Source: Burkholderiales bacterium (GTDB taxonomy: Bacteria > Pseudomonadota > Gammaproteobacteria > Burkholderiales > JBBRTU01). Taken from it: 64,000 nucleotides of DNA. The notes under the pieces are model-generated. The model was given only the letters and a program-made list of their open reading frames with translations, was not told where the DNA came from and ran no database searches. Both the position numbers and the translations under genes were made by a program. The stretch covers positions 131,238 to 195,237 of the forward strand of contig JBBRTU010000002.1 in the NCBI GenBank assembly GCA_038244115.1. Reading direction: 5' to 3'. How positions within the stretch are numbered: the first letter of the stretch is position 1; the number at the start of each line of letters is the position of its first letter. Positions 1 through 64,000 of this stretch are shown here, in pieces.

Positions 1-892
1 TGTTTTCACGAATCAGGTTACGAATCGCCGGCGTGCCAATCATGATTTCGTGCGCCGCCACGCGGCCACTGCCGTCCTTGGTTTTGAGCAGCGTCTGCGA
101 GATAACTGCGCGCAGGGATTCCGACAGCATGGAACGCTCCATTTCCTTTTCCGCCGCCGGGAACACGTCGATGATACGGTCGATGGTTTTGGCGGCAGAG
201 CTGGTATGCAGCGTACCAAACACCAGGTGACCGGTTTCCGCCGCAGTCAGCGCCAGACGGATGGTCTCCAGGTCACGCATCTCGCCCACCAGAATCACGT
301 CCGGGTCTTCACGCAGCGCGGAACGCAGCGCGTTATTGAAGGAGAGGGTATGCGGCCCAACCTCGCGCTGGTTGATCAGACATTTCTTGCTCTGATGCAC
401 AAATTCGATGGGGTCTTCCACCGTAAGAATATGCCCGAATTCTTTGTCGTTGACGTAATCGACCATTGCGGCCAGCGTGGTCGACTTGCCTGAGCCGGTC
501 GGGCCGGTAACCAGCACGATGCCGCGCGGCTGATCGGAAATTTCCTTGAAAATCATCGGGGCGCCCAGCTCTTCCAAGCTTAGCACCTTGGAAGGAATGG
601 TACGGAACACCCCGCCCGCACCACGATTCTGCACGAACGCATTAACACGAAAACGAGCCAGGTTCGGCACTTCAAATGAAAAGTCGCATTCCAGGTTTTC
701 TTCGTAGAACTTGCGCTGGCCGTCATTCATGATGTCATACACCATGTCGTGAACGCCTTTGTGATCTAGCGGCGGGAGATTGATGCGGCGGATGTCGCCA
801 TTGACGCGAATCATCGGCGGCAAGCCCGCAGAAAGATGCAGGTCGGATGCCTTATTCTTGACCGAGAACGCGAGTAGTTCAGAAATTTCCAT
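1..892 (-). CDS. pilT: Type IV pilus twitching-motility ATPase PilT (C-terminal end cut by window edge)
   Basis: My own minus-strand translation from the ATG at 892-890 gives MEISELLAFSVKNKASDLHLSAGLPPMIRVNGD... It carries Walker A GPTGSGKST, LVGEMRD and GHLVFGTLHT motifs. It is absent from the ORF track because there is no stop in the window. Confidence 0.9.
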   Translation of the reverse strand, partial: MEISELLAFSVKNKASDLHLSAGLPPMIRVNGDIRRINLPPLDHKGVHDMVYDIMNDGQRKFYEENLECDFSFEVPNLARFRVNAFVQNRGAGGVFRTIPSKVLSLEELGAPMIFKEISDQPRGIVLVTGPTGSGKSTTLAAMVDYVNDKEFGHILTVEDPIEFVHQSKKCLINQREVGPHTLSFNNALRSALREDPDVILVGEMRDLETIRLALTAAETGHLVFGTLHTSSAAKTIDRIIDVFPAAEKEMERSMLSESLRAVISQTLLKTKDGSGRVAAHEIMIGTPAIRNLIREN

Positions 893-986
893 TTATAATC
901 CCCCGATGCACGCGAAACTCACTCCGCGCGACCAACAAGCATACCTTATGCCAAGTGCGGCAATTTGCAGACTCTTATAAAGCATT

Positions 987-1676
987 ATGGCAATAATAGA
1001 GAAATCCTTGCAAGCAATACACAAGCGTATCGCACAAGCCGCATTGAATTCAGGCAGAGTAGCGGAAGGCGTACACCTGCTCGCGGTAAGCAAAACTTGG
1101 CCAGCCGACGCCTTGCGTGAAGCTTATGCAGCTGGGCAGACCGCCTTTGGCGAAAGTTATTTGCAGGAGGCATTGGGTAAAATAACGGCGTTGACCGACT
1201 TGCCGTTGGAGTGGCACTTCATTGGCCCGATCCAGAGCAACAAAACACGGCTTATCGCGGAAAATTTCGCCTGGGTGCATAGCGTTGACCGGGTAAAAAT
1301 TGCCGAGCGTCTTGCGCAAGCCCGGCCTGAAGCCCTGCCGCCGCTCAACATTTGCTTGCAGGTAAACGTGAGCGGAGAAGGCAGCAAAAGCGGTGTTGCC
1401 CCGCAAGACGTGGCAACGCTGGCCCACGCGACAGCGGGGCTCCCGCACCTAAAATTGCGCGGCCTGATGACGATTCCGCGTCCAACGGATGATATTGCGG
1501 AACAGCGCGCTCAATTCCAGATACTGCGTAAACTACTGGATGAGCTGAATGCTCAGGGTCTGGGGCTGGATACCTTATCCATAGGCATGTCGGATGATCT
1601 GGAAGTAGCCATCATGGAAGGTGCGACCATCGTCAGGGTGGGGTCGGCCATTTTCGGAAACCGAAGAAAACCATAA
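987..1676 (+). CDS. yggS: YggS-family pyridoxal-phosphate homeostasis protein
   Basis: 229-aa ORF with LLAVSKT (PLP lysine context), HFIGPIQSNK and a C-terminal VRVGSAIFG, typical of YggS/PLPBP. It lies next to proC and yggT as in many proteobacteria. Confidence 0.85.
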   Translation: MAIIEKSLQAIHKRIAQAALNSGRVAEGVHLLAVSKTWPADALREAYAAGQTAFGESYLQEALGKITALTDLPLEWHFIGPIQSNKTRLIAENFAWVHSVDRVKIAERLAQARPEALPPLNICLQVNVSGEGSKSGVAPQDVATLAHATAGLPHLKLRGLMTIPRPTDDIAEQRAQFQILRKLLDELNAQGLGLDTLSIGMSDDLEVAIMEGATIVRVGSAIFGNRRKP

Positions 1677-1743
1677 ACCACGGGGTTCACAGGGAATTCG
1701 TTAAAATAGGTTTCCCCGTGGTAATAAACAAGGAATTCAAAAC

Positions 1744-2556
1744 ATGCGTATTACCTTCATCGGCGGCGGCAACATGGCTAGCGCACTTATTGGCGGGCTA
1801 ATACAAAAAGGCTTTGCGGCAAACGATATCGGGGTGGTGGAAATCACGCCGAAGTCCCGCGAACGGCTGGAACAGCAATACAGCATACGAACATACATCG
1901 ATCTGAGCGCAGAAGCCCTCACCTGCGAGGTTGTCGTGCTAGCCGTTAAGCCCCAGCAGCTTCACGAAGTTGCTTCCGACATGAGCGGTTTGCTGCATCA
2001 TCAAGTGGTTGTTTCTATCGCGGCCGGGGTGCGCGCTGGCGACCTGTCACGCTGGCTGGGCAATTACCCCTTGCTGGTGCGCGCCATGCCCAATACGCCT
2101 GCATTGGTGATGGCTGGCATCACTGGGCTTTACGCACTCGAAGGGGTAAACCAGATGCAGCGCTCGCAGGCTGGGCAGGTGTTGGAGGCTGTTGGCGAAG
2201 TCATCTGGCTTGATGATGAAGCGAAAATGGACGGCGTGACTGCCATCTCAGGCAGCGGCCCGGCTTACGTCTTCTACTTTATCGAAGCGTTACAGGAGGT
2301 CGCGCTGGAATTAGGCTTCGACGACGCGACCGCACGCCGTTTGAGCCTTGGAACTTTCCTTGGCGCTACGCGCCTGGCTATTCAGAGCGAAGAGGATACC
2401 GCTGTGTTGCGCGCTCGCGTCACATCCAAGGGTGGCACCACGGAACGCGCCATCGACGCAATGGAGGCTGCCGGCATAAAGGCCAGCATCAAGCAAGCCG
2501 TGCTTGCGGCAGCCGAGCGCTCGCGCGAACTGGGCGACCAGTTGGGTAACAAATAA
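1744..2556 (+). CDS. proC: Pyrroline-5-carboxylate reductase
   Basis: 270-aa ORF with an N-terminal Rossmann motif ITFIGGGNMA, RAMPNTPALV and TSKGGTTE motifs. Confidence 0.9.
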   Translation: MRITFIGGGNMASALIGGLIQKGFAANDIGVVEITPKSRERLEQQYSIRTYIDLSAEALTCEVVVLAVKPQQLHEVASDMSGLLHHQVVVSIAAGVRAGDLSRWLGNYPLLVRAMPNTPALVMAGITGLYALEGVNQMQRSQAGQVLEAVGEVIWLDDEAKMDGVTAISGSGPAYVFYFIEALQEVALELGFDDATARRLSLGTFLGATRLAIQSEEDTAVLRARVTSKGGTTERAIDAMEAAGIKASIKQAVLAAAERSRELGDQLGNK

Positions 2557-2607
2557 GCGCTTGCCCGTGCAACAATTACAACTTGCCATCCGGATCAACT
2601 GAGAGCC

Positions 2608-3183
2608 ATGTTTAATAATGCACTGCAATTCCTGCTGGAAACGGTACTGAATCTTTTTCTGATCGCCTTCATGCTGAGGTTCTATATGCAGCTGTTGCGC
2701 GCGCCGTACCGCAATCCTTTTGCCGATTTTGTTGTTGGGTTGACCGATTTCGCCGTCAAGCCGGCACGGCGTCTTATCCCGTCCGTGGCTGGGCTAGATG
2801 TAGCGACATTGCTCATCGCCTGGCTGCTCGAATTCCTGTTGCTGCTCGGCGTCAAGTGGCTGGGCGGTTTCCCCTTTCTGGTCGCAGGCAGCGGTGTATT
2901 TTTCGCATTTGCCCTGCTGGCAGTCATACACTTGTTCAAGCTGAGTTTGTATTTGCTGATTGGTCTGGTATTCATCCAGGCCTTGATGAGCTGGTTTAAT
3001 CCATTTTCTCCGCTCGCGCCGGTGATTTATGCCTTGAGCAGTCCATTCGTGCGGCCTATTCAGAAAATTCTGCCGCCGATCGGCGGTGTGGATTTATCCC
3101 CCATGGCCGTCTTCGTTATCTGCCAGCTGATCATCATGCTACCGGTCGCGTGGCTGGAAACCATGGTGCTGAGGCTAATATAA
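2608..3183 (+). CDS. yggT: YggT-family integral membrane protein
   Basis: 191-aa hydrophobic ORF with two YGGT-like repeats. Conserved position after proC. Confidence 0.8.
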   Translation: MFNNALQFLLETVLNLFLIAFMLRFYMQLLRAPYRNPFADFVVGLTDFAVKPARRLIPSVAGLDVATLLIAWLLEFLLLLGVKWLGGFPFLVAGSGVFFAFALLAVIHLFKLSLYLLIGLVFIQALMSWFNPFSPLAPVIYALSSPFVRPIQKILPPIGGVDLSPMAVFVICQLIIMLPVAWLETMVLRLI

Positions 3184-3188
3184 GCTCG

Positions 3189-3485
3189 ATGACGATTCAT
3201 CCCTGGTATCGCCTGGACGATTCCGGGCAACGCCTCACGCTCACGCTGCATATCCAACCCGGTGCGCGCGTCACCTCGGTAGCCGGTTTGCACGGAGGCG
3301 CGTTGAAGATCAAGATTGCCGCTCCGCCCGCCGAGGGAAAGGCAAACGCAGCGCTCGCGGCTTTTCTCTCAGAAGCGTTTAATGTTCCCCTGCGGCAAAT
3401 CACCGTTAAACTGGGGAGCCAAGGACGACACAAAGTGGTTGAAATCGAACACCCGAACAATCCGCCGGAAAGCCTGCTCGCTTAA
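3189..3485 (+). CDS. yggU: DUF167/YggU-family protein
   Basis: In-frame ATG at 3189 (MTIHPWYR...) just after the yggT stop. Motifs LHIQPGARVTSV and KIKIAAPPAEGKANAAL are typical of YggU. The track ORF 3150 start overlaps yggT and was trimmed. Confidence 0.75.
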   Translation: MTIHPWYRLDDSGQRLTLTLHIQPGARVTSVAGLHGGALKIKIAAPPAEGKANAALAAFLSEAFNVPLRQITVKLGSQGRHKVVEIEHPNNPPESLLA

Positions 3486-5416
3486 TGAGCAACCGCCTCG
3501 AGCAGGAAATCTCCCATTACCGCATTTGGCGAGATGAGCTCATCGGCGCAGTCGGTGCCTATCAGGCATGGATCGACAAGTCCGGCCGCTTTGATCCCCG
3601 TATATCCCTGCGCATCTACGACCTGCTGGAATCCCTTAAGCATGACCGCTTGGTGTTGGCGTTCGTGGCAGAATTTTCCAGGGGGAAAACCGAACTCATC
3701 AACGCGCTTTTCTTTGCCGATTTCAAGCAGCGTCTGCTGCCGTCTGACGTGGGCCGCACCACCATGTGCCCCACCGAAATATTCCACGATAGTCGAGACG
3801 CGCCATACATCCGCCTGTTGCCCATCGAATCCCGCCTGCGCGATGAAAGCATCAACACACTGAAAAAGATGCCGGTGGAATGGAGCAAGATCAGCCTGGA
3901 TATTGATTCCACAGAAAGCATGCTGGCTGCCTTACAAACCGTGGCCGAAACCAAGCAGGTTCCAATCGCGCAGGCGCAACAGCTTGGCCTGTGGAACAGC
4001 GATGATCTGATTTTGCAGGAAATGGTCAAGGAAAATGGCTTGGTGGATATTCCCACCTGGCGCTACGCGCTGGTCAATTATCCTCACCCGTTGTTGCAAA
4101 GCGGGCTCACCATTCTCGACACACCGGGTTTGAATGCCTTGGGCGCGGAACCGGAACTGACCCTGAGCACAATTCCCAATGCGCATGCCGTGCTGTTTTT
4201 ACTCGCCACCGACACGGGAGTGACCAAGTCTGACCTGGAAATCTGGAATACCTTCGTCAAACAGCATGTGGAACACCGGCTTGCGATACTCAACAAAATC
4301 GATATTTTGTGGGATGAGCTTAAATCGCCCGCTCAAATTGAAGCTACTATCCGGCGCCAACTGGAAACCACGGCACGTCAACTGAATATTCCCCAAGCGC
4401 ATGTACTGGCGGTCTCGGCACAAAAAGCGCTGCTAGCCAAGATTCGAGATGATGCCGCACTGTTGCGACGATGCGGCATCGGCGCACTGGAAAGAATGCT
4501 GGCCGAACAGATCATCCCTGCGAAGCAACATATATTGCATGTGTCGGTGTTAAGAGAGATCGGTGCCATGGCGGATACTTCTCTCCAGAGCGTAGATACG
4601 CAGCTTGCATCAACTGTCCACGAGCTTCGCGAGTTGAACGCCCTCAGCGGTAAAAACCGGGGTGTCGTAGAAGATTTGCGCAACAAGGTCATTGCAGACA
4701 AACATGCCTATGACGAATCAGTCCAGCACTTCAACATCACGCGCTCGCTGATCGTAAAGGAAGGGAATATGCTGCTGGCACACCTGCAGGAGGCTCGGTT
4801 GGAAGACATATTACAGGCTAACCGCGCGGCGATAGAAGGCAGTTGGACCACATCCGGTCTTACCCAGGGAATGCACAACCTACTGCGCCAGGTGGGGCGT
4901 GATTTCGACAAAATTTATGCGCTGGCGCACAGCATCAAGGCGTTACTCAACGCAGCCTATCAGCGCTTCCACGCCCAACACAGCTTTAAGAAGAAGGCTC
5001 CCCCGGCGCTCTCCCTGGAAATTTACCGGGAAAAACTGGTGGATTTACTCAAGCGAACAGATGATTTCTGCCGCGACCCGGTGAACATCATGACCGAGAA
5101 GCATTTTCTCATCAAAAAATTTCACATTGGCCTGGTTACCCAGGCGCACCAAGTGTTCCAGCAAGCGCGCCATGAAAGCGAGGCCTGGCTGCGTGGCGCA
5201 CTGGAACCGTTGATGATGCAAATCCGCGAACACAAAACTGCGCTGGAACAGCGCTCGGAAAATCTGCAGAAAATTCTCGACAACATTGAAACATTGCAAG
5301 AACGTATTGATGCACTGACCATGCAACAGACCGCGTTGGAAAAAGAGAGTGAAACGCTCTCCTCGATCAATACCCGGCTGAAGGTTGGGCCACCGCGCCG
5401 GCAGGTGGCGGAATGA
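3485..5416 (+). CDS. Bacterial dynamin-like GTPase family protein
   Basis: 643-aa ORF with G1 AEFSRGKTELINALF, G3 DTPGLNA and G4 LNKID, plus a long heptad-rich C-terminal half. Its ATG overlaps the yggU stop (TAATG at 3483-3487). Confidence 0.75.
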   Translation: MSNRLEQEISHYRIWRDELIGAVGAYQAWIDKSGRFDPRISLRIYDLLESLKHDRLVLAFVAEFSRGKTELINALFFADFKQRLLPSDVGRTTMCPTEIFHDSRDAPYIRLLPIESRLRDESINTLKKMPVEWSKISLDIDSTESMLAALQTVAETKQVPIAQAQQLGLWNSDDLILQEMVKENGLVDIPTWRYALVNYPHPLLQSGLTILDTPGLNALGAEPELTLSTIPNAHAVLFLLATDTGVTKSDLEIWNTFVKQHVEHRLAILNKIDILWDELKSPAQIEATIRRQLETTARQLNIPQAHVLAVSAQKALLAKIRDDAALLRRCGIGALERMLAEQIIPAKQHILHVSVLREIGAMADTSLQSVDTQLASTVHELRELNALSGKNRGVVEDLRNKVIADKHAYDESVQHFNITRSLIVKEGNMLLAHLQEARLEDILQANRAAIEGSWTTSGLTQGMHNLLRQVGRDFDKIYALAHSIKALLNAAYQRFHAQHSFKKKAPPALSLEIYREKLVDLLKRTDDFCRDPVNIMTEKHFLIKKFHIGLVTQAHQVFQQARHESEAWLRGALEPLMMQIREHKTALEQRSENLQKILDNIETLQERIDALTMQQTALEKESETLSSINTRLKVGPPRRQVAE

Positions 5417-5476
5417 GGCCAATATTTGAATAGGTTTTTACGGTGGTGGACGAAAAAATAGTTTTTTCAAGGACGA

Positions 5477-8044
5477 CTAGTCAGCTTTTTTAGCAGCGCG
5501 CACAGCAGTCTTGACCGGTTTCTTGGTAGCCGGTTTCTTGGTAGCCACTTTCTTAGGTGCGGCTTTCTTAGGCGCGGCTTTTTTGACAGGCTTTTTAACG
5601 GCCTTTGTAGGCCCCTTGGCAGCTTTGGCGGCAACCAGTTCTACGGCTTCATCCAACGTGATGGTTTCCGGGTCAACATCCTTAGGCAAGGTGGCATTCA
5701 CTGAGCCATGTTTTACATACCAGCCATAGCGCCCATTCATCAACGTCAGCGCCTTGCCGTCTTCAGGATGGTTGCCTAAAGCCTTACCGCCAGAAGTGCC
5801 CCCTGTACCCCCTCGCGGCTCTTTTTCCATGACCAGGACTTCCAGCGCGCGGGGTAGTTCGATGGCGTAAACGTCGTCGCTTTTGGGGATAGATTTGAAC
5901 TTGTCATCGTGCAGCAGATACGGTCCGAAACGGCCTATATTTGCCACAATCGGCTTACCTGTCTCAGGATGCTTGCCAACCTCTCGCGGCAAGGAGAGCA
6001 GCTTTAATGCGAAGTCCAGTGAAGCATTTTCCAGCGGGACGGGCTTGGGCCAAGTTGCGCGGCGCGGCTTGATCTTCTTGTCCTCTGGCGTTTCGCCAAT
6101 TTGGACATACCAGCCGTAGCGGCCATTCATCAGTAACACATTTTGACCGCTGGCCGGGTCTTGCCCAAGCACGGTCGGGCCTTCTTCATTGCCACCGGAA
6201 AGAGGCCGCGTATAGTCACACTCCGGGTAGGCGGAGCAGCCGTAAAATACACCACGCTTGCTGGCTTGCAAAAAAATCTGTGCGCCGCACTTCGGACACT
6301 TTTCGTCCAAAGGAACGCCGCGGCCAACATCTTGTTTAGAGGCAAGGTCGCTGGAAAAGTCTTTCCAGAAATCGCTGAGGAGGCGCGTCCATACCTGTTC
6401 TCCATTGGAAACATCGTCTAACCGGTCTTCCAGTTTGGCAGTGAAATCGTAATCAACGTAGTGGGCAAAGTGGGTGGTCAGGAAGCCGATCACCACGCGC
6501 CCGGTGGGGGTCGGTGAAAAGCGCTTCTTCTCCAGCAGCACGTATTCACGATCCTGCAGCGTCGAGATAATACTGGCATAGGTTGAGGGTCGGCCAATAC
6601 CGTATTCTTCCAGAGTTTTTACCAAACTGGCCTCAGTGAAGCGCGGCGGCGGCTGGGTGAAATGCTGTTCGCCGTAGAGCTTGTCTACCGGCAGGGATTC
6701 GCCTTCGGATAATGGCGGCACTTTGGCTTCGGCTTCGTCACCAGCTTCATCCTCGCTTGCTTCTTCCTGATACACCGCGAGAAAGCCAGGAAAAGCCAGG
6801 GTTTGGCCAGTCGCGCGAAAAATACCATCGCCCACGGCGATATCTACGGCAACCGTATCGAACTGCGCGGGCGACATCTGGGAGGCAATTGCCCGCTTCC
6901 AGATCAGTTCATACAGCCGGGCTTGATCCTGGGTCAGAAACGCTTTCACTGACTGCGGTGTGCGGTCAATCGCGGTGGGGCGAACAGCCTCATGCGCTTC
7001 CTGTGCGTTTTTGGTTTTGGCTTTGTACTGTTGCGGGGTAGCGGGCAGATAGGTATTGTCGAATTGTTTGGCGACGTATTTGCGAATTTCGTCGATGGCT
7101 TCGTTCGCCAAATTGACCGAATCGGTACGCATATAGGTGATAAGACCCACGGCACCATCGCCGATATCGATACCTTCATAAAGCTGCTGCGCGGTGCGCA
7201 TGACGCGCTCGGTGGTCATGCCCAACTGGCGCACGCCAGCCTGTTGCAAAGTGGAGGTAGTAAAAGGCGCTGCCGCATTGCGGGCCTTGCGCTTCTTGTC
7301 CACCTTGGTAACTTTGGCGTCTTTGCCCGCAAGCGCGGCAATAATCTCCTTTTGACCGGCCTCATTTTCTACGGAAAACTGGGTGAGTTTGTTTCCTTTA
7401 AACTCGATAAGGCGCGCCGAAAAGGTCTGATTGCTTTTATGGCTGTCGAAATGCAAGGACCAGTATTCGCGGGGCTGGAACTTCTCTATTTCCTCTTCCC
7501 GCTCGACGATCATTCTGAGCGCTGGGCTTTGAACCCGGCCAGCAGACAGGCCCGGACTGATTTTTTTCCAAAGAAGCGGCGACAGATTGAAGCCCACCAG
7601 GTAATCCAGCGCCCGCCGCGCCTGCTGCGCGTTTACCAGATCCATAGCAATATCATGGGGGCTGGCAACCGCTGCGGCTACTGCGGACTGCGTAACCTCA
7701 TGGAAGACAACCCGCTTTAGCTCCTTATTTTTAAGGAGCTTTTTTTCTTTGAGTATTTCGGACAGGTGCCAGGCAATGGCCTCGCCTTCACGATCCGGGT
7801 CAGTCGCTAGATAGATATAGTCAGCGGCTTTGACGGCTTTGGCGATTGCGTCCATATGTTTGGCATTGCGTTCGATCAGGGCATACTTCATTTCGAAGTC
7901 GTGTTCGGTATCAACCGCGCCTTGCTTGGGCACCAAATCGCGCACATGGCCATAGGAAGCCAGGACATCAAAGTCCTTGCCGAGATACTTTTTTAGCGTC
8001 TTGGCTTTGGAGGGAGACTCGACAATGAGGAGTTTGGCGGACAT
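5477..8044 (-). CDS. topA: DNA topoisomerase I with lysine-rich C-terminal tail
   Basis: 855-aa ORF with a Toprim N-terminus (LIVESPSKAKTL, DPDREGE), the active-site context YMRTDS, a CPKCG...C..C zinc ribbon, and duplicated NGRYGWYV repeats. The tail reads KKPVKKAAPKKAAPKKVATKKPATKKP. Confidence 0.95.
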   Translation of the reverse strand: MSAKLLIVESPSKAKTLKKYLGKDFDVLASYGHVRDLVPKQGAVDTEHDFEMKYALIERNAKHMDAIAKAVKAADYIYLATDPDREGEAIAWHLSEILKEKKLLKNKELKRVVFHEVTQSAVAAAVASPHDIAMDLVNAQQARRALDYLVGFNLSPLLWKKISPGLSAGRVQSPALRMIVEREEEIEKFQPREYWSLHFDSHKSNQTFSARLIEFKGNKLTQFSVENEAGQKEIIAALAGKDAKVTKVDKKRKARNAAAPFTTSTLQQAGVRQLGMTTERVMRTAQQLYEGIDIGDGAVGLITYMRTDSVNLANEAIDEIRKYVAKQFDNTYLPATPQQYKAKTKNAQEAHEAVRPTAIDRTPQSVKAFLTQDQARLYELIWKRAIASQMSPAQFDTVAVDIAVGDGIFRATGQTLAFPGFLAVYQEEASEDEAGDEAEAKVPPLSEGESLPVDKLYGEQHFTQPPPRFTEASLVKTLEEYGIGRPSTYASIISTLQDREYVLLEKKRFSPTPTGRVVIGFLTTHFAHYVDYDFTAKLEDRLDDVSNGEQVWTRLLSDFWKDFSSDLASKQDVGRGVPLDEKCPKCGAQIFLQASKRGVFYGCSAYPECDYTRPLSGGNEEGPTVLGQDPASGQNVLLMNGRYGWYVQIGETPEDKKIKPRRATWPKPVPLENASLDFALKLLSLPREVGKHPETGKPIVANIGRFGPYLLHDDKFKSIPKSDDVYAIELPRALEVLVMEKEPRGGTGGTSGGKALGNHPEDGKALTLMNGRYGWYVKHGSVNATLPKDVDPETITLDEAVELVAAKAAKGPTKAVKKPVKKAAPKKAAPKKVATKKPATKKPVKTAVRAAKKAD
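5515..5544 (-). repeat. Perfect 15-bp tandem duplication (ccggtttcttggtag x2) inside the topA tail, followed by degenerate 15-bp units
   Basis: Read directly at 5515-5529 and 5530-5544. It encodes part of the xKKxx pentapeptide repeat of the TopA C-terminal tail. Confidence 0.8.
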
Positions 8045-8139
8045 GCGCGAATAGTGCCTTTAAGAAGCTGTCTTAATTAAGAGTAAAGCGCCGAATAATA
8101 AGGAGAAACGCCAGTGATGGCAAGCAAAGACGGGTAGGG

Positions 8140-8598
8140 CTAATGCAGAACTTGCCGTTCGCCGTCAGAAGGCAGGTCTTCCAAAAATAGGTAATCCTGT
8201 ACTTGGCCTTGATTCCAGAGCATTAATAAGACAATCCATTTCAGCTTGTCCAGGCTGATTTCCTCATCATCAAGTGCCAGTGCGCGGTCGATCACCCATT
8301 CACGCTGGGCTGGCCCGATAATGCCCGCGCCTTCAAGAAAAGCCAGATAGCCCCGGCTTTCCACGTCCAACTTGGCTTGCTCTTCCTCGGCAAAGCAGCG
8401 CAGCGCCATGCTACCTGTTAGCGCTTCGGAAAAACCGTCGCGCGGCAACGCATCAAGTCCGGAAATCCAGTCTAGCGCCAGATTGATCTTGTCGTTGTCA
8501 AAACCGGCGGCAGAAAGCTTTCGCGCCAGAATTTCCTCATCAGGACGGATCTCGGCGACGATAAAATTTTCGAATAAATAAACGAGCAGTTCAAACAT
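8140..8598 (-). CDS. smg: Smg (DUF494) protein
   Basis: 152-aa ORF starting MFELLVYLFENF. Conserved dprA-smg-topA order. Confidence 0.85.
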   Translation of the reverse strand: MFELLVYLFENFIVAEIRPDEEILARKLSAAGFDNDKINLALDWISGLDALPRDGFSEALTGSMALRCFAEEEQAKLDVESRGYLAFLEGAGIIGPAQREWVIDRALALDDEEISLDKLKWIVLLMLWNQGQVQDYLFLEDLPSDGERQVLH

Positions 8599-8604
8599 TA
8601 TTAA

Positions 8605-9687
8605 CTAATTGATTCTCTGATATAAACCACCTGGTAGACAGGCGATTTTTCCCGCCAGTTCCATGTGTAGCAGCATGGCCGAAACCCCGTCAGCCGTCAA
8701 GCCGCTACGAATGACCAGCGCGTCAATAGCTATGGGATCGTGACCAAGCAACGCAAGCAAACCCTCATCTTCTGGGCTGTTGGCGGGTGTCAGGGTGGGT
8801 GTCGCTGAGGGTGCTGCCCAGTTCAGCTCTTCCAGAACGTCCTGAGCACTTTCTACCAGCTTGGCGCCCTGTTTGATCAGGGCATGGCAGCCCTTGGCCA
8901 GGGAAGAATGGATCGATCCGGGGATGGCAAACACCTCACGGCCCTGTTCTGCCGCTTGACGCGCCGTAATCAGAGAACCGCTGCGCAAGGCGGCCTCGAC
9001 TACCAGGCAACCCCGACTCAAGCCGCTGATGATGCGGTTACGACGCGGGAAGTTACTGGCGATCGCCGGGGTACCCAGAGGAAATTCGGAAACCAGCAAA
9101 CCTTCATCAGCAAGCCGGTGCGCTAGGGGACGATTGCGCGCCGGATAGACAATATCCAGACCGGTGCCCACCACAGCTATGCTATGCGCTGCTCCGGCAA
9201 GCCCACCGTTATGGGCAGCGGTATCGATGCCAAGCGCCATGCCGCTTATTACCGTCAAGCCGGCGTCACTCAGCGTATGGGCAAAGGCCTCTGCGGTTTT
9301 TTCACCTTGGGGCGTCGCATTCCGGCTACCGACGATAGCGATACCCGGCTTGCCCAGCAGTTCGACGCGGCCCTTTAGATAAAGCAGGGGTGGCGGATCG
9401 GGGATTTCCAGCAAAGCAGGCGGATATTCTGCGTCGGACAGGGTAACAATGCGGTTTTGCGGGTTTTCCAGCCAGGTCAGCAAGGTAGCGGTTTTGCTGC
9501 GGTCAATGCCCCGGCTGATTTCGTGCGCGATGCTTTCTGAAACGACTTGCCTCAGCGACGCAATGCTTGCCGCGAAAACTTGCTCAGGCAGACCGAATGC
9601 CTGCAGCAAGCGGCGGAATTTTTCCCCGCCGAGGCCTGGAATCAGGCTGAGCGCGACCCAATACTCAAGTTCTTGGGGCGCTTGCAT
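8605..9687 (-). CDS. dprA: DNA-processing protein DprA
   Basis: 360-aa ORF with IAIVGSRNATPQG, ISGMALGIDTAAH and FPRRNRIISG motifs. Confidence 0.9.
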   Translation of the reverse strand: MQAPQELEYWVALSLIPGLGGEKFRRLLQAFGLPEQVFAASIASLRQVVSESIAHEISRGIDRSKTATLLTWLENPQNRIVTLSDAEYPPALLEIPDPPPLLYLKGRVELLGKPGIAIVGSRNATPQGEKTAEAFAHTLSDAGLTVISGMALGIDTAAHNGGLAGAAHSIAVVGTGLDIVYPARNRPLAHRLADEGLLVSEFPLGTPAIASNFPRRNRIISGLSRGCLVVEAALRSGSLITARQAAEQGREVFAIPGSIHSSLAKGCHALIKQGAKLVESAQDVLEELNWAAPSATPTLTPANSPEDEGLLALLGHDPIAIDALVIRSGLTADGVSAMLLHMELAGKIACLPGGLYQRIN

Positions 9688-9697
9688 TTCCTAACCG

Positions 9698-10735
9698 CTA
9701 TGGGTTTTGAACGACGTCTAGGGCATTGACCGGACGACTGCTCTGCATGACCAAAGCGTAAGATACGCGTTCAAAAGTACGGAACACGAATACCAACCCA
9801 TAACGCTCATCCGGAAGCTGAATGTCCGTTTCCTCGCCATGGCGTGACCGCAGTTTTTCACCATGGCGGTACAGGGCGAGAACATGACCGTTCTCGACGC
9901 CGTCCCTGGTACCGCGGCTAATTGCGACAATAGCGCTCTGCCCAGCTTCCGCAACACCGCCATAGACGGAAATGATCCGACCGCTAATTGGGGTAACAGG
10001 CGCATGCGGCACATAGGATGTGAAAGTCTCCTTGGGTGGCACCAGCAGGCGGTCGCCAGTCAGGATTTCCTGGTTGGATTTGACAATATCCACCGTGGAA
10101 ACGTCACCGAATTTCGCCACACGCGCATCGCCTAAATAGACGGCTTCATAACCCAGTATTTCATTGTTATCCGGGTCTACCAGGGCATTACCGGAACGGT
10201 AGATATACCAGAATGTGCCACCATCTTCCTTGAGGTTATGCACGTAGGCACGGTTGCCCGCCCCCAGCACGACCCGGTTTTCTTCTGGGGCAACGATGCG
10301 CGGGGCAGAGTCCAGCGCACCTTTTTCGGTAACCAGCGGCTTGCTCAGGAACGGTTCGATGGCGGATGGCGCAATGCTCGGAATGGCGGTGGAATGCATG
10401 CTCTCCACGCGGGCCTGGGGAGATAATTTCGCCACGTTGGCTCCCACTTTTTCCTGCTTGACCAGCCTTAGCCTAGGTGAAGCACCGGATTTATCCAGCA
10501 CCACCACGTCGCCAGGATAAATCCAGTGCGGATCCTTGATCTCATCTTTGTTCATGCGCCAGATTTCGGGCCATTGCCACGGATTCTTCAGGAAGCGCCC
10601 GGATATCGCCCACAACGTATCGCCTTTGACAACGACATAACGCTCGGGCGGATTATCCTGCATCTTAAGTTCCTCGGCGCCGGCTGAGAATGAAATAAAA
10701 ACAGAGAGAAGAAGCGGGACTAGAGCTTTACGCAT
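9698..10735 (-). CDS. Secreted LysM peptidoglycan-binding domain protein
   Basis: 345-aa ORF with a signal peptide (LLLSVFISFSAGA). The LysM motif YVVVKGDTLWAISGRF is followed by PWQWPEIW. Confidence 0.8.
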   Translation of the reverse strand: MRKALVPLLLSVFISFSAGAEELKMQDNPPERYVVVKGDTLWAISGRFLKNPWQWPEIWRMNKDEIKDPHWIYPGDVVVLDKSGASPRLRLVKQEKVGANVAKLSPQARVESMHSTAIPSIAPSAIEPFLSKPLVTEKGALDSAPRIVAPEENRVVLGAGNRAYVHNLKEDGGTFWYIYRSGNALVDPDNNEILGYEAVYLGDARVAKFGDVSTVDIVKSNQEILTGDRLLVPPKETFTSYVPHAPVTPISGRIISVYGGVAEAGQSAIVAISRGTRDGVENGHVLALYRHGEKLRSRHGEETDIQLPDERYGLVFVFRTFERVSYALVMQSSRPVNALDVVQNP

Positions 10736-10866
10736 GAGAGACCTCGGTTAAGCAAATTTTTTACCTGCACACGGTCAAATTGCTATGATAACGCTCCGTT
10801 GGAGAGCAGCTTAAATTTATATTAAGCTAGATTCTGAAGCTAGTAGATAAAATTCGCAACATTTTC

Positions 10867-11370
10867 ATGGCTATATTAACCATTCTTCATTATCCAGACG
10901 AACGTCTGCACAAGATAGCGGCCCCGGTAGCCGAGGTCAACGACGAAATCCGCAAGTTAATCTCGGATATGGCCGAAACTATGTATGCCGCACCAGGCAT
11001 AGGTCTTGCGGCGACCCAGGTCGATGTTCACCTGCGGGTGATCGTGATCGATATTACGGAACGGCACAATGGACTGACGGTTTTAATCAACCCGCAGATT
11101 CTCGCAGAGGAAGGACGCGAGGAGCGAGAAGAAGGCTGTTTGTCGGTGCCGGGAATTTATGAAAAAGTAACGCGCGCGGAAAAAATAACCGTGCGCGCAC
11201 TGGACCAGGAAGGCAAGCCTTTTACCATGGAGGTCAGCGGTTTGCTGGCTGTATGCATACAGCATGAAATAGACCATCTAAGCGGCAAAGTGTTCGTTGA
11301 ATATTTATCCCGCCTGAAGCAAACGCGCATTAAAAACAAATTGAAAAAACATCTGCGCGAGACTATGTAA
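10867..11370 (+). CDS. def: Peptide deformylase
   Basis: 167-aa ORF with [17 protein letters not shown] and HEIDHL motifs. Confidence 0.95.
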
Positions 11371-12299
11371 TGCGCCTGATTTTTGCCGGCACGCCGGAAT
11401 TTGCCGCCCGTGCGCTGGCTGCATTGATCCGGGCCGGCCACGACATCCCCTTGGTTTTGACGCAACCCGATCGTCCTGCCGGGCGCGGCATGAAGCTGAC
11501 TCCTAGCCCGGTGAAACGCTTGGTGCTTGAGCGCGGCTTGCAGGTACTTCAGCCGGAAAATCTCAAGGGCGCCGATACCCAGGCGCTGCTAGCCGGTTTT
11601 TCAGCGGACGTAATGGTGGTAGCGGCTTACGGCTTGTTATTACCCAAAGCGGTGCTGGAGATTCCAAAATTTGGCTGCCTCAATATTCACGCCTCCCTTT
11701 TGCCACGTTGGCGTGGTGCTGCGCCGATCCAACGGTCAATTCTTGCGGGAGATGCAGCGACTGGGATTACCATCATGCAAATGGACGCAGGCCTGGATAC
11801 GGGGGCCATGTTGTTGAAAAAGACGCTGCCCATCACGCTTGACGATACGGCAGGCACGCTGCACGACAGGCTGGCAGCGCTAGGTGCCAGCGCCATCGTC
11901 GAAGCCCTTGAGCTGATGGGGCTAGCGCAACTCAAGCCAGAACCACAAGACGAGGCAGTTGCTTGTTACGCAGCCAAAATCACTAAGGCCGAGGCGAAAC
12001 TCGACTGGACGGATAGCGCAGGAAATGTGGCGCGTGCGGTGCGTGCCTTCAATCCGGCACCCGGCGCCTTTAGCTTGCTGCATGGTGACACGATAAAAAT
12101 TTGGCGCGCGCAAGCGGAGCCTGCCGACGCCGGCGAGTCCGGCGAGATCATCGCAACAGGCACAGACAGTATAGTGGTGCGCTGTGGCGAAGGCGCATTG
12201 CGTATACACGAATTGCAGAAAGCGGGCGGGAAACGCTTAAGCGCTGCGCAGTTCCTTGCAGGCAATGCGCTGACCGTGGGGCAAAAGATAGGTCATTGA
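11370..12299 (+). CDS. fmt: Methionyl-tRNA formyltransferase
   Basis: 309-aa ORF with IFAGTPEFA, NIHASLLPRWRGAAPIQ. ATG overlaps the def stop. Confidence 0.95.
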   Translation: MRLIFAGTPEFAARALAALIRAGHDIPLVLTQPDRPAGRGMKLTPSPVKRLVLERGLQVLQPENLKGADTQALLAGFSADVMVVAAYGLLLPKAVLEIPKFGCLNIHASLLPRWRGAAPIQRSILAGDAATGITIMQMDAGLDTGAMLLKKTLPITLDDTAGTLHDRLAALGASAIVEALELMGLAQLKPEPQDEAVACYAAKITKAEAKLDWTDSAGNVARAVRAFNPAPGAFSLLHGDTIKIWRAQAEPADAGESGEIIATGTDSIVVRCGEGALRIHELQKAGGKRLSAAQFLAGNALTVGQKIGH

Positions 12300-12358
12300 A
12301 TTTTTCTGCAACTACCTTATCTAATCAGTGTACTTAGGCACCACCCAAAGGAAAAATT

Positions 12359-13207
12359 GTGGCTGAAAACTGGTTTAAAACAACGCTTCTAATGGCGGCC
12401 ATCGTGGCCTTGTTCGGCGTGGTGGGCTTGGCAATCGGCGGTGCCAAGGGGATGGTGATGGCGCTGCTGTTCGGTGGCGGCATGAACGTCTGGGCCTACT
12501 GGAATTCGGACAAAATGGTGCTGCGCATGTACAGCGCACGCGAGGTGGATGAAACTACCGCGCCGCAGTTTTACCGCTTGGTGGCCGAACTGGCACAGCG
12601 CGCGCAGTTGCCCATGCCGCGCGTGTACGTGATCGACGAAGCGCAACCCAATGCTTTCGCCACCGGACGCGACCCGGAACATGCCGCAGTGGCAGCGACC
12701 ACCGGCATTTTGCAGATGTTATCCGAAAGCGAGTTGCGCGGCGTGATGGCACACGAGCTGACGCATGTGCGGCATCGCGACATCCTGATTTCGACCATCG
12801 CCGCGACCATGGCAGGTGCGATTTCCGCGTTGGCCAATTTCGCCATGTTTTTTGGTGGGCGCGACGAAAATGGTCGCCGTGCTAATCCTATAGCCAGTAT
12901 TGCCGTGGCCCTACTGGCGCCGCTTGCCGCAGGCTTGGTGCAGATGGCCATCTCGCGCGCGCGCGAATTCGAAGCCGACCGCGGCGGTGCGGAAATCAGC
13001 GGCGACCCTAAAGCGCTGGCGTCGGCGTTGCGCAAAATTGAAGCCCATGCGCGTGGCATCCCAATGAATGCTGCGGAGCTGCATCCTGAAACCGCACAAA
13101 TGATGATCATCAACCCGTTGTCCGGCGGCGGTCTTGCCGGACTGTTCAGCACTCACCCCTCCACCGATGAGCGGGTCTCCCGCCTGCTGGCAATGGCCGG
13201 ACTGTGA
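12359..13207 (+). CDS. htpX: Membrane zinc metalloprotease HtpX
   Basis: 282-aa ORF (GTG start) with the HELTH zinc motif, TM segments, and a C-terminal [10 protein letters not shown]. Confidence 0.9.
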
Positions 13208-14475
13208 TCGAAACTCAGCGCCTCGCCAGCGAGGCTGTCTGCAATGCGCTGGCAGGGCGCAATCTGACCCGCGTGCTGCAGGACATCTGGGCAAGGCATG
13301 CAAAGTTAACGGCACAGCAACGCGGCGCAATACAGGATCTAAGCTACGGCACCTTGCGCTTTTACGGCCTGCAAGATGCGCTGCTGAAAAAACTCCTCAC
13401 CAAACCACTTAAGGACGACAAGCTGCGCTGCTTGTTGCTGGTGACGCTGTATCAATTACAGCACAGCTCCGCAGCGCCTTACGCCATAGTCGATAATGCA
13501 GTCAATACGGCCATTGCCTTGAAGCAGCCGCAGGCAAAAGGTCTAGTGAATGCGGTACTGCGAAATTTCCTGCGCCAGCGCGATACGCTGTTGCAAGAAG
13601 TTGCACTAAAGGAAACCGCGCGTTATTCCCATCCCAAATGGTGGATCGAAAAACTGAAGCAGCAATATCCGGCTGACTGGCAGGCCGTTCTGGAAGCCAA
13701 TAACAGCCATCCACCCATGACACTGCGGGTTAATCGGCGCTGGGGTAATTCGGATGATTATCTTAAGTTGCTAAAAGACGCCGGCATCGAGGCGGAATGC
13801 GCCGGGGCACAGGGCATACGGCTCGCCAAGCCGCAAGCGATAGATAAACTGCCGCATTTTTCGGCAGGCGCGGTGTCGGTACAAGATCTGGGCGCCCAGT
13901 TTGCCGCGCCATTGCTCGATGTGGCTGACGGCATGCGCGTGCTGGACGCCTGCGCCGCGCCCGGCGGCAAGACTTCCCATCTACTAGAGATGGCAAATCT
14001 TGACCTGACAGCCCTTGATAACGACGCTGGACGGTTAGCCAAAGTGGGAGAAAATCTGGCCCGTCTCGGGCTGAACGCCAAATTGAAAACGGGTGATGCG
14101 GCCAAGCCGGACGCATGGTGGGAGGGCAAGCCCTTCGACCGCATCCTGGCTGACGTCCCTTGCAGCGCCTCGGGTGTAGTCCGGCGCCATCCGGACATTA
14201 AGTGGCTGCGGCGTGCATCCGACATTGCACAGTTTGCTGTGCAACAAGCGGAAATTCTAGCGGCTTTATGGCGCTGCCTAGCGAGAGGTGGTAAATTGTT
14301 GTATGTCACCTGCTCGGTATTCGCCGAGGAAAACGAACAACAAATCACAGCTTTTTTAAGCCAGCATGAAGACGCCAAACGCTTGCCTCTGCCCGGATTT
14401 CCAGCGCCGGACGGACAACTTCTGCCCAGTGCGCAGCACGACGGGTTTTACTACGCCCTGCTGTCGAAGCACTAA
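13204..14475 (+). CDS. rsmB: 16S rRNA (cytosine967-C5)-methyltransferase RsmB
   Basis: 423-aa ORF with a NusB-like N-terminus, the SAM site [10 protein letters not shown], and catalytic DVPCSASGV and TCS motifs. The start (GTG overlapping the htpX stop) is less certain. Confidence 0.85.
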
Positions 14476-15099
14476 GTGGTCACGAGGTCGTGCGTGCTAG
14501 CAGCGTGTCAATTCTGGCGCTTGCTCATTCTATGCGTGCTGCTGACGCTAACATTAGGTGCGCGCGCAGAGGGCATCGTGGTCAAATCGGCCGAGCTGGT
14601 TCCGGTCGATGAAACCTATTTCCTCAATGCAGGATTCGAACTGAATCTGGGACAGACGGTGGAAGATGCCTTGAAAAAAGGTATTCCGCTGAATTTTCTG
14701 GTTGAGTTTGAACTCACGCGCCCCCGTTACTCCTGGTTTACCTACTGGTTTTCCGAGACCGTCGTAAGCGCGCAGCGCGAATACAAGCTGAGCTACAACG
14801 CATTGCTGCGGCAGTACCAGATCAGCATTGATACTCCCACCACCCCAGCTCAGGACGGGGTGATGCGTGGCATTGGCCAAAATTTCTATAGCCTGAGCGA
14901 GGCGCTCGCCACATTAAGCCGTATCCGCAACTGGCAAATAGTGGAACGCGGCCAACTCAAGAAGCGCGTCGCGCACGAAGCCAGTCTCAGCATGAAGCTG
15001 GACGTTTCCCTCCTGCCTAAACCGTTGCAGGTGAATGCCATCGCTTCGAGAAGTTGGAATCTCGAGTCAGAGCGATTCCACTGGACGATAACGCCTTAG
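14476..15099 (+). CDS. DUF4390-like secreted protein
   Basis: 207-aa ORF with a signal peptide. Its conserved position is between rsmB and ntrY, and its sequence features (YFLNAGFELNL...) resemble DUF4390 as I recall it. Confidence 0.6.
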   Translation: MVTRSCVLAACQFWRLLILCVLLTLTLGARAEGIVVKSAELVPVDETYFLNAGFELNLGQTVEDALKKGIPLNFLVEFELTRPRYSWFTYWFSETVVSAQREYKLSYNALLRQYQISIDTPTTPAQDGVMRGIGQNFYSLSEALATLSRIRNWQIVERGQLKKRVAHEASLSMKLDVSLLPKPLQVNAIASRSWNLESERFHWTITP

Positions 15100-15102
15100 C
15101 CG

Positions 15103-17226
15103 ATGCGATACGTCCTGATCCTCTGCACGGTACTAAGTGCGATCCTGCTTTACCTGCTGTCTACGGCAAGTGCAAATACCGAGCTTTTCGCCAAAAACTA
15201 TCCGCTGCTACTCGGGCTCAACAGCGCACTGGCCTTGTCGCTGATGGGGCTGATCGGCTATCAGTTATGGGTGTTGCGGCGCAAGATTAAAGCCGGTGTT
15301 TTTGGCACCAAGCTGACGTTGCGGCTGCTGCTTATGTTCGGGCTGATGGCACTCATCCCCGGTTCGGTGATCTACGGCGTGTCAGTGCAATTTCTTGGCA
15401 AAAGCATTGAATCCTGGTTCGACGTACGCGTGGATAACGCCATGGAGAGCGGATTATCGCTAGGTCAGACGGCGTTGGACAACTTGTTGCACGACCTCAC
15501 CAAGAAAGCTAACACAATGGCTGTAGCGCTGGCCGAACAACCGGTCAACTCGCACCAGAGCCTGTTGAATACGCTGCGCGAACAAACCGGCGTGCAGGAA
15601 GCCACCTTGTTTAGCCAGCACGGTAGCATTATTGCTGTTTCCGGCAACGAGCATGCCGGGCTGATGCCGGACTTTCCGCGCACCGCCGTGTTGCGCCAGG
15701 TACGCCAGCAGCAGCCGTTCAGCCGGATCGAGCCGATTCCCGGGAAAGGCTTGTACATGCGGGTAGCCGTGCCGGTTAACGTCCTGTCGCTGCAAGAAGA
15801 CATCCGCATCTTGCAGTTGCTGGAGCCGGTTCCCAAGGATCTGGCAACTGCGGCCGAGACAGTGCAAAACGTTTACCGGGACTACCAGCAGTTGTCACTC
15901 TCGCGCCTGGGCTTGAAGCGCTTATACGGCCTCACCTTGACCCTTACCATGCTGCTGGCGCTGCTGACCGCGATTTCTCTGGCATTCGTGTTAAGCGAAA
16001 AACTCAGCGCGCCACTCAATATTCTGGCGGAAGGAACGCGCGCGGTGGCCAAGGGTGATTTCAGCCGCATGCATCCTGCACATGGTCGCGACGAATTGGG
16101 CGTGCTGATGCAGTCATTCAACAGCATGACGCGCCAGCTATCCGATGCGCGCGCGGCAGCCGAACTCAATCAACAGCAGGTGGAAACCGCCAAAGCCTAT
16201 CTGGAAAGCGTGCTGGCAAATTTGACCTCCGGCGTGTTGACCTTTGACGAGCGTTTTTATTTGCGCGCCGGAAATCCTGCGGCCAGCCAAATCCTGGGGA
16301 TTGATCTGTCCAAGCTGAGAGGACTTAAGCTGTTCGAATGGGGACGCGTGGGCGAAGCGGTGGACGCGTTTGCACAGGTTGTAGCGGCTGAGTTTCAGAA
16401 AAGTGCCAGCAAGGATTGGCAGATGCAGGTGGAATACAACGGCGGCATTGCCAACCAGATCCTGCTGGTGCGCGGTTCGCATATGCCAGCCGAAGTGGAC
16501 AATGGTTATGTGTTGGTGTTTGACGACATTACCCACCTAATCCGAGCCCAGCGTGACGCGGCCTGGGGCGAAGTAGCGCGGCGTCTGGCGCACGAAATAA
16601 AAAATCCGTTGACGCCCATCCAGCTGTCTGCGGAACGCCTCGAGCACAAACTGGCGGACAAGCTGGAAGCGGCGGACGCCGACATGTTGCGGCGCTCTAC
16701 CCAGACCATCGTCAACCAGGTGAGCGCACTGAAAAGCATGGTCAATGCTTTCGGTGAATATGCCCGCGCCCCTTCTGTCAATCTGCAGCAGCTGGATTTG
16801 AACCGGCTGGTGAGAGAAGTGTTGACCTTGTATGAACCGCTGGGCTCGAGCATGCACATTGAGCTGGCGCCGGATCTGCCGGAAATACAGGGCGACCCAA
16901 CCCTGTTGCGGCAGGTCATTCACAACTTGCTGCAGAATGCGCAAGATGCCCTGGCCGAAGAAGCATCGCCGCAAATTCAGATTGAAACCCTGGTTGTACC
17001 AGAAGGTGTGCGGTTTGCTGTGCGCGACAATGGCCCTGGTTTCCCGGAGCGCCTGATGGCGCGTCTTTTCGAGCCATACGCCACAACCAAGCAGAAAGGC
17101 ACCGGCCTGGGATTAGCCATTGTGAAAAAAATTATCGAGGAGCATCAGGGCAAGATTCAAGTCGAAAATCTTCAGCCGCATGGTGCCTGCATAGCCATAA
17201 CCCTGCCTATAGGAGAACTTGCCTGA
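15103..17226 (+). CDS. ntrY: NtrY-like sensor histidine kinase (TM-HAMP-PAS-HisKA-HATPase)
   Basis: 707-aa ORF with N-terminal TM helices. H-box LAHEIKNPLTPIQLSAE, N-box HNLLQNAQDA, and G-boxes RDNGPGF / GTGLGLAIV. Confidence 0.85.
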   Translation: MRYVLILCTVLSAILLYLLSTASANTELFAKNYPLLLGLNSALALSLMGLIGYQLWVLRRKIKAGVFGTKLTLRLLLMFGLMALIPGSVIYGVSVQFLGKSIESWFDVRVDNAMESGLSLGQTALDNLLHDLTKKANTMAVALAEQPVNSHQSLLNTLREQTGVQEATLFSQHGSIIAVSGNEHAGLMPDFPRTAVLRQVRQQQPFSRIEPIPGKGLYMRVAVPVNVLSLQEDIRILQLLEPVPKDLATAAETVQNVYRDYQQLSLSRLGLKRLYGLTLTLTMLLALLTAISLAFVLSEKLSAPLNILAEGTRAVAKGDFSRMHPAHGRDELGVLMQSFNSMTRQLSDARAAAELNQQQVETAKAYLESVLANLTSGVLTFDERFYLRAGNPAASQILGIDLSKLRGLKLFEWGRVGEAVDAFAQVVAAEFQKSASKDWQMQVEYNGGIANQILLVRGSHMPAEVDNGYVLVFDDITHLIRAQRDAAWGEVARRLAHEIKNPLTPIQLSAERLEHKLADKLEAADADMLRRSTQTIVNQVSALKSMVNAFGEYARAPSVNLQQLDLNRLVREVLTLYEPLGSSMHIELAPDLPEIQGDPTLLRQVIHNLLQNAQDALAEEASPQIQIETLVVPEGVRFAVRDNGPGFPERLMARLFEPYATTKQKGTGLGLAIVKKIIEEHQGKIQVENLQPHGACIAITLPIGELA

Positions 17227-18488
17227 TGGGCCCTAACAAAATTCTGGTGGTTGACGACGAAACCGGTATCCGTGAGTTACTGTCTGAGATTTTGTACGAT
17301 GAAGGCTACCAGGTCGTGCTGGCCGAAAATGCGGAACAAGCTCGCGCTGAGCGACAGCGCGGACGGCCTGATCTGGTGCTGCTGGATATCTGGATGCCGG
17401 ATACCGATGGCATCAGCCTGCTAAAAGAGTGGGCTGGCGCGGGTCTCCTCACCATGCCGGTGGTGATGATGTCAGGCCATGGCACCATCGATACGGCGGT
17501 AGAAGCAACCCGGATAGGCGCGACGGATTTTTTGGAAAAGCCCATCACCCTGCAGAAATTGCTGACTACGGTAAGCCGGGCGCTAAAAAGAGGCGAGGCC
17601 ATGGCACAACCCGCCATCATCCTGGCCGGTCTGGGCAAGAGTCCCCTCGCTGCCGAACTAAAGAGACGGCTCGCTCAGTTAGCCAACCTGAAGACCCCCT
17701 TGTTATTGCTTGGCGAAAAAGGTGCCGGTGCCGAGTTGTGCGCACGTTTCCTGCATCAGTCACATACCCCCTGGGTAAGTTTGGAGAACATGACGGTTCT
17801 GGGCGAAAGCCCCTTCGAACTGCTTGAACAGGCGCGCGACGGCATTCTTTATCTGGATGAGGTTGGCGAGCTGGGCAAGTTGGAACAGAAAGGCTTGCTG
17901 CTGCTCCTCGCCAAACTGGAAAAATTCAACGTACGGCTGATCTGTGCCAGCTCGCAGCCTTTGTCGAAACTGACCCAGGACGGCGCCTTCAACACCGAGC
18001 TGTATCAGGCTTTAAGTACCGTGGCGCTGTCAGTGCCCAGCCTGCGAGAACATAGGGAGGATATTCCCGAGATTGCAGCGGCAATCCTGGCACAAATGCT
18101 GGAAGAAAAAGAAACGCCCACACGGCAGTTAACCACGGCGGCGCTCAATGTCTTGCGCAATTACAACTGGCCAGGCAATCTGCCGCAGTTGCACAATGTG
18201 GTGCATACGCTGGCGCTGACTTCACTGGATGAGCAAATTAGTGCGGATGATGCCAAACGCGTATTGGCACAACACGACCAGACGTCTGCCGGCAACAGTC
18301 CTCTGCCGCTGGATTTGCCGCTGCGCGACGCGCGCGACGAATTTGAGCGCGTCTATTTCGAACACCATATCCGTTTGGAAGGCGGCAATATGAGCCGGGT
18401 GGCAGAAAAGGTCGGCCTGGAGCGCACCCACTTGTATCGCAAACTAAAGCAGCTTGGCATACGATTTGCGCGAAAGACCGATAGCTAA
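17226..18488 (+). CDS. ntrX: NtrX-like response regulator (REC + degenerate AAA+ + Fis-type HTH)
   Basis: 420-aa ORF with REC motifs (VVDDE, LLDIWMPD, EKP). The AAA+-like core has GEKGAGAE in place of Walker A and no GAFTGA. C-terminal HTH MSRVAEKVGLERTHLYRKLKQLGI. Confidence 0.8.
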   Translation: MGPNKILVVDDETGIRELLSEILYDEGYQVVLAENAEQARAERQRGRPDLVLLDIWMPDTDGISLLKEWAGAGLLTMPVVMMSGHGTIDTAVEATRIGATDFLEKPITLQKLLTTVSRALKRGEAMAQPAIILAGLGKSPLAAELKRRLAQLANLKTPLLLLGEKGAGAELCARFLHQSHTPWVSLENMTVLGESPFELLEQARDGILYLDEVGELGKLEQKGLLLLLAKLEKFNVRLICASSQPLSKLTQDGAFNTELYQALSTVALSVPSLREHREDIPEIAAAILAQMLEEKETPTRQLTTAALNVLRNYNWPGNLPQLHNVVHTLALTSLDEQISADDAKRVLAQHDQTSAGNSPLPLDLPLRDARDEFERVYFEHHIRLEGGNMSRVAEKVGLERTHLYRKLKQLGIRFARKTDS

Positions 18489-18532
18489 GTTAGAATCGCA
18501 TGTTTTATAGAGGGCGCTCTTGAAGCGAAGCC

Positions 18533-18874
18533 ATGACTTCCCCCCTTATTACCAGCTTTGAAAAAATGCTCGCCGGCGGCAAGGATAATGCCTTGCTGCG
18601 CTTTGGTTTGGGCAACGAGTACCTGAAAGCTGGCGATTATGCTGCTGCGGCAGAACATCTGGAGCACGCGGTCAAGTTTGATCCTAACTATTCTGCGGCA
18701 TGGAAACTGCTGGGCAAGGCGTTGACCGATGCCGGGAGATTGGCGGAAGCATTGAACGCCTACAAGCAAGGCTCCGAGGTTGCAGAAAAACGCGGCGACA
18801 AACAGGCTGCGAAGGAAATGTCGGTATTTGCCAAGCGTGTCGAAAAACTTCTACTAGAAGCCGATCCAGGCTAG
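18533..18874 (+). CDS. Small tetratricopeptide-repeat protein
   Basis: 113-aa ORF with TPR-like LGNEYLKAGDYAAAAEHLEHAVKFDPNYSAAW. Confidence 0.7.
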   Translation: MTSPLITSFEKMLAGGKDNALLRFGLGNEYLKAGDYAAAAEHLEHAVKFDPNYSAAWKLLGKALTDAGRLAEALNAYKQGSEVAEKRGDKQAAKEMSVFAKRVEKLLLEADPG

Positions 18875-18906
18875 ACAACGTTATAAACCATTCACATCCA
18901 GATCAA

Positions 18907-20802
18907 ATGAGCCAACAGGAAACGACAGCCGCGACTGGCCACAAGGAAGGCCAAGCGGGACTTGCCCTTGCCGCCATCGGCGTGGTGTTCGGCGATATCG
19001 GCACCAGCCCGTTATACACCATGAAAGAGGTTTTTCACGGCGCACATGGCATTGCGCCGCTGCATGACAATGTGCTCGGCGCACTGTCGCTGGTGCTTTG
19101 GGCGCTGTTGATTGTGGTGTCGCTCAAATACGTGGTGTTCATCATGCGTGCCGACAACCGTGGCGAAGGCGGCATTATGGCGTTGCTCGCGCTGACCTTG
19201 AAGAGTTCCCCCGGCGATACGCGAACGCGTTGGTTGCTCATGACCATGGGGCTGTTCGGCGCCGCTTTGTTCTACGGCGACGGCGTGATTACCCCGGCCA
19301 TCTCGGTATTGTCTGCAGCGGAAGGGCTACAGATTGCCACCCCTGCGCTCAAGCCTTTCGTCATTCCGCTCACATTAGTAGTACTGATCGCGTTGTTTCT
19401 GATCCAGCGCCGTGGCACTGCCAGTGTGGGTGCCTTGTTTGGCCCGGTGATGGTGATCTGGTTTATTACCCTGGCGACACTGGGTATCGTTAACATTTTG
19501 CATGAACCGGCGGTTTTGCAGGCGGTGAATCCGCTATACGGTGTGCATTTTTTCCAAGAACATCGGTGGCATGCATTCCTGGCTTTGGGCGCAGTGGTTT
19601 TGGCGGTGACGGGCGGCGAGGCGCTTTACGCCGACATGGGGCATTTCGGTCGCATGCCCATCCGCACTGCCTGGTTTTTTCTGGTTCTGCCTTCCCTCCT
19701 GCTCAATTATTTTGGGCAAGGCGCACTCATGATTCATCAGCCGTCCGCCGTGGAAAACCCGTTCTACCTGCTGGCCCCTTCCTGGGCGCTCTATCCGATG
19801 GTGGCTCTGTCCACCCTGGCAACGGTGATTGCTTCGCAGGCGGTCATTTCCGGCGCATTTTCGGTGACGCGACAAGCTATGCAATTGGGATACTGTCCAC
19901 GGCTGGAAACGCAACATACCTCGGAAAAGGAAATCGGCCAGATCTATATTCCCGCCATTAACGCGGCGCTGCTCGGTGCCATAATCGCGCTGGTGCTAGG
20001 CTTCGGTTCTTCCAGCAACCTTGCAGCAGCCTACGGTATTGCCGTGACCGGCACCATGGCGATCGATACTATTCTTGCCGTGGTGGTGGCGCACCACTTG
20101 TGGGGTTGGGGCTGGATACGCGGCGGTCTAGTCGCCGCCTTTTTTCTGACCATTGATCTCTCCTTCTTTAGCGCGAATGCCGTCAAGATCCCGCAAGGTG
20201 GCTGGTTTCCATTGGTGGTGGGTATCGTGGTGTTCACCCTGCTATCAACCTGGAAGCGCGGACGACAACTGCTGTTCGAACGGCTGAACGAGGGCGCGAT
20301 TGCGCTGGAGCCGTTTCTCAACGGCATCGCAGCGCATCCGCCCACGCGCGTACCGGGCACCGCCGTATTTCTCACGGCCAGCGCGGAAGGCGTGCCGCAT
20401 GCCATGTTGCACAATCTGCTGCACAACAAAGTTCTGCACGAACGGGTCGCGCTGCTCACCGTCATAACCGAAGACGTTCCCCATGTCCCTGACATTGATC
20501 ATGTTGAGGTGTACCCCTTGGGCAACAATTTTTTTCGCATCGTGATGCGCTTCGGGTTCAAGGATGAACCGGATATCCCGCAAACATTCACAGAGTGCAA
20601 AGACCAGGGCTTTGACTTCAACATGATGGAAACTTCTTTTTTCCTCAGCCGCGAAACCTTGATCCCGACCGTGGCACCGGGCATGGCCCTTTGGCGCGAG
20701 AAGCTGTTTGTCAGTATGAGCCGCAATGCAGGCAGCGCCACGGCCTACTTCAAAATTCCCACCAACCGCGTGGTGGAACTTGGCACCCAAGTAGAGCTAT
20801 AG
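18907..20802 (+). CDS. kup: KUP-family potassium uptake protein
   Basis: Internal ATG at 18907 gives MSQQETT...LALAAIGVVFGDIGTSPLYT, the canonical Kup N-terminus. The track ORF start at 18700 overlaps the TPR gene and was trimmed. Confidence 0.9.
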   Translation: MSQQETTAATGHKEGQAGLALAAIGVVFGDIGTSPLYTMKEVFHGAHGIAPLHDNVLGALSLVLWALLIVVSLKYVVFIMRADNRGEGGIMALLALTLKSSPGDTRTRWLLMTMGLFGAALFYGDGVITPAISVLSAAEGLQIATPALKPFVIPLTLVVLIALFLIQRRGTASVGALFGPVMVIWFITLATLGIVNILHEPAVLQAVNPLYGVHFFQEHRWHAFLALGAVVLAVTGGEALYADMGHFGRMPIRTAWFFLVLPSLLLNYFGQGALMIHQPSAVENPFYLLAPSWALYPMVALSTLATVIASQAVISGAFSVTRQAMQLGYCPRLETQHTSEKEIGQIYIPAINAALLGAIIALVLGFGSSSNLAAAYGIAVTGTMAIDTILAVVVAHHLWGWGWIRGGLVAAFFLTIDLSFFSANAVKIPQGGWFPLVVGIVVFTLLSTWKRGRQLLFERLNEGAIALEPFLNGIAAHPPTRVPGTAVFLTASAEGVPHAMLHNLLHNKVLHERVALLTVITEDVPHVPDIDHVEVYPLGNNFFRIVMRFGFKDEPDIPQTFTECKDQGFDFNMMETSFFLSRETLIPTVAPGMALWREKLFVSMSRNAGSATAYFKIPTNRVVELGTQVEL

Positions 20803-20803
20803 G

Positions 20804-22117
20804 TCAGGAGGCCAGCGGCAGAATGAGCGTGGCCTTCAACCCGCCACCGTCGCGTAGTTCCAGCCGGAATTCACCGCCGTGCAAGCGTGCTGCACGTTCA
20901 ACGATGGCCTGTCCCAGCCCCGATCCACCGACCCCGCCGCGCGCGTTATCCAGTCGCACAAAAGGGCGCTTAACCGCTTCCACGCTTTCCGGCGGAATGC
21001 CCGGGCCACGATCCAGTACCGCAAGAAATGCGCACGGGCGGCCATGCCACATCTGTTCGTGCAAACGCAAAACAATATCGCCTTCCCCGTACTTGATGGC
21101 GTTGTCGAGCAGGTTGGCGAGCGCCCTTTTGAGCAACAGCGGCCGCACCTGGCAAAGCGGAAGTTCGGCCAGTTCCAGATTTAATTGCTTGGCGCGCTTG
21201 GCATAAGGTAAGGCAACGCTCTCGGCCAGCGCTTTCAGATCGGTAGCTGATACCGGCTCCTGTTCACCCAGCCGGGCATAGTCGAGGAACTGCCCGACCA
21301 CGTCATCCATCTGCTCCACATCGGCGATCAGTTCCTCCCGACTGGACTGGTCGGCGATAAATTCTGCCGCGATGCGCAACCGGGTAAGCGGGGTGCGCAG
21401 GTCATGCGAAATGCCGGCCAGCACTAGCGAACGCTCCCGCTCAATCGAAGCCAGGTCAGCCGACATCTGGTTGAAGGCACGCGCCACAATCATGGTTTCT
21501 TCGGCCCCGCTTTCATCCAGAGGCGGTGGCGTTTCGCCTTGACCAATAGCGCGCGCTGCCTTGACCATATCACGCAGCGGCTTGCCGACCTGACGCGCAA
21601 TCAGTGCGCCGCCTATCAATGCCAGCAGCAACACCAGGCTAACCCAACCCAGCCACTGCCACGCACGCGGACGCTCCACCCGTTCGCGCGGCATCATCAC
21701 CCAGAATGCGTCATCACCAATCAGGAAGCTGACCCAAAATCCTTCCATATCATTGCGGCTGGCGGCCAAATGGGTAGCTGCGCCTAATGCGCGGCGTATC
21801 TCCGCAACCATCAGCTGCGCAGACGTGTTCTCGCTGGGGAACGCGACCAGCATGTCGTTATCCTCAGCAGGAAATACCCGGATACCTTCGGCGCCAGCCA
21901 TTTCTGCCAACAAGGCTGAACGCAGCGTTGGATCGGCGGCCAACAGTGCCGCACGCGTCAAATTGACAACGGATATCACCGTCTGCGCGGTCTGGTGCGC
22001 GCGTGGTTCCTGCTCGGCCTGACGGTAAATCAAGGTGCTGGCTGCAAGCGAAAGCATGATCAACAACGCGATAAGCAAAAATGCGCGGACACGCAGACTG
22101 CGTGGCGCAAGCGTCAT
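20804..22117 (-). CDS. envZ: EnvZ-like osmosensor histidine kinase
   Basis: 437-aa ORF with two TM segments and a HAMP domain. H-box AGISHDLRTPLTRLR, N-box LDNAIKY, and G-boxes DRGPGIP / GSGLGQAIV. Confidence 0.8.
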   Translation of the reverse strand: MTLAPRSLRVRAFLLIALLIMLSLAASTLIYRQAEQEPRAHQTAQTVISVVNLTRAALLAADPTLRSALLAEMAGAEGIRVFPAEDNDMLVAFPSENTSAQLMVAEIRRALGAATHLAASRNDMEGFWVSFLIGDDAFWVMMPRERVERPRAWQWLGWVSLVLLLALIGGALIARQVGKPLRDMVKAARAIGQGETPPPLDESGAEETMIVARAFNQMSADLASIERERSLVLAGISHDLRTPLTRLRIAAEFIADQSSREELIADVEQMDDVVGQFLDYARLGEQEPVSATDLKALAESVALPYAKRAKQLNLELAELPLCQVRPLLLKRALANLLDNAIKYGEGDIVLRLHEQMWHGRPCAFLAVLDRGPGIPPESVEAVKRPFVRLDNARGGVGGSGLGQAIVERAARLHGGEFRLELRDGGGLKATLILPLAS

Positions 22118-22836
22118 GGCGCTTCACCACCATCCGGCACAAAAACGTAACCATGTCCCCATACCGTCTGGATATAGCGAGGCTTCGCCGCATCCGGCTC
22201 CGTCAGCTTGCGCAGCCTGGAAACCTGAACGTCGATGGTACGTTCGAAAGCCTCGTGGTCGCGCCCGCGCGCCAGCCCCATCAAACGGTCGCGCGAAAGC
22301 GGCTGACGCGGGTGACTGACAAATGCTTTTAGCAAAGCGAATTCACCCGTCGTAAGCGCAACAGCATTGCCATCGCGGGTGAGTGTGCGCGTAGCCAAAT
22401 CCAGTTGGCATGCGCCGAAGCTGACCGTGCCTTCCAGCCCGGCTGGCGCACCTGGCGGCGGTGTACGCTGGCGGCGCAGAATGGCATGGATGCGCGCCAC
22501 CAGCTCGCGCGGATTAAACGGTTTGGACAAATAATCATCCGCGCCCATTTCCAGCCCAACGATGCGGTCGATCTCGTCGCCCTTGGCGGTGAGCAGAATA
22601 ACCGGTGTGGTTTCGCCCGTACCACGGGCGCGGCGCAGGATGGAAAGACCATCTTCCCCCGGCAGCATGAGATCCAACACCCACAGATCGAAGCGGCCCC
22701 GATCCAGCACCTGCGCCATTTCGCGACCATCGGCAACGGCTCTCACGTCAAAACCCTGCTCCGTCAAATAGCGCAGCAGTAACTCGCGAATGCGCGTGTC
22801 ATCGTCGATGAGCAGAATGCGGATAGGTGTATTCAT
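22114..22836 (-). CDS. ompR: OmpR-family response regulator (very OmpR-like)
   Basis: Start at the internal Met, MNTPIRILLIDDDTRIRELLLRYLTEQGF...LDLMLPGEDGL...VGLEMGADDYLSKPFNPREL, closely parallels E. coli OmpR. The 5' extension to 22932 was trimmed. Confidence 0.85.
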   Translation of the reverse strand: MNTPIRILLIDDDTRIRELLLRYLTEQGFDVRAVADGREMAQVLDRGRFDLWVLDLMLPGEDGLSILRRARGTGETTPVILLTAKGDEIDRIVGLEMGADDYLSKPFNPRELVARIHAILRRQRTPPPGAPAGLEGTVSFGACQLDLATRTLTRDGNAVALTTGEFALLKAFVSHPRQPLSRDRLMGLARGRDHEAFERTIDVQVSRLRKLTEPDAAKPRYIQTVWGHGYVFVPDGGEAP

Positions 22837-23025
22837 GCTAGCTATCTTAACTGGCGGAGCGACAAAGCGTGTATCAAAATGTTGCAAAAACTGCGGCTGA
22901 AATAATTTGTTACAAACTCCCCTATTTGGCAAATAGATTGTTTACATTCCAGCCCTACGATGGCACCAACGCTTGCAATAACGCGAGCGTCACAAATTTT
23001 CCGAACCCCTATGAAGGAGAGCACC

Positions 23026-23529
23026 ATGAACAAAACCAACAAGACTATCCTATCGCTGATCGGCATGAGCTTCGCAATTATGCTGGCACAGTCTGCCCAG
23101 GCTGAGCCAGAAAACCAAGGCACCGTGGCAAGCGAACATGCCGGGCAGCACCATGAAGGCGCAAAAGAACGCCATGAAAAATGGCAGAAAATGAGTTTAG
23201 AAGAGCGCGCCGAGAAACGCGAGCAAATGCATCAACGCATGAAAAATATGTCTCCCGAGCAGCGCGCAGCCATGCGCAATCGCGACCCCGGCGTAAACGC
23301 ACGCCAATCTAATCAGCATGAACGCATCGAAAAGGGCGTCCATTCCGGCGCGTTAACCAAGGACGAAGCCAAAGGGCTGGTCAGCGAACAACGTTCGATC
23401 CGCCAGGAAGAGCGCCGGTACAAATCCGATGGCGTGCTGACCAAGGATGAGCGCAAGGATCTGCATCAAGACCTGAACGCCGCCAGCAAAGATATTTACA
23501 ACGAAAAGCATGACGCGGAGCATCGCTAA
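23026..23529 (+). CDS. Secreted highly charged helical protein (hypothetical)
   Basis: The ATG at 23026 is preceded by gaaggagag. Signal peptide MNKTNKTILSLIGMSFAIMLAQSAQA. Motifs MSLEERAEKRE and MSPEQRAAMR, and duplicated G.LTKDE.K.L segments. Confidence 0.65.
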   Translation: MNKTNKTILSLIGMSFAIMLAQSAQAEPENQGTVASEHAGQHHEGAKERHEKWQKMSLEERAEKREQMHQRMKNMSPEQRAAMRNRDPGVNARQSNQHERIEKGVHSGALTKDEAKGLVSEQRSIRQEERRYKSDGVLTKDERKDLHQDLNAASKDIYNEKHDAEHR

Positions 23530-23629
23530 ACGAGGCCAATTGTCGGGTTACGCTACGCTAACCCGACCTACGAAATTCCCCTGTTTATCTGCGGTTATCG
23601 CCGCTTTAAGGTTGAAAGGAGTTGCCAGG

Positions 23630-24280
23630 ATGAACAAGATCAAACAACTACACCGGCTGGCAATCGCGGGTTTACTGGCGCTGTGCCTACCCGCCTTTGC
23701 AGAGCAGGCCACCCCTCCCGACCCTGGAATAATTTCGCCCGAGCAAATGGAGCGGTTAAAAAACATGCCGCCCGAAGAGCGTAAGGTCGAACGGGAAAAA
23801 ATGCGTGAGCAATGGGAGAAGATGAGCCCCGAGGAACGCAAGGCCAAACGCGAAGAAATACGACAGCATATCCAGAGCTTGCCGCCCGAGCAGCGCGAAG
23901 CCATTAAACGGCGTATGCAGGAACGTCGTGAAAAAATGGGGCAGAGCAATCGCGAAGGCGGCGGGCAAGGGCCAGGAATGGGTGCGGGCGAACGCCCTCA
24001 TCATGAAGGCAGTGCAGGCCCTGGTCAGAATGTTTCCCCGGAAGAACGGAAAGCCAAGCGCGAGGCACTGCGTAAAAAGTGGGAAGAAATGAGCCCGCAA
24101 GAACGTGAAACTATGAAGAAAAAATTTCGCGAGCGTGAACAAAACCAGTCGCCCGAGGAGCGCGCCGCCAAGCGTCAGAAACTACGCGAGCACTGGCAGC
24201 AAATGAGCCCGGAAGAACGTCAGCAGATGCGCCATGATTTTGAGGGTGCCAAGCAAGGCGGTCAGCGTGGGCCTGTTTAA
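23630..24280 (+). CDS. Secreted SPE(E/Q)R-repeat protein (hypothetical, possibly DUF3106-like)
   Basis: ATG at 23630 with signal peptide ...LALCLPAFAEQ. Eight copies of x(S/P)P(E/Q)(E/Q)(R/M), mostly followed by basic KAKRE-type tracts. The family assignment is from memory only. Confidence 0.6.
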   Translation: MNKIKQLHRLAIAGLLALCLPAFAEQATPPDPGIISPEQMERLKNMPPEERKVEREKMREQWEKMSPEERKAKREEIRQHIQSLPPEQREAIKRRMQERREKMGQSNREGGGQGPGMGAGERPHHEGSAGPGQNVSPEERKAKREALRKKWEEMSPQERETMKKKFREREQNQSPEERAAKRQKLREHWQQMSPEERQQMRHDFEGAKQGGQRGPV

Positions 24281-24430
24281 GTGCTGAAATTAAACTGGGT
24301 TGGGTTGGCTAAACGCGCCTTATTGAAATCTAACGAAAGTGTAGGAAAGCTCTGCCCAGCGTGACGTAAACCAATTATGCTTCGGCCAGCTTAGCGCCCG
24401 AACGAAGCTTAATCAGGCCTTGCCACAAAC

Positions 24431-25447
24431 CTAAATTAATTTTTTAGCTAACAGTTCGTTCTTCAGATAGGCATAGTAAATCGGTGCGGCGACGACTCCG
24501 CCCAGGCCAAATACCGCCTCCATCATCAGCATGGCGGTAAGAAGTTCCCACGCGCGGGCATTGATCTGCGAACCGACAATGCGCGCATTCAGGAAATATT
24601 CCAGCTTGTGAATCACCACTAAAAATGCCAGCGATGTCAGCGCCATCTGCAAGGAAACGCTCAGGCTGACAATCACGATTATGGTATTTGAAATCAGGTT
24701 GCCTACCACGGGTATCAGGCCGAGGATAAACGTCAGTGCAATCATGGTTTTCGTCAGGGGCAGATGTATGTCCATAAATGGCAACGCCACCGCAAGGTAT
24801 AGCCAGGTAAAAGACGCGTTAATGAAAGCGATCCTGACTTGCGCAAACACCACGCGCCGGAAAGAAAGCGAAAACCGCTCCACACGCTCGGATAGCGCAG
24901 CGGCAAGGGGACGCATGGCTACCTCTGTGGCTACCTCATGCAGCGAAATCAACGCGCCCAATATCATGCCGATCAGCACATGCGCGATGACCACGCCCGC
25001 ATCTTTTCCCACGCCCTGCACTTCCGTAGCGTGCTCCCGCAGCCAGGTGACCATGGATTGTTGCAATGCTTCCGTATTGGCAGGCATATATTCCTGCACA
25101 AAAGCGGGCAGCATAGCTTTGGAACTTTCCAGAATTTCCGCCAGCCTGCTGAGCAAGGCTGGCAGGCGCCCGCCGCCGGAATGAAAAAAGGCTAAAGTGC
25201 CCATGATGCCCGCGATCAACAAGGACACCACGATAGTTGCCAGAAGCGCGACGACGGCAATCTTGGCTCGGCGTCCTTTAAGCTTTTTCAGAGAAATCCG
25301 GTCCGAGACTACGCGCACCAGCTCGTGCACCAACAACCCGGCAAGCAAGGCAGGCAACAAATGGGCGAGCAATACGAATAGCAAAGCGCAGGCCATGAGC
25401 ACCCACGAGGCAATGTGGGCGCGGGTAGTATCCGAAGGTACGGTCAA
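24431..25447 (-). CDS. AI-2E family transporter (PerM/YhhT-like permease)
   Basis: 338-aa polytopic membrane ORF. The C-terminal block PVVGNLISNTIIV...HKLEYFL...G is typical of the AI-2E/UPF0118 family. Confidence 0.7.
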   Translation of the reverse strand: MTVPSDTTRAHIASWVLMACALLFVLLAHLLPALLAGLLVHELVRVVSDRISLKKLKGRRAKIAVVALLATIVVSLLIAGIMGTLAFFHSGGGRLPALLSRLAEILESSKAMLPAFVQEYMPANTEALQQSMVTWLREHATEVQGVGKDAGVVIAHVLIGMILGALISLHEVATEVAMRPLAAALSERVERFSLSFRRVVFAQVRIAFINASFTWLYLAVALPFMDIHLPLTKTMIALTFILGLIPVVGNLISNTIIVIVSLSVSLQMALTSLAFLVVIHKLEYFLNARIVGSQINARAWELLTAMLMMEAVFGLGGVVAAPIYYAYLKNELLAKKLI

Positions 25448-25474
25448 AATATCTCCAAGAGCATATATAAAGGC

Positions 25475-26005
25475 TCAGCTGCCTTTGAGCCGGGTTAAGT
25501 CGTCAATGATTTCCTGCGAATGGCGCGAGGTATCGACCTTGAGATAAGGCTTGGCAATCTTCCCCTGCGGGTCGATCAGGAATGTGTAGCGTCGGGCAAA
25601 TTTGACCAGCCCCAGATTCAACAGCGCACCATATTGTTCGGCAGTCTTGCCGCCCTTGTCGGCCAGTAACGGAAAGGGTAAATGGTATTTCTTCGCGAAT
25701 TCCGCGTGTGAACCGGTGTCATCCACGCTCACACCAATCACCTGCGCACCCAGCGCGGTGAGTTTGTGCAGGTCATCCCGAAAGGCGCATGCCTCCTGCG
25801 TGCAGCCCGGCGTATCGTCCTTGGGATAAAAATACAGCACCACCCAACGCCCCTGGTATTCGCTTAGTGCATGGGTTTTGCCATTCTGGTCAGGCAGTTG
25901 AAATGCGGGTGCGGGTTTGCCGGCAAGCGGCACGTCACCTGCCTGGCTAATTCTTAGCCATAAAAGCCCCGCAACAACCAATAGTGCGATTAGTACAAAT
26001 TTCAT
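25475..26005 (-). CDS. bcp: Bcp-type peroxiredoxin with N-terminal signal/anchor
   Basis: 176-aa ORF with YFYPKDDTPGCTQEACAFRD (peroxidatic Cys context). It is preceded by the hydrophobic leader MKFVLIALLVVAGLLWL. Confidence 0.85.
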   Translation of the reverse strand: MKFVLIALLVVAGLLWLRISQAGDVPLAGKPAPAFQLPDQNGKTHALSEYQGRWVVLYFYPKDDTPGCTQEACAFRDDLHKLTALGAQVIGVSVDDTGSHAEFAKKYHLPFPLLADKGGKTAEQYGALLNLGLVKFARRYTFLIDPQGKIAKPYLKVDTSRHSQEIIDDLTRLKGS

Positions 26006-26259
26006 CGGGAATCTCCAATGGGTGCAATATTGCCAGACCCGGCGGGTTTTCAGGAGATTTTTGCATAATCAAAATTCAAGGCTGTTGCTTGGCCGAGCTT
26101 GTTGCTGATTGATATTTGGCGAGTTAGGATACGGGCTGCGCTAACCCAACCGCCTGCATGACAGCGTTGTGGTGCAAGCGCCGTATCCATACAGCAACCA
26201 TTATTACAATAGCATCCGATCAGTTAAAACTACATTACCTCGGTATAAACAGGCCCATC

Positions 26260-29103
26260 ATGCGAAAGATTTTGAAAACGAACCCAATGTTTTATTTCAG
26301 CGTTATGGTGCTCTTTGTTTTGCTGGTTAGCTTTTCCAACAGTATTCAAGCGGCAAACAAGAATGAGCAGGCATCCAAGTACTATGAAGATGCGTTGGTG
26401 CGCACTGAAAAGAAAGACTTTGCCGGCGCCATCATTCAGCTAAAGAATGCGCTGCAGCAGGACCCGAACATGCTGGCAGCGCACGTTTTGCTAGGCCGGG
26501 CCTTGCTTGAAAAAGGCCAACCCGACAGCGCCGAAGTGGAATTCGACAAATCCCTGACATTGGGGGTCGACCGCGCTGAGATCGCTATTGCACGCGCCCA
26601 AGCCTATGCCTACCAGGGGAAATACCGGCGCTTGTTGGATACTGTCCCCCTGGATGGTCTGGCACCTCTTGTCCGTCAGGGGGTGTTGTCCATCAGGGCC
26701 AATGCGCAAATGGAACTCGGCGACCTTAAAGCATCGAGACAGAGCCTTGAACAGGCTTATGCCATCACGGCCACCAAGCCTCCCCACCTGATCCTTATTG
26801 ATGCAAATTTGTCATTTCGCGAAGGCAAACCGCAAATCGCCCGGGGCCTGATCGACCAAGCCATCAAGCTCGATCCGAAAAGCGCCCCTTTCTGGAATTT
26901 CCGCGCCACGATTTCGCATAGTGAAAACGATTTCAAAGCGGCTCTCTCTGATTACAACAAGGCGCTGGTTCTCGACCCGAAATATCTCACCGCACGCCTG
27001 GCGCGTGCTTCGCTGCTGATGGATATGGCACAAGACAAACAGGCGGAGCTGGATTTGCAATATCTGCAGCGCGAATATCCCGAGGACCCGCGGGGCCTTT
27101 ATCTGGGGGCGTTGTTGTCCGAAAGGCAACACGACAGCGCGGCTGCCAAAAAGGCCTTGCATGACCTGACCAAGGTGCTTGACCCCGTTTCCCCGGAAAT
27201 ATTAAACCAGTCTTCTCAACTGCTTCTGCTAGGCGGCTTGGCCCACTTTAGTCTGAACCAGACGGAACAGGCCGCTAGCTATCTGCAGCGTTTGCTGGCG
27301 CTGGATCCCAAACATATTGCCGCACGCAAATTGATGGGGGCATTGCTGCTTAAAGAAGGCAATAGCAATGCAGCTATTGAAGTTCTGACGCCTGCCGTTA
27401 ACGCCACCCCCGATGATGCCAATGGGCTTTCGTTGCTGGCCAGTGCGTATATGGCCCAGAAGGATTTTCGCAAGGCCAGCGCGCTGCTTGAACGCGCTGC
27501 GCAGGTTACCGGTGGCGCGCCACAGTTTGAAAGTTCGCTTGGCTTCAGTCTGCTGGGCGGCGGACAAGTAAATCAGGGATTGGAGCATCTGACCCAGGCA
27601 TTTCGAAAAGACCCTGGACAACCTCAGGTAGGGGCTGCACTTGCCATACTGCATATCAAGCGCGGCCAGCCACGCCAAGCAGTCCAAGTTGCCGAGGCGA
27701 TGACACGGCGAGAACCCAATAGTCCCCTGGCGCTTAATCTGCTCGGCGTAACCCGTGTTGCCGCCAACGACCGTGCCGGGGGGCGTGCCGCTTACGAAAA
27801 AGCCGTAACGGCGGATCATAATTTCATGCCGGCCCGGCTCAATCTGGCCAAGCTGGATGTGATGGAAGGTAAGCACGATGTGGCACGAGAGCGGCTTGCC
27901 GCGATTCTCAAGGAGCAACCCAACAACACGCAGGCAATGGCTGAACTGGCCAATGTGGAAGAAAGTCTCGGTCGACTGGATGCAGCAATCCTGCAACTGC
28001 AAAAAGTACACTCGCTGGAACCGAAAAACATTAGCCCGGGGTTACATCTAGCGGAAATATACCTGCGCAAGGGTGAATCAGAGAAAGCGCTGAACCTCGC
28101 CAAGGATTTTGAAAACGTGAATAGCGCGGATCTGGAGGTTCTTGCCGTTGAAGGGCGCGCCTACGTAGCAGTGGGCAATCCCGGGTTGGCCCGGGTGATC
28201 TACAAACGCATGACCGCCATGGCCGGATTTGACATCGCGTGGCAATACCGTATCGCACAGTTGCAGCTCGGCGCCGGCGACCAGAATGCCGCCCTCTACA
28301 ATTTGGACAAAGCGCTTTCAGGTAGCCCTGATTACCTGCCAGCTTTGGCGCTAGAGACCGAACTAGAACTAAAAGGCGGCAAGTTGGCCGAAGCCGAGGC
28401 GCGCGCGCGCCGTATTGTCGGTCGCTACCCGGGGCAAAGCGAGGGTTACCGTTTGCTGGGAAATATTGCCATGGCACGTGGTCGCTTTGATGAGGCCACA
28501 ACCAATTTCCGCACAGCGCTGGACAAGGAACCCGGAACCGACTCGGTAATCCGGCTGTATCAAGCCAGCATTCGGGCAGGTCACCAGGCACAGGCGACCG
28601 AGATCATGACCGGCTGGCTCAAAGTACACCCAAATGACGATGGGGCCAGGTTGGCGCTTGCTGAAGGCCATTTGCGTGCCGGCAATATTGTGGCCGCGCG
28701 CGCTTTGTATGAAGCCATCTTGAAACGTCGTGGGGAAACTGTCGGAATTCTTAACAACCTTGCCGGCATTCTGTTGCAACAAGGGGAGACTGCGGCACTG
28801 GACTATGCCGAAAGGGCTTATCGCCTCGCCCCGGCTGATGCGGGGGTTGCTGATACCCTAGGTTGGGTCTTGGTAAAGCAGAACCAGGCCGAGAAAGGGC
28901 TGCGCTATTTGCGCGAAGCCAAGCTGCGCGATTCGACCAACGCCGAGATCCGCTATCATCTCGCAGCGGCACTAGAACGGCTGGGGCGCCCTGCCGAGGC
29001 ACGGCAGGAATTGGACCAGGCGCTCACAGGCAATACCGGCTTCCCAGGCATTGAGGATGCCAAAAAACTTCGCCAACGCCTTTCTATCCCGGCTACTCGA
29101 TGA
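26260..29103 (+). CDS. prsT: PEP-CTERM system TPR-repeat protein PrsT
   Basis: About 947 aa from the ATG at 26260, with a signal peptide followed by TPR repeats throughout (e.g. AIIQLKNALQQDPNMLAAHVLLGRALLEKG). Size and architecture match PrsT, and a PEP-CTERM gene lies adjacent. Confidence 0.75.
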   Translation: MRKILKTNPMFYFSVMVLFVLLVSFSNSIQAANKNEQASKYYEDALVRTEKKDFAGAIIQLKNALQQDPNMLAAHVLLGRALLEKGQPDSAEVEFDKSLTLGVDRAEIAIARAQAYAYQGKYRRLLDTVPLDGLAPLVRQGVLSIRANAQMELGDLKASRQSLEQAYAITATKPPHLILIDANLSFREGKPQIARGLIDQAIKLDPKSAPFWNFRATISHSENDFKAALSDYNKALVLDPKYLTARLARASLLMDMAQDKQAELDLQYLQREYPEDPRGLYLGALLSERQHDSAAAKKALHDLTKVLDPVSPEILNQSSQLLLLGGLAHFSLNQTEQAASYLQRLLALDPKHIAARKLMGALLLKEGNSNAAIEVLTPAVNATPDDANGLSLLASAYMAQKDFRKASALLERAAQVTGGAPQFESSLGFSLLGGGQVNQGLEHLTQAFRKDPGQPQVGAALAILHIKRGQPRQAVQVAEAMTRREPNSPLALNLLGVTRVAANDRAGGRAAYEKAVTADHNFMPARLNLAKLDVMEGKHDVARERLAAILKEQPNNTQAMAELANVEESLGRLDAAILQLQKVHSLEPKNISPGLHLAEIYLRKGESEKALNLAKDFENVNSADLEVLAVEGRAYVAVGNPGLARVIYKRMTAMAGFDIAWQYRIAQLQLGAGDQNAALYNLDKALSGSPDYLPALALETELELKGGKLAEAEARARRIVGRYPGQSEGYRLLGNIAMARGRFDEATTNFRTALDKEPGTDSVIRLYQASIRAGHQAQATEIMTGWLKVHPNDDGARLALAEGHLRAGNIVAARALYEAILKRRGETVGILNNLAGILLQQGETAALDYAERAYRLAPADAGVADTLGWVLVKQNQAEKGLRYLREAKLRDSTNAEIRYHLAAALERLGRPAEARQELDQALTGNTGFPGIEDAKKLRQRLSIPATR

Positions 29104-29197
29104 GTATTTGATGTTTGTCGAAATTTTTTACATCAGCGCCATGAGATTAAGGCGCCAATATTCTTAACACATTGATTGCAAATGAATTTAACTGCAC

Positions 29198-29213
29198 TGG
29201 CATGAAACTTGCT
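29198..29213 (+). promoter_or_regulatory. Sigma-54 (-24/-12) promoter TGGCATG-N4-TTGCT
   Basis: tggcatgaaacttgct matches TGGCACG-N4-TTGCW at all invariant positions (GG, GC, spacing). It lies 78 nt upstream of the ATG of the PEP-CTERM gene. Confidence 0.7.
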
Positions 29214-29290
29214 AGATTTCTTAAGCCAAGAGCGGAAGCAAGACGCTTCACGTAGCGTGACCAAAAAATAGATAGGCAGGGAGTATAACA

Positions 29291-30157
29291 ATGAAACCAA
29301 ACACACTTTTTACGATGATTCTCTCTTTAGCCGGGCTTGCCTTGTCTCTACCAGCCCAGGCTACGGCCGCGTATTCGTATTCCTGGAACCTTGATGCGAC
29401 AGGAACCGAAACTGGAAGCGGCAACTTTGGAAATACACGTACTTACGCCGGTACCGGAACCCCAACTCCAGCACCCATAAATAAGGTAACCGCCAGTGCC
29501 TGGGCCGACACTACTTCCGGCGCATCCACCACATCGGCTACCACAGCCAACAGCACATTAAACAGTGCTTACTTGGGCTATTACTCAGGAAACGGGCTGG
29601 GTGTATCGAATCGGTACGAGGGTATTGGCGTTACATCGCCTAACCACGCCATGGATAATGATGCAAATTATGACAGCATTGAGTTTAAATTCGATAGCGC
29701 CATTAAGCTCACCCAAGTAACGCTCGGTTATCCAACAGGCACCACTTATGACTCCGATATCAGCATATTGGCATGGACTGGCGCGGGCAGCCCTACATTG
29801 CTTGGGAACAAGTATGGGTCTCTGGTGGGGTCTGGCTGGACAGTTATTGGCAATTATTGCGATGTGTCAACGCTAGCGAACAAAACGGCGAACCTTTCCA
29901 CCGGCGTATCTTCCAGCTACTGGATAGTAGCCGCCTACAACAGCGCTTTTGGCTCTACCTGCATGAACGCGACGACTGGCGTATCTCAGTCCTGTAATAC
30001 CACGACCGCTGCGGGCTTAGATTACGTTAAGGTGAAAATGCTGGCCGGTTCCACTCCCACCACCCCCACCCCCTCGACCACTGGTGTTCCTGAGCCGGCC
30101 ACGCTGTTTCTGTTTGGTGCCGGTCTTTTGGGCCTGATCAGGGCGCGCAGGCAGTAA
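29291..30157 (+). CDS. PEP-CTERM sorting-domain surface protein
   Basis: 288-aa ORF with a signal peptide and a Thr/Ser/Gly-rich body. The C-terminus GVPEPATLFLFGAGLLGLIRARRQ is the canonical PEP motif plus TM plus basic tail. Confidence 0.9.
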   Translation: MKPNTLFTMILSLAGLALSLPAQATAAYSYSWNLDATGTETGSGNFGNTRTYAGTGTPTPAPINKVTASAWADTTSGASTTSATTANSTLNSAYLGYYSGNGLGVSNRYEGIGVTSPNHAMDNDANYDSIEFKFDSAIKLTQVTLGYPTGTTYDSDISILAWTGAGSPTLLGNKYGSLVGSGWTVIGNYCDVSTLANKTANLSTGVSSSYWIVAAYNSAFGSTCMNATTGVSQSCNTTTAAGLDYVKVKMLAGSTPTTPTPSTTGVPEPATLFLFGAGLLGLIRARRQ

Positions 30158-30190
30158 GCTCTGGTTGGTTTGCCAAAAACCTGAAGTTTG

Positions 30191-30224
30191 AAAAAATGGA
30201 GTCCATAAACGGACTCCATTTTTA
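30191..30224. terminator. Bidirectional rho-independent terminator
   Basis: Sequence aaaaa-atggagtcc-ataaac-ggactccat-ttttat: a 9-bp stem flanked by an A-run and a T-run. It sits between the PEP-CTERM gene (+) and tRNA-Ala (-). Confidence 0.8.
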
Positions 30225-30226
30225 TT

Positions 30227-30302
<76 letters not shown>

Positions 30303-30358
30303 ATCGTCGTTTCAATTTTATACCATTCGATTCGCGGCGTAAGTTCCAAGCGCCGGGA

Positions 30359-31138
30359 TTATTTTGCCCGGTAAGCCCAGCGAAACATGACGATGCCAGC
30401 AATGATCATGGGCAGGGAAAGCCACTGCCCCATGCTCATTCCCAGCGACAGCAGGCCAAGGAAGTCGTCCGGTTCGCGGGTGAATTCGACGATGAAACGG
30501 AAGCAGCCGTAGCCGATCAGGAATAGACCGGACACGGCGCCGACGGGGCGCGGCTTGCTGGAAAACAGCCAGAGCAGGATAAAAAATACGACGCCTTCCA
30601 GGCCGAATTCATACAGTTGGGAGGGGTGGCGCGGGGTCTGGTCAACCAGCGGAAATACCATGGCCCAGGGCACGTCGGTTGGCCGGCCCCACAATTCGCT
30701 GTTGATGAAATTGCCCATGCGCCCAGCTCCCAGGCCAATAGGCACCATAGGGGCGATGAAATCCATAACCGTTAGCCAGGGCTTACCGGACTTGCGCACG
30801 AATAGCCAGGCGGCGATGAGCACACCGAGAAAGCCGCCGTGGAAGGACATGCCGCCTTGCCATACAAAAAATATTTCCAGCGGATGGCCTAGGTAGTAAC
30901 CGAGCTTGTAGAACAGCACGTAGCCTAAACGGCCACCCAGAATGACGCCCAGCACGCCGTAAAACAGCAGGTCGTCCAGTTCGCGCAGGGTAATGGCGGG
31001 GGCAGCGGCACGCTTGATGCGCATGCGCCCCAGTAGCAGGAATGCGGCAAAGCCGATCAGGTACATTAGTCCGTACCAGCGAACTTGCAGCGGGCCGAGA
31101 TGCAGCGCAACGGGATCGAAGCTGGGGTGGATGAGCAT
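30359..31138 (-). CDS. lgt: Prolipoprotein diacylglyceryl transferase
   Basis: 259-aa membrane ORF with [21 protein letters not shown] and [24 protein letters not shown] motifs. Confidence 0.95.
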
Positions 31139-31203
31139 ATGGGGGTGACGACGGATTTGGGTTAAAATTGGCCGATTATACGTTTGTTTCGGAGAGTACC
31201 GCC

Positions 31204-33060
31204 ATGCCTGATTACCGTTCCTGGACTACCACTCGTGGCCGCAACATGGCCGGTGCACGTGCGCTGTGGCGCGCCACGGGCATGAAGGATGAAGACTTCA
31301 ACAATAAGCCGATTGTTGCGATTGCCAATTCATTCACCCAGTTCGTGCCGGGTCACGTGCATCTGAAAGATATGGGGCAGCTGGTTGCGCGCGAAGTGGA
31401 AAAAGCTGGCGGCGTGGCCAAGGAGTTCAACACCATTGCGGTGGATGACGGTATCGCCATGGGTCACGGCGGCATGCTTTATTCGCTGCCTTCACGCGAC
31501 CTGATTGCCGATAGTGTGGAATACATGGTCAACGCGCACTGCGCCGACGCGCTGGTGTGCATTTCCAATTGCGACAAGATCACCCCTGGCATGCTGATGG
31601 CGGCGCTGCGTTTGAACGTTCCCACCGTGTTTGTTTCCGGCGGGCCGATGGAAGCCGGCAAGGCAGTGATCCGCGGCAAGGTGCTGCATCTGGATCTGGT
31701 GGATGCCATGGTGTCCGCTGCCGATGACAAAGAATCTGATGAAGACGTAGCGACCATGGAGCGTTCCGCCTGCCCAACCTGCGGCTCCTGCTCCGGCATG
31801 TTTACCGCTAATTCGATGAACTGCCTGACCGAAGCGTTAGGGCTGTCACTGCCGGGCAACGGCTCCATCGTGGCCACGCACGCTGATCGCAAGCGCTTGT
31901 TCATTGAGGCTGGCCATCTGGTAGTGGCTATGGCGCGTGCCTGGTACGAGCGCGACGACGCTTCGGTGTTGCCACGTAGCGTGGCCTCTTTCAAGGCATT
32001 CGAAAACGCCATGACCGTAGATATTGCCATGGGTGGCTCGACCAATACCGTGCTGCACCTGCTGGCTGCGGCCCATGAGGCCGGGGTGGATTTCACCATG
32101 AAGGACATCGACCGTCTTTCCCGCAAAGTGCCGCACCTGTGCAAAGTAGCGCCGAGCATTCAGACCTACCACATGGAAGATGTGCATCGCGCCGGCGGCA
32201 TCATGAGTATTCTGAGCGAACTCGACCACGCCGGTTTGTTGCATAACGACGTGCCGGTCATTCATGCCCCTAGCATGGCCAGTGCGCTGGAACACTGGGA
32301 CGTGAACCGCACCACCGACGAAAAAGTGAAGAAATTTTATCGTGCAGCACCGGGCGGTGTACCCTCACAAGTCGCGTTCAGTCAGGATTCGCGTTACGAC
32401 ACGCTGGACGATGATCGCGCCAAGGGCTGCATTCGCGATAAAGCCCATGCCTATTCGCAAGATGGCGGTCTGGCAGTGCTCTACGGCAATATCGCGGAAG
32501 ACGGCTGCATCGTGAAAACAGCCGGCGTGGATGAAAGCATCCTCAAATTCACCGGCCCGGCTCGCATCTTCGAAAGCCAGGAGGAGGCGGTGGAAGCAAT
32601 TATTGGCGACAAGGTCAAGGAAGGCGACGTGGTGGTGATCCGCTACGAAGGCCCTCGCGGCGGCCCCGGCATGCAAGAGATGCTCTATCCCACTAGCTAT
32701 ATCAAGTCCAAGGGCTTGGGGAAGGCTTGTGCGCTGATTACCGATGGACGTTTCTCCGGCGGCACCTCGGGCCTGTCGATTGGCCACGTCTCGCCGGAAG
32801 CGGCGGAAGGAGGCGCGATTGGGTTGGTGGAAGAAGGCGATCTGATCGAAATCGATATTCCCAATCGCAGTATCAACCTGAAAGTGTCCTGGGAGGAGCT
32901 TTCCCACCGGCGCACCCTGATGGAAGAAAAAGGCAAGCATGCCTGGGAACCCGTAGCGCGCGCGCGACTCGTTTCCGCCGCGCTGCGTGCTTATGCGGCA
33001 ATGACCACCAGTGCCTCCAAAGGCGCGGTGCGCGACGTGTCGCAAGTCGAAAAGAAGTAG
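31204..33060 (+). CDS. ilvD: Dihydroxy-acid dehydratase
   Basis: From the ATG at 31204, [27 protein letters not shown] parallels the E. coli IlvD N-terminus. [11 protein letters not shown] and SGGTSG motifs are present. The TTG-extended track start was trimmed. Confidence 0.95.
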
Positions 33061-33123
33061 CCGACTAAATTACTCGGGATTTGTGCTAGACTGGCGATTT
33101 TACCGCCTGTTTAGCACATTCCC

Positions 33124-35166
33124 ATGCCCAATCATCTCGCTACCGAAACCAGCCCCTACCTCCAGCAGCATGCAAACAACCCCGTAGAGTGGTATCCCTG
33201 GTGTGAGCAAGCGCTAACACTTGCACGTGAGCAGGACAAGCCGATTCTTCTCTCCGTTGGTTATTCGGCCTGCCACTGGTGCCATGTCATGGCCCACGAA
33301 TGCTTCGAGGACGAGGACGTGGCGGCGGTGATGAACAAGCATTTCATCAACATCAAAGTAGACCGCGAGGAACGCCCTGACCTCGATCAAATCTACCAGT
33401 CTGCGCATTATTTGCTGACGCGCCGCAACGGTGGCTGGCCGCTGACCATGTTCCTGACGCCCGAGCAAATGCCCTTCTATGGAGGTACTTACTTTCCCAA
33501 AGAGCCGCGCTATAACTTGCCTGGGCTTGTCTCCTTGCTGGAATGGGTGGCTCAGGTCTATCAGGAAAAGCGCGCCGAAATCGGCAGCCAAAACGGCTCC
33601 TTGCTCCAAGCTATGGAAGCCAACTTGCCTCAGTCTGCGGGCTCCGTTGCCATGACCAGCGCACCGTTTGCCGAAGCCAGCGCCAACTTGGCCGACAGCT
33701 TCGATCCGGTGCTGGGCGGATTCAGCAAGGCGCCCAAATTTCCCCGTCCCTCCGAACTGGAATTCCTACTGCGCCACGCAGCGCGAAGCGGTGATCAACA
33801 GGCAAAGGAAATGGCTTTGTTCACCCTGCGCAAGATGGCCGGCGGCGGCATCTACGACCAGATCGGCGGCGGCTTTTGCCGCTATAGCGTGGACGAACGC
33901 TGGGCCATTCCGCATTTCGAAAAGATGTTGTACGACAACGGCCCGTTGCTAGCGCTCTACGCTGATGCGTTCGCCATTACCCGGGAAGCGCGGTTCCAGC
34001 AGATCGCCGAAGAAACCGCCGCTTGGGTGATGCGTGAAATGCAGGCGCCAGAAGGCGGCTATTACTCGGCCCTGGACGCTGATTCGGAACACGAGGAAGG
34101 CAAGTTCTACGTCTGGGACACGCAAGAAGCAGCGCGACTGCTGACACCAGAAGAGTACACCGTGGCTGCGCGCCACTATGGTTTCGATGCCCCTCCCAAC
34201 TTCGAAGACAAGCATTGGAATCCGATCGTTGCCTGCGAGTTGACGGATGTGGCTAAAGGTCTGGCTATTGCGCCGGAGATCGCCCAGCAGCGCCTTGCAT
34301 CGGCCAAGGCCAAACTGTTTGCCACCAGAGAGCAGCGGGTGCGTCCAGGCCGCGACGAAAAAGTACTGGTGAGCTGGAACGCCTTGATGATCAAGGGCAT
34401 GGTGCGCGCCGCCAGGGTGTTCGGGCGTGATGACTGGCTCGCTTCGGCGCGGCGGGCATTGGCGTTCATTCGCGCCACCATGTGGAAAGGTGGCCGGTTA
34501 TTGGCGACTTACAAGGACGGTAAGGCACACCTCAATGCCTATCTGGATGACTATGCTTTTCTGCTGGATGCGCTGCTGGAAATGCTGCAAGCGGAGTTCC
34601 GCGCGGAGGATTTGGAATTTGCCCAGGCCCTCGCCGATACGCTGCTTGACCAATTTGAAGACAATACACAAGGCGGTTTTTTCTTTACCGGCCACGACCA
34701 CGAAAAGTTGATTCACCGTCCCAAACCAGCCCCGGATAACGCCACGCCATCGGGCAATGGGGTAGCGGCGTTTGCGCTGGCCCGCTTGGGACACTTGCTG
34801 GGAGAATCGAAGTACAACACCGCTTCAGAGAGAGGTCTGAAACTGTTCTACCCGATGCTGACACAGCACCCAGCCGCTTTCGGCAGCCTGCTCGCCACAC
34901 TGGATGAATACCTCATGCCGCCGCAAATCGTGGTGCTGCGCGGGGCAGCGGCGCAAACGTGGGCGCGCAGCCTGGCACAGGAATTTCTACCGGCGACGCT
35001 GGCCTTTGCCATTCCACAAGCGCCGGACATGAAGCTGCCGGCGCTGTTAGATAAAGCTTCTGGCAACCCTGTCAACGCCTGGGTGTGTCAGGGCGTTAAA
35101 TGCTTACCGTCGATCAACAACTTGCGCGAAATGTTGGAAGTTTGCAAATCCAGCGCAGTCGGCTAA
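33124..35166 (+). CDS. Thioredoxin-domain (DUF255)/YyaL-like protein
   Basis: 680-aa ORF with N-terminal SPYLQQHANNPVEWYPW and GYSACHWCHVM. The body is six-hairpin-glycosidase-like, typical of the YyaL/SPATA20 family. Confidence 0.8.
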   Translation: MPNHLATETSPYLQQHANNPVEWYPWCEQALTLAREQDKPILLSVGYSACHWCHVMAHECFEDEDVAAVMNKHFINIKVDREERPDLDQIYQSAHYLLTRRNGGWPLTMFLTPEQMPFYGGTYFPKEPRYNLPGLVSLLEWVAQVYQEKRAEIGSQNGSLLQAMEANLPQSAGSVAMTSAPFAEASANLADSFDPVLGGFSKAPKFPRPSELEFLLRHAARSGDQQAKEMALFTLRKMAGGGIYDQIGGGFCRYSVDERWAIPHFEKMLYDNGPLLALYADAFAITREARFQQIAEETAAWVMREMQAPEGGYYSALDADSEHEEGKFYVWDTQEAARLLTPEEYTVAARHYGFDAPPNFEDKHWNPIVACELTDVAKGLAIAPEIAQQRLASAKAKLFATREQRVRPGRDEKVLVSWNALMIKGMVRAARVFGRDDWLASARRALAFIRATMWKGGRLLATYKDGKAHLNAYLDDYAFLLDALLEMLQAEFRAEDLEFAQALADTLLDQFEDNTQGGFFFTGHDHEKLIHRPKPAPDNATPSGNGVAAFALARLGHLLGESKYNTASERGLKLFYPMLTQHPAAFGSLLATLDEYLMPPQIVVLRGAAAQTWARSLAQEFLPATLAFAIPQAPDMKLPALLDKASGNPVNAWVCQGVKCLPSINNLREMLEVCKSSAVG

Positions 35167-35222
35167 TATGGCGGGCCGAAGATTTTGGTTACCTATTTTT
35201 TAAACAAGCATTAGGAGAAATC

Positions 35223-35537
35223 ATGAAATTAGTATTAGGAATTGCAGCCGCTGCGCTGATGGTAGCTGGCACGGTCAACGCCGCTGTGGATCCAGCAGAG
35301 CTCGCAAAGAAGAGCGCTTGCCTGGCTTGCCATACTGTTGACAAGAAACTGGTAGGCCCTGCTTACAAAGATGTAGCCAAGAAATACAAAGGCGACAAGA
35401 CCGCTGAAGCCAAGCTGATCGAGAAAGTCAAAAAAGGCGGTTCCGGTGTTTGGGGTCCGATCCCAATGCCGCCAAATTCTCCACAAACCAAGGATGAGGA
35501 CATCAAGACTCTGGTTAAGTGGGTTCTCGCCATGTAA
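35223..35537 (+). CDS. Small soluble monohaem cytochrome c (c551/c8 type)
   Basis: ATG at 35223 preceded by aggaga. It has a signal peptide, a single CLACH haem site, and VWGPIPMPPN (Met ligand context). Confidence 0.85.
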   Translation: MKLVLGIAAAALMVAGTVNAAVDPAELAKKSACLACHTVDKKLVGPAYKDVAKKYKGDKTAEAKLIEKVKKGGSGVWGPIPMPPNSPQTKDEDIKTLVKWVLAM

Positions 35538-35558
35538 TTTCGGCGATGGTCGAAAGAA

Positions 35559-35591
35559 AGGCGGGTTGCTGAAAAGCAACCCGCCTTTTTT
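35559..35591 (+). terminator. Rho-independent terminator
   Basis: aggcgggttgc-tgaaaa-gcaacccgcct followed by tttttt. It lies directly after the cytochrome c gene. Confidence 0.85.
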
Positions 35592-35680
35592 GTTGGCGGG
35601 CGTTCGGCGAGAAGTGGTGATTTAACTATATAATTAGGCGTTTGCCGCAACGCGCGGCAGTAAAGAAATGGGAGCGCTAA

Positions 35681-36856
35681 GTGAACCAAAACCTGATAGT
35701 CAAATTTACCCTGTTGGCATTAGCCGTGTCACTGGCGGCTTGCGGCAAGAAAGAAGGCGCCGAATCTGCGGCATCCTCGAATGAAATCGTCGTCAAAATT
35801 GGCACAGCCAACCCGCTGACCGGTACCCAGGCGCATCTGGGCAAGGATAATGAGAATGGCATTCGCATGGCTATCGACGAAGCCAACGCCAAAGGCATTA
35901 GCATCGGCGGCAAGAAGGCCAAGTTTGTCCTGATCAGCGAGGACGACCAAGCGGATCCTCGCCAGGCCACCATCGTTGCGCAAAAAATGGTGGACGCTAA
36001 TGTCAGCGGAGTGATCGGCCACATGAACTCCGGCACGACCATCCCCGCTTCACGCATCTACCATGATGCCGGCATTGTGCAGATTTCCCCCTCCGCCACC
36101 AACGTCACCTACACCGCACAAGGTTTTAACACCGCGTTCCGGGTGATGGCCAACGACGCCCAGCAGGGCAAGGCCCTCGCCGAGTTTGCTACCAAAAATC
36201 TGAATGCCAAGAAAATCGCCATCCTCGACGATCGCACTGCCTATGGCCAGGGCCAGGCTGACCAATTCGAGCAAGTGGCCAAGGCCAACGGCGGGGAAAT
36301 CGTGGCGCGTGAATTTACCAGCGATAAGGCTACCGATTTTATGGCGGTGCTGACCACGATCAAGGGCAAGAAGCCCGACCTGCTGTTCTTTGGCGGCATG
36401 GATACACAGAGCGGTCCAATGATGAAGCAGATCAAGTCCATTGGACTGGAAGCCAAGTTTCTCACCGGTGATGGCAGCAGCACACCGAAATTCATTCAAT
36501 TGGGCGGTGATGCGGCGGAAGGGGCGTATAGCTCCCTGCCCGGTGTGCCCACGGAAAAAATGCCGGGCGGCAAGGCATTTGCTGACAAGTTCACTGCCAA
36601 GTATGGCCAGATCCAATTGTATGCCCCGTATTGCTACGATGCTGTGAATATCATGATCGCAGCCATGCAGAAAGCCGGTTCGGCAGCGCCGGAAAAATAT
36701 CTGCCGGAACTGGGCAAGCTCGAATATGACGGCGTAACGTCGAAGATTCGTTTCGACGAGAAAGGCGACATCAAAGCTGGATTTGTAACCATCTATCAGG
36801 TCAAAGGGGGCAAGTGGCAGCCGCTGGAAACATTGGGTGGCGAGGCCGCGAAGTAG
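35681..36856 (+). CDS. livK: Branched-chain amino acid (LIV-type) ABC transporter substrate-binding lipoprotein
   Basis: 391-aa ORF (GTG start) with the lipobox LAACG. It shows type-I periplasmic binding protein features (IVVKIGTANPLTG, VIGHMNSG). First gene before livHMGF. Confidence 0.8.
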   Translation: MNQNLIVKFTLLALAVSLAACGKKEGAESAASSNEIVVKIGTANPLTGTQAHLGKDNENGIRMAIDEANAKGISIGGKKAKFVLISEDDQADPRQATIVAQKMVDANVSGVIGHMNSGTTIPASRIYHDAGIVQISPSATNVTYTAQGFNTAFRVMANDAQQGKALAEFATKNLNAKKIAILDDRTAYGQGQADQFEQVAKANGGEIVAREFTSDKATDFMAVLTTIKGKKPDLLFFGGMDTQSGPMMKQIKSIGLEAKFLTGDGSSTPKFIQLGGDAAEGAYSSLPGVPTEKMPGGKAFADKFTAKYGQIQLYAPYCYDAVNIMIAAMQKAGSAAPEKYLPELGKLEYDGVTSKIRFDEKGDIKAGFVTIYQVKGGKWQPLETLGGEAAK

Positions 36857-36871
36857 CCTACTCCCGTAACC

Positions 36872-37798
36872 GTGGATATTTTTCTTCAGCAGCTCATAAA
36901 CGGTCTTGTGCTGGGTAGTATCTACGCCTTGGTGGCGCTGGGTTACACCATGGTCTACGGTATTCTGGAGCTGATCAATTTCGCCCACGGCGAAGTGGCG
37001 ATGATCGGTGCCATGGTCTGCTTAGCTGTAGCCAACACCCTTCTCGCGCAAGCCGGTTTGCCCGGCGCAGCAGTGTTGGGCATTGGCTTGCTCGTGGCAA
37101 TCGGTGCCTGCGTATTGCTGGGTTTTGCGATTGAGCGCGTGGCCTACCGTCCGTTGCGTCGCGCCCCTAGACTAGCGCCGCTGATTACCGCTATCGGCGT
37201 ATCCATCGTGCTGCAGAATATCGCCATGATGATCTGGGGCAAGCAATACATTCCTTTCCCAGCCCTGCTTACCGCTACGCCATTGCATATCGGCGGCGCT
37301 ACCGTTACCGATGTGCAGATCGGCATTATTCTACTTTCCGCATTGATCATGATCGCGCTGGTGCTCTTAGTGCAAAAGACCAAGCTGGGCCGTGCCATGC
37401 GCGCTACCGCGCAATCCCCCGAAGTGGCTGGGCTAATGGGGGTAGACACCAACCACGTGATTTCCCTTACCTTCATGATCGGCTCGGCACTAGCGGCCAT
37501 CGCCGGCGTGATGGTCAGCGCTTATTACGGTATCGCCCATTACTACATGGGTTTCCTGCTTGGCCTGAAAGCCTTTTCCGCTGCGGTGTTGGGCGGTATC
37601 GGCAACATTGCCGGGGCCATGCTCGGCGGCTTGCTACTCGGCGTAATCGAAAGTCTGGGCGCAGGCTACATCGGCCCGCTGACTGGCGGCGTATTGGGTA
37701 GCAATTATCAGGACGTGTTTGCCTTCTTCGTGCTGATCCTGGTGCTGGTTTTCCGACCCTCCGGCCTGCTCGGTGAAAGGGTCGTAGAGCGCGCATGA
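36872..37798 (+). CDS. livH: LIV ABC transporter permease LivH
   Basis: 308-aa membrane ORF beginning (fM)DIFLQQLINGL..GSIYALVALGYTMVYG, typical of LivH. Confidence 0.9.
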   Translation: MDIFLQQLINGLVLGSIYALVALGYTMVYGILELINFAHGEVAMIGAMVCLAVANTLLAQAGLPGAAVLGIGLLVAIGACVLLGFAIERVAYRPLRRAPRLAPLITAIGVSIVLQNIAMMIWGKQYIPFPALLTATPLHIGGATVTDVQIGIILLSALIMIALVLLVQKTKLGRAMRATAQSPEVAGLMGVDTNHVISLTFMIGSALAAIAGVMVSAYYGIAHYYMGFLLGLKAFSAAVLGGIGNIAGAMLGGLLLGVIESLGAGYIGPLTGGVLGSNYQDVFAFFVLILVLVFRPSGLLGERVVERA

Positions 37799-38901
37799 GT
37801 ACCTGGGGGAAATTAAAAAAAGACCGGCGCACTGCGTGGGTCACCTTCACCCTGCTGGCACTATTGCTGGCAGCGCTGCCCTTCCTGGTGGGTGCCAGTT
37901 TGGGCAATGCTTGGGTGCGCATTATTGATTTCGCCCTGCTCTACATCATGCTCGCCTTGGGGCTGAATATCGTGGTGGGATACGCAGGCTTGCTCGATCT
38001 CGGTTACGTGGCGTTCTATGCAGTGGGCGCCTATGTGTATGCCTTGCTAGCTTCGCCGCACTTCGGCCTGCACTTGCCGTTCTGGACGTTGCTGCCGTTG
38101 GGCGCGCTGGTGGCGGCATTGTTTGGCGTGTTGCTTGGTGCGCCAACACTGCGTTTGCGCGGTGACTATCTGGCAATAGTCACACTCGGCTTCGGCGAAA
38201 TCATCCGCATTTTCCTGAACAATCTGAATGCGCCGGTGAACATCACCAACGGGCCGCAGGGCGTGAATCTGATTGATCCTTTTAGTGTAGCCGGACATCC
38301 GCTGAGCCAGACCATGCAAGTCGCCGGACTGGAAATGACCGGTGCTGCCGCCTACTATTACCTCTTCCTGCTGCTGACGCTGGGCATCATTTTTGTTTCG
38401 ATGCGCTTGCAGGATTCGCGCATTGGCCGCGCCTGGGTAGCAATCCGTGAAGACGAGGTGGCAGCCGAGGCCATGGGCATCAACACGCGCAACGTCAAGC
38501 TGCTCGCCTTTGCCATGGGCGCTTCCTTTGGCGGCGTGTCGGGCGGATTGTTTGCCGGCTTCCAAGGGTTTGTCAGCCCGGAGAGTTTCACCTTGATGGA
38601 ATCCATCATGATCCTGTGCATGATCGTGCTCGGTGGCATGGGCAACATCCCCGGCGTGATTCTCGGTGCGGTGTTGCTGACCGTGCTGCCAGAAGCGCTG
38701 CGCTACGTCGGCGTATTGCAGGAAGCGCTGTTCGGTCGCGTTATCGTCAACCCCGCAGATCTGCGCATGTTATTGTTCGGTCTGGCACTGATTCTGGTGA
38801 TGCAATTCCGCCCCGCCGGCTTGCTGCCTTCGGTGCAGCGCCGACGCGAATTTTCCGCGCAAGATGGTGAACAATCTTCTCTCTATGATGCCCAGCACTG
38901 A
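37795..38901 (+). CDS. livM: LIV ABC transporter permease LivM
   Basis: 368-aa membrane ORF with GYAGLLDLGYVAFYAVGAY. Its ATG overlaps the livH stop (ATGA). Confidence 0.9.
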   Translation: MSTWGKLKKDRRTAWVTFTLLALLLAALPFLVGASLGNAWVRIIDFALLYIMLALGLNIVVGYAGLLDLGYVAFYAVGAYVYALLASPHFGLHLPFWTLLPLGALVAALFGVLLGAPTLRLRGDYLAIVTLGFGEIIRIFLNNLNAPVNITNGPQGVNLIDPFSVAGHPLSQTMQVAGLEMTGAAAYYYLFLLLTLGIIFVSMRLQDSRIGRAWVAIREDEVAAEAMGINTRNVKLLAFAMGASFGGVSGGLFAGFQGFVSPESFTLMESIMILCMIVLGGMGNIPGVILGAVLLTVLPEALRYVGVLQEALFGRVIVNPADLRMLLFGLALILVMQFRPAGLLPSVQRRREFSAQDGEQSSLYDAQH

Positions 38902-38908
38902 GGAAGGC

Positions 38909-39679
38909 ATGAACACCACTCCTTTGCTCAGCACAGAAAAAGTGTCCAAGCGCTTTGGTGGATTGGTGGCACTGGAAGCCGTGTCGCTGTCTGTCGAGGC
39001 CGGGGAAATTTACGGCCTGATCGGCCCAAATGGCGCTGGCAAAACCACCTTGTTCAATGTGCTGACCGGCTTGTATGCGGCGAGCGCAGGCCAGGTAATT
39101 TTTGCCGGCAATGCATTGATCGGGCGCAAACCCCATCAAGTGGTGGAGTGTGGCTTGGCGCGCACGTTTCAGAACATACGCCTGTTTGCCAATATGACCG
39201 CACTGGAAAATGTCATGGTGGGCCGCCACGCACGCACGCGTGCCGGCGTGCTGGGCGCGGTGTTGCGCTGTGCACGCACGCGCGCGGAAGAGCATGCTAT
39301 CCGCCAACGCGCACACGAGCTGCTGGAGTTCGTCGGCATAGCGAAGCATGGCAGGGCGTTGGCCAAACATCTTTCCTATGGCGACCAGCGCCGGTTGGAA
39401 ATCGCCCGCGCACTGGCAACCGAACCACGCATGCTGGCCCTGGATGAACCCGCCGCCGGTATGAACCCGAGCGAGAGAACCGAACTGGAGACGCTACTGC
39501 GCGCCGTGCGTGATACAGGCGTCACCCTGTTGCTGATCGAGCATGATGTCAAACTGGTGATGGGACTGTGCGACCGGGTGGCGGTGCTGGATTACGGCAA
39601 GAAGATTGCCGAAGGTACGCCGGATGTAGTACGCAACGATCCCAAAGTGATCGAAGCCTATCTGGGGGGTACACCGTGA
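38909..39679 (+). CDS. livG: LIV ABC transporter ATP-binding protein LivG
   Basis: ATG at 38909 after gaggaagg. Walker A GPNGAGKTT, signature LSYGDQRRLE, Walker B LLALDEPAAG. Confidence 0.9.
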   Translation: MNTTPLLSTEKVSKRFGGLVALEAVSLSVEAGEIYGLIGPNGAGKTTLFNVLTGLYAASAGQVIFAGNALIGRKPHQVVECGLARTFQNIRLFANMTALENVMVGRHARTRAGVLGAVLRCARTRAEEHAIRQRAHELLEFVGIAKHGRALAKHLSYGDQRRLEIARALATEPRMLALDEPAAGMNPSERTELETLLRAVRDTGVTLLLIEHDVKLVMGLCDRVAVLDYGKKIAEGTPDVVRNDPKVIEAYLGGTP

Positions 39680-40389
39680 GCCTGCTGGAAGTGCGCGGCT
39701 TGTCCGTGTCCTATGGCGGCATCAAGGCGGTGCGCGGTATCGACCTGGAGGTTTGTGAAGGCGAGTTGGTATGTCTGATCGGCGCCAACGGCGCGGGCAA
39801 GACCACCACCTTGAAAGCGCTAGCGGGACTGCTGCCGTCGCGCGGATCGGTGGCTTATCAAGGGAAAAGCATACTTAATTCTCCCTCGCATGAACTGGTG
39901 AAACAGGGCATCGCCCTGGTGCCGGAAGGACGTGGTATTTTCGGACGACTCACGGTAGCAGAAAATTTGGAAATGGGCGCTTATAGCCGCCATGATCGCG
40001 CTGCAATTAAATCTGATTTGCAGCGCGCATACACGCTATTTCCCCGCTTGTTTGAACGCCACGCGCAAAAGGCTGGTACGCTTTCCGGCGGCGAACAGCA
40101 AATGCTTGCCATAGGCCGCGCGTTGATGAGCAGACCGAAATTGTTATTGCTCGACGAACCCAGCATGGGCCTGGCGCCGCTCATGGTTGCGAAAATTTTT
40201 CAAACAGTTAAAGAAATTTCCGCCGAGGGCGTTACCATATTGCTGGTGGAGCAAAATGCCAGACAAGCGCTGGAGGTGAGCCACCGTGGTTACGTCATGG
40301 AAAGCGGAGCGGTGGCAATGCAGGATGAGGCAAAAATGTTGTTCAACAATCCCCAAGTAAAAAGTGCTTATTTGGGAGAATCTGCATGA
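39676..40389 (+). CDS. livF: LIV ABC transporter ATP-binding protein LivF
   Basis: The GTG at 39676 overlaps the livG stop (GTGA). Walker A GANGAGKTT, signature LSGGEQQML, Walker B LLLLDEPSMG. Confidence 0.9.
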   Translation: MSLLEVRGLSVSYGGIKAVRGIDLEVCEGELVCLIGANGAGKTTTLKALAGLLPSRGSVAYQGKSILNSPSHELVKQGIALVPEGRGIFGRLTVAENLEMGAYSRHDRAAIKSDLQRAYTLFPRLFERHAQKAGTLSGGEQQMLAIGRALMSRPKLLLLDEPSMGLAPLMVAKIFQTVKEISAEGVTILLVEQNARQALEVSHRGYVMESGAVAMQDEAKMLFNNPQVKSAYLGESA

Positions 40390-42014
40390 GTACTGATTTC
40401 GAAAGTAAGCGAGTACTGGTTGTGGATGATGACCACGGCATGCGCAGCTCCATGCGCGTGATCCTCAGCACTTTTGGCATCACCCGCTCTGACATGGCGG
40501 CCACTGCCAATGAAGCGATCCGCCGTCTGCAAAACTTACCCTACGACATTATCATGTGCGACTACTTCCTGGGTGATGGCCGCGATGGCCAGCAACTGCT
40601 GGAGGAATTGCGTCACAATCGTCTCATTAAATTATCTACAGTATTTGTCATGGTGACCGCGGAGCGTGGCTACGAAAAAGTAGTGAGCGCGGTTGAGTTG
40701 GCGCCGGACGACTATCTCATCAAGCCGTTTACCGGCGAGCAACTGCGTTCCCGCCTAGAACGCGCGATTTTAAAAAAAGAAGCATTCGCTCCGGTCTACG
40801 AGCTTATGGAAAGTGGTGATTTTCGCGCCGCAATCGCAGCATGTGACGCCATGCTCAAACAGGAGAGCAAGTACGCCATTGACTTTATCCGCCTCAAGGG
40901 AGAGCTGTGCGTTACAGTCGGCGATTTCGCGGAGGCTGAGCGTATTTACCAGCAAGTATTGAGTTCACGAGCCATTCCATGGGCGCGCATGGGTCTGGGC
41001 AAGGCGCTATTTCTTCAAGACAAGTTTGAGGAAGCAGAAGAAATTTTCCAGGAGGTCGTTACAGCCAGTCCTCAATATCTCGAAGCATACGACTGGCTTG
41101 CCGATGCGCATGCCGCCGCAGGCAAGGGAAACGAGGCGCAGGAAATCTTGGCGGCGGGGGCCGCGCGCGCGCCCAACACGCTGCCCAGGCAACGAAAATT
41201 GGGCAGAATAGCTCATCGTAATGGCGACCTGGAGGCGGCGGAGAAGGCTTTTTCCGCCGTGGTGCAAAAAGGCAAACATTCGTATTTTCGCAGCCCGGAC
41301 GACTACGTCAACCTGGGAGGCGTTTTATCGGATAAGGGCAATTTTCAGGAAGCCTTGTCTTTAATGAAGGAGGCGCGCACCCAGTTCAATCACTCCCCCG
41401 AAGCTTCGATGTGCGCGGCAGTGATGGAAAGCGTCATCCACAAAAAGACCGGCAACGAGGAAGAGGCGCAAGCCTCACTCGACGAGGCGTTGCAATGGCA
41501 GGAACGCTACAAGCCGCCTGTTTCAAACCAGATGAAACTCAATATGGCCAATGCCTGTTTTGTGAATGGCCGCGAAGAAGTAGGCAACGAAATTGTCGGC
41601 GACCTGATCAAGAACAACCATGAAGACAAGGCCGTGATGAAACTGGCGGAGCGCATGTTTGAATCTATCGGTCGCGGTGATGCGGGTAAACGATTGATTG
41701 AGGCCAGTTCCAAAGAAATTATTCGCCTCAATAACCAGGCGGTGCGTAAAGCGCAGGAGGGCGACCTGGAAGGCGCCATCGCCATGCTGAAAGACGCGGC
41801 GGTGAAACTGCCGGGTAATGGTCAGATTGTGTTAAACGCTGCTCACGCGCTGTTGGCTTGTGTCGATAAAACAGGCTGGAATGCCGAACACATGGCGGAT
41901 GCGAAACGCTTTCTGGAAAGCGCAAAAGCAAAAGATCCATCTAACCCAAAACTGGGCAAGCTCAGCGCATATCTTCAGGAAGTCGGCAAAAAATACGGTT
42001 CGGGCAAAAGTTAA
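40386..42014 (+). CDS. Response regulator with REC domain fused to a long TPR region
   Basis: 542-aa ORF with REC motifs VLVVDDD, DIIMCDYFL (acceptor Asp), MVTAE and LIKPF. About 400 aa of TPR-like helical repeats follow. The ATG overlaps the livF stop (ATGA at 40386-40389). Confidence 0.8.
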   Translation: MSTDFESKRVLVVDDDHGMRSSMRVILSTFGITRSDMAATANEAIRRLQNLPYDIIMCDYFLGDGRDGQQLLEELRHNRLIKLSTVFVMVTAERGYEKVVSAVELAPDDYLIKPFTGEQLRSRLERAILKKEAFAPVYELMESGDFRAAIAACDAMLKQESKYAIDFIRLKGELCVTVGDFAEAERIYQQVLSSRAIPWARMGLGKALFLQDKFEEAEEIFQEVVTASPQYLEAYDWLADAHAAAGKGNEAQEILAAGAARAPNTLPRQRKLGRIAHRNGDLEAAEKAFSAVVQKGKHSYFRSPDDYVNLGGVLSDKGNFQEALSLMKEARTQFNHSPEASMCAAVMESVIHKKTGNEEEAQASLDEALQWQERYKPPVSNQMKLNMANACFVNGREEVGNEIVGDLIKNNHEDKAVMKLAERMFESIGRGDAGKRLIEASSKEIIRLNNQAVRKAQEGDLEGAIAMLKDAAVKLPGNGQIVLNAAHALLACVDKTGWNAEHMADAKRFLESAKAKDPSNPKLGKLSAYLQEVGKKYGSGKS

Positions 42015-42029
42015 TTTTAGAGGCGAAAA

Positions 42030-42725
42030 ATGGCAGACCAACTCGCGCAACAACCACTTACCCCAGATTTGGCCACCCTCCTTGCCGGCAATATTCACGA
42101 GGTAAAAAACCTTCTGGCGCAATTGTTCCTCGCCCTGGACGAAGCCTCGTTTACTGCACAAACCGATTGCCCCCATCTGGCGCAACGCCTCACCGAGATG
42201 CGTTTGACGGGGCGCCGGGTGCATGACCGGCTGCTGCATATCCTCACTGTGTACAAAGCAGAAAGCGGGTTTTTTTCCGCCAACCTCAATGCATACGATC
42301 CCGCCGAAGTAATTGAAGATCTTGCGCTGGAAGCAAAGTCCCTCGTGGGCAAGCGCTTGAGCGTGACCAATGAATGTCACGCACCGCCACATTGGTATTT
42401 TGATCGCTACCTGGTGGAAAGCGCGCTGACCAACGCGCTACACAACTCGCTACGTCAGGCTCGCTCTCGTATCGCGCTCAGTGCGCATGATGAAGACGGT
42501 TATTTGGTGCTGAAAGTCGAAGACGACGGCCCCGGCTTTCCAGAGGACATGTTGCGAAACGATTCGGTACCATTGTCCAATGGAGAGGAAGGCCGCACTG
42601 GACTGGGTTTGTATTTTTCCCGCACAGCCGCCGCCGCTCATCGGGACAAGGAACGAGCCGGCTTCGTCCGCATCGAAAACGGCGGGAGCTTAGGCGGCGC
42701 AGTGTTTTCGCTTTATCTGCCGTAA
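42030..42725 (+). CDS. Soluble sensor-less histidine kinase core (DHp + HATPase_c only)
   Basis: 231-aa ORF with H-box NIHEVKNLL about 20 aa from the N-terminus, N-box LTNALHNSLRQA, G1 EDDGPGFP and G2 GRTGLGLYFS. It has no TM or sensory domain. Confidence 0.75.
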   Translation: MADQLAQQPLTPDLATLLAGNIHEVKNLLAQLFLALDEASFTAQTDCPHLAQRLTEMRLTGRRVHDRLLHILTVYKAESGFFSANLNAYDPAEVIEDLALEAKSLVGKRLSVTNECHAPPHWYFDRYLVESALTNALHNSLRQARSRIALSAHDEDGYLVLKVEDDGPGFPEDMLRNDSVPLSNGEEGRTGLGLYFSRTAAAAHRDKERAGFVRIENGGSLGGAVFSLYLP

Positions 42726-43049
42726 CACGTGGTGTGTCCAAACTTATGTAGGCAATAGTAGCGCAGGCACATTGACCACCTGTGTCGACCCTCATTGACC
42801 GAGTCTCTGACTATACCCTTGCAATAGCCGCTTTCGGGTGGAGGTTCCACTTACCTTAAATGTCGCAGTCGTGCCAATTGCTGCCATATGTGAATGTCCG
42901 TTGTTGGATCGCGAAATAATGCCGACTATTATTGCTAACCACCTTAGCCGGTCGCGCCACGCACAATTGACGTCGAAAAACTTTACACTTTTCAACGCTC
43001 AACGAGCGATCACTTTCCCAATATAATGAATTAATTGTCTTTATTTTTT

Positions 43050-43065
43050 CGGCATGATTATTGCT
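43050..43065 (+). promoter_or_regulatory. Sigma-54 (-24/-12) promoter CGGCATG-N4-TTGCT
   Basis: cggcatgattattgct has GG and GC at the correct spacing. It is nearly identical to the element at 29198-29213 and lies 86 nt upstream of the start at 43151. Confidence 0.6.
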
Positions 43066-43150
43066 TAAGTTTCCGGCAGTACCAATAAGCTGCGTAGCTT
43101 CTTTTCAAACGCACGAAATACACTCAATAATTATTTAACTGGAGGAAAAT

Positions 43151-43867
43151 TTGAAGTCCAACTCTTGCACCCTACTTGTAATCACATCCCTGTGCCTAGG
43201 TTCGCTGTCTGTGTCCTCTGCATATGCGGCTAGCTACTCAATTGCCGTTATGAATATAACAAGCGGTGGGTTTGTCGCTTATGACTATCTAAATCAACCG
43301 GTTACCAACCCAGATTCAGGCGGTACTTTCACACCTTTTTCAATAATTGGATCTAATACGAATTTGGTCGGGGGCTATCTCGGCAACACCAGTTCTGGCG
43401 CTTTAAGTGGGTTTTGGTATGGCGGCGCATTCCAGATGTACACCGCGCCTTCCAATTTGGGCGGCACTTATGTGCCAGCAGGAACTGTTCAAGGCGGTCT
43501 AGTACCTAGCGGCACGCTAGATAATGTTGCCGGCACTATAACAATGGATTTAAGCTCTTTATTTGCTTACTGGGGTGGTCTTGACTTTCACCAAGGAACC
43601 GGAAAGAACGACGGAGTAACTTCGACACTTGCAACTGGACTATGGGACTCAAGCAGCGGGCATTACAGTTTGTCATGGACTTCAAGTACTAATTTTTCAA
43701 ATAGCAATCCTTACGTGTGCGATTTTCAGTCACCAACTTGCTCGGCAAAATACACGCTAGAAGGTTATGCTGCCACCAGTGCAGTACCTGTCCCTGCGGC
43801 AGTTTATCTGCTTGGATCCGGCATACTTGGCCTCTTAGGCTTTGTTAGCAGGCGCAAGTCAGCTTAA
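43151..43867 (+). CDS. Secreted protein with VPxPA-type (PEP-CTERM-like) C-terminal sorting signal
   Basis: 238-aa ORF with a TTG start 6 nt after ggagga and a signal peptide. The C-terminus is SAVPVPAAVYLLGSGILGLLGFVSRRKSA (motif + TM + basic tail). Confidence 0.75.
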   Translation: MKSNSCTLLVITSLCLGSLSVSSAYAASYSIAVMNITSGGFVAYDYLNQPVTNPDSGGTFTPFSIIGSNTNLVGGYLGNTSSGALSGFWYGGAFQMYTAPSNLGGTYVPAGTVQGGLVPSGTLDNVAGTITMDLSSLFAYWGGLDFHQGTGKNDGVTSTLATGLWDSSSGHYSLSWTSSTNFSNSNPYVCDFQSPTCSAKYTLEGYAATSAVPVPAAVYLLGSGILGLLGFVSRRKSA

Positions 43868-43887
43868 AAAACTTTGATTGTTAACGA

Positions 43888-43913
43888 AAACGGCGACCAT
43901 TGTGTCGCCGTTT
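43888..43913 (+). terminator. Stem-loop, probable terminator between convergent genes
   Basis: aaacggcgac-cattgt-gtcgccgttt, a 10-bp stem. The weak T-tract (ttt) is partly inside the stem. Confidence 0.55.
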
Positions 43914-44031
43914 CTGCTTCTGGAATTGCACGCTGAAGGTCGGCTTTCGGGCAGTGAATTTGCAAGGTCGTATGACCGCATGGTGTCGATTTTTGCCCGT
44001 AAGAATTTGAACAAAGCGGACGCTGCTGGTT

Positions 44032-45321
44032 CTAAATCGGTTCAAAGTCTGCGGCTATGGCGTCAGCGGTTGTAGCGTTCAAACCCGCTTTGTTGGCAAA
44101 TTTCAACCAGCTATCCAGGGCGGCGCGCACGTCCGCCAGCAAATCCAATGGGCGACGGACGCCAAAACGATCCGCTTCTATCAATAAATCGGCGCGCGTA
44201 ATCGCGCCGAACTTCCCGTTGACGTTCATCAGATGCTGATAAGTCCATTCCCCCCGGGGGTTGTAAGCATGCGTCACGTCGTAGGCCGGAGCCAGTTCCC
44301 ATGATCCGCCCTGCTTCAGGCGGAAAGCAGAATTCTTGGTGTGATCGTCACAGTTTTTTGCCATGACATTAAATGCCATGCGGCGGAAAGCTTGGCTGAT
44401 GGCTTCGTCTCCCAATTTGAGCTTGGCGATAACCATGAAAAGCTGGGCGTAGGCATGGGTGGCGCGTTGCTTGTAGTCAAGGTGATCCAGGGCGCAGAGT
44501 GTTTGCACGTGGTGCTTGATAGTGCCTTGGTCACGCGCTTCACGGTCGAAGCGGCGAGTCATGAAGTGAGCTCGGCCACCTTCTTCCAGCAACCGACAAG
44601 GTGACATGCTGATGCCGGCGGCAGTAGCCATCAGCTGGTAGGCGTATTCGATGCGGCCGTAATCCGCAGTGCCGCCCAATTCCAGGTCTTTGCCAATGCC
44701 ATCGAACTTGAGCAACCAATGCTCGAAGCCGGGGGCGGCATCGAACTGGCCGCTGCGAATCTGGTTTGTCTGCGGGTTCCAAGTGACGACTGCTTTCGCA
44801 CGCGCGCCACCCGCAGAGGTGCCGACCCGGATGACATTGGCGAGCGCTGCCTGCGCCTGCACGTCGCCGGACAGATCGCCATGAACCACTTTGCGCGCAG
44901 TTTCTACCAGCGTTTGCATCTCCAGCGGTTCGGCGCTTTCACGATGAGCGCCGCGTGCGGGTTTAAATTCCAGCGCGCCCATGCCACGCTTGCCCATGTA
45001 GGCGAGACGATCGAGCGTGGTGATGGCGCGTTTTTCGACCCCCTTGCGGGTCATCCAGGCATCGATTAGCGCATTGCCGAAGTCGTCGGGCAGCGCGTCG
45101 GCAAGCAATCCGGGCAGTCGTTTGAAGCTGGGTTCGGAAAGATCAGGAAAAGCAAAGGTGGGCTGGATATCATCCAGCGGCATAGTGAGCGGTGCCAATT
45201 CGATTCCGCTACGCCGCCAGGCGGGGTCGTAGGCAAACACATAACAGCCCAGGCGCGGATCTGGCGCCACGGCGCCAACACGCTTACCCCAGATGCGCAC
45301 TTCAATGACTGGGGTATCCAT
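44032..45321 (-). CDS. hipA: Type II toxin HipA-family Ser/Thr kinase
   Basis: 429-aa ORF with a typical HipA N-terminal coupling domain (IWGKRVGAV...) and a kinase core with NCDDHTKNSAF (catalytic loop D.H.KN). Confidence 0.9.
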   Translation of the reverse strand: MDTPVIEVRIWGKRVGAVAPDPRLGCYVFAYDPAWRRSGIELAPLTMPLDDIQPTFAFPDLSEPSFKRLPGLLADALPDDFGNALIDAWMTRKGVEKRAITTLDRLAYMGKRGMGALEFKPARGAHRESAEPLEMQTLVETARKVVHGDLSGDVQAQAALANVIRVGTSAGGARAKAVVTWNPQTNQIRSGQFDAAPGFEHWLLKFDGIGKDLELGGTADYGRIEYAYQLMATAAGISMSPCRLLEEGGRAHFMTRRFDREARDQGTIKHHVQTLCALDHLDYKQRATHAYAQLFMVIAKLKLGDEAISQAFRRMAFNVMAKNCDDHTKNSAFRLKQGGSWELAPAYDVTHAYNPRGEWTYQHLMNVNGKFGAITRADLLIEADRFGVRRPLDLLADVRAALDSWLKFANKAGLNATTADAIAADFEPI

Positions 45322-45641
45322 CAGCTTTCTTTGCGTAGCTTGGCAGTTCGCCGCGCGCGTTGCGGCGCTTTGGCCTGACGCAACAAATCTAGTGGGTTAA
45401 CGCTGATTTCTGGCGCAAGCATCTCAATCCCCTGAAGATATTCGAGCGCCTTCAATACACGCAACAAAGTTTCCACAGTTGAGCCTCGCCCGGCTTCAAG
45501 ATTGCGCAGCGCTTTTTCAGAGATGCCGGCTTTCTCGGCGGTGGTACGTTGATCTAGATTGCGATTTAGACGCAAGCGTCGTAGCCGTTTCCCTAGTACG
45601 GTTTGGAGTTCTTCTGGCGTGTTGAATAGCAGTTCACTCAT
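45321..45641 (-). CDS. hipB: HipB-like XRE-family HTH antitoxin
   Basis: 106-aa ORF with HTH LDQRTTAEKAGISEKALRNLEAG. Its stop overlaps the hipA start (TGATG). Confidence 0.85.
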   Translation of the reverse strand: MSELLFNTPEELQTVLGKRLRRLRLNRNLDQRTTAEKAGISEKALRNLEAGRGSTVETLLRVLKALEYLQGIEMLAPEISVNPLDLLRQAKAPQRARRTAKLRKES

Positions 45642-45650
45642 TCGGTCATT

Positions 45651-45798
45651 ATGTGCCGGTTAATTGAATTTATAGCACTTAAGTGGTAATTTTGTGCCGA
45701 ATGACTTTATGCCATCTAAAAGTCACTTAGTCAAGCGGTATTATTATGCCGATTAATATCGATTATCTATTTTAGCCGGCACATATTTGCCGGTTAAT
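45651..45798. promoter_or_regulatory. Repeat-rich hipBA control region (six TGCC(G/A)nTTAAT-like boxes)
   Basis: The exact 11-mer tgccggttaat occurs at 45654-45664 and 45788-45798. The inverted pair atgtgccgg / ccggcacat lies at 45651-45659 and 45776-45784. Related boxes are at 45693, 45708 and 45745. Confidence 0.5.
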
Positions 45799-45879
45799 AT
45801 ATTGCGCCTTTACTGACCCTTTGGATAATTTGTGCGCGCTCCAGTCACATTGATCGACGCAGGCTTTACCCTGATAGAC

Positions 45880-45907
45880 GTAGCGCAGGCGAGGGCGCCT
45901 GCGCTAC
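45880..45907 (-). terminator. Strong GC hairpin just after the last cytochrome gene (no U-tract)
   Basis: gtagcgcaggcg-aggg-cgcctgcgctac, a perfect 12-bp stem starting 6 nt after the stop codon at 45914-45916. Confidence 0.45.
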
Positions 45908-45913
45908 CAACAC

Positions 45914-47377
45914 TCACAGCATTTTCAGATATTCAATCAAGGCCTCCTTATCAGTAGCAGGCAGCGTGGTGCCGTATTCATGCCCCCGGTTGCTGTTACC
46001 TTTGCGGCTTGCGTCCTGCTTGGAGCCTACGCGTTGCGCATCCTCACCCTGCACGATGAAGCCGGCATTCACCTGGTCGTACACGTCATAACCACGGTAG
46101 AACACGCTGGGCCGTTCGGCGGCTGGCGTCAATAGATCGCGTAGCGTCGGCACCGAACCATTGTGCAGGTAGGGCGCACGCAGCCAGATGCCGTCGAGAA
46201 AGGGGATGAGGTAACCGGTCAGGGTTTCCTCCACCAGCCCCTTGCGTTCCAGCCCCATGTCGCGCACCGTCTTGTTGGCGGCAATGGCGGCGGACTTGTT
46301 CCACGAATCCAGGCGACCTCTGTCGGTGCCGATCTCGGCTAGCAGCATGCGTGTGCCGGTACGCGCGCTAGCGTGGCAACTGGCGCAGTGCTGGTCGAAC
46401 ACCGTCTTGCCCTGCGCCGCTTTGTGCTTATCCAGCGCAAACGGATACTTCGGCGCGGGTTCTTTCAACAAATACTCGTGCAACCACTTTACCTGGCCGA
46501 GAAACGCTTGCTTGTCGTGCGGCGCGGCGCCGAGCACGCCGAGCGCAGAATCCATAATGACGGAATAAGCGTCGTGGCTATCGCCAGCCAGATTCATGAA
46601 CATGCCTTGTTCCGCTTTGTACTTTTGCAGGTTCCATACCGATGGCATGTCTGTCGGACCGAAGGTGTCGTCCATCGGTGCCTTGATCATGAAGTACTTG
46701 GTGAGGTTCATCGCGTCATCGCGCCCGCGCCCCCAGTCGGGAAAGTCCTTGCGGTAGATCCAGGCGAACTGCGCTTCGCGCTCGAGCAATCTCTTTTTTG
46801 TCATGGGGATGATGAGGTAGCGGTAGGCCAATTTGTCGATCCAGTCGAGATCGGTCACCAGCGCAATTTCGGCCATTATGTTGTCGGCATTAAAGCGCGG
46901 ATCGCGCGCACAGTCGACCAGGTAGCGGAAAAATGCCTGGACGTTGGTGGTGTGCCCCGGGCCGGCCACCACGTAAGTTGGCTGCTCATCCGGCTTCGAG
47001 CGGTAGCTTGCGGTGTGACACACAGCGCAATTATTACCCACACGCGGGAAGCCGATAACCTTTTTGGTGAATCCTACCGGCAGCTCCTGGCCCGGTTCCC
47101 ATGGCACACCGAGCGAAGCGTAGCCACCCGGCCCCGGCAGTTTTTCCGGGAACATGCGCGGCAGTACGTAGAAAATCCAGTAAGGAATGCCGGCATCGAA
47201 CTCGGCGCCGATGGAGCCGTATTTGAAACGCATCTCGGGGGTGGCCGTCACCCAGTCAGGCTGCGCCTCCTCGCGAAAAAACTTGTACCAGCCGACAAAG
47301 GCGCCCACCATGCCGAGCACCAGCAGCGCAATGCCGAACGCACGCAACAGCCGGCAATTTTTCATCAAGCAAGCCAT
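45914..47377 (-). CDS. Membrane-anchored di-haem c-type cytochrome, CCP/MauG-like C-terminal signature (paralogue A)
   Basis: 487-aa ORF with an N-terminal TM anchor and two CxxCH sites (CAVCH, CASCH). Motifs LRAPYLHNGSVPTLRDLL and a C-terminal GHEYGTTLPATDKEALIEYLKML. RBS gggga precedes the ATG. Confidence 0.75.
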   Translation of the reverse strand: MACLMKNCRLLRAFGIALLVLGMVGAFVGWYKFFREEAQPDWVTATPEMRFKYGSIGAEFDAGIPYWIFYVLPRMFPEKLPGPGGYASLGVPWEPGQELPVGFTKKVIGFPRVGNNCAVCHTASYRSKPDEQPTYVVAGPGHTTNVQAFFRYLVDCARDPRFNADNIMAEIALVTDLDWIDKLAYRYLIIPMTKKRLLEREAQFAWIYRKDFPDWGRGRDDAMNLTKYFMIKAPMDDTFGPTDMPSVWNLQKYKAEQGMFMNLAGDSHDAYSVIMDSALGVLGAAPHDKQAFLGQVKWLHEYLLKEPAPKYPFALDKHKAAQGKTVFDQHCASCHASARTGTRMLLAEIGTDRGRLDSWNKSAAIAANKTVRDMGLERKGLVEETLTGYLIPFLDGIWLRAPYLHNGSVPTLRDLLTPAAERPSVFYRGYDVYDQVNAGFIVQGEDAQRVGSKQDASRKGNSNRGHEYGTTLPATDKEALIEYLKML

Positions 47378-47386
47378 GCTTTTCCC

Positions 47387-48862
47387 CTAGAAAGTTTTCA
47401 TATATTCGATGAGTGCTGCCTTGTCTTCCGGCGGCAGTGTGGTGCCGAAACGCGGGCCATCGTGGCCCTGATTGCCGTTGCCGGACAGTCTGGTGTCATA
47501 GCGGAAATATTTGCGCGCGCCTTCCTCTGCGACAGTGGAAACGAAGCCCATGCGAACGGCGTCGTACACGTCGTATCCCCGGTAAAATATTTTTGGCCGC
47601 CTGTCTGCGGGTTCGAGTAGATCGGCCAGGGTCGGCACCGAACCATTGTGCAGATAGGGCGCGCGCAGCCACAATCCATCCAGCGGCGCATTGGCGTAAC
47701 CCCAGGTTTTACGGAAGTGGCTGAAGCGCTCGTCGCCATAGCCGGCATACACCGTGGCCTGGTTCAGCGCGAGGTCGGGCGTGTAGGAATCCAGGCGCCA
47801 ACGGTCCGTGCCGATGTCAAGAATCGGCGTGACCTTGCCCACGTATTCCCCGCTGAAGTTGCTGCCATTCACACCGTGGCATGCAGCGCAGTATTGTTGA
47901 TACACACCTTTTCCGCGCGCCGCTCGGTTCTGGTCGATGGGATAAGGCCAGGGCGGCGGGGTGGCAGTGGCCAGCCAGGCTTCCACGCGCTTGAGATTAT
48001 GGCGATCCAGCGTGGGCGGCGTGGTGCCGGCGCCCAACGCAGCGCTGTGATTGCGCTCCTCCAGCTTGTCATTATTGCCGTCCCAATGCAGTTGCATGCC
48101 ACGCTTCTTGGCCTGATTCCAGATGGCGGGGAAATCTGCCGTGCCGATCAGTTCGTGCGGGTCGGCGCGGTGCCAGGGCATGTTGAACAACGCCTTGGCC
48201 GAGTTGAAAGTATCCACCCTACCCGGCCCCCACTCGGGTTGACCATCGATAAAGGAGAAGCGCTCACGCAGCATCATCAGTTGTTCGCGCATGAGCAAAG
48301 TTGCCAGCGGGTAGACCAGGTAATGGTCGATCAGGTCGAGTTTGCCGCCGGTCTTTTCGATGGCGGGAATCATATATTCGCGCGAGAAACGCTTGTCGGC
48401 GGCACACTGAAAGAAAAATTTCTCGAAGCGCATCAGATCGAAAGAATTAGCCGGCATACCGGCGACAATGCGTGGCGTGGATGCTGGCGTGTCGCGCACG
48501 GTGTTAACGTGGCAAACCGCGCAATTGAGGAACACCCGATTCATGCCTTGATAGCGGCGCTGGGAAGTACCAATGGGAAGGTCGCGACCTTTTTCGTAGA
48601 TCATGCCGAGTGAAGCATAACCCTTGCCCGGCAGCAGATCCGGGCACACCTCAGGCAGCGCTTTCCAGATGCGGTAGGGGAAACCGGAGACGCGCTCGCC
48701 ACCCAGAGAGCCATACTGGAAGTGCTGTACCGGATCGCGGTATTCCACGGGGGAATCGCCGGAGAAGCGCCAAGCCAGGTACAGCACCAGCAGCAGGCCG
48801 ATACCCGCCAGGAAAAAAAGCGCGGTGCATATACATCCGCGCAGAGTGCAAAGTCGAGACAT
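47387..48862 (-). CDS. Membrane-anchored di-haem c-type cytochrome (paralogue B)
   Basis: 491-aa ORF colinear with paralogue A, with CAVCH and CAACH sites. Motifs LRAPYLHNGSVPTLADLL and GHDGPRFGTTLPPEDKAALIEYMKTF. Confidence 0.75.
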   Translation of the reverse strand: MSRLCTLRGCICTALFFLAGIGLLLVLYLAWRFSGDSPVEYRDPVQHFQYGSLGGERVSGFPYRIWKALPEVCPDLLPGKGYASLGMIYEKGRDLPIGTSQRRYQGMNRVFLNCAVCHVNTVRDTPASTPRIVAGMPANSFDLMRFEKFFFQCAADKRFSREYMIPAIEKTGGKLDLIDHYLVYPLATLLMREQLMMLRERFSFIDGQPEWGPGRVDTFNSAKALFNMPWHRADPHELIGTADFPAIWNQAKKRGMQLHWDGNNDKLEERNHSAALGAGTTPPTLDRHNLKRVEAWLATATPPPWPYPIDQNRAARGKGVYQQYCAACHGVNGSNFSGEYVGKVTPILDIGTDRWRLDSYTPDLALNQATVYAGYGDERFSHFRKTWGYANAPLDGLWLRAPYLHNGSVPTLADLLEPADRRPKIFYRGYDVYDAVRMGFVSTVAEEGARKYFRYDTRLSGNGNQGHDGPRFGTTLPPEDKAALIEYMKTF

Positions 48863-50877
48863 TACGTTCCTCCATGCGCCGGGAGACAGGGCGCAAGCGT
48901 GTCGAATGGACGTGCCAGTACACCGGGCGCATGTGCCCCCAGCAGCAATCCAGCATGTTGTTTGAGTTTGGCGAGCGCAGTGCCGTGTGTCCAGGCATCA
49001 ATAGAAATGCCGCGCATCTGCAATACAGTGGCGGGCGGCATCGGGGTGCGTTCCCGCGCCGCCTCGTCCACTCTCCACATCGACAGGCGGTAGTAGATGC
49101 GCTCGGCGCAGTGTGAAAGCTGGGTCTGCACCTGCGCTTCTTCGCCATGTAAAAAATTAGGCGGGAACGCTTCCTGGGTGTCATGGCAGAGACCACAGTG
49201 GGCGCGGAATTCCGTCACTATGTTGCTGGCATGGCCCGCGCTGGGTGCAATGTCAGTCTGCGCTGACGAATATTTTTGTGCCGCTGCTGCGTGGTGTGGA
49301 ATGCCCACGCCCGCAAACAAAGCGGGTACCAGTGCCGCGTGCCGAATCGGCCCCGCAAGCGCCTCGGCTCGGCTGCGCACCATGGCATCGAGCGTGGAAT
49401 CCACCACGCCGAATTCGTCGCGCAGTTGCAGCGTGGCGTGAGCGCCGGTTGGCGTAATCTGCACATCGATGGCGATCACGCGCTGTGCGGACACGCTGCG
49501 CACATTGCGCCCGTCGCGTCGCAAGCCGAAATGCAATGCACCTGCATGCGCTGTTCCTGCCATCACCTCGACAGTGGCCAGCGCGGGCTGACCGGGCAGT
49601 TCCAGTGCATCGAGCGTGCCGCGCACTACTCGACCAGCGCGCACGAACACGCGTCCGCGCAGGCCGAATCCTGCCGCATCCTTCGGCTGGCAGTTGAGTG
49701 AAAACCGATTTTCAGAATCTGTATTTCGTTGCTCCACCGCGCATTCAGCGGCGAGGTTGCGGGTACTTTCTGCCTGGCGCGACAGAGCGGCGTCCAGGCT
49801 GGCGATATCGCGCGCACTGAAAAAATCCGCCACGCCACTTACCAGATTCGCGGCGGCGGTATCCACGTCCCATACAGCCATCGGCGGACGCTGGCGCAGC
49901 GGGTCTGACTCAGCCGTGATGGCGCTGGTCAGCGGATTGCGATTGGGAATATGCGCGTCGGGAATAGCCAAGCCGCCGTGCCAACGTGAAAGAAAAGCAC
50001 TGTGCAGGGTAGGGAGCACGATCTCACGCCACGCCGCCGAGTCATGTTCGAAGTCGAGGCCGCCTGAGAGTCGATATTGCAGCGCGAGTTTAACGGCGGC
50101 AGCGCGGCAGCGCACTGCCTCTGGCGTGGCGCCACCGCACGCTTCGCGCCATAGAAACTGGTATACGTTAAGCAGGCTGGCACGACTGGTGGCGTCATCC
50201 ACCGCGCTGGGTATGTCTACACCGATGTCCAGTGGCGCGCCATAGAAGTCGCGGTGAGTAGCCTTGAGACGCTGGCGCACGCCATCGTTGGCAGCGGTTT
50301 CGTCCCATAGCGGGCGAGAAAAAACCGGTGCCGCGTTCTGATGGCAGGCCAGGCAAAGACCGCGCTGGGCATACACCACACGCGGCGCGGCGCCGGGCCG
50401 GTAATTACGTACTACTTGATATTCGAAGCGGCCTGCCTCTTCGTTGTAACTGATGGCCTCGATCACGCCGGCCTTCTCGTGATAGCCGAGATAAATGCGA
50501 TCGCGCAGCAATGGCTCACCCGCGCGCGACTCTCCATCCACCGCCACTACCAGCCGCGGATATCTGAAGAAATCCGGCGCAGCGGCATTGCGCACCAATG
50601 AGCGCCCCATGGGGATGAGTACCTGGCGCACCGGATCTGTGCTGCCAGATTCCATGTGCATACGCAGTTGTGCCACCACGCTGGAAAAGGGGAAGGGCAG
50701 GCGATAGCTACCGTTAGCCGTGTACAGTTCATCGAACAGCGAACGACCCCTTGGCGGCAGATCCGGGCCGGGCCTACCGGGATCAATGGCCCACACCGGC
50801 GGCGTAGACGTCATGCCCTCAGCCATGGCTGGCGCCGTGAAAAATAACAGGGTCATGATCCACGCCACACGCGTCAT
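48862..50877 (-). CDS. Secreted 671-aa di-haem c-type cytochrome of unrecognised family
   Basis: Start at the internal Met (MTRVAWIMTLLFFTAPAMAEG signal peptide), whose ATG overlaps the upstream stop (ATGA). CLACH lies in the N-terminal third and CGLCH near the C-terminus. Confidence 0.7.
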   Translation of the reverse strand: MTRVAWIMTLLFFTAPAMAEGMTSTPPVWAIDPGRPGPDLPPRGRSLFDELYTANGSYRLPFPFSSVVAQLRMHMESGSTDPVRQVLIPMGRSLVRNAAAPDFFRYPRLVVAVDGESRAGEPLLRDRIYLGYHEKAGVIEAISYNEEAGRFEYQVVRNYRPGAAPRVVYAQRGLCLACHQNAAPVFSRPLWDETAANDGVRQRLKATHRDFYGAPLDIGVDIPSAVDDATSRASLLNVYQFLWREACGGATPEAVRCRAAAVKLALQYRLSGGLDFEHDSAAWREIVLPTLHSAFLSRWHGGLAIPDAHIPNRNPLTSAITAESDPLRQRPPMAVWDVDTAAANLVSGVADFFSARDIASLDAALSRQAESTRNLAAECAVEQRNTDSENRFSLNCQPKDAAGFGLRGRVFVRAGRVVRGTLDALELPGQPALATVEVMAGTAHAGALHFGLRRDGRNVRSVSAQRVIAIDVQITPTGAHATLQLRDEFGVVDSTLDAMVRSRAEALAGPIRHAALVPALFAGVGIPHHAAAAQKYSSAQTDIAPSAGHASNIVTEFRAHCGLCHDTQEAFPPNFLHGEEAQVQTQLSHCAERIYYRLSMWRVDEAARERTPMPPATVLQMRGISIDAWTHGTALAKLKQHAGLLLGAHAPGVLARPFDTLAPCLPAHGGT

Positions 50878-51746
50878 TCTGCCTTGGCAACGACATGCTG
50901 CTGCGTGCCGCTCCAGCAATCCTCGGGAGTCTGTCCAGCGCGGAATGCCTTGCGCCCGGCATTGTCGAGCGCTTTGCTATAGAGCGTGAAGTTGAGCAGG
51001 AAGGCGCGATCGGTATATGCCCGCCCCAGGTAGAAGCCGGGCCGTATCATGCGGATATCATCGCGCACCTGGAGGCCGCGACGACCCGCCAGAAAATCGG
51101 GGCGCTCGTGGTAGCCGGGCAAGTCATCGGAGAAAGCGTAGTCGATGATAATGGACTCGCGCCGTCCGTCGAGCAGGCTCTGGCCGCAGTAGAGTTTGGC
51201 CGGAAACAGCAGCCAGGCGTCGCGTCCATCCACGCTGATTTTTTGCAGTGATGCTGGGTTATCGATGATGGGTTTTAGAAGCGCCAAGTCGTCGATGCGG
51301 TTGCGCAGCACGCGTTGATCCCGGTAAAACACTTTGCCTTTCCATAGGGTTTCGCCGGCCATATCGAGCTTGCGCACGCCGAGCTGTGCGGTTAGGCCGG
51401 AAAGCCCGCCAAGGATCTCTGCTGCGCGGAATTTGCCCGAAGAACCTTTGGGGAACTGGATTTTTCCATCGAACGGCCCGTCCGGAATCGGTCCGGCGGT
51501 AAGCCGTGCGTAGACTTGGTCAAGCTGCTCCTGATCCAACGTGGCAAGATATTCGGGGGTGATTCTCTCCAGCTCCTTGGCGGGGATGGGGAAGCGGTGC
51601 TCCACCTCGGCGAGATCCATCTTGCTGGAATAAGCCTCTGCATAAGGCGCGAACTTGATTTCCGGTTTGGGTTTGAACATTGCTGCAATCTGGTCACACC
51701 CGGATAGCATAATGAGGAGCATGGTCACAATAAGCGCGCGTTTCAT
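50874..51746 (-). CDS. Lipoprotein of unknown function
   Basis: 290-aa ORF with lipobox LLIMLSGC and RBS gggaga. I recognise no family. Confidence 0.65.
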   Translation of the reverse strand: MKRALIVTMLLIMLSGCDQIAAMFKPKPEIKFAPYAEAYSSKMDLAEVEHRFPIPAKELERITPEYLATLDQEQLDQVYARLTAGPIPDGPFDGKIQFPKGSSGKFRAAEILGGLSGLTAQLGVRKLDMAGETLWKGKVFYRDQRVLRNRIDDLALLKPIIDNPASLQKISVDGRDAWLLFPAKLYCGQSLLDGRRESIIIDYAFSDDLPGYHERPDFLAGRRGLQVRDDIRMIRPGFYLGRAYTDRAFLLNFTLYSKALDNAGRKAFRAGQTPEDCWSGTQQHVVAKAE

Positions 51747-51866
51747 GGAGTTTCTCCCTTGGGCGATAAGTTTTTGGTGTCTGCCATGGTGGTTTCCTCG
51801 AAGCTGAAAATGGTAGTTGGGCGTGGTGGGGTAAGCGGGGGCGCTTGTGTTTTTGCCGTGGATGCT

Positions 51867-51886
51867 GCTGCGCGGCGCCGCGCAGC
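51867..51886. repeat. Perfect 20-bp GC-rich palindrome in intergenic spacer
   Basis: gctgcgcggc|gccgcgcagc, read directly. It lies in the 225-bp gap between the 846-aa cytochrome gene and the lipoprotein gene. Confidence 0.8.
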
Positions 51887-51971
51887 TCGGCTGCAGACAC
51901 TGGGTAAACCTCGCGGCGCTGGAGCAAGTTTTGCGTTTCGCTTCATGTCAGTTCCTGGAATGCCGTTCGAA

Positions 51972-54512
51972 CTAAAGCGTCGCGAGGAAGGCAATCAAAG
52001 CCTTCTTATCGGTATCACTCAAGTCCTGGCCGAAACGGTGTCCGTCGTTTTCCACGTCTGCGGTGCAAGAGCTGTAAACCTCCAGCAGCAGCGGCAGCCG
52101 TTCCTTTGCTGCTTTCACCGCCGTGAGCAATTGCGCTGGATCGTTGACAATAGCGCTGGCGATAGTCTTCATTTCCTGCGCCACCTTGTGTCCGTTGTCC
52201 GGGCCAAGCTGCTTGACCAGCCTGGCTTCCAGCACTTCCGGCTGGGTCTTGGCCTGCACTAAATCCACGATAAATGGCTTGTGCTGGAAATTGCCGAGTA
52301 GCCCGGCGTTGGTGCCTGCCGGTATGCGCAGCGTGAAGCCGAAGAGTTTTTTCTCCTCATGACCATCCCATACTTTTGGCCCCAGATCGAGCACGATGTC
52401 CTGGTCCAACTTGGTGATCTTGGGGATGCGTCGCTCCGGATAAAGCAATTCCTGCATCGACGCCTTGTACAACTTATAACGCCCTTCCACACTGGGATCG
52501 TAAGCCCAGCATCCCGGCTGTTTGTCGCTGGGGAGCAATTGCTTGGTCTGCGCATCGACATAGGACGGTCGGTAAAAATCATACGGCTGACCGGTGCCCC
52601 AGCCGCATATCTCCGGGCCTAGCGCGTTGTTATGCATGAATGGCGCGTGCGCCCACAGATTCAGCAGCGAAATATTGCGGTACTGACCGCGGCCACCACC
52701 GTTTTTCTCGGGGATGCCATTGTCGGCTGGCAACGCATGATGGGTAACCGAAGCGAATTCGTCCCACACGTGGCCGGTCATGTGGTTGGAGTGCAATGCT
52801 CGGCAACGGAAGGTGCCGACTTCGGAAGCGGGGGTATGTTTGTCATTGCCGAGCCAGTCTGCGCGCAGACCGGTTTCCTTGGACACGGCATAAAAATCTT
52901 CTTTGCCGGGCTGGCTGGAATGACAACGCGCGCAATTCGCCGCGAACACCCCACGGCCACGGCTGACTGCGCCCTTGTCATATTCGTGTTCCAGATCGGC
53001 AACCAGATCGTCATGGCTGTAGCGCGCCTGCGGATTTTTTTGCTTGAGCATGTTCTCTCGCGCAATGGAAAGATCGGTGGCAGTTGCCTCCTTGGAAGTG
53101 AGGAAGGCGAGGATGTCGGGTAGCCGATCCTCAATCGCACGGAAGTTGGGGCAATCGCGTCGGCACTGGCCAATGCTGAAGGGCGTCTGGCCGAAATTGC
53201 GCGCCTTGGGATCGAGTTGCCTCAGGTCGGTGAGGTGATTCACCCAGCATTGTTCGGAGCACGACCCAATATTAAAGTACACGCGCTGGATAGCACCAAG
53301 CGCGCCAATGGAATCACCGCCATCCTTGAGAATGTGGTGCACGGCTTCTTCCTTTTCGCCACGCTGCCAACACTTGCCCGGTTTGCCAGGCTCACACCAA
53401 CACGCCGTGTCGGGTTCGTCGGCAGCGCAGGAAGCCGTTTTGCGCCAGGCGATGACGCGTTCGCCGGGGTGGGTCGGACGCTGCAGAATGTTAATCAGCG
53501 CGTTCATGGTGCCGGGGTTATTGATCTGGTCAGTGGGCACCGCCGAGGTGTCGCTGGTGCCGGGGCGGGCATGCGCGAAGACCTGCCATTCCAGCGAATC
53601 GCGCGGCATACCGGAAACCATGATTTCCGAAATGTGCGAGTATTGATTACCGATTGCGCCCTTCAGATTTTCCCATCCGGGATGCGCCGGATCTGCCGGC
53701 GGATTGGCAGGATCAAAGGCGATATGACAGGTGCCGCACGCCATGCCAATGCGGAACGGCGGTTGAATCGAGCCATCGACTAGCTTGCTGACTTTGGAAT
53801 CGGACAGCTCCGGATTGACGGAGAGCTTGCGGTTGTAACCTTCCCAGGTACCGAGCTTGCCACCGTTCAGCTGCTTCCATGCTGCGGCGTTGAACAATGG
53901 GTTGGGGAATTTACGCAGCCCCATGATCCCGCTGGAGGTGCCGAATGCCAGGTCGCAAGATGATTGCCTTTGACTTGCATGGCGATCCTTGGGATCAGCC
54001 GGTGCGTCTTTGAAGTCGCAAGCTGCGTCGCGGTAGCCGCTCTTGCCGACGAATTTCAGCAGCTTGTCATCACCCGGACACCAGTCCAAACCGTAAGTCT
54101 CTTCAGGACTTTTTGCGGGACAGTTGGGTGAACCGGGTCGACAGCAGCCGGGGTCGTTGATCATGCCCCAGGTCTTGAAGCGCTCGTCGCGCTTGTCCGT
54201 GCGCAACACACCAAACCAGTCGATCATGACGCCAATGCGTTGCTGAAATACATAAGTATGGAAGCGCTCGTTGCCGGCGGTGGCTTTGTACCAAATCTCC
54301 CGTCCGGCGCGCGCAGAGGGAGTAAGGTCGGCTGCCGCTTGATAAAAACCCGCCTCACTATAATCGCTGCTCACGACCGGCGGGGGTGCTGGCTGCGCAG
54401 CAGCAACTGTCACTTCACGCGCAGCGGGTTGGCCGGTCGGCTGGGCAGCAATGCCGGTTGAAACTCCGAACCCAAAAAACACCAGCGCAGCAATAATCTT
54501 GCCAATTCTCAT
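51972..54512 (-). CDS. Secreted Cys-rich 846-aa di-haem c-type cytochrome, distant paralogue of A/B
   Basis: Signal peptide, then CGTCH and CARCH sites. LWAHAPFMHNNALG and a C-terminal GHRFGQDLSDTDKKALIAFLATL parallel paralogues A and B. More than 20 additional cysteines. Confidence 0.75.
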   Translation of the reverse strand: MRIGKIIAALVFFGFGVSTGIAAQPTGQPAAREVTVAAAQPAPPPVVSSDYSEAGFYQAAADLTPSARAGREIWYKATAGNERFHTYVFQQRIGVMIDWFGVLRTDKRDERFKTWGMINDPGCCRPGSPNCPAKSPEETYGLDWCPGDDKLLKFVGKSGYRDAACDFKDAPADPKDRHASQRQSSCDLAFGTSSGIMGLRKFPNPLFNAAAWKQLNGGKLGTWEGYNRKLSVNPELSDSKVSKLVDGSIQPPFRIGMACGTCHIAFDPANPPADPAHPGWENLKGAIGNQYSHISEIMVSGMPRDSLEWQVFAHARPGTSDTSAVPTDQINNPGTMNALINILQRPTHPGERVIAWRKTASCAADEPDTACWCEPGKPGKCWQRGEKEEAVHHILKDGGDSIGALGAIQRVYFNIGSCSEQCWVNHLTDLRQLDPKARNFGQTPFSIGQCRRDCPNFRAIEDRLPDILAFLTSKEATATDLSIARENMLKQKNPQARYSHDDLVADLEHEYDKGAVSRGRGVFAANCARCHSSQPGKEDFYAVSKETGLRADWLGNDKHTPASEVGTFRCRALHSNHMTGHVWDEFASVTHHALPADNGIPEKNGGGRGQYRNISLLNLWAHAPFMHNNALGPEICGWGTGQPYDFYRPSYVDAQTKQLLPSDKQPGCWAYDPSVEGRYKLYKASMQELLYPERRIPKITKLDQDIVLDLGPKVWDGHEEKKLFGFTLRIPAGTNAGLLGNFQHKPFIVDLVQAKTQPEVLEARLVKQLGPDNGHKVAQEMKTIASAIVNDPAQLLTAVKAAKERLPLLLEVYSSCTADVENDGHRFGQDLSDTDKKALIAFLATL

Positions 54513-54605
54513 ATCGTTTTCTCCAATTAAGTGTAGTGATTAGTGCTGCCTTGGTTGCCTTAATCAGTATAGACAAGGCAAAAAAAAGTAAAGGTGGCGA
54601 CAAAT

Positions 54606-57590
54606 TTATTTGATGTGGCCAGCCACCTCCCTCACCCACTGGTCACAACTTGATGCCCCGTTACCTTTCCAGTAACCATTTCCAAATAACTCTTCGCCGG
54701 TTAGCAAACCCAGCTGCCGGTAACTTTCAAATTGCGGCTCGTCGAACCACTGGTCAGATGTTGGCTGGTGCGGAAAATCCTGGTGTGTGGTCGCACAATG
54801 ACGCACGTCTATTGGTTCATTGCCGCACAGCAGGGGCTTGACGTAGACCAGGACGCCTTTTTTTCCCGATGCATATTTTATGCGCCCGATAACAAAACGG
54901 ATGCGCGCTTTCGGCTCCTGTTCCAACATCGGTGCCACATCAATGTCTATTTCCGCGCCCATATCTATGCGGCAATTGAGCACCGCGTTTCCCAGGTCTT
55001 CAAATTCGAAGTCAGCGTCACAGCCCCCGTCGCACACCACAATCAACTTGCATTCCCGCCGCACCAATTCGTACAGGCCCAAATTTTCAAAATGGCCGCC
55101 ATCGGAAAGATTAATAAATTGGCTTTGATCGTCCGTGCTGCAGAGCAGTTCTTTCAGTAAGCACCCCAATCCGAACGTGGGGCTGGACAACCTCCTTGCA
55201 TTTTCATATTTTGGATTGCCGCACCACCGTCCCAGCCGGACATTGAAAAAAGTCATGATAAAAGCCAGTGGCGGCGACGTATGGTAGCCTTGATTAGGGC
55301 TTGCCGCCGCGCCGGAAACGGCTATCGCCGTACCCAGCTTGGCGCCTTCCGTAGCCTCTTTCCCCCACCCTTCCTTGCTCATGTATTCCCTGGTTTCACA
55401 GTAGGCTTGCTGCTTATCTGTCAACCTATAACCGCAATGCCTGGGTGAAAAAATGAACGAGCCGCTTAGCCTTTGCTGCCATTCCAAATGTCCTTCCTCG
55501 TTGCCAGCACTAACGGTTTGAGGATTGCTTCCCTTAGTCAAATTCAGCGCGGCATTCACTAAATGAACGGGCCGCTGATTCTCTAATCTGGACATTGGCA
55601 AATCATCGTTGGGATCAAAATCGGTGAAGGCATCACCGCGCCGCACAGGGTTGGAAGCACCGAGGTAACAGCGGGTCAAGCGGTTGCGGTAAAACTGGTG
55701 CATTGAAAACAGATTAATGTCGACCCGAAAAGCCAGAAAAATGCCTACCAGCAGAGAAATCACCATCGCTCCGGGGATGGCATATTCATACTTCGCCCAA
55801 ACCTTCTGTTCCTCAACATAGGTCGCATCTGCGTAGGCTGAGAAATTGGTTGCCCGTTCAGCAAACCAGGTTTCAAGTTTGAAGTTCCGCTCGTCATCGG
55901 CATTATTCTCCATTTGCAATTCATAACGCCTGTGCAGAGGCGTTGCGGTGCCCGATTTAGCCTGGGCTGTCGCAATCACCGGCTGTATTCCCGCGTACTT
56001 CATAAGGCCCTTGTGCGTCCCGACGGACAACAATACGAGCAGCCCGACAATGAACACGTAGGGCGTAATTTTTGCCAAGACCTCCAACCATTTATTGGCG
56101 CACTTGCCGCCCGTTTTTTCGCTGCGCGCTAACAGAACTCCGGCAGTGGAGGATGCCAGCCATGCAATACCGCCGCTGTATGCAAGCCAGGCGCCAAGAT
56201 AATTCCACATTGCCGCACCATAAAACGACACCAGACATAGTCCCGTCCAGGCGAGCTGAATTGCGATAACCAGGCCACCAATACGGCCCAGCCATTCCCG
56301 GCCCTCTTCGCTAAAGTGCCGTTTGCCGATACCAATATGTATCACCAGTCCGAGGCTGAGAATTTGAAACACCGCCGCAGTACCTAAGCCGAAAAGCATC
56401 CAGCTAATATGCTTCACGTCCACCATCATTCCCACCAACTTGGCGCAGCCATAAAGCATCAGCCCCATCGCCGCACCAGGGATTGTCGGAAATAGAAACA
56501 AAAACCAGCGTCGCCACCATTTCCCATCGGGCGAGGCGGCTCCTTCTCCCTTATGTGACTTGGCTAGCCTGGTACGAGCAATTAACCAACCCAGTGACCA
56601 AACCGCACAGTAAATAATGGCACCCGTCGCAGCCCACCAAAGTGCGCCGCCTTCCAGATCGGTAAATTTTTCTTTTAGGGATACGAACTCGGCGGTCACA
56701 ATGAGTGAGGTTAAAAAACCGGGCAGCACCACTCTCATCAAAACCCAAAGACCGTTCGGGCAGCATTTGTCCTTATCATTGTCCTTGTTGCCGTTTCCCT
56801 GCGTGCTACTGGCCAAGGTATTCAACCCTCTTGCAACGCTGGTCGCGGCAAAGATCAACAGGAACGCCAAGGCAACGAAGATCCAGCTACATTCCAGTGA
56901 CCTAATATGAGCCGTCGTATCAGGCGACACAGGAATACCCAAATATGTCAGGCTCGCCAACATGTACTGGCCGAGCCGGGGCGGGGCTTCCCAGAGGGGA
57001 AGCAGCATAAGAGGAAACAGCAACAAGGCCGTTAGCAAGGAAAGCAATATGGCTTGGTTCAGCAACAAATTGCGGGATATATTTGCGACTGCCGCTAGCG
57101 TGTCCAGACTGAAGACACCGTATCGCGGCGTAAGATAATTGCTGTAACGGCGCAGCCAATTAATGGCATGGCCCTCGGGTTTTCTTGGCTCTTTTTCTGT
57201 CTCTGGCCGGGTCTGGATTTCAGCTTCCACCGCTTTGATGGCTAGAGCAATAGACTTCTCTGGTTCTTCCTTTTCAAGCGGATTGATCAACGCTTCGGCT
57301 TTCCTGTTCAGCAGCGCAGAAAACCATCCGCCGATATACCCACCCCCCGAAACTGTGGAGAGGTAATCAATACGCCGCAATAGTCTTTTATTTGCCATTG
57401 CCTGCAGGATGCCGAGATTGAAGGTGGCGCTTCGAATCCCACCACCAGAAAATGCCAGTCCGAATAGCGCGAGGTCCTGACCACCATCGGCTGGGCGCTT
57501 TCCATCCACAGCATCGCGGCAATGACGGATTACCGCCTTTTCACACTCAAAAACTTCCGCCCACATTGGTGCTATTGAATCTTCCGTCAT
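54606..57590 (-). CDS. Patatin-like phospholipase with a large polytopic membrane insertion
   Basis: 994-aa ORF with oxyanion motif FSGGGIRSA (aa 48-55), nucleophile elbow TVSGGG (Ser81) and Asp motif LSDGGHFENLG (Asp about 830). Roughly 10 hydrophobic helices lie between them. RBS ggggaga. Confidence 0.8.
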   Translation of the reverse strand: MTEDSIAPMWAEVFECEKAVIRHCRDAVDGKRPADGGQDLALFGLAFSGGGIRSATFNLGILQAMANKRLLRRIDYLSTVSGGGYIGGWFSALLNRKAEALINPLEKEEPEKSIALAIKAVEAEIQTRPETEKEPRKPEGHAINWLRRYSNYLTPRYGVFSLDTLAAVANISRNLLLNQAILLSLLTALLLFPLMLLPLWEAPPRLGQYMLASLTYLGIPVSPDTTAHIRSLECSWIFVALAFLLIFAATSVARGLNTLASSTQGNGNKDNDKDKCCPNGLWVLMRVVLPGFLTSLIVTAEFVSLKEKFTDLEGGALWWAATGAIIYCAVWSLGWLIARTRLAKSHKGEGAASPDGKWWRRWFLFLFPTIPGAAMGLMLYGCAKLVGMMVDVKHISWMLFGLGTAAVFQILSLGLVIHIGIGKRHFSEEGREWLGRIGGLVIAIQLAWTGLCLVSFYGAAMWNYLGAWLAYSGGIAWLASSTAGVLLARSEKTGGKCANKWLEVLAKITPYVFIVGLLVLLSVGTHKGLMKYAGIQPVIATAQAKSGTATPLHRRYELQMENNADDERNFKLETWFAERATNFSAYADATYVEEQKVWAKYEYAIPGAMVISLLVGIFLAFRVDINLFSMHQFYRNRLTRCYLGASNPVRRGDAFTDFDPNDDLPMSRLENQRPVHLVNAALNLTKGSNPQTVSAGNEEGHLEWQQRLSGSFIFSPRHCGYRLTDKQQAYCETREYMSKEGWGKEATEGAKLGTAIAVSGAAASPNQGYHTSPPLAFIMTFFNVRLGRWCGNPKYENARRLSSPTFGLGCLLKELLCSTDDQSQFINLSDGGHFENLGLYELVRRECKLIVVCDGGCDADFEFEDLGNAVLNCRIDMGAEIDIDVAPMLEQEPKARIRFVIGRIKYASGKKGVLVYVKPLLCGNEPIDVRHCATTHQDFPHQPTSDQWFDEPQFESYRQLGLLTGEELFGNGYWKGNGASSCDQWVREVAGHIK

Positions 57591-58074
57591 CTATATCTCC
57601 CCGAGGCAATAACTAGCCAGTTCTTTGGCTGCTCTCAAGCGTTTCTTCAATAGTCTGGATTCGAGGGGGTAAAACTGCTGTTTCAGATTGCGCCTGAACT
57701 TGGCGCAAAAAGGGGCGTAGGGGTTTACAGCCATTCCAGCATCCTCCAGTTAAAATTAAGCAAATCAACGCAGGCGATTTTAGGTTCCTGCGAGTACCCC
57801 AATGAACCGCCAGCGACATGGCAAATTTATTCGACAGGGCCTTGCGCGAATATAGTTATAGCATATGTATTTTGCATTTAACAAAGTTTTTTTGTTAATC
57901 ATTTTTATCAGGCAGGGATCTCGGGCTATGCACAACTTCCGCAGTTTGTTTCTAAGCGTCACCTCACTGTTTCAAACAGGCGGGATTAAACATTTTTGAG
58001 ATCCATTCCACGATACGTTTTACTGCCTATGGAATTGCGGGTAAAATCACTTCCCTTCCCAAAAAAAACAGAAC

Positions 58075-59085
58075 ATGCAAATCGGCCCCCATCGTCTGAA
58101 GAACAATCTGATCGTCGCCCCTATGGCAGGCGTGACGGACCGTCCTTTCCGCATGCTTTGCAAGGCAATGGGCGCGGGTATGGCGGTGTCGGAGATGGTG
58201 GCGTCGAACTCATTGTTGTGGGGATCGGAAAAAACCAAGCGGCGCGCCAATCATGAGGGCGAAGTCGACCCGATCTCTGTGCAGATTGTCGGCGCTGATC
58301 CGGAGTTGCTGGCGACTGCTGCGAAGTACAACGTGGATGCAGGCGCGCAAATTATCGACATCAACATGGGCTGCCCAGCAAAAAAAATCTGTAACGTGAT
58401 GGCCGGCTCGGCGCTGTTGCAAGATGAACCGCTGGTGGCCCGGATTCTGAGCGCAGTGGTGAATGCGGTAAACGTGCCGGTCACGCTAAAAATTCGTACC
58501 GGCTGGGACAGACAAAACAGAAATGCCCTGAATATTCTTAAAGTCGCCGAAGATTCAGGCATTCAGGCATTGGCCATGCACGGTCGTACCCGCGCCTGCG
58601 GTTACGCCGGCGACGCAGAGTACGACACCATCGCTGCCGTGAAAGCAGCAGCGCGCATTCCCATTATTGCCAACGGCGATATCACCACGCCGGAAAAGGC
58701 AAAGTATGTGCTGGAATACACCAAGGCCGATGCCGTCATGATCGGGCGCGCCGCGCAAGGCCGTCCCTGGATTTTCCGCGAAATCGAGCATTACCTGAAA
58801 ACTGGCGAGCATCTGGCCGCGCCTGAAGTCGCCGAAATTCATCGGGTGTTGATCAACCATCTGCACGATCTTTATCATTTTTATGGTGAGTACAGCGGCG
58901 TGCGCATCGCGCGTAAACATATTTCCTGGTACACGAAAGGCCTGGCCGGTTCGGCCTGTTTCCGTCATACCATGAATCAGTTGCAATCGACTAAAGAACA
59001 GCTCGACGCAGTCAATTATTTCTTTGCAGAACTGGCAGCGCAGGGTCGCCGTTTAACTTATCTGGATGAAGAGTTAGCCGCATGA
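58075..59085 (+). CDS. dusB: tRNA-dihydrouridine synthase B
   Basis: 336-aa ORF with VAPMAGVTDRPFR and DINMGCPAKK (catalytic Cys). It is followed by fis, as in other proteobacteria. Confidence 0.95.
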   Translation: MQIGPHRLKNNLIVAPMAGVTDRPFRMLCKAMGAGMAVSEMVASNSLLWGSEKTKRRANHEGEVDPISVQIVGADPELLATAAKYNVDAGAQIIDINMGCPAKKICNVMAGSALLQDEPLVARILSAVVNAVNVPVTLKIRTGWDRQNRNALNILKVAEDSGIQALAMHGRTRACGYAGDAEYDTIAAVKAAARIPIIANGDITTPEKAKYVLEYTKADAVMIGRAAQGRPWIFREIEHYLKTGEHLAAPEVAEIHRVLINHLHDLYHFYGEYSGVRIARKHISWYTKGLAGSACFRHTMNQLQSTKEQLDAVNYFFAELAAQGRRLTYLDEELAA

Positions 59086-59318
59086 TGAACGAAAACGAAG
59101 TAGCCGCCTGCGTACGCAAGGCGATGGACAAGTATTTCAAGGATCTCGACGGAGAAGAACCGCAAGCCATCTACGACATGGTGATCGGCTGTGTGGAAAA
59201 GCCTTTGCTTGAGGTCATCCTCAAACACTCAGAAGGCAACCAGACCAAAGCGTCGGAGATGCTCGGCATCAACCGCAACACGCTACGCAAAAAGCTCAAA
59301 TACCACGGCATGGTTTAG
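59082..59318 (+). CDS. fis: Fis-family DNA-binding protein
   Basis: 78-aa ORF with C-terminal [25 protein letters not shown]. It overlaps the dusB stop. Confidence 0.9.
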
Positions 59319-59355
59319 CCCACATAACAAATTTTATTTTTCTAGCTGTCCTCCA

Positions 59356-60924
59356 ATGACCATTATTAAACGTGCTCTGATTAGTGTCTCCGACAAAACC
59401 GGCGTGGTGGAATTCGCCCGTGGCCTGACCACCTATGGCGTCGAAATTCTTTCCACGGGCGGTACCGCCAAGCTGCTTGCCCAATCGGGTATTCAAGTAA
59501 CTGAAGTGGCCGATTACACCGGCTTTCCAGAAATGCTCGATGGCCGTGTTAAAACCCTGCATCCCAAAGTTCACGCCGGCATTTTGGCGCGACGCGATTT
59601 GCCTGAGCACGTCGCAAAAATGAATGAAATGAATTTCGGCAACATCGATCTGGTGGCAGTCAATTTATATCCCTTCGTGCAGACCATCGCCAACCCGGAT
59701 TGCTCACTGGAAGATGCCATCGAGAACATCGATATCGGCGGCCCAACCATGGTGTGCGCCGCCGCCAAGAACTACCACCACGTAGCCATCGCCACCGACC
59801 CGGCTGACTATGCCGCACTGTTGGCTGAAATGAAATCGACGGGTGGCGCCATCGGTGTCGAGACGCGTTTTTCCCTGGCGAAAAAAGCTTTCTCGCACAC
59901 CGCGGACTACGACGGCGCGATCAGCAATTACCTGACCAGCCTGGATGCGCAGGGTGCGCGCCAGCCGTTCCCGAACAAATTCAATTTGCAATTTACCAAG
60001 GCGCAGGATTGCCGCTACGGTGAGAACCCTCACCAACAGGGCGCGTTCTACATTACGCTCGCCGAGTCTGGCGCCTCCATTGCCACTGCACGTCAGTTGC
60101 AGGGAAAAGAACTCTCGTATAACAACATCGGCGACGCGGATGCGGCGCTGGAATGCGTCAAGCAATTCAACGAAGAACCAGCCTGCGTCATCGTCAAGCA
60201 TGCCAACCCGTGCGGCGTGGCCTACGGCAAGAATCTGCTGGACGCTTACGACCGCGCTTACAAGACCGATCCCGAATCGGCCTTCGGCGGCATCATCGCC
60301 TTCAACGGCGAACTGGATGCAGCCACTGCAAGCGCCATCGTCGAGCGCCAGTTTGTCGAAGTAATCATTGCGCCGAAAGTTTCCGCTGCTGCAGTAGAAA
60401 TTGTCGCCGCCAAGAAAAATGTACGCTTGCTGGAATGCGGCCAGTGGCCGACTGAGCCGGCCAAGCGCCTGGACTTCAAGCGGGTCAATGGTGGCTTGCT
60501 GGTGCAGGAAGCCGATCTCGCGCTGTACAACGAACTCAAGGTGGTGACCAAACGCGCACCAACCGAACAGGAAATGGCCGACCTTCTTTTTACCTGGCGC
60601 ATCGCCAAGTTCGTCAAATCCAATGCCATTGTTTACGGCAAGGATCGCATGACCATCGGCGTGGGTGCGGGGCAAATGAGCCGGATTAATTCAGCACGTA
60701 TCGCTGCCATCAAAGCCGAGCACGCCAGTCTGGAAGTGCGCGGCTCGGTGATGGCATCGGATGCATTTTTTCCCTTCCGCGACGGCATCGACCAGGCGGC
60801 AACAGTCGGTATCGTGGCAGTCATCCAGCCGGGTGGCTCCATGCGCGACGACGAGGTGATCGCCGCAGCGGACGAACATGGCATGGCAATGGTGTTTACC
60901 GGCATGCGCCATTTCAGGCACTAA
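59356..60924 (+). CDS. purH: Bifunctional AICAR transformylase / IMP cyclohydrolase
   Basis: From the ATG at 59356, [16 protein letters not shown]...GGTAKLL...[11 protein letters not shown], with a C-terminal MRHFRH. The track 5' extension was trimmed. Confidence 0.95.
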
Positions 60925-60929
60925 AATTT

Positions 60930-62207
60930 ATGAAAGTTCTGGTTATCGGCAGCGGCGGACGCGAGCACGCGATGGCATGGAAACTGGCAAAATCGCCACG
61001 TATTTCCAGAGTCTACGTCGCACCCGGTAACGCCGGCACAGCGCTGGAAGAGGGCGTATTCAATATGCCGCTCACCAGTATTCCGGATCTGATTCAGTTC
61101 GCCAAACAAGAGCCGATCGACATCACCGTGGTTGGCCCAGAAGCACCATTGGCCGAAGGCGTTGTGGATGCTTTTCGCGATGCGGGCCTGAAAATTTTTG
61201 GACCGACACGCAAGTCTGCGCAACTGGAAAGTTCGAAAGAGTTTGCCAAAAATTTCATGGTGCGGCACAACATCCCCTCCGGCTCCTTCATCACTTTCAC
61301 CGATGCCGCCAAGGCACACACCTACATCGATGCCAAGGGCGCGCCCATCGTCATCAAGGCGGATGGTCTGGCGGCAGGCAAGGGCGTGGTAGTGGCAACC
61401 AGCAAGGAAGAAGCGCACGCTGCCATCGACATGATGTTGGTGGACAACAAGATGGGCGCCGCTGGTGCGCGTGTGGTTATCGAAGAATTTCTGGAAGGTG
61501 AAGAAGCCAGCTTCATGGTCATGGTAGATGGTGAGCATGTGCTAACCCTTGCTACCAGCCAGGACCACAAACGATTGCTGGATGGCGACAATGGCCCCAA
61601 CACCGGTGGCATGGGCGCGTATTCACCGGCACCGGTAGTGACGCCAGCGTTGCATGCGAAAGTGATGCGCGAAGTGATAATGCCAACCGTGCAAGGCATG
61701 GCGGCCGAAGGCGAAAAATTTACCGGCTTTCTTTATGCCGGGCTGATGATCGACAAGCAGAACAACGTCAAAGTGCTGGAATACAATTGCCGCATGGGCG
61801 ACCCGGAAACGCAGCCGATTTTGCTGCGCATGAAAGGCGATTTGTTTAATCTCTTCGAGCACGCCGTCAACGGCACGCTTGATAAGACCGAAGCAGAATG
61901 GGACCGGCGCATCGCCCTCGGCGTGGTGCTCGCCGCTCATGGCTATCCGGACAGCCCGCGCAAGGGTGACGTAATCAGCGGCCTACCGCAAGCGGGTGAA
62001 GACTATCATGTGTTCCACGCGGGTACGACGCTCAATGGCGGCAAGGTTGTCACCAGCGGAGGGCGTGTGCTGTGCGTGACCGCGCTGGGAGATAGCGTGC
62101 GCATTGCGCAAAAGCGCGCGTATGAAATCGCCGATCAAATTAAATTTAATGGCTGCCAGATACGTCGTGATATCGGCTATCGCGCCATCGCCGCAGGGAG
62201 AAAATAA
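60930..62207 (+). CDS. purD: Phosphoribosylamine-glycine ligase
   Basis: 425-aa ORF with MKVLVIGSGGREHA, VIKADGLAAGKGV and NCRMGDPETQ motifs. Confidence 0.95.
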   Translation: MKVLVIGSGGREHAMAWKLAKSPRISRVYVAPGNAGTALEEGVFNMPLTSIPDLIQFAKQEPIDITVVGPEAPLAEGVVDAFRDAGLKIFGPTRKSAQLESSKEFAKNFMVRHNIPSGSFITFTDAAKAHTYIDAKGAPIVIKADGLAAGKGVVVATSKEEAHAAIDMMLVDNKMGAAGARVVIEEFLEGEEASFMVMVDGEHVLTLATSQDHKRLLDGDNGPNTGGMGAYSPAPVVTPALHAKVMREVIMPTVQGMAAEGEKFTGFLYAGLMIDKQNNVKVLEYNCRMGDPETQPILLRMKGDLFNLFEHAVNGTLDKTEAEWDRRIALGVVLAAHGYPDSPRKGDVISGLPQAGEDYHVFHAGTTLNGGKVVTSGGRVLCVTALGDSVRIAQKRAYEIADQIKFNGCQIRRDIGYRAIAAGRK

Positions 62208-62209
62208 TT

Positions 62210-62716
62210 ATGAGCAAACCTTTTGTCGCTGTTCTCATGGGATCAGACTCTGATTTACCTGTCATGCAATCTACGTTGGACACCTTGGGTGGCCTGGGCA
62301 TTGCGTGGGAAGTGAAAATTACCTCTGCTCACCGCACCCCGGCAGCCACTATGAGCTATGTGAAAGATGCCGAAGCGCGCGGCTGTAAAGTGTTTATCGC
62401 CGCCGCCGGATTGGCCGCGCATCTGGCCGGCGTGGTTGCTGCGCACACGCTGCGGCCAGTCATTGGCGTACCTATGGAAGGCGGCCCGCTGAATGGTTTC
62501 GATGCCTTGCTGTCCACCGTGCAAATGCCCGGCGGCATCCCGGTTGCCTCTGTTGCCATCGGCAAAGCCGGCGCCAAAAATGCCGCTTACCTGGCAGCGC
62601 AAATTTTGGCCGTGGAAGACCCTGAGTTGTTCAAACGCCTGCATGCCGAGCGAGATGCCAATACCGCCCAGATTATCGCCAAGGATCAGGCGCTGCAGGA
62701 AAAACTAAAGAAGTAA
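62210..62716 (+). CDS. purE: N5-carboxyaminoimidazole ribonucleotide mutase
   Basis: 168-aa ORF with [18 protein letters not shown] and [12 protein letters not shown] motifs. Confidence 0.9.
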
Positions 62717-62727
62717 TTCCGCACATC

Positions 62728-63324
62728 ATGGAAGCAGCTCGCTTAGCGAAATTTTCTGCTCCTTCTCATCCCTATTCCTCTGCGCTATTTCGCCAACTAC
62801 GCGCCCATCTTCAGGGCGGCGGCGTAATCGCCTACGCCACCGAGTCTTGCTACGGGCTGGGTTGCGATCCTTGCAATTATCAAGCCGTGCGGAGACTCCT
62901 CAAGTTGAAAGGGCGCCCCACTAAAAAAGGGCTGATTCTGATCGGTGCAAAGTTTGCTCAACTTGAAGCATTCGTCACGCCGTTGGTCGCGTCGGAAAAA
63001 AATTCTCTCAAGCAGTATTGGCCCGGCCCTACCACTCTACTGATGCCTGCCGCCCGACACACACCCAAGTGGCTAACCGGCCACCATTCTTCGATTGCCG
63101 TGCGCGTTACCGCCCACCCCGATGCAGCTTACTTATGTCGCCAACTCGATATGGCGCTGGTATCTACCAGCGCAAATCGCGCAGGAAAAGTGTCGCTCAA
63201 AACGGCTATTACCTGCCATAAAGCATTCGGCAATGCAGTATGGGTATTGCCTGGCAGGGTGGGTATGCGGCGGCGTCCTTCAACTATTCTGGATTTCAAA
63301 TCGGGACGGATTTTAAGAAAATAA
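62728..63324 (+). CDS. tsaC: YrdC/TsaC-family L-threonylcarbamoyladenylate synthase
   Basis: 198-aa ORF with YATESCYGLGCD, LKGRPTKKGLILI, WPGPTTLL and STSANRAG motifs. Confidence 0.8.
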   Translation: MEAARLAKFSAPSHPYSSALFRQLRAHLQGGGVIAYATESCYGLGCDPCNYQAVRRLLKLKGRPTKKGLILIGAKFAQLEAFVTPLVASEKNSLKQYWPGPTTLLMPAARHTPKWLTGHHSSIAVRVTAHPDAAYLCRQLDMALVSTSANRAGKVSLKTAITCHKAFGNAVWVLPGRVGMRRRPSTILDFKSGRILRK

Positions 63325-63552
63325 TGTCGGTTTGAAGCATAAAGGGCGCTGATCTTGATCAGAAAATATCGCGCTTTGCCCCCTCTTGGTTCTTTTGGTT
63401 TTTCTTGCACTAGAATGGTAGACCTTTGGTGTTTATTAATTTAGACTCCTTTCCAATGCAGTAGGCCTAATCCCATTAGATGGCCAGAGCGTAGCAAAGT
63501 TAATCCATTGAACTTAGTCTTTACGAATCAACGCCACCGGTGATAAAAAATT

Positions 63553-64000
63553 ATGCCCGAACCTAGGCATCTAACTAACGCTCCAATACGCGAAGCGGCC
63601 ATAGACGTGCAGATTTCTCCCCCCGTCTCTCTTGATGTACTACAAACAATTAATGGCCGTATAAAAGATAAACTACATAAGCGTGGCGAGGTGTGGCAAG
63701 CATCTATAGGACTTGATCTTGATAAAGATGGGTCGGGTACAGCCAATGCAGAGCGAACCCCCATAGGTTACCGATATGATTTCACTGATAGCCCTTACGT
63801 ATTGCAATGTCGAGTTAACGGCTTCACATTTAGCAGGCTGCCCCCTTACGAAACATGGGAAAAATTGAGCGCGACTGCGAGGGAATTGTGGGAAATATAT
63901 CTTGAAACAACTAAACCGCAGACGGTTTCCCGAATAGCTGTTCGCTATATAAATGGTCTACAGCTTCCTTTACCGATTGCGGATTTTGCCGAATACCTGA
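63553..64000 (+). CDS. Hypothetical protein, TIGR04255-like N-terminus (3' end cut by window edge)
   Basis: My own translation from the ATG at 63553 gives MPEPRHLTNAPIREAAIDVQISPP...RIAVRYINGLQLP, with an open frame to the window end. The N-terminal xNAPIxEA pattern recalls the TIGR04255 family (from memory). It is not in the track because there is no stop in the window. Confidence 0.5.
   Translation, partial: MPEPRHLTNAPIREAAIDVQISPPVSLDVLQTINGRIKDKLHKRGEVWQASIGLDLDKDGSGTANAERTPIGYRYDFTDSPYVLQCRVNGFTFSRLPPYETWEKLSATARELWEIYLETTKPQTVSRIAVRYINGLQLPLPIADFAEYL

Follow-up and report, generated by a model that had tools for sequence, protein, structure and literature searches.

Two predicted sigma-54 promoters with a shared upstream box precede the two sorting-tail genes of a 64-kb window

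Background

The upstream region that is the subject of this work was described for PEP-CTERM genes by Haft, Paulsen, Ward and Selengut (2006, BMC Biol 4:29; PMC1569441). It begins with a 17-nt element termed motif 1, which carries TTTACA at its 3' end and is sometimes repeated, and which is separated by 62.8 nt on average (SD 10.6, range 32-92) from motif 2, likewise of 17 nt and conforming to the -24 GG / -12 GC pattern of sigma-54 promoters; a further 71 nt (SD 38.5) lead to the start codon of a usually monocistronic PEP-CTERM gene (PMC1569441). Of 167 proteobacterial PEP-CTERM genes, 99 were preceded by this region, whose phylogenetic profile was that of PrsK/PrsR/PrsT, and motif 1 was proposed to be the site of PrsR (PMC1569441). 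The NCBIfam model TIGR02915 is accordingly named 'PEP-CTERM-box response regulator'. No report of direct PrsR binding to motif 1 was found in the searchable literature, in which the binding is itself an inference.

Two pepA genes provide experimental counterparts. In Aquincola tertiaricarbonis RN12, pepA adjoins prsT, its transcription start as determined by primer extension lies behind a -24/-12 promoter, and it needs RpoN1; the authors also noted a predicted enhancer sequence upstream (PMC9850573). In Zoogloea resiniphila MMB, pepA needs RpoN as well as PrsK/PrsR, as the work of Gao et al. (2018) is summarised in PMC9012009. In wastewater bacteria, the formation of flocs and biofilms is under the control of PEP-CTERM proteins and PrsK/PrsR, and correct maps of the regulon are therefore useful there.

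Here we describe two regions of this kind in a 64-kb stretch of DNA (the window). Their architecture has been known since 2006, and the two sites are ordinary further examples of it, which bring no new principle to regulatory biology.

Results and discussion

Two box-promoter pairs and the genes behind them

The features of the two sites are as follows.

26158-29103 (+): prsT, encoding the XrtA/PEP-CTERM system TPR-repeat protein (NCBIfam TIGR02917, 607 bits, cut-off 312)
29116-29132 (+): site 1 upstream activator box, TGTCGAAATTTTTTACA, corresponding to motif 1 of Haft et al.; predicted PrsR binding site
29165-29177 (-): IHF-consensus site AATCAATGTGTTA (consensus WATCARNNNNTTR), its centre 28 nt upstream of the -24 GG
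29198-29213 (+): site 1 predicted sigma-54 (-24/-12) promoter, TGGCATGAAACTTGCT, corresponding to motif 2 of Haft et al., assigned from sequence and conservation
29291-30157 (+): gene of an XDP1 exosortase-dependent surface protein with signal peptide and PEP-CTERM tail GVPEPATLFLFGAGLLGLIRARRQ
30197-30227 (+): intrinsic terminator hairpin TGGAGTCC-ATAAAC-GGACTCCA followed by TTTTTATTT, read from the sequence
42971-42987 (+): site 2 predicted upstream activator box, CGTCGAAAAACTTTACA (motif 1), with one mismatch at the first base
43050-43065 (+): site 2 predicted sigma-54 (-24/-12) promoter, CGGCATGATTATTGCT (motif 2), GG and GC at consensus spacing
43151-43867 (+): gene of a secreted protein of 238 aa with a PEP-CTERM-like tail AVPVPAAVYLLGSGILGLLGFVSRRKSA, found by translation and a tail regular expression
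43889-43912 (+): 9-bp hairpin AACGGCGAC-CATTGT-GTCGCCGTT followed by a T-rich tail, read from the sequence

At site 1, gtcgaaa-ttt-tttaca was read at 29117-29132 and tggcatgaaacttgct at 29198-29213. The GG (29199-29200) and the GC (29211-29212) of the latter are spaced as in TGGCACG-N4-TTGCW, which bears out the fit to the sigma-54 consensus claimed in a preliminary description of this DNA, and the box does start 82 nt before the GG, as was also stated there. The stop codon of prsT is 12 nt ahead of motif 1. Between TGTCGAAATTTTTTACA and TGGCATGAAACTTGCT there are 65 nt (66 nt from TTTACA to GG), and 77 nt separate the promoter element from the start codon of the 29291-30157 gene, which has the ribosome binding site GGAG at 29280-29283. 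Transcription is predicted to start near 29223-29225.

The preliminary description had both elements recurring before the gene at 43151, with the box 79 nt before the GG, and this was found in the sequence: gtcgaaa-aac-tttaca lies at 42972-42987 and cggcatgattattgct at 43050-43065. At this site 2, CGTCGAAAAACTTTACA and CGGCATGATTATTGCT are 62 nt apart (63 nt from TTTACA to GG), the start codon follows 85 nt after the promoter element, and the predicted transcription start is near 43075-43077. The gene has a TTG start codon and the ribosome binding site GGAGG at 43141-43145. As for the extent of the box, the core GTCGAAA-N3-TTTACA proposed earlier stood, whereas its left border did not: the conserved element includes one more base on this side, which brings it to 17 nt and puts its first position at 29116 and 42971, respectively.

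Compared with the region of Haft et al. (PMC1569441), nothing essential is different in the window. Both boxes are intergenic, 17 nt long and end in TTTACA, and both promoters have the -24 GG and -12 GC. The spacers (65 and 62 nt) and the distances to the start codons (77 and 85 nt) are in the middle of the published ranges, and we therefore regard the two sites as a correct rediscovery. The genes are monocistronic, they follow long intergenic regions, and PrsT is encoded here. With respect to the downstream PEP-CTERM gene, the first gene passes the protein models and the second has only a PEP-CTERM-like tail. The link of PEP-CTERM systems to PrsK and PrsR, invoked in the preliminary description, agrees with the same study and with the Zoogloea genetics in the form summarised in PMC9012009. 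The pepA genes of Aquincola and Zoogloea resemble site 1 in being PEP-CTERM genes next to prsT behind a -24/-12 promoter. In Aquincola, however, pepA lies upstream of prsT, whereas the cargo gene of the window lies downstream of it; moreover, the cargo families of both species differ from XDP1.

The product of the 29291-30157 gene exceeded the cut-offs of NF041927 (176 bits, cut-off 125), TIGR02595 (23.9 bits, cut-off 16) and PF07589 (29.5 bits, cut-off 20.7). The product of the 43151-43867 gene scored below every curated PEP-CTERM model (22-24 bits with NCBIfam models whose cut-offs are 65-100) and had no Pfam match at E<=0.01. Its tail has VPVPA instead of VPEP, and the hydrophobic stretch and the RRK are kept. 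The hairpin at 43889-43912, which was not among the entries of a consensus terminator scan, is probably the terminator of this second gene, judging from its stem and tail. With hairpin terminators after both genes, both appear to be monocistronic. A tRNA-Ala(CGC) gene (30227-30302, -) is convergent with the XDP1 gene and abuts its terminator hairpin, and this one hairpin with its T-runs could serve as terminator for both genes.

Occurrence of the motifs within the window

When both strands of the 64 kb were searched, exact matches to GTCGAAA-N3-TTTACA were found at the two sites only, and the same was true of GGCATGA-N3-TTGCT. The expectation for the exact box, which has 13 fixed bases, is about 0.002; if two mismatches are allowed, shuffled sequences give 0.88. 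The composite was also sought under looser criteria, with at most 4 mismatches in motif 1, at most 3 in motif 2 and a spacer of 45-95. At 0-1 mismatches this yielded the two sites alone; it also gave one match at chance level, a reversed reading of the site 1 box, and 30 shuffled windows gave one relaxed composite match altogether. Since the window has just two ORFs with a sorting tail of the PxP-hydrophobic-basic type, and each of them sits behind a composite site, the two composite sites precede the two sorting-tail genes.

Three candidates were rejected as chance occurrences. A box with one mismatch at 59440-59455 lies within purH, the sigma-54-like sequence TGGCAAGATTATTGCT (54489-54504, -) lies within the signal-peptide codons of an ORF starting at 54512, and the reversed site 1 box, paired with TGGCATCCTCAATGCC (29062-29047, -), has 4+3 mismatches and would direct transcription antisense into prsT.

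The coding region of prsT contains a degenerate box, GTCGGAATTCTTAACA (28741-28756), 375 nt ahead of the box of site 1. It has 2 mismatches, at a level of 0.88 such matches expected per window, and may represent either a second, distant activator site or a chance match. The functional box of L123, one of the metagenomic loci described below, accepts GTCGGAA.

We also considered whether TTTACA might be the -35 hexamer of a sigma-70 promoter, the GG/GC string being incidental; TTTACA does match TTGACA at 5 of 6 positions. A promoter scan of both intergenic regions listed no sigma-70-type promoter using this box, and at neither site is there an acceptable -10 hexamer 16-18 nt downstream. The sigma-70-like hexamer pairs that were listed are at chance level and away from TTTACA, those at site 2 being located at or downstream of the sigma-54 promoter. 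For lack of a -10 element this reading was rejected, and the comparative data presented in the next section also speak against it; we hold it to be highly improbable. The predicted 5' leaders gave Z-scores of -0.96 and -0.48 relative to shuffled sequences and thus show no unusual structure, and a search of the window against Rfam returned tRNA as the sole match.

The composite motif in other genomes

A collection containing one genome per species (185,579 species) was scanned with the pattern GTCGAAANNNTTTACA-N{50,80}-GGCAYGNNNNTTGC. At least 119 loci with the composite were obtained, compared to about one expected by chance; the sample was selected by exact match and covers spacers of 50-80 nt only. 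Alpha-, beta- and gamma-proteobacteria and a few other groups are represented among the matches listed, none of which is from the species of the window. In 99 of them a complete ORF of 100 aa or more lies just downstream, and 77 of these 99 ORFs encode a PEP-CTERM protein, a count that was identical whether a regular expression or Pfam PF07589 at E<=0.01 was used. In comparison, a PEP-CTERM tail was present in 19 of 2142 other ORFs of the listed loci (Fisher p ~1e-103), so that the enrichment upstream of PEP-CTERM genes on which the preliminary description had made its proposal depend was indeed observed among the matches listed from the 185,579 species genomes. Variant tails (VPLP, VPVP, IPAP, VAAP) follow the composite in about 10% of the matches listed. 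In neighbouring genes with real PEP tails, which had not been selected by the pattern, a degenerate composite was present in 6 of about 9 among the matches listed.

Positions outside the search pattern were compared in 118 loci among the matches listed. The base ahead of GTCG is T in 81% of them, and the three N positions of the box favour W-W-Y. The resulting 17-nt element, TGTCGAAAWWYTTTACA, is an imperfect dyad, TGT-N11-ACA, and the site 1 box matches it exactly, dyad included. No position is conserved after TTTACA in these loci, and the GG/GC about 64 nt away is always present; furthermore, the unselected flanking T and T/T positions agree with the sigma-54 consensus. These observations speak against TTTACA being part of a sigma-70 promoter.

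These data also bear on whether the likeness of the two upstream regions could be due to chance, or to a recent duplication of a gene with its promoter, and have no regulatory meaning. The window offers just two copies, which is as far as this explanation is favoured. By chance, far fewer than 0.01 occurrences would be expected of two exact 13-base boxes that each have a sigma-54 match at 62-65 nt, and the pair recurs ahead of PEP-CTERM genes in at least 119 species. The sequences preceding the two window genes can be aligned in the motif blocks only, and the 29291-30157 and 43151-43867 products are unrelated except for the tail, which argues for shared regulation and not for duplication. On these grounds the explanation was refuted, and we give it practically no weight.

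To examine conservation at site 1, the XDP1 protein alone was used as a query against metagenome contigs. Four homologues were found, three of which had enough upstream DNA, and in all three motif 1 and motif 2 are present right after the 3' end of prsT. The site 1 box is kept in the orthologous loci L122 and L123, and the sigma-54 promoter in L122, L123 and L124. The XDP1 orthologues of L122 and L123 are 77% identical to the window protein, and the alignment shows both motifs to be conserved. Relative to the window (29133-29197), the spacers of these two loci (L122:1352-1425 and L123:551-623) contain a 9-nt tandem duplication (TTTAGCTGC twice), and because of it they measure 74-75 nt from TTTACA to GG.

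The combination of box and promoter is of practical use in annotation, since it identifies genes of the exosortase/PEP-CTERM regulon without recourse to protein models. From the promoter architecture at site 2 we argue that the 43151-43867 product is probably an exosortase cargo protein of the PrsR regulon, co-regulated with XDP1 despite failing the PEP-CTERM models.

At a minority of the sites among the matches listed, the exact composite is followed by genes other than cargo genes. These include a membrane GGDEF diguanylate cyclase in three Thiobacillaceae (L004:1271-2728(-), L025 and L111; spacer class 52-53), the XrtB/PEP-CTERM-associated LuxR-type regulator EpsA (L072:3443-4198(+)), a PAS/HisKA_3 histidine kinase (L069:529-1737(-)) and a Sel1-repeat (Sel1/SLT) lytic transglycosylase (L076:3213-4118(+)). 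Such arrangements suggest that PrsR may feed into c-di-GMP and other regulators.

Spacer length and IHF-consensus sites

Among the 119 matches listed, three classes of TTTACA-to-GG distance can be told apart. The shortest, of 51-56 nt, has 25 members and a mean of 52.7; the main class, of 59-67 nt, has 74 members and a mean of 63.7; and the longest, of 71-80 nt, has 20 members and a mean of 75.4. Neighbouring classes among these matches differ by about 11 nt, that is, by about one helical turn. With 66 nt, site 1 is at the edge of the main class, and one of the 119 matches listed has the same value. In L122 and L123 the 9-nt duplication shifts the box from the ~64-nt to the ~75-nt class, and lineages may move from one class to another when about 9 nt are inserted.

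Of the 119 spacers listed, 33 contain a perfect IHF consensus (WATCARNNNNTTR), compared to 0.95 in shuffled sequences. The centre of the consensus is 25-29 nt upstream of GG in 23 of these 33, and 24 of the 33 have the orientation found at site 1. The IHF-consensus site of site 1 is a predicted DNA-bending site between box and promoter; no perfect IHF consensus was found in the 62-nt spacer of site 2, which has an A+T content of 68%. Taken together, spacer A+T is 62-68% at the window sites, and among the matches listed it averages 60%, versus 41% for whole loci.

In a term search of Haft et al. (2006), the three spacer classes, the positioned IHF consensus, a target with a sub-cut-off VPVPA tail and sites ahead of non-cargo genes were not found, nor was a link of PEP-CTERM with IHF or with spacing classes found in the searchable literature. 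We tentatively propose, at chances somewhat short of even, that PrsR-dependent promoters follow a joint rule, consisting of three spacer classes, an IHF site about 27 nt upstream of GG, and a regulon extending beyond canonical PEP-CTERM cargo. Such an extended regulon may cover proteins with VPVPA and VPLP tails, the GGDEF diguanylate cyclase and EpsA. Spacer classes and positioned IHF sites are what is expected of enhancer-dependent promoters and represent only a modest extension of the published description.

Predicted mechanism and the identity of the activator

Promoters activated by proteins of the NifA/NtrC type, for example that of nifH, combine an upstream activator sequence TGT-N10-ACA, an IHF site and a -24/-12 promoter. 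The dyad lies about 80-100 bp before the promoter, DNA is bent by IHF in between, and the spacing is dependent on the face of the helix. By analogy, the window sites would operate on the same principle. The likeness of the boxes to the NifA sequence is a resemblance only, because site 1 has TGT-N11-ACA and site 2 CGT-N11-ACA instead of TGT-N10-ACA; in addition, the window box differs in having the GTCGAAA/TTTACA core and would belong to another regulator of the NtrC family and to another regulon.

Very probably, the two sites belong to the PEP-CTERM/exosortase regulon as enhancer-dependent sigma-54 promoters, with PrsR acting at the box. In the mechanism we envisage from the sequence features, sigma-54 RNA polymerase would occupy the -24/-12 element (29198-29213 and 43050-43065) as a closed complex, and PrsR, a response regulator of the NtrC family, would bind, after phosphorylation by the membrane kinase PrsK, as a dimer or oligomer to the 17-nt dyad TGTCGAAAWWYTTTACA, whose end lies some 64 nt ahead of the -24 GG. 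Looping of the A+T-rich spacer DNA, which at site 1 would be aided by a bend at the IHF site (29165-29177), would then allow the AAA+ domain of the activator to open the promoter. The transcript from each promoter would cover one gene, with about 67-75 nt of 5' leader ahead of it and a hairpin terminator behind it, and from each transcript a secreted protein would be made whose C-terminal tail is handled by the exosortase.

The main rival to this mechanism is that the promoters are sigma-54 dependent as proposed, with the box bound by a regulator other than PrsR, such as the NtrX-like protein encoded at 17226-18488 or some other factor. The assignment of PrsR to motif 1 rests on phylogenetic co-occurrence and on mutant phenotypes, not on a footprint, and the window contains an NtrY/NtrX-like pair and no prsR. 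On the other hand, the phylogenetic profile of the motif is exactly that of PrsK/PrsR/PrsT (Haft et al., PMC1569441), prsK and prsR mutants of Zoogloea lose pepA expression according to the summary in PMC9012009, NtrYX is far commoner than the motif, and prsT adjoins site 1. We therefore regard a different activator as improbable. The earlier suggestion that the shared distal box is a candidate site for an enhancer-binding protein is supported by the comparative evidence, and we infer from the same evidence that this protein is PrsR.

Neighbouring genes

No prsK, prsR or rpoN gene was detected within the 64-kb window by NCBIfam and Pfam scans. The NtrY/NtrX-like pair, consisting of a sensor kinase and a sigma-54-type response regulator, is encoded at 15103-18488. 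Its regulator (17226-18488) was rejected as a PrsR candidate, having scored 173 bits with the PrsR model, whose cut-off is 503; with the NtrX model it scored 298 bits, which is under the cut-off of 600.

Directly upstream of site 2 (40386-42725), a protein of 542 aa that joins a response-regulator receiver to PrsT-like TPR repeats is encoded, together with a short soluble histidine-kinase core of 231 aa, which is weakly similar to the C-terminus of PrsK among others.

On the other side of the second cargo gene, the minus strand at 44032-45641 encodes a HipA-like kinase (429 aa, with weak YjjJ/HipA similarity), whose gene is preceded by that of a HipB/Xre-type antitoxin (106 aa). By their similarities, the two genes just downstream of the second cargo gene probably represent a type II toxin-antitoxin pair. 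They are followed by a run of large genes with little or no family assignment (45914-57590, -). Two paralogous proteins of this run, of 487 and 491 aa, resemble di-haem cytochrome c peroxidases; next come three proteins (685, 290 and 846 aa), of which the third has weak cytochrome c motifs, and the run also includes a 994-aa protein with a patatin-like domain.

Follow-up and report, generated by a model that had tools for sequence, protein, structure and literature searches.

The region at positions 42971–43066 of the window (the whole stretch of DNA that we analysed, 64,000 nucleotides from a Burkholderiales bacterium) is very probably a PEP-CTERM-box control region with an enhancer-dependent σ54 promoter, situated in front of a single gene for a secreted 238-aa protein with a VPVPA tail. 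Comparison of sequences gave good support to the prediction that this VPVPA-tailed gene is co-regulated with PEP-CTERM genes. The two-part architecture is a rediscovery of the PEP-CTERM cis-regulatory region of Proteobacteria described by Haft, Paulsen, Ward and Selengut (2006, BMC Biol 4:29, PMC1569441), and not a new regulon or mechanism; what we add is small, namely a VP-x-PA family that appears to be co-regulated with PEP-CTERM genes in this lineage and an IHF-like third block in the spacer. The control region sits in a 425-nt intergenic region (42726–43150) and, together with the gene that it precedes, comprises the following features:

42971–42987, + strand: motif 1 (PEP-CTERM box; putative PrsR enhancer site), CGTCGAAAAACTTTACA, sequence read directly
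43019–43028, + strand: IHF-like element CAAtataATG (putative DNA-bending site), −32 to −23 from the GG
43050–43066, + strand: motif 2, σ54 promoter cGGCATGattaTTGCTt, with the −24 GG at 43051–52 and the −12 GC at 43063–64
43141–43145, + strand: Shine-Dalgarno sequence GGAGG, 5 nt ahead of the TTG start
43151–43867, + strand: single gene for a 238-aa secreted all-beta protein, open reading frame with a TTG start
43888–43913, + strand: hairpin, likely terminator, 21 nt past the stop codon (−16.1 kcal/mol, z-score −2.96)

Within motif 1, the 16-nt box GTCGAAAaacTTTACA (= gtcgaaaaactttaca) occupied 42972–42987, with 79 nt from its start to the GG of the promoter, and the σ54 16-mer cGGCATGattaTTGCT (= cggcatgattattgct) at 43050–43065 showed canonical GG-N10-GC spacing. 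An earlier sequence-only reading had placed a distal box and a correctly spaced GG and GC at these positions, and both its coordinates and its letters proved exact. Motif 1 matched YGTCGRWWNNNKTTACA at 14 of 14 positions, as did only one other site in the 64-kb window, and its 17 nt ended in TTTACA at the 3′ end, like motif 1 of Haft et al. (2006); its degenerate and flanking bases were consistent with those of the 120 database matches listed. Motif 2 matched TGGCACG-N4-TTGCW at 10 of 12 positions. The two 17-mers were separated by 62 nt (63 nt to the GG, a distance within the modal class of the at least 120 database instances described below), and a further 84 nt separated motif 2 from the TTG start codon. 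CAAtataATG was in register with the third block found in the database instances except at one position (A instead of T at −25), and from its sequence may be an IHF-binding bend site. Repeats inside the 425-nt intergenic region were limited to short, chance-level matches, the 5′ leader had no Rfam RNA (the sole Rfam match in the window was a tRNA-Ala), and a σ70 promoter scan returned only weak 9/12 matches near 43102–43131.

The hairpin past the stop codon folded better than any of 200 shuffled sequences (0/200 folded equally well), and the next gene, hipA, is convergent, indicating that the 43151 gene is a single-gene operon. This hipA (429 aa; HipA_C, Couple_hipA) forms a toxin-antitoxin pair at 44032–45641 (−) with an HTH antitoxin of 106 aa. 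Beyond it, 45914–57590 (−) holds two tandem di-haem cytochrome c peroxidase-like genes (NF040606) and then four open reading frames (685, 290, 846 and 994 aa) that had no NCBIfam match at E ≤ 1e-10. On the other side, directly upstream of the promoter and just after a branched-chain amino-acid ABC transporter cluster, a pair of genes at 40386–42725 (+) encodes a 542-aa receiver-domain and TPR protein, whose TPR part weakly matches PrsT, and a 231-aa protein with a histidine-kinase ATPase domain only.

The same control region occurs a second time in the window, at 29 kb, in front of a PEP-CTERM gene that lies directly 3′ of prsT:

26158–29103, + strand: PrsT, TPR protein of the XrtA/PEP-CTERM regulatory system (TIGR02917, 607 bits; cut-off 312)
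29116–29132, + strand: twin motif 1, TGTCGAAATTTTTTACA, upstream of XDP1
29198–29214, + strand: twin σ54 promoter TGGCATGaaacTTGCTa, 11/12 against the consensus
29291–30157, + strand: XDP1, exosortase-dependent PEP-CTERM surface protein (NF041927, 176 bits; cut-off 125)

XDP1 also scored 23.9 bits against TIGR02595 (cut-off 16) and 29.5 against PF07589. Its 16-nt box is GTCGAAAtttTTTACA at 29117–29132 and its σ54 string TGGCATGaaacTTGCT at 29198–29213 (GGCATGAaacTTGCT at 29199–29213). The spacer measured 65 nt between the 17-mers and 66 nt to the GG, the XDP1 start codon followed motif 2 after 76 nt, and an IHF-like TAAcacaTTG at 29165–29174 was in register with motif 1. A tRNA-Ala gene (CGC; 30227–30302, −) lies 70 nt past XDP1, between XDP1 and lgt. 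A relaxed scan of the window (GTCG-N7-TTACA, 50–85 nt, GG-N10-GC) found no site beyond the two already known. Five further motif-1-like sites, at 9432, 28740, 56484, 57836 (−) and 59439 (12–13/14), were rejected: four had no σ54 site at the right distance, and that at 9432 had only a bare GG-N10-GC string behind it. One of these four, TGTCGGAATTCTTAACA at 28740–28756 (+), matched motif 1 at 13 of 14 positions. It lies within prsT at its 3′ end, 376 nt ahead of the XDP1 box, and could be a chance match or a remote auxiliary site.

Both regions resemble the published one closely. In the available text of Haft et al. (2006), most proteobacterial PEP-CTERM genes are described as single-gene operons after long intergenic regions, and 99 of 167 PEP-CTERM genes are preceded by a 17-nt motif 1 with a 3′ TTTACA, a spacer of 62.8 ± 10.6 nt and a 17-nt σ54 motif 2 (−24/−12), the end of which lies 71 ± 38.5 nt from the start codon. 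The same text reports that the phylogenetic profile of the motif was matched only by the NtrC-type response regulator PrsR, the kinase PrsK and PrsT, and assigns the regulatory region to PrsR. Our two regions share with that description, as far as its text was available, the TTTACA 17-mer, the spacers (62 and 65 nt), the distances to the start codons (84 and 76 nt), the σ54 GG and GC, the long intergenic region, the single-gene operon and the presence of prsT in the genome. They differ in the tail encoded downstream, which at 43 kb is VPVPA instead of PEP and falls just under the PEP-CTERM model cut-off. The source, an uncultured betaproteobacterium whose nearest named IlvD sequences are from Sulfuricella and Sulfurimicrobium (86% identity), appears to lie outside the species named in that paper, the available text of which held no mention that we found of an IHF-like third spacer block.

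Experimental precedent comes from other species. In Aquincola tertiaricarbonis RN12, transcription of pepA needs RpoN1, and its start site was mapped downstream of TGGCAC/CTGCTT, with a predicted enhancer upstream (PMC9850573). In Zoogloea resiniphila MMB, a PEP-CTERM gene is under the control of RpoN and PrsK-PrsR, according to the account of Gao et al. (2018) in PMC9012009. RpoN dependence has thus been shown by experiment for the pepA genes of Aquincola and Zoogloea and is a prediction from sequence for the 43151 gene, whose product is no PepA equivalog and carries a variant tail.

We evaluated how widely this architecture occurs by scanning 185,579 species genomes with the pattern GTCGRWWNNNKTTACA-N58-70-GGCAYN5TTGCW, which returned at least 120 loci; a rough estimate under uniform base composition gave about 14 chance matches for the whole collection. 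Most of these loci were named as Alpha-, Beta- or Gammaproteobacteria, the matches listed including Massilia, Undibacterium, Thauera, Azoarcus, Dechloromonas, Thiobacillus, Nitrosomonas, sphingomonads and Rhodospirillales, among others. A gene encoding a PxP motif followed by a hydrophobic stretch and a basic tail was found within 300 nt downstream of 72 of the 104 evaluable sites among the matches listed, compared with 5.9% for random positions in the same loci. The 72 downstream proteins from the matches listed included 59 that matched TIGR02595 and 16 that matched VPLPA-CTERM, at E ≤ 0.01. Twelve of these 72, judged by eye, carried tails without the glutamate (six VPAP, two IPAP, and one each of TPIP, IPLP, VPLP and VPTP), indicating that among the matches listed a variant tail behind a PEP-CTERM box is common elsewhere too. 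Though the pattern permitted 58–70 nt, the spacer was 63–65 nt in 97 of the 120 matches listed. Positions left free by the pattern were also biased: in these 120 matches the base before GTCG was T in 76% and C in 18% (T or C in 93%), and the base before the GG was T in 79%. A third fixed block was visible within the spacer of the 120 matches listed (L006–L125), with A at −31 (83%), T at −25 (66%), K at −24 and R at −23 from the GG. It reads WAA-N4-TKR and resembles the IHF core, and on this resemblance the block may bind IHF.

Conservation among orthologues followed the same elements. We identified 61 homologues of the 238-aa protein, two of which (P0023 and P0039) are named by NCBI as VPLPA-CTERM proteins, and the VP-x-P tail (VP[VLIAT]P) was invariant in all 21 that were aligned. 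All five close orthologues with upstream DNA (L003, L126, L157, L001 and L159; 59–67% identity) kept both motifs, with motif 1 at 13–14/14 and a σ54 site 63–66 nt away, while the remaining upstream DNA had diverged. The TTG start after GGAG(G/A) recurred in the close orthologues L003 (466) and L126 (1314). Three distant gammaproteobacterial homologues (L127, L130 and L146; about 45% identity) kept box and promoter as well. However, the box was missing in about 22 of 25 distant homologues (31–49% identity), including that of Sulfuricaulis limicola, and mostly the σ54 promoter was missing too, which indicates that the link to the regulon is lineage-specific rather than family-wide. On this wider metagenome sample of distant homologues, we abandoned the notion that the family in its entirety is linked to the PEP-CTERM box. 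Gene neighbours of the orthologues were not conserved. At L157, a second gene (998–1678, 226 aa) begins 14 nt after the VPxPA gene and may be a tandem paralogue. In some distant homologues (L129 2780–2840, L005 255–280, L127 2815–2851, L130 2818–2854, and L144), a TGTAAA precedes the TTTACA of the box by 31–33 nt, and the 14-mer TAGTATTGTTTACA occurs in both L129 and L005, with its orientation reversed between them; the TGTAAA-TTTACA arrangement may be a variant or doubled enhancer.

Since the intergenic regions are AT-rich (39–44% GC versus 55.6% for the whole window), the likeness of the two distal boxes could in principle be accidental, leaving at most the σ54 promoter functional. The sequence-only reading had raised this itself, proposing a genome-wide count of GTCGAAA-N3-TTTACA as the test. 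Run on both strands of the 64-kb window, the count gave exactly two exact matches against 0.001 expected from base composition, each 63–66 nt before a σ54 site. GGCATG-N4-TTGCT, part of the GGCATGA...TTGCT that the same reading had seen in both promoters, likewise had exactly two exact matches in the window (0.03 expected from base composition). The worry about chance was justified for the bare pairwise similarity, as a 13/16 shared 16-mer at any offset between the two 110-nt upstream stretches arose in 37 of 1000 dinucleotide shuffles (3.7%), but not once the box was held at an equal offset (within 5 nt), when only 11 of 5000 shuffles gave the same match. Single σ54-like strings do arise by chance. 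One such string, TGGCAAGATTATTGCT at 54489–54504 (−), matched at 11 of 12 positions and was rejected, being inside the first codons (MRIGKIIAALVFF) of the open reading frame 51972–54512, where it falls in signal-peptide codons behind a well-formed ribosome-binding site; we regard it as a chance resemblance and a useful negative control. The question is settled by external evidence: the box agrees with an independently published motif, is kept in all five close orthologues, and is associated across databases with PEP-CTERM-type genes among the matches listed. A chance origin of the distal box is effectively refuted, and we give it almost no weight.

A second explanation for the likeness is shared ancestry, with one promoter cassette recently duplicated or moved and no selection for a common regulator. 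In its favour, the exact blocks common to both sites are unusually long, with 7 + 6 nt shared between the boxes and GGCATGA and TTGCT between the promoters. Against this, the two upstream regions could not be aligned outside the motifs, the spacers were unrelated in sequence and differed in length (63 versus 66 nt), and the downstream genes are unrelated except for the tail, so the likeness is block-wise and not from a recent duplication. Neither flanking homology nor transposon or repeat boundaries were seen around the two regions, and orthologous promoters keep the same blocks only, the mark of selection acting on binding sites. We consider recent duplication highly improbable and retain the reading of two control regions serving one predicted regulon. 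The proposal of a common regulon for both genes is upheld, as a prediction from sequence, by the published architecture, the database association and the five close orthologues. The accompanying proposal that the VPxPA-type protein goes with the PEP-CTERM system also finds support as far as predicted co-regulation is concerned, with the qualification that the link is lineage-specific, most homologues of 31–47% identity being without the box.

Which activator reads the box is a separate matter. The PrsK and PrsR genes were absent from the 64-kb window by profile search, the assignment of PrsR to motif 1 comes from phylogenetic profiling and mutant phenotypes, and we found no report in the literature of direct PrsR binding to motif 1. 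The window does contain an NtrY/NtrX-like pair, and its sole σ54 activator (17226–18488) is NtrX-like (TIGR02915, 173 against a cut-off of 502.6), so that a σ54 promoter with a box read by this protein, or by an activator tied to the two-component-like pair at 40386–42725 directly upstream, can be envisaged. We judge this unlikely. The same box is found before a bona fide PEP-CTERM gene next to prsT and before PEP-CTERM genes of many genera, and only PrsK, PrsR and PrsT match the phylogenetic profile of the motif in the available text of Haft et al. (2006). The 40386 protein had neither a σ54 AAA+ domain nor a DNA-binding domain in a domain search, and the neighbours of the orthologues are not conserved. 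PrsR is retained as the putative activator.

The 238-aa protein carries a Sec signal peptide (..SSAYA/AS) at its N-terminus; its C-terminal tail, VPVPAAVYLLGSGILGLLGFVSRRKSA, is laid out as VPVPA, the hydrophobic stretch AVYLLGSGILGLLGFVS and then RRK-SA, with VPVPAA in place of Pro-Glu-Pro. It shows the PEP-CTERM pattern of a signal peptide, a hydrophobic stretch and a C-terminal basic cluster, and its VPVPA, transmembrane helix and RRK tail make up a putative variant of the PEP-CTERM sorting signal. In a regex scan of the open reading frames of at least 60 codons in the window, PxP-type C-terminal tails were found in only two, the two genes behind the paired elements. The AF2 model (pLDDT 81.4) has an all-beta body with an N-terminal helix at residues 4–17 and a C-terminal helix at 215–237; no PDB fold matched it with E below 0.02. 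Over its full length the protein stayed just short of three curated cut-offs, those of TIGR02595, PF07589 and TIGR03370. TIGR02595 (PEP_CTERM; cut-off 16) gave 14.2 bits, or 16.3 when confined to the last 55 aa, PF07589 gave 14.7 (cut-off 20.7), and the match to the PepA model NF033554 was weak (22.3 bits, cut-off 80). The protein resembles VPLPA-CTERM (TIGR03370) proteins in its C-terminal VP-x-PA, hydrophobic helix and basic cluster, yet as a whole it scored 17.7 bits, short of the cut-off of 25.35, and it fits PEP-CTERM almost equally well (14.2 versus 16). The VPVPA tail may be sorted or processed by an exosortase, though co-regulation is no proof of processing.

By analogy with NtrC-type systems and the published model, control of the 43151 gene can be pictured as follows. 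RNA polymerase carrying σ54 would bind the −24/−12 elements at 43050–43066 in a closed complex. PrsK would phosphorylate the NtrC-family protein PrsR, which in its phosphorylated form would bind the partially dyad-symmetric box at 42971–42987, 63 nt upstream. A bend at the IHF-like element (about 43019–43028) would probably aid DNA looping and allow PrsR to meet the polymerase, and ATP hydrolysis by PrsR would then open the promoter. The predicted transcript begins near 43076, covers the one gene at 43151–43867 and ends at the hairpin at 43888–43913. As the XDP1 gene at 29291 has the same control region, both genes should switch on together. Classical NtrC/NifA-type promoters comprise a dyad upstream activating sequence (UAS) such as TGT-N10-ACA, an IHF site and a −24/−12 promoter. 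The present layout resembles these in having a UAS, a putative bend site and a σ54 promoter, with a partial dyad TGT-N11-ACA in the XDP1 box, but its box is PEP-CTERM-specific, the UAS is nearer (about −90 from the predicted start) and it is present in one copy. Many NtrC-type activators bind two or more sites, whereas each promoter here has a single strong box, a motif scan finding no second copy above 11/14 at either.

With rather more doubt than conviction, we propose that the PrsR/σ54 PEP-CTERM regulon has recruited a conserved family of secreted all-beta proteins with VP-x-PA tails and without a recognised fold, and that the box region carries a third IHF-like element at a fixed position. 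If this is true, the recruitment would have occurred in a single betaproteobacterial lineage as well as in certain Gammaproteobacteria from vents or marine sites, and XrtA-type exosortases, or a co-regulated sorting enzyme, would accept tails without the PEP glutamate. With the 43151 gene, the PrsK/PrsR/RpoN regulon gains a further predicted target; in environmental Proteobacteria this regulon controls the matrix proteins of flocs and biofilms. The control region also offers evidence, at the level of sequence, that genes with a non-PEP (VP-x-P) tail are switched on alongside classical PEP-CTERM genes. This evidence is of use in annotation, as NCBI-type models leave the 238-aa protein unnamed, and it bears on the substrate range of exosortases.

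Follow-up and report, generated by a model that had tools for sequence, protein, structure and literature searches.

A cluster of five genes (G2 to G6) on the minus strand of a Burkholderiales contig is one instance of a widespread, uncharacterised system related to the haem enzymes that oxygenate rubber and fatty acids. The window, that is the whole stretch of 64,000 nucleotides analysed, had previously received an initial annotation that proposed six same-strand genes, from 57590 down to 45914, as an unrecognised module. All six open reading frames are present (Table 1), and no description of the cluster was found in the searchable literature. The tight spacing and translational coupling reported for G3 to G6 can be read directly in the sequence: ATGA at 50877-50874 overlaps the G4 start with the G3 stop, TAATG at 48864-48860 combines the G4 stop and the G5 start, and 9 nt separate G5 from G6. 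By their coordinates, G1 and G2 are 93 nt apart, and G2 and G3 225 nt. The mechanical list of reading frames starts G4 at TTG 50919; we prefer ATG 50877 (671 aa), the start also used in the initial annotation, because it gives a proper signal peptide (MTRVAWIMTLLFFTAPAMA).

Table 1. Genes of the cluster and the adjoining patatin gene in the window.
Gene	Coordinates	Strand	Length	Product
G1	54606-57590	minus	994 aa	patatin-like phospholipase
G2	51972-54512	minus	846 aa	periplasmic di-haem cytochrome
G3	50874-51746	minus	290 aa	lipoprotein
G4	48862-50877	minus	671 aa	periplasmic di-haem protein
G5	47387-48862	minus	491 aa	membrane-anchored RoxA-like di-haem enzyme
G6	45914-47377	minus	487 aa	membrane-anchored RoxA-like di-haem paralogue of G5

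Homologues of G2-G6 co-occur in other genomes, as the proposal of a conserved gene module implied. We collected 94 loci by way of G3, a phylogenetically clustered sample; G2 precedes G3 in 54/54 of these loci, and G4 follows it in 60/60. The three genes are still found together at ~35% identity, and this persistence designates G2-G3-G4 as the invariant core. The initial view, with G3 to G6 as a tight core and a doubtful linkage of G2, is thus reversed by synteny. G5-G6 is the replaceable part: the pair follows G4 in 31 of 35 loci, and a DyP-peroxidase trio stands there in the other 4. As DyP is a genuine haem peroxidase, its presence in place of G5/G6 suggests peroxide or oxygen chemistry in this slot. 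Cultured hosts include Sulfurirhabdus, Thiobacillus denitrificans and Ca. Nitrotoga; the cluster is also found in Luteimonas, in soil Burkholderiales and in a Bdellovibrio-like MAG. In Thiobacillus-type loci, nine genes follow one another at distances of -8 to +28 nt.

Accessory genes join some clusters, encoding Lipase_3, a peptidoglycan amidase, proteases, an alpha-amylase or an EEP enzyme. Patatin or Lipase_3, two unrelated lipase families, is inserted in 20/35 loci, leaving ~40% of clusters free of lipase; in Nitrotoga a ferritin-like gene replaces it. Signal peptides are missing from the accessory hydrolases and DyP, in contrast to the exported cytochromes. A conserved core within a highly variable shell of such hydrolases could also describe a conflict or lytic system, in which the invariant haem trio of the periplasm would sense or make an oxidant and swappable effectors (patatin, Lipase_3, peptidoglycan amidase, metallo- and cysteine proteases, EEP enzyme, TIR protein) would kill competitors or cause self-lysis. 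Fusions to PG_binding_1 or Lipase_3 among patatin homologues, toxin-antitoxin neighbours (hipBA in the window, HigB-like in Nitrotoga) and a T6SS Tle1-like lipase close to one locus (L015) agree with this. We nonetheless regard it as improbable: a PADLOC search with the six proteins gave no meaningful match (G1 against Csm3, E=0.005, is marginal and implausible), ~40% of clusters lack hydrolases altogether, genes for an NTPase, secretion or immunity could not be recognised, the conservation of G3 far exceeds that of an immunity protein, and hydrolase-rich forms occur mostly in one clade, the Thiobacillus type.

Each of the four cytochromes has, as first counted, exactly two CxxCH motifs, together with a signal peptide (G2, G4) or a single N-terminal transmembrane anchor (G5, G6). 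Both motifs are kept in 51/53 orthologues of G2, 57/59 of G4, 44/44 of G5 and 32/33 of G6, so they are no chance occurrence. The C-terminal signature noticed earlier in three cytochromes, W(A/L)(H/R)AP(F/Y)(M/L)HN followed by GH..G..L...DK.ALI.(F/Y)(L/M), occurs in G2, G5 and G6 and is maintained among their orthologues; all three also conserve the MauG motif and the distal His of haem 2. The likeness of the signature to CCP/MauG enzymes is real: G5 and G6, and more distantly G2, belong to the RoxA-like branch of the di-haem CCP superfamily.

G5 (CAVCH118, CAACH329, APYLHNGSVP, GH467D) and G6 (CAVCH121, CASCH335, APYLHNGSVP, GH466E) both score 58.9 bits against PF21419 (RoxA-like_Cyt-c; cutoff 26.7), and 189 and 164.5 bits, respectively, against NF040606 (cutoff 150), which NCBI names 'di-heme cytochrome C peroxidase'. 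No match was obtained to the canonical Pfam model CCP_MauG (best E=0.27). RoxA is the nearest solved structure for both proteins (4b2n, E=4.9e-9 for G5). The two are homologous over their full length (hhalign E=2e-117), with 35.5% identity over ~500 aligned residues by tblastn and 37% by profile alignment. In a weak-scoring alignment segment, a Trp of G5 (HW260DG) aligns with W302 of RoxA, and the position of RoxA F317 is Phe in the G5 family consensus and Leu276 in the G5 of the window. This inter-haem Trp is missing in G6, which has MNLAGDS where G5 has LHWDGNN.

G2 (haem motifs CGTCH263 and CARCH531, and ~18 additional cysteines) shares with G5/G6 the C-terminal haem domain only: its residues 513-631 align with their haem-2 domain at an hhalign probability of 98%. 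This domain is RoxA-like (APFMHNN, NDGH825RFG...DKKALIAFLATL) and weakly matches NF040606 and the C-terminal ends of RoxA/B/C; H825 and both CxxCH are invariant across 25 orthologues. The N-terminal half matched no known family and has no detectable relatives, and public sources name the protein 'cytochrome c' or 'hypothetical protein'. The CCP-type relationship holds for G2, G5 and G6 but fails for G4, whose relation to the others in hhalign is limited to the haem motif, so that homology was rejected. G4 consists of two conserved modules, an N-terminal one (CLACHQN...PLWDET.AN) and a C-terminal class-I-like cytochrome c (CGLCHDT...PPNFLHG...PMPP), around a variable central insert that is missing in orthologues of ~510 aa; no relatives were found in Pfam, NCBIfam or PDB.

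These assignments bear on a peroxide-reducing chain, an idea also put forward in the initial annotation, in which G4 would feed electrons from the periplasmic pool to G2, G5 and G6 as true peroxidases acting on H2O2 or on organic or lipid hydroperoxides. G3 would bring hydrophobic hydroperoxides and the patatin excise oxidised acyl chains, for detoxification or repair rather than synthesis. The NF040606 scores, the PMPP Met-ligand motif in the class-I-like domain of G4, the DyP substitution and the ferritin/Dps-like gene immediately upstream in Nitrotoga speak for such a chain. We consider it unlikely given the failure to match CCP_MauG, the apparently bis-His haem 2, as in RoxA and not His/Met as in bacterial CCPs, and the presence of four large paralogues, too many for plain peroxide removal. 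Furthermore, bacterial membranes in which monounsaturated lipids predominate are poorly peroxidised. Lastly, peroxidase activity is absent from RoxA itself (PMC6311187).

Conservation within the module is highest in G3, a lipoprotein with lipobox LSGC and Asp at +2 (mean column identity 76% in 15 homologues), whose family counts >3,400 clusters at 90% identity and 493 at 50%. G3 lies outside the Pfam families: a search with 62 diverse members returned no credible match (one marginal, E=0.0045). The AF2 model is confident (pLDDT 90.9, pTM 0.87) and predicts a calycin/FABP-like beta-barrel with a helix-turn-helix lid, the order of elements (one beta-strand, helix-turn-helix, ~nine strands) being that of FABPs; Foldseek places 4mve on top (E=1.9e-4), then CRABP, FABP and lipocalins with weak scores. 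Trp, Tyr and Cys residues are invariant in G3. Combined with the MauG motif in G5 and G6, they would suit a MauG-like cofactor maturation with G3 as the modified substrate, and the sulfur, iron and nitrite oxidisers among the hosts (Thiobacillus, Sulfuricella, Sulfuriferula, Nitrotoga) would suit an inorganic or respiratory electron chain (Fe(II), sulfur, nitrogen oxide). Either seems a poor candidate, as only two haems per 490-850 residues point to enzymes and not to a wire, the hosts extend to Luteimonas, to soil Burkholderiales and to the Bdellovibrio-like MAG, there is no conserved dehydrogenase partner, porin or quinone-binding subunit, and the fold of G3 is of a small-ligand carrier type.

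The membrane patatin, counted in the module by the initial annotation with its linkage unproven, is a facultative partner and neither a fixed nor a core member. G1 passes the Pfam Patatin cutoff (30.7 bits against 27.7) and, according to a motif and transmembrane scan, its catalytic domain (oxyanion GGGIR 49-53, nucleophile TVS82GG, Asp in D830GG) is interrupted by ~10 transmembrane helices; since there is no signal peptide, this domain may face the cytoplasm. A patatin occurs in 15/35 loci with enough upstream DNA. The one in the window may be merely adjacent, an independent enzyme that turns over membrane lipids or serves as an effector-like lipase, leaving G2-G6 as the functional unit; we give this somewhat less than an even chance. 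In its favour, 4/4 sampled close homologues stand alone in unrelated contexts, identity is 41-49% to stand-alone patatins and only 36-37% to cluster-linked ones, and at the DNA level synteny with the nearest relative (L009) extends over G2-G6 but not G1. GC3 is 0.58 in the patatin against 0.66-0.75 in G2-G6, a patatin of this kind is missing from 20/35 clusters, 93 nt separate the gene from G2, and a Shine-Dalgarno sequence of its own serves G1. On the other hand, the 93-nt gap contains no terminator-like site and G1 shares the strand of the cluster; at least three divergent patatin lineages adjoin the cluster on either side, in three arrangements (upstream with the amidase, upstream alone, downstream of G6); the patatin-G2 gap is just 19 nt in L011; and repeated adjacency appears far above chance for a family of one to few copies per genome (a rough estimate, not computed).

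Our preferred reading, held tentatively, is that G2-G6 forms a haem module of RoxA/FadCcp type that works at the inner membrane, on its periplasmic side, and oxygenates or peroxidises a lipid carried by G3. The following points on the class of substrate, on how the four cytochromes share the work and on a patatin role are inferred. The substrate would be hydrophobic, probably an unsaturated lipid (fatty acyl or isoprenoid chain). The FABP-like G3, whose Asp at +2 predicts inner-membrane retention under the E. coli rule, would bind it at the membrane surface and hand it to the enzymes, G2 as a large soluble one and G5 and G6 as anchored paralogues. In each of the three, the N-terminal haem would activate O2 or a hydroperoxide, and the substrate would then be oxygenated or otherwise transformed, with G5 as the putative oxygenating enzyme, given its RoxA-type Trp, and G6, which lacks this Trp, as a possible downstream converter on the pattern of RoxA/RoxB and PA2077/PA2078. 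The class-I-like domain of G4 would link them to the periplasmic electron pool, and a patatin, where attached as in the window, or a Lipase_3 would release free acyl chains without being essential.

Several observations weigh against this lipid oxygenase. G4 looks like an electron-transfer subunit, which one would expect of a reductive peroxidase more than of a self-sufficient dioxygenase; NF040606 carries a peroxidase name; and many clusters have no lipase. The mapping of RoxA W302/F317 onto G5 scores weakly, with Leu at the second position in the window, and neither the N-terminal half of G2 nor any part of G4 has detectable relatives that would hint at the chemistry of the core. A lipid pathway also leaves the amidase, proteases, alpha-amylase and EEP enzyme unexplained, and hydrolases and DyP without signal peptides, with a patatin domain that may be cytoplasmic, sit oddly beside exported cytochromes. 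The lipid or oxylipin function first offered as speculation gains real though indirect support from the G3 fold, the two recurring lipase families and the precedent of an oleate-diol synthase pair; it stays a candidate function, and non-lipid hydrolases join the cluster as well.

Comparison with known relatives is consistent with the lipid-oxygenating module. The characterised members of the RoxA branch all oxygenate hydrophobic alkenes, rubber for RoxA/RoxB and oleate for PA2077/PA2078. The latter, the oleate-diol synthase of P. aeruginosa, consists of two RoxA-like di-haem enzymes arranged in tandem, which convert oleate in the periplasm (PMC4496055). In both pairs, one partner has the inter-haem Trp and the other does not, W302 of RoxA facing V294 of RoxB (PMC6311187) and W251 of PA2077 facing S243 of PA2078 (PMC4496055), just as W260 of G5 has no counterpart in G6.

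The six genes of the cluster, a patatin-like lipase (G1), four di-haem cytochromes (G2, G4, G5 and G6) and a lipoprotein (G3), lie on the same strand from 57590 down to 45914, and every open reading frame was found exactly where the initial annotation had placed it. The translational coupling it described was also seen when the junctions were read directly in the sequence: G3 and G4 overlap in ATGA, G4 and G5 in TAATG, and G5 and G6 are 9 nt apart. Gaps of 93 nt and 225 nt separate G1 from G2 and G2 from G3, respectively. A mechanical ORF list opens G4 at a TTG at 50919; the ATG given in the table is the coupled start and yields a normal signal peptide. A Shine-Dalgarno-like purine run precedes all six starts and is weakest at G4, whose start overlaps the G3 stop. 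A promoter and terminator scan returned matches at chance level only, an Rfam search returned no match, and nothing was found in plasmid records.

Coordinates of the six window genes and of variable genes at other loci carrying the cluster
Feature	Locus	Position	Strand	Remarks
G1	window	54606-57590	minus	ORF list
G2	window	51972-54512	minus	ORF list
G3	window	50874-51746	minus	ORF list
G4	window	48862-50877	minus	ORF; start = ATG 50877
G5	window	47387-48862	minus	ORF list
G6	window	45914-47377	minus	ORF list
Three-gene insert, G2-G3	L009	7137-9965
Three-gene insert, G2-G3	L015	7250-9957
Three-gene insert, G2-G3	L025, L027, L024, L022
GH13 alpha-amylase	L024	3134-4978
GH13 alpha-amylase	L086/L087	750-2597
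GH13 alpha-amylase	L030	between 10867 and 12772
DyP trio	L015	13298-17331		after G4, locus without G5-G6
DyP trio	L008, L042, L066			after G4, loci without G5-G6

As first described, each of the four cytochromes has exactly two CxxCH motifs and an export feature: a signal peptide in G2 and G4, a single N-terminal transmembrane helix in G5 and G6. G3 carries a lipobox. The motif pairs are not chance occurrences, since both members are kept in nearly all orthologues (51/53 for G2, 57/59 for G4, 44/44 for G5 and 32/33 for G6). We rejected a reading of the cluster as a multihaem 'wire' because each of these 490-850-aa proteins has just two haems.

The gene neighbourhood was surveyed in 9 loci from reference genomes, 80 from metagenomes and several long contigs, with families mapped by tblastn. 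Wherever enough DNA was available, G2 lay upstream of G3 (54/54 loci, within 400 nt in 50) and G4 downstream of it (60/60), counts that are not independent events because the loci were picked through G3 and are phylogenetically clustered. G4 is followed by G5 and G6 in 31 of 35 loci and by a three-gene alternative in four. The last gene of this trio encodes a genuine DyP-type peroxidase of the D type (PDB 8re3, E=1.7e-48); the other two proteins, of about 411 and 433 aa, have no family matches, and none of the three has a signal peptide. At one distant locus (L101), a G3 homologue at 35% identity still lies between a G2-like (38%) and a G4-like (28%) di-haem gene, without G5 or G6. Since the linkage holds in every informative locus and persists at about 35% identity, G2-G3-G4 is the invariant core and G5-G6 a replaceable module. 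The initial annotation had taken G3-G6 as the tight core; its tight junctions stand, but the invariant core proves to be a different set. In other lineages, merged gene calls fuse G3 with the final part of G2 or the first part of G4; the candidate G3 domain fusions P0193 and P0252 likewise turned out to be calls merged with the neighbouring G2 or G4, and the remaining long G3 representatives carry no informative added domains. Some genomes also have paralogous copies (L010 6761-11514 and L008 18340-20846): a Bdellovibrio-like MAG contains an additional, divergent G3-like gene, which precedes G2, and a Casimicrobiaceae contig a second partial G3-like/G2-like pair on opposite strands, with 27-28% identity to the window proteins.

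The hosts comprise Thiobacillus and Hydrogenophilales, a T. denitrificans strain, Sulfuricella sp. T08, Sulfurirhabdus autotrophica, Sulfuriferula, Ca. Nitrotoga sp. AM1P, Burkholderiales, Casimicrobiaceae, Luteimonas and a Bdellovibrio-like MAG. The window comes from an uncultured organism related to Sulfurirhabdus (83% identity for both G2 and G3), and its nucleotide synteny with this relative covers G2-G6 only. In the Nitrotoga cluster (L102, AP019547), which has no lipase, the only addition is a ferritin/rubrerythrin-like gene directly upstream (9496-9957), ending 44 nt before the G2 homologue; it is a single observation tying the cluster to iron or oxidative-stress biology. This cluster is followed by a HigB-like toxin, an HTH antitoxin and transposases (L102 20387-21920). 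In the window, a hipB-hipA pair (44032-45641, minus strand, with HipA_C and Couple_hipA domains) lies directly downstream of G6; the stop of its 106-aa HTH gene overlaps the hipA start. Such toxin-antitoxin flanks hint that the cluster occupies variable genome spots. Three window genes at 40386-43867 (plus strand) seem to have no relation to the cluster: the first encodes a response regulator with a long TPR region fused to it, the second a histidine-kinase-like ATPase fragment protein, and the third a 238-aa protein with a PEP-CTERM-like sorting signal (VPVPAAVYLLGSGILGLLGFVSRRK) at its end.

G5 and G6 both score 58.9 bits against PF21419 (RoxA-like_Cyt-c, cutoff 26.7) and, with 189.3 and 164.5 bits respectively, both exceed the cutoff of 150 for NF040606 ('di-heme cytochrome C peroxidase'). 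Against the equivalogs of the rubber oxygenases (Rox) RoxA, RoxB and RoxC (NF050033, NF050034 and NF051462, cutoffs 900-1000) they stay far below, at 58, 61 and 79 bits for G5 and 50, 63 and 76 bits for G6. Rubber degradation was rejected because of these equivalog scores (50-79 bits versus 900-1000) and of host ecology, the hosts being chemolithoautotrophs with no known link to rubber. The likeness to cytochrome c peroxidase and MauG (CCP/MauG) noticed initially holds for the di-haem layout and the His motif after haem 2; however, CCP_MauG (PF03150, gathering threshold 25.6 bits) is unmatched, with G6 as its sole entry (E=0.27, 12.3 bits) and none for the other proteins, and the haem-2 ligand pattern is RoxA-like. 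The N-terminal domains, as had been suspected, are unrelated by sequence to canonical CCP/MauG.

The nearest solved structure to G5 and G6 is that of the rubber oxygenase RoxA (4b2n, E=4.9e-9). The alignment spans the MauG motif (APYLHNGSVP in G5, APYFHNGSVP in RoxA) and the C-terminal GH motif, source of the RoxA haem-2 ligand H641. The membership features in G5 are C114..H118, C325..H329, PYLH405NGSVP and GH467, with equivalents in G6, and at least 90% of the orthologues of G2, G5 and G6 keep the CxxCH pair, MauG motif and C-terminal His. G5 and G6 are paralogous over their full length (hhalign E=2e-117; 37% identity in the profile alignment) and differ at the inter-haem position: LHW260DGNN of G5 aligns with MNLAGDS of G6, which has no Trp. 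This G5 segment faces QFW302DGSL of RoxA, a mapping that belongs to a weak alignment segment. At the RoxA F317 position (MAF317G), also within a weak N-terminal alignment, the window G5 reads AAL276G and G6 again has Leu; the G5 family consensus is SAAFG, unlike the window copy.

G2 has in common with G5 and G6 the haem-2 domain only (residues 513-631, probability about 98%, hhalign) and the C-terminal tail, GH...DK.ALI.FL..L. It carries a variant of the MauG motif, PFMH627NNALGP, and a candidate C-terminal ligand at GH825, the GH motif aligning to RoxA H641. Its scores stay below membership (28.7 bits for NF040606, no PF21419 match, 13-15 bits for the Rox equivalogs), and its N-terminal 500 residues, rich in invariant cysteines, found no PDB match even in a profile search. 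G4 has no homology to G2, G5 or G6 by hhalign, no match to PF21419 or NF040606, and no family or PDB relatives; PDB sequence and profile searches with G2 and G4 returned generic cytochrome c haem-motif matches only. An alignment of 25 G4 orthologues reveals a conserved N-terminal module (CLACHQN..P.F.RPLWDET.AN), a variable middle missing from 510-aa forms, and a C-terminal module resembling class-I cytochrome c (C..CHDT...PPNFLHG...PMPP). Judged by profile scores, G5 and G6 belong to an already modelled family, NF040606/PF21419, none of whose close members is characterised; G2, G3 and G4 are unclassified families. The family name of NF040606, the presence of G4, the exchange of G5/G6 for a DyP peroxidase and the Nitrotoga ferritin would all suit a true hydroperoxide or H2O2 peroxidase chain, but RoxA-type ligation and the unmatched CCP_MauG profile argue against it, and we consider it unlikely. 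Inorganic electron transfer or a MauG-like protein maturation would be a very improbable role for the module.

No other gene of the set is as conserved as G3, whose mean column identity is 76% over 15 homologues. Its homologues, all unnamed, form more than 3,400 clusters at 90% identity and 493 at 50%, and come from groundwater, sediment, wetland, soil and sludge metagenomes. A Pfam search with 62 diverse members gave no credible match (one marginal, E=0.0045). An AF2 model built on a 62-sequence alignment including 50%-cluster representatives reached a pLDDT of 90.9 and a pTM of 0.87; a shallow alignment of 15 close homologues gave a pLDDT of 39. The model starts with a single beta-strand and a helix-turn-helix, continues with about nine strands and closes with a C-terminal helix, a topology like that of FABP/CRABP. 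Foldseek ranked 4mve (Tcur_1030, uncharacterised) first (E=1.9e-4), followed by CRABP-II, FABP1, myelin P2 and lipocalins with weak scores; identity to these calycin matches is 7-17%, with no sequence similarity, and TM-scores normalised to G3 are at most 0.35. As modelled, G3 would have in common with FABP, CRABP and lipocalins the beta-barrel and the helix-turn-helix between strands 1 and 2; unlike these carriers, it has an added 80-residue N-terminal helical region and a lipid anchor. By the E. coli rule, the Asp/Glu at +2 after the lipobox Cys would predict retention in the inner membrane.

The patatin is of a different kind. G1 matches Patatin (PF01734) at 30.7 bits (gathering threshold 27.7) over residues 45-127 only, its N-terminal part, and has the motifs expected of a patatin: GGGIR at 49-53 (oxyanion), TVS82GG (nucleophile) and D830GGH (Asp). 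In the nucleophile motif, Thr replaces the first Gly, a change conserved across homologues, and the catalytic halves are atypically parted by some 450 residues with about ten transmembrane helices. Some homologues (P0373, P0344, P0305, P0342, P0390 and P0310) have an N-terminal PG_binding_1 or Lipase_3 fusion with neither a transmembrane helix before the patatin half nor a signal peptide, so that the lipase half may face either side of the membrane and may or may not reach the periplasm. Among the 35 loci in which 3.2 kb or more precede G2, a membrane patatin occurs in 15, and a patatin or Lipase_3 in 20. Cluster-linked patatins belong to at least three lineages: a Thiobacillus-type one, upstream and preceded by an AmpD-like Amidase_2; one downstream of G6 (L009, L056); and the window G1, which has 36-37% identity to the other two and 41-49% to database members. 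The sampled representatives of these database members (P0274, P0282 and P0290, plus P0373) all stand alone in unrelated contexts. The whole family exceeds 7,500 members. Gene-by-gene GC and GC3 put no clear foreign mark on G1 or on G2-G6 (GC3 0.58 for G1, 0.66-0.75 for G2-G6). The repeated recruitment of different patatins favours a functional tie to the cluster; the stand-alone relatives, the lower GC3 and the synteny boundary at G2-G6 make this tie look loose. On balance, G1 is probably connected functionally to the cluster in the window, and that it is just adjacent there is quite conceivable. A 47-codon ORF (MAVNPYAPFCAKFRRNLKQQFYPLESRLLKKRLRAAKELASYCLGEI; 57591-57734, minus strand) with a GGAGG ribosome-binding site has its TAG stop abutting the G1 ATG; the regions upstream of four other patatin homologues encode nothing similar, and this ORF may be spurious or lineage-specific.

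Other accessory genes vary widely. Lipase_3 usually sits between G4 and G5. The Thiobacillus-type shell includes a matrixin/astacin-like protease, a weakly papain-like 671-aa protein with a 353-aa membrane protein, an EEP-family enzyme, and a classical patatin with a TIR protein. At locus L020, the cluster is embedded in one long run of co-directional genes (1492-7284 and 16182-19078), with a classical patatin, a TIR-domain protein, a membrane protein like the 353-aa one, an Amidase_2 and a matrixin/astacin-like protease upstream and an EEP-family enzyme and a papain-like protein downstream; this effector-like set is reminiscent of conflict systems. In several Thiobacillus-type clusters, a GH13 alpha-amylase-family gene without signal peptide lies between G3 and G4, an insertion explained by none of the hypotheses considered. 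An optional insert between G2 and G3 encodes a YncE-like beta-propeller lipoprotein, a FecR-domain protein and a 141-aa polytopic membrane protein. The closest relative, a Sulfurirhabdus MAG, carries this insert; the window does not, and no trace of the insert is left in its 225-nt gap. At locus L011, nine genes follow one another with gaps of -8 to +28 nt, an operon-like arrangement. The hydrolases and the DyP protein have no signal peptide, in contrast to the exported proteins of the cluster, namely the cytochromes, G3, the beta-propeller and the FecR-domain protein. The variable hydrolase shell would fit a conflict or lytic system that swaps its hydrolase effectors, but clusters without hydrolases exist, G3 is extremely conserved, and PADLOC-DB (six proteins, E<=0.01) gave no meaningful match, only a marginal and implausible Csm3 for G1 (E=0.005); we hold such a system to be very unlikely. 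A broader reading is also improbable: G2-G3-G4 would form an unrecognised periplasmic haem machine for oxidative envelope degradation, remodelling or conflict rather than an oxylipin synthase or peroxidase. It would combine a giant RoxA-like enzyme, an FABP-like lipoprotein and a novel di-haem protein, with added di-haem oxygenases or a DyP peroxidase as exchangeable partners and lipases, peptidoglycan amidase, proteases and amylase as a variable shell, and would be widespread in sulfur-, iron- and nitrite-oxidising Betaproteobacteria.

Knowledge of the RoxA branch stems from two papers. RoxA and RoxB are O2-dependent alkene-cleaving dioxygenases, RoxA having no peroxidase activity; RoxA has a bis-His haem 2 (H394/H641), with F317 close to the bound O2 and W302 between its haems; RoxB, in which Val takes the place of W302, works in synergy with RoxA (PMC6311187). 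In P. aeruginosa, the tandem paralogues PA2077 (10S-dioxygenase, W251) and PA2078 (7,10-diol synthase, S243), here called FadCcp, oxygenate oleate in the periplasm (PMC4496055). We tentatively suggest that the module could oxygenate or peroxidise a hydrophobic unsaturated lipid at the outer face of the inner membrane, a proposal drawn from the tethered FABP-like G3, the recurrent lipases, the membrane anchoring of G5/G6 and the cytochrome c-like module of G4. In such a scheme G3 would be the lipid carrier, G2 the core catalyst, G5 and G6 an oxygenase-and-converter pair and G4 the redox link, with the lipases as optional substrate feeders. Only the family memberships, motifs, fold and synteny are observed; the substrate and these individual roles are inferred.

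To our knowledge, only rubber cleavage and, in P. aeruginosa, the oxygenation of oleate to quorum-sensing oxylipins have been characterised as functions of the RoxA branch. The cluster represents a much larger uncharacterised radiation of this branch, in the form of a fixed multi-gene module that has its own FABP-like lipoprotein and occurs in chemolithoautotrophs of environmental importance (Thiobacillus, Sulfuricella, Sulfurirhabdus, Sulfuriferula and Ca. Nitrotoga). If lipid oxygenation is its true function, bacterial oxylipin or oxidative lipid-remodelling chemistry would reach well beyond Pseudomonas, and thousands of proteins annotated as 'cytochrome c' or 'hypothetical protein' would gain a function. 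The question is directly testable because cultured strains carry the cluster. We consider it of moderate to high interest, as the module is common, lends itself to experiment and occurs in bacteria that can be grown and matter environmentally.

The initial view that this gene combination is not a described system agrees with the literature searched, where no account of the G2-G6 module or its lipase association was found, and with the generic public names of its proteins ('cytochrome c', 'hypothetical protein'). What we rate as new is the setting of RoxA/FadCcp-type di-haem enzymes in a fixed multi-component module. Canonical CCP/MauG (PF03150) resembles the cluster proteins in di-haem architecture and in the conserved His motif after haem 2; the cluster proteins are larger, and their haem-2 ligand is a RoxA-like His instead of Met or Tyr. 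RoxA and RoxB (Steroidobacter cummioxidans 35Y; 4b2n) come closer: in common with G5/G6 are two c-type haems, PY(F/L)HNGSVP, the haem-2 distal His in the C-terminal GH motif, (F/H)WDG with the inter-haem Trp in G5, and a diverged paralogue pair of which one has the Trp and one does not (PMC6311187). However, RoxA/B are secreted proteins of about 70 kDa, whereas G5/G6 are membrane-anchored and about 490 aa long; significant alignment is limited to the C-terminal region, the F317 position is occupied by Leu in the window G5, and Rox systems lack G2, G3 and G4, which the cluster adds. PA2077/PA2078 are set apart by size, haem spacing and published description: they have 634/624 aa, spacings of 245/235 residues and cleavable signal peptides, against 491/487 aa, 211/214 residues and N-terminal anchors in G5/G6, and the Pseudomonas operon, as the paper describes it, has no G2-, G3- or G4-like genes (PMC4496055). 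Yet both pairs are tandem RoxA-like di-haem paralogues with the inter-haem Trp in one member only (PMC4496055): G5 and G6 are adjacent, have the MauG motif and carry the Trp in G5 alone, with a weak mapping to RoxA W302. PA2077/PA2078 act in the periplasm, and a free fatty-acid substrate such as theirs would suit the lipases and the FABP-like G3 of the cluster (PMC4496055).

Follow-up and report, generated by a model that had tools for sequence, protein, structure and literature searches.

Two membrane-anchored RoxA-like di-haem paralogues in a five-gene haem-protein operon and their candidate role in lipid oxidation

Two adjacent genes of a Burkholderiales bacterium, here named A and B, code for similar di-haem proteins, and a third gene of the same locus, C, codes for a larger protein with a partial resemblance to both. 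Why would one locus carry such a set, and what could its products do? The original prediction regarded the three as copies and proposed substrate or partner diversification, or a hetero-oligomeric complex. Here, we analysed the genes together with their orthologues and neighbours. The window is the whole stretch of DNA analysed, 64,000 nucleotides long, and the features discussed are collected in Table 1.

Table 1. Features of the operon and of the adjoining patatin-like gene, in window coordinates; haem sites and ligands are predicted.
Feature	Coordinates	Strand	Description	Basis
Gene A	45914..47377	(-)	487 aa, membrane-anchored RoxA-like di-haem c-type protein; final gene of the operon	ORF
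A N-terminal membrane anchor	47276..47356	(-)	residues 8-34	hydropathy; model helix 5-33; translation checked
A haem site 1	47015..47029	(-)	CAVCH (C117, C120, H121)	equivalent to RoxA C191/C194/H195
A distal-pocket segment	46538..46597	(-)	MNLAGDS...DSALG; Leu at both the RoxA Trp302 and Phe317 positions	
A haem site 2	46373..46387	(-)	CASCH (C331, C334, H335); invariant	translation checked
A 'MauG motif'	46148..46174	(-)	PYLHNGSVP (H405)	aligns with RoxA PYFH517NGSVP
A His466	45980..45982	(-)	predicted second axial ligand of haem 2	equivalent to RoxA His641
Gene B	47387..48862	(-)	491 aa, paralogue of A; RoxA-type Trp in LHWDGNN	
B N-terminal membrane anchor	48758..48853	(-)	residues 4-35	hydropathy; translation checked
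B haem site 1	48509..48523	(-)	CAVCH (C114, C117, H118)	A/B alignment; translation checked
B distal-pocket segment	48032..48091	(-)	LHWDGNN...SAALG; Trp260	equivalent to RoxA Trp302
B haem site 2	47876..47890	(-)	CAACH (C325, C328, H329)	A/B alignment; translation checked
B 'MauG motif'	47633..47659	(-)	PYLHNGSVP	translation checked
B His467	47462..47464	(-)	equivalent to RoxA His641	A/B alignment; translation checked
Gene D	48862..50877	(-)	671 aa, signal peptide, two CxxCH; between E and B in the window's layout	
D haem site 1	50341..50355	(-)	CLACH	invariant in 20 D orthologues
D haem site 2	49183..49197	(-)	CGLCH	D orthologue alignment; translation checked
Gene E	50874..51746	(-)	290-aa lipoprotein, beta-rich core	
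E lipobox	51696..51707	(-)	LSGC	Cys17 invariant in 57 orthologues
Gene C	51972..54512	(-)	846 aa, secreted, two CxxCH, 22 Cys; RoxA-like C-terminal half	
C haem site 1	53724..53738	(-)	CGTCH (C259, C262, H263)	invariant in 25 C and C' sequences
C haem site 2	52920..52934	(-)	CARCH (C527, C530, H531)	translation checked
C degenerate MauG-like motif	52617..52655	(-)	WAHAPFMHNNALG	hhalign to A/B motif and RoxA 504-524
C C-terminal motif	52029..52049	(-)	NDGHRFG; His825	equivalent to RoxA His641
Patatin-like phospholipase	54606..57590	(-)	994 aa, ~8 membrane segments; 93 bp upstream of C	

Relationship, fold, and haem sites of A and B

Open reading frames A, B, and C were all found on the minus strand where they had been placed before. 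Aligned end to end, A and B are identical at 178 of 501 positions (36%; 51% positives, E 2e-91). All of the motifs previously listed as common to the two are present in this alignment, among them FKYGSIG/FQYGSLG, GYASLG, NCAVCH, CASCH/CAACH, IGTDRGRLDS/IGTDRWRLDS, G(I/L)WLRAPYLHNGSVPTL, and FYRGYDVYD. A and B are colinear paralogues, and their similarity extends far beyond the CxxCH motifs. The predicted N-terminal anchoring was also supported by a hydrophobic stretch in each protein and by a helix in the structural model of A.

Both proteins pass the Pfam model PF21419 (58.9 bits each, cut-off 26.7) and the NCBIfam model NF040606 (164.5 bits for A and 189.3 bits for B, cut-off 150), which bears the NCBI name 'di-heme-cytochrome C peroxidase'. 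At E <= 0.1, neither of them had a match to PF03150, the domain of classical peroxidases. The equivalog models of RoxA, RoxB, and RoxC gave 50-79 bits against cut-offs of 900-1000. When the AlphaFold model of A (pLDDT 86.7) was searched as a whole with Foldseek, the best match was RoxA (4b2n; E 9e-11, 611 aligned columns). The next matches, weak ones, were MauG and further bacterial di-haem peroxidases (E 0.017 or worse), and there was a weak match to chain 5c2v_C of hydrazine synthase (E 0.077). The original prediction had seen no resemblance of the N-terminal haem domain to cytochrome c peroxidases; at the level of fold, these matches show that it was wrong. Together, the scores above the PF21419 and NF040606 cut-offs and the best structural match, RoxA, assign A and B to the RoxA-like branch of the bacterial di-haem peroxidase/MauG superfamily, as compact members that are anchored in the membrane at the N-terminus. 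Orthologues of A share 62-80% identity across phyla.

A profile built from A and B aligned with RoxA (E 9e-18) in four colinear stretches, which include the 'MauG motif' tabulated in PMC6311187 and the equivalent of His641; the stretch around the first CxxCH scored, by itself, below 0. Haem site 1 is invariant in 87 A and B orthologues and colinear with RoxA residues 189-202. His466 of A aligns with the final residue of RoxA GNDNGGH641, which is a haem 2 ligand in that enzyme (PMC6311187), and 86 of 87 sequences have a histidine there. Judged from these alignments, A and B are each predicted to contain two c-type haem sites, with haem 1 ligated by its histidine only and haem 2 by its histidine and the conserved C-terminal one. 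We infer for haem 1 the open, enzyme-like arrangement of RoxA, with no obvious motif for a sixth ligand.

The two paralogues differ consistently from each other. At 46 columns, residues are at least 90% conserved inside each orthologue group yet different between the A and B groups, which agrees with the diversification proposed earlier. These columns include a run (A residues 262-284) that spans the positions of the RoxA pocket residues Trp302 and Phe317. Every B orthologue has Trp at the former position, where A is variable; at the latter, 116 of 120 B orthologues have Phe and A has Leu or Met, and the B protein of the window has Leu276 there. The adjacency of the pair recurs elsewhere: in 64 of 67 genomes, which represent many phyla, B immediately precedes A, and the pair is not a local duplication. 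Such a fixed order fits partners or consecutive enzymes better than redundant copies, and A and B appear to be best explained as anciently diverged, non-redundant paralogues.

A five-gene haem-protein operon and its neighbours

A and B are the last two genes of a five-gene haem-protein operon, C-E-D-B-A. The genes are tightly packed, with an ATGA overlap between E and D, a TAATG overlap between D and B, and a 9-nt gap from B to A. Genes D and E, and the operon to which they belong, were absent from the original prediction. All five products have export or anchoring signals, which places the haem domains on the periplasmic side, and eight haem sites are predicted in four of the proteins. The module was found in hundreds of species from many phyla, B preceding A each time. 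Among its carriers are nitrite oxidisers (Nitrospira), sulfur oxidisers (Sulfurirhabdus), and denitrifiers (Azoarcus, Azonexus), as well as ordinary heterotrophs such as Alteromonas and Zoogloea; cultured ones include Azoarcus sp. KH32C, Zoogloea oleivorans, Rivibacter subsaxonicus, and Alteromonas aestuariivivens. The flanking genes are variable and none is respiratory. Among the 37 fully flanked loci, the window's layout is the commonest (20 loci), followed by E'-B-A-C' (9) and E'-B-A (3), where E' denotes a short form of E upstream of B-A. C adjoins the B-A pair in 30 of these loci, and three loci have no C of any kind. E or E' accompanies the pair always.

Gene C had been taken for a third, divergent copy. 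It is not a recent one; it constitutes a separate orthologous family that fails both PF21419 and NF040606, with identities across genomes of 50-86% in the window's layout and ~27% in the second layout. By BLASTP, C aligned with A and B in two places only: a region of ~130 aa surrounding the second CxxCH (25% identity; E 2e-5 and 5e-5), and the final 25 residues. The match of C to the A+B profile in hhalign comprised 176 aligned columns (probability 98.9%, E 2e-17) and was limited to C 513-846 and A 317-487. For the N-terminal halves, 22 columns at the first CxxCH were obtained (E 0.018, probability 2.5%). Thus, as had been noted, what C has in common with A and B is confined to the second-haem half and the C-terminal signature: the kinship holds in the C-terminal half, and in the N-terminal half the similarity is restricted to the CxxCH motif. 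With RoxA, a profile of C gave four weak colinear stretches (E 5e-4); His825 is invariant and aligned to RoxA 618-662 and to the A/B C-terminus. The high cysteine content was confirmed (22 in 846 residues). Eighteen extra cysteines of C are missing from the C' form, and conserved Cys and Trp are unusually abundant in C.

D probably starts at ATG 50877 (the maximal open reading frame extends to 50919) and gave no significant match in Pfam, NCBIfam, or PDB sequences. No sequence match was found for E in Pfam or PDB. E has 7344 homologues; among the matches listed, all are unnamed or 'hypothetical protein', and none has a Pfam domain. The model of E (pLDDT 75) matched 4mve best (E 2.4e-3) and then, weakly, fatty-acid/retinoid-binding barrels, with probabilities of at most 0.33 except for one protein of unknown function; this weakly suggests a calycin-like protein. 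E' is fused to B-type proteins in P0363 and P0364, in the order E'-membrane helix-B. It lacks a signal peptide and, in the fusions, is located on the cytoplasmic side, whereas E is periplasmic in the window's layout, and these opposite sides of the membrane are hard to reconcile with one fixed role. The patatin-like phospholipase (PF01734, 30.7 bits) has its hydrophobic segments in residues 174-630. Its homologues adjoin the cluster in seven other loci, at differing positions, and it is possibly an accessory gene.

Proposed function and alternatives

The neighbouring genes in other lineages are indicative of lipid oxygenation. Three Alteromonadaceae loci have the gene order alpha-dioxygenase-like, catalase-related, E', B, A. 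The first product has its best matches among plant fatty-acid alpha-dioxygenases (PDB E 3e-63; lactoperoxidase 1e-6), and the second passes PF00199, with coral allene oxide synthase and 3e4w as best matches. An alpha-dioxygenase-like gene occurs in 12 E'-B-A-C' loci too, and a GMC oxidoreductase gene directly follows C' in ~18 loci. In the P0458 fusion, a catalase-related domain, a membrane helix, and a RoxA-like part are joined (E 1e-36). The window's own layout has no alpha-dioxygenase, catalase-related, or GMC genes, with D and the Cys-rich C instead, so the link to lipids rests on the other two layouts, the fusions, and the patatin-like gene of a minority of loci.

The operon probably oxidises membrane lipids or fatty acids. 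Our main reading, to which we assign a probability of about 0.5, is that of the anciently diverged RoxA-like proteins, B activates O2 and A provides a second step or a partner, with an unsaturated lipid as the substrate. B may be an oxygenase because the active-site Trp of RoxA and, in B orthologues, the Phe are kept. A, in which both pocket residues are replaced, could for this reason catalyse a different second step or be a partner subunit of B. The substrate would most likely be a fatty acid or a fatty-acid hydroperoxide, converted at the outer face of the cytoplasmic membrane, and the template would be Pseudomonas aeruginosa PA2077 then PA2078, acting in sequence on oleate. The hydrophobic substrate may be held by E and, in loci that have the patatin-like phospholipase, freed by it from phospholipid; C and D may add further haem chemistry or electron transfer. 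Among the points that speak against the lipid proposal are Leu at the Phe317 position in the window's B, the weak calycin-like assignment of E, the opposite placement of E and E', and the NCBI family name, which says peroxidase.

The model of that name, passed by both A and B, favours a rather unlikely alternative. A and B might be membrane-anchored periplasmic peroxidases that reduce H2O2 or organic/lipid hydroperoxides, as classical bacterial di-haem cytochrome c peroxidases do, with C and D as cytochromes bringing electrons from the respiratory chain. The superfamily is common to A/B, peroxidases, and MauG, and four c-type haem proteins would suffice for an electron-transfer chain. B retains the inter-haem Trp, an electron-transfer residue in peroxidases and MauG, and E. 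coli YhjA, a membrane-anchored relative, is among the weak matches. However, PF03150 was unmatched at the threshold used and, in fold, A resembles RoxA far more closely than MauG or the peroxidases. Moreover, a fixed diverged pair with E would be superfluous for simple detoxification, and the neighbours in other layouts are hydroperoxide-making oxygenases, not stress genes.

Less likely still is a RoxA-type cleavage of C=C bonds, in which A and B would be dioxygenases whose substrate is an isoprenoid lipid (polyprenol, quinone tail, carotenoid, hopanoid, or a squalene-like compound) and not a fatty acid. Poly(cis-1,4-isoprene) is cleaved by RoxA, to which they are closest in structure and sequence, and equivalents of RoxA Trp302 and Phe317 are kept in B orthologues, but the RoxA, RoxB, and RoxC equivalog scores fall far below the cut-offs and A and B are one quarter shorter than RoxA. 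They are anchored, not secreted, although the anchor also puts them beside membrane isoprenoids. If cleavage yielded aldehydes or ketones, the neighbouring genes for aldehyde dehydrogenase and GMC oxidoreductase would be in keeping with it, whereas the alpha-dioxygenase-like, catalase-related, and patatin genes indicate fatty acids.

MauG-superfamily members that act on proteins are usually encoded beside their own substrate. Improbably, A and/or B could thus be MauG- or MbnH-like maturation enzymes that oxidatively modify C or E, yielding a cross-link or a protein-derived cofactor; the shared superfamily, the MauG motif of A and B, and the inter-haem Trp of B are consistent with this. C is rich in conserved Cys and Trp, but its extra cysteines are not in C' and hence are no universal target, and C does not accompany the pair in all loci. 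E or E' is always with the pair, and fusions of E' to B occur in some cases, yet E' has no signal peptide and, in these fusions, lies on the opposite side of the membrane to the haem domain. Slightly more improbable is that the operon serves respiration or electron transfer in the periplasm with an inorganic substrate (a metal, nitrogen, or sulfur compound), A and B being redox carriers and not oxygenases. The eight predicted haem sites, the presence of the operon in Nitrospira, Sulfurirhabdus, Azoarcus, and Azonexus, and the weak hydrazine synthase match would suit this reading. Its presence in heterotrophs, which leaves no single inorganic metabolism common to all, the variable non-respiratory flanks, and the seemingly open, RoxA-like haem 1 argue against it.

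Comparison with known systems

With the classical di-haem cytochrome c peroxidases and MauG (PF03150), A and B share the superfamily, two c-type haem domains, weak fold matches, and a MauG-type motif; they differ in having no PF03150 match at E <= 0.1, a much larger N-terminal domain, and, for A, a fold match much weaker than that to RoxA. PMC9579011 describes a cyclooxygenase-like linoleate 10S-dioxygenase and a catalase-related hydroperoxide lyase in Nostoc punctiforme. Enzyme types kindred to this pair and to the coral allene oxide synthase-lipoxygenase fusion are encoded directly upstream of E'-B-A in Alteromonadaceae, and P0458 joins a catalase-related domain to a RoxA-like protein. However, these genes neighbour B-A in other genomes, outside the window, and no RoxA-like protein is known to take part in the Nostoc or the coral system.

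RoxA has the two CxxCH motifs in the same order as A and B, the PY(F/L)HNGSVP motif, the C-terminal His ligand of haem 2, and the two pocket residues seen in B orthologues. In contrast to A and B (~490 aa, held by an N-terminal membrane helix), it has ~660 aa and is secreted. Neither pocket residue remains in A, and Phe317 is gone from the window's B; A and B always come paired in the order B-A, in the company of E, C, and D, and their carriers are not known as rubber degraders.

Matched by its published description, the oleate diol synthase pair of P. aeruginosa appears to be the closest characterised analogue of A and B. PA2077 is a 10S-dioxygenase and PA2078 a 7,10-diol synthase of the 'FadCcp' subfamily (PMC4496055). 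These proteins are longer (634 and 624 aa), have cleavable signal peptides and haem motifs spaced by 245 and 235 residues (214 and 211 in A and B), and both keep the Phe317 equivalent; partners like E, C, and D are not described in PMC4496055. As with A and B, they are adjacent RoxA-like di-haem paralogues of one operon (43% identical there, 36% here), periplasmic, with the MauG motif and the C-terminal distal His in both. The inter-haem Trp is likewise kept in one paralogue and lost in the other, the RoxA Trp302 position being Trp in PA2077 and Ser in PA2078 (PMC4496055). No other tandem pair of RoxA-like proteins is known to have been characterised, and the substrates of this one are fatty acids.

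A and B as relatives of RoxA

A and B, a tandem pair of RoxA-like di-haem paralogues, and C, a third and divergent protein, are encoded on the minus strand by open reading frames whose coordinates agree exactly with the original prediction. Two operon members had been overlooked there: D, a 671-aa protein with two CxxCH motifs, and E, a 290-aa lipoprotein. The features of the region are collected in the table.

Features of the operon and its surroundings in the window
Feature	Position (nt)	Strand	Description
Receiver-TPR pair	40386-42725	+	response-regulator receiver-long TPR fusion, then a small protein matched only to a histidine-kinase-type ATPase domain; ~3 kb from the operon, on the opposite strand
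Secreted protein	43151-43867	+	238 aa, no Pfam match; C-terminus (VPVPAAVYLLGSGILGLLGFVSRRKSA) resembles a PEP-CTERM sorting signal, by eye only
HipA-like/HTH pair	44032-45641	-	HipA-like toxin (429 aa) and HTH antitoxin-like protein (106 aa), one-base overlap; directly downstream of A
A	45914-47377	-	ORF, 487 aa; haem-attachment motifs CAVCH 117-121 and CASCH 331-335, one per protein half
B	47387-48862	-	ORF, 491 aa; haem-attachment motifs CAVCH 114-118 and CAACH 325-329, one per protein half
B residue 276 region	48032-48046	-	Leu at the RoxA Phe317 position
D	48862-50877	-	signal peptide; two invariant CxxCH motifs (CLACH, CGLCH)
E	50874-51746	-	lipoprotein, LSGC lipobox
C	51972-54512	-	ORF, 846 aa
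Patatin-like phospholipase	54606-57590	-	994 aa, ~8 membrane segments; 93 bp upstream of C

The alignment of A and B ran from end to end with 36% identity (E 2e-91) and contained all the motifs listed in the original prediction. The two proteins are therefore colinear paralogues, as had been claimed, and their similarity extends well beyond the CxxCH motifs. Both of these motifs were invariant across 87 A and B orthologues. Against the Pfam family PF21419 (RoxA-like, cytochrome c-like), A and B scored 58.9 bits each (cut-off 26.7). They also passed the curated cut-off of 150 bits of the NCBIfam model NF040606, 'di-heme-cytochrome C peroxidase', with 164.5 bits for A and 189.3 bits for B; the peroxidase name of this model is an annotation only. 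The NCBIfam equivalog models of RoxA (NF050033), RoxB (NF050034), and RoxC (NF051462), with cut-offs of 900-1000 bits, were failed by A (50.5, 63.1, and 75.7 bits) and by B (58.4, 60.9, and 79.2 bits). In Pfam, none of A, B, and C matched PF03150 (CCP_MauG), the domain of the classical peroxidases and MauG, at E ≤ 0.1.

A profile of A and B was aligned with RoxA, the rubber oxygenase, in four colinear stretches (E 9e-18). In this alignment, CSACH195 of RoxA (haem 1) corresponds to CAVCH121 of A and CAVCH118 of B, and CASCH394 (haem 2) to CASCH335 of A and CAACH329 of B. The MauG motif characteristic of the PF21419 family, PY(F/L/M)HNGSVP, is PYFH517NGSVP in RoxA, PYLH405NGSVP in A, and likewise PYLHNGSVP in B; the motif and the roles of the RoxA residues were taken from a review of the rubber oxygenases (PMC6311187), according to which RoxA-type proteins are poorly expressed in E. 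coli. His641 of RoxA, the second axial ligand of haem 2, aligns with His466 of A and His467 of B, and 86 of the 87 orthologues have histidine at this position.

An AlphaFold model of A built on the 87 orthologues was confident (pLDDT 86.7, pTM 0.87) and started with a long helix at residues 5-33. The Foldseek search with this model gave RoxA (PDB 4b2n) as the best PDB match by a wide margin, with E 9e-11, a probability of 1.00, and a TM-score of 0.54 on the query over 611 aligned columns. MauG and peroxidases followed as weak fold matches, with E 0.017 or worse. The original prediction that the N-terminal haem domain of A and B does not resemble CCP thus holds for the sequence and does not hold for the fold, where the model of A matches RoxA and then, weakly, MauG and peroxidases. 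Both proteins have a single N-terminal hydrophobic helix with no obvious signal-peptidase site. We concluded that A and B are whole-length, much shortened relatives of RoxA on a single N-terminal membrane helix. Since c-type haem is attached outside the cytoplasm, their catalytic domains must face the periplasm. Many other RoxA-like relatives (P0369, P0374, P0384, P0393, P0400, P0410, P0428, and others) carry N-terminal extensions of 140-300 aa, in which several hydrophobic helices replace the single anchor. In P0385, the anchor is replaced by an FMN oxidoreductase domain of the Old-Yellow-Enzyme type; this single case was not counted as evidence.

Forty-six alignment columns were at least 90% conserved inside each orthologue group and different between the A and B groups. 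They include a run at residues 262-284 of A, which aligns with residues 301-317 of RoxA on the distal side of the O2-binding haem. The position of Trp302 of RoxA was occupied by Trp in every B orthologue and by Leu, Phe, Trp, or Tyr in A orthologues. At the position of Phe317, which is essential in RoxA, 116 of the 120 B orthologues had Phe, and A orthologues had Leu or Met. The two groups have thus diverged in their active sites. In the window, leucine stands at the Phe317 equivalent in both A (Leu279) and B (Leu276), so neither has the residue expected of a rubber oxygenase. The same leucine was found in P0121, a protein 99% identical to B of the window. In this lineage, Leu276 may reflect an altered or relaxed activity.

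The divergent protein C and the partner proteins D and E

BLASTP matched C to A and B only at the second CxxCH motif and in the last 25 residues. Comparison with the profiles of the A/B orthologues by hhalign aligned residues 513-846 of C with residues 317-487 of A over 176 columns (probability 98.9%, E 2e-17). At the profile level, the relationship of the C-terminal half of C to A and B is unambiguous. The N-terminal halves gave no significant match, and C is related to the pair only over the second-haem half and the C-terminal signature, just as had been proposed. A RoxA-like N-terminal half of C was considered and gained no support, as the profile comparison with A/B was limited to a non-significant alignment of 22 columns at the first CxxCH. 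The profile of C matched RoxA in four colinear, individually weak stretches (E 5e-4 overall). C itself had no match to PF21419, for which two of 25 members of its family reached E 0.003, and its 28.7 bits against NF040606 were below the cut-off of 150. C is a separate orthologous family; identity was 50-86% across the window-type layout and ~27% to C', the form of C in the second layout.

C carries a signal peptide. Both of its CxxCH motifs are invariant, and so is the C-terminal His825, which aligns with His641 of RoxA and, like His466 of A and His467 of B, is the predicted second axial ligand of haem 2. Its MauG-like motif is degenerate (PFMHNNALG). The protein contains 22 cysteines, 18 of them outside the haem motifs; 16 of these 18 are missing from C', and most of the non-haem cysteines are conserved in all window-layout orthologues. 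Cys422/Cys450 and Cys570/Cys816 were gained and lost together, and this co-variation suggests that they form disulfide pairs. The extra cysteines of C can be read as periplasmic disulfides of one lineage and not as a catalytic feature.

No relative of D was found in Pfam, NCBIfam, or the PDB. A relationship of D to A/B, C, or E was rejected, as only a cytochrome-c-like patch around the second CxxCH was recovered, at a probability of 50%. D occurred in no layout other than C-E-D-B-A and, at 30-60% identity, is less conserved than any other member of the operon.

E, likewise, had no sequence relative in Pfam or the PDB; it has 7344 homologues, and those listed were unnamed or called 'hypothetical protein'. 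Its WxGKVF motif had raised the suspicion of a GXWXG/DUF4334 protein, which was rejected after a search with 25 members gave no Pfam match at E ≤ 1. The model of E contained a beta-rich domain (pLDDT 75). Its best Foldseek match was 4mve, a structural-genomics protein of unknown function (E 2.4e-3), followed by weak matches to fatty-acid/retinoid-binding barrels, so that the fold evidence is weak. As a lipoprotein with an LSGC lipobox, E is periplasmic in the window layout. E', the form found in other layouts (loci L030, L075, and others), is a 143-aa short form without a signal peptide. In two separate cluster representatives, P0363 and P0364, E' is fused through a membrane helix to a B-type enzyme; it lies N-terminal to the helix and is therefore placed on the cytoplasmic side. 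This presents a topology puzzle, in which E is periplasmic and E' appears to be cytoplasmic.

Gene order, spread, and genomic neighbourhood

The 80 best genomic loci were searched with six proteins of the window. Of the 67 loci having enough upstream sequence, 64 had B as the gene directly preceding A. Among the 37 fully flanked loci, the layout was C-E-D-B-A in 20, E'-B-A-C' in nine, and E'-B-A in three; the other five were E'-A (two), B-A (two), and C-B-A (one). The A-B pair is ancient and fixed. In the window, the stop codon of E overlaps the start of D (ATGA), that of D overlaps the start of B (TAATG), and B and A are separated by 9 nt. D is translationally coupled to both E and B, and the overlaps together with the short gap indicate co-translation. 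The scan of the region for promoters and terminators gave site counts no higher than in shuffled sequence. In Sulfurirhabdus, the closest named relatives (loci L002 and L004, ~2700-5500), C and E are separated by three extra genes, for a beta-propeller protein, a protein with a FecR domain, and one of 141 aa; in the window, this space is a gap of 225 bp.

More than 7900 database sequences are related to A. Orthologues 62-80% identical to it carried the organism labels Sulfurirhabdus, Azoarcus, Zoogloea, Accumulibacter, Nitrospira, Binatia, Verrucomicrobiia, Acidiferrales, Limnocylindrales, Thermodesulfobacteriota, Methylococcales, and Alteromonas. The A and B profile searched against 1.84 billion cluster representatives (50% identity) recovered 7031 related clusters, of which 1879 had E ≤ 1e-30, and a pattern-limited scan of a one-genome-per-species collection gave at least 491 relatives.

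Genes with lipid-related matches were observed beside the pair in several other loci. Three Alteromonadaceae loci (L075, L080, and L082; ~3900-11400) contain a five-gene, one-strand operon in the order alpha-dioxygenase-like, catalase-related, E', B, A. The first gene codes for a 986-aa secreted protein of the 'animal haem peroxidase' family, whose best PDB matches were plant fatty-acid alpha-dioxygenases (E 3e-63; lactoperoxidase 1e-6). The product of the second is a 355-aa catalase-related protein with best PDB matches to a coral allene oxide synthase domain and the catalase-related 3e4w. This operon looks like a bacterial fatty-acid oxygenation cluster. Of the loci with the E'-B-A-C' layout, 12 also had an alpha-dioxygenase-like gene. 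In ~18 loci the gene directly after C' was a GMC oxidoreductase, and an aldehyde dehydrogenase occurred in three further loci. In locus L044 (7694-18531), for example, E'-B-A-C' is followed by the GMC oxidoreductase and accompanied by a convergent alpha-dioxygenase-like gene. TldD/PmbA protease genes were noted upstream in six E'-B-A-C' loci. The protein P0458 is a fusion of a catalase-related domain, a membrane helix, and a RoxA-like enzyme, and BLASTP matched it to the catalase-related neighbour of Alteromonas with E 1e-36. The N-termini of P0458 and P0368, catalase-like by eye, gave no match in direct Pfam and PDB searches; for P0458, the BLASTP match provides indirect confirmation. Seven other loci have homologues of the patatin-like phospholipase next to the cluster. 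Their position varies: the gene precedes C, overlaps the end of A (as in Sulfurirhabdus), or is on the opposite strand. No dioxygenase, catalase-related, or GMC gene was found in the window layout.

Proposed function and comparison with known di-haem enzymes

The most economical reading, to which we assign a probability of about 0.5, has B and A acting at the periplasmic face of the membrane, with an unsaturated lipid as substrate. The role of B would be that of a RoxA- or PA2077-like oxygenase, A would be a second-step enzyme or a partner subunit, and E, C, and D would be accessory binding or redox components. Caution is required because the window layout lacks dioxygenase, catalase-related, and GMC genes, the fold of E is weakly supported, and E and E' appear to differ in sidedness. 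If B and A are lipid oxygenases, the operon would represent a common, unstudied way for bacteria to make oxidised lipids, compounds that serve as signals in P. aeruginosa, and a source of new haem oxygenases for biocatalysis. It is possible, if rather doubtful, that the five proteins (C, E, D, B, and A) make up an undescribed membrane-bound periplasmic lipid-oxygenating machine with eight haems, and that an oxylipin-type pathway is widespread in environmental bacteria. Such a pathway would be built on RoxA-like di-haem enzymes, not on lipoxygenases or cyclooxygenases, and its carriers would include Nitrospira, Accumulibacter, and Binatia.

The main rival explanation is that A and B serve as peroxidases. 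This role fits the NCBI name and a haem-rich operon, but it leaves both the fixed, diverged A/B pair and the neighbouring genes unexplained, and we consider it unlikely; if correct, the operon would be a widespread, unrecognised periplasmic peroxide defence. Isoprenoid cleavage, MauG-like protein maturation, and inorganic electron transfer are further rivals to lipid oxygenation by B and A.

A and B are not categorically new, because their superfamily has been named and existing annotation models recognise both. No paper describing the C-E-D-B-A operon was found in the literature searched. Apparently undescribed there are the compact architecture with a membrane anchor, the obligate pairing of B with A, the operon of five genes, two of whose products lack a Pfam or PDB sequence match, and the link to alpha-dioxygenase-like and catalase-related enzymes. 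To our knowledge, the only proven functions of RoxA-like di-haem enzymes are rubber cleavage and oleate diol synthesis in Pseudomonas aeruginosa. The locus of the window belongs to a much larger membrane-anchored RoxA-like branch, which travels as a fixed pair with unannotated partner proteins. Its carriers include groups of ecological importance, such as bacteria that oxidise nitrite, bacteria that accumulate polyphosphate, and the Binatia of soil. Azoarcus sp. KH32C, Zoogloea oleivorans, Rivibacter subsaxonicus, and Alteromonas aestuariivivens are cultured carriers.

The rubber oxygenases proper are secreted, soluble proteins of ~70 kDa, whereas A and B are shorter and bear a membrane helix, which sets them apart from that group. 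The motif spacing of PA2077 and PA2078, the P. aeruginosa proteins of the FadCcp subfamily of fatty-acid di-haem enzymes, was found in none of the 510 proteins collected here. For a fatty-acid dioxygenase or diol synthase activity of A and B, the support is contextual. At the position of Trp302 of RoxA, the dioxygenase PA2077 has Trp251 and the diol synthase PA2078 has Ser243, and both keep the Phe317 equivalent (PMC4496055). A and B resemble the FadCcp enzymes in being tandem RoxA-like operon paralogues that differ at the inter-haem Trp, with Trp in B and a variable residue or Leu in A.
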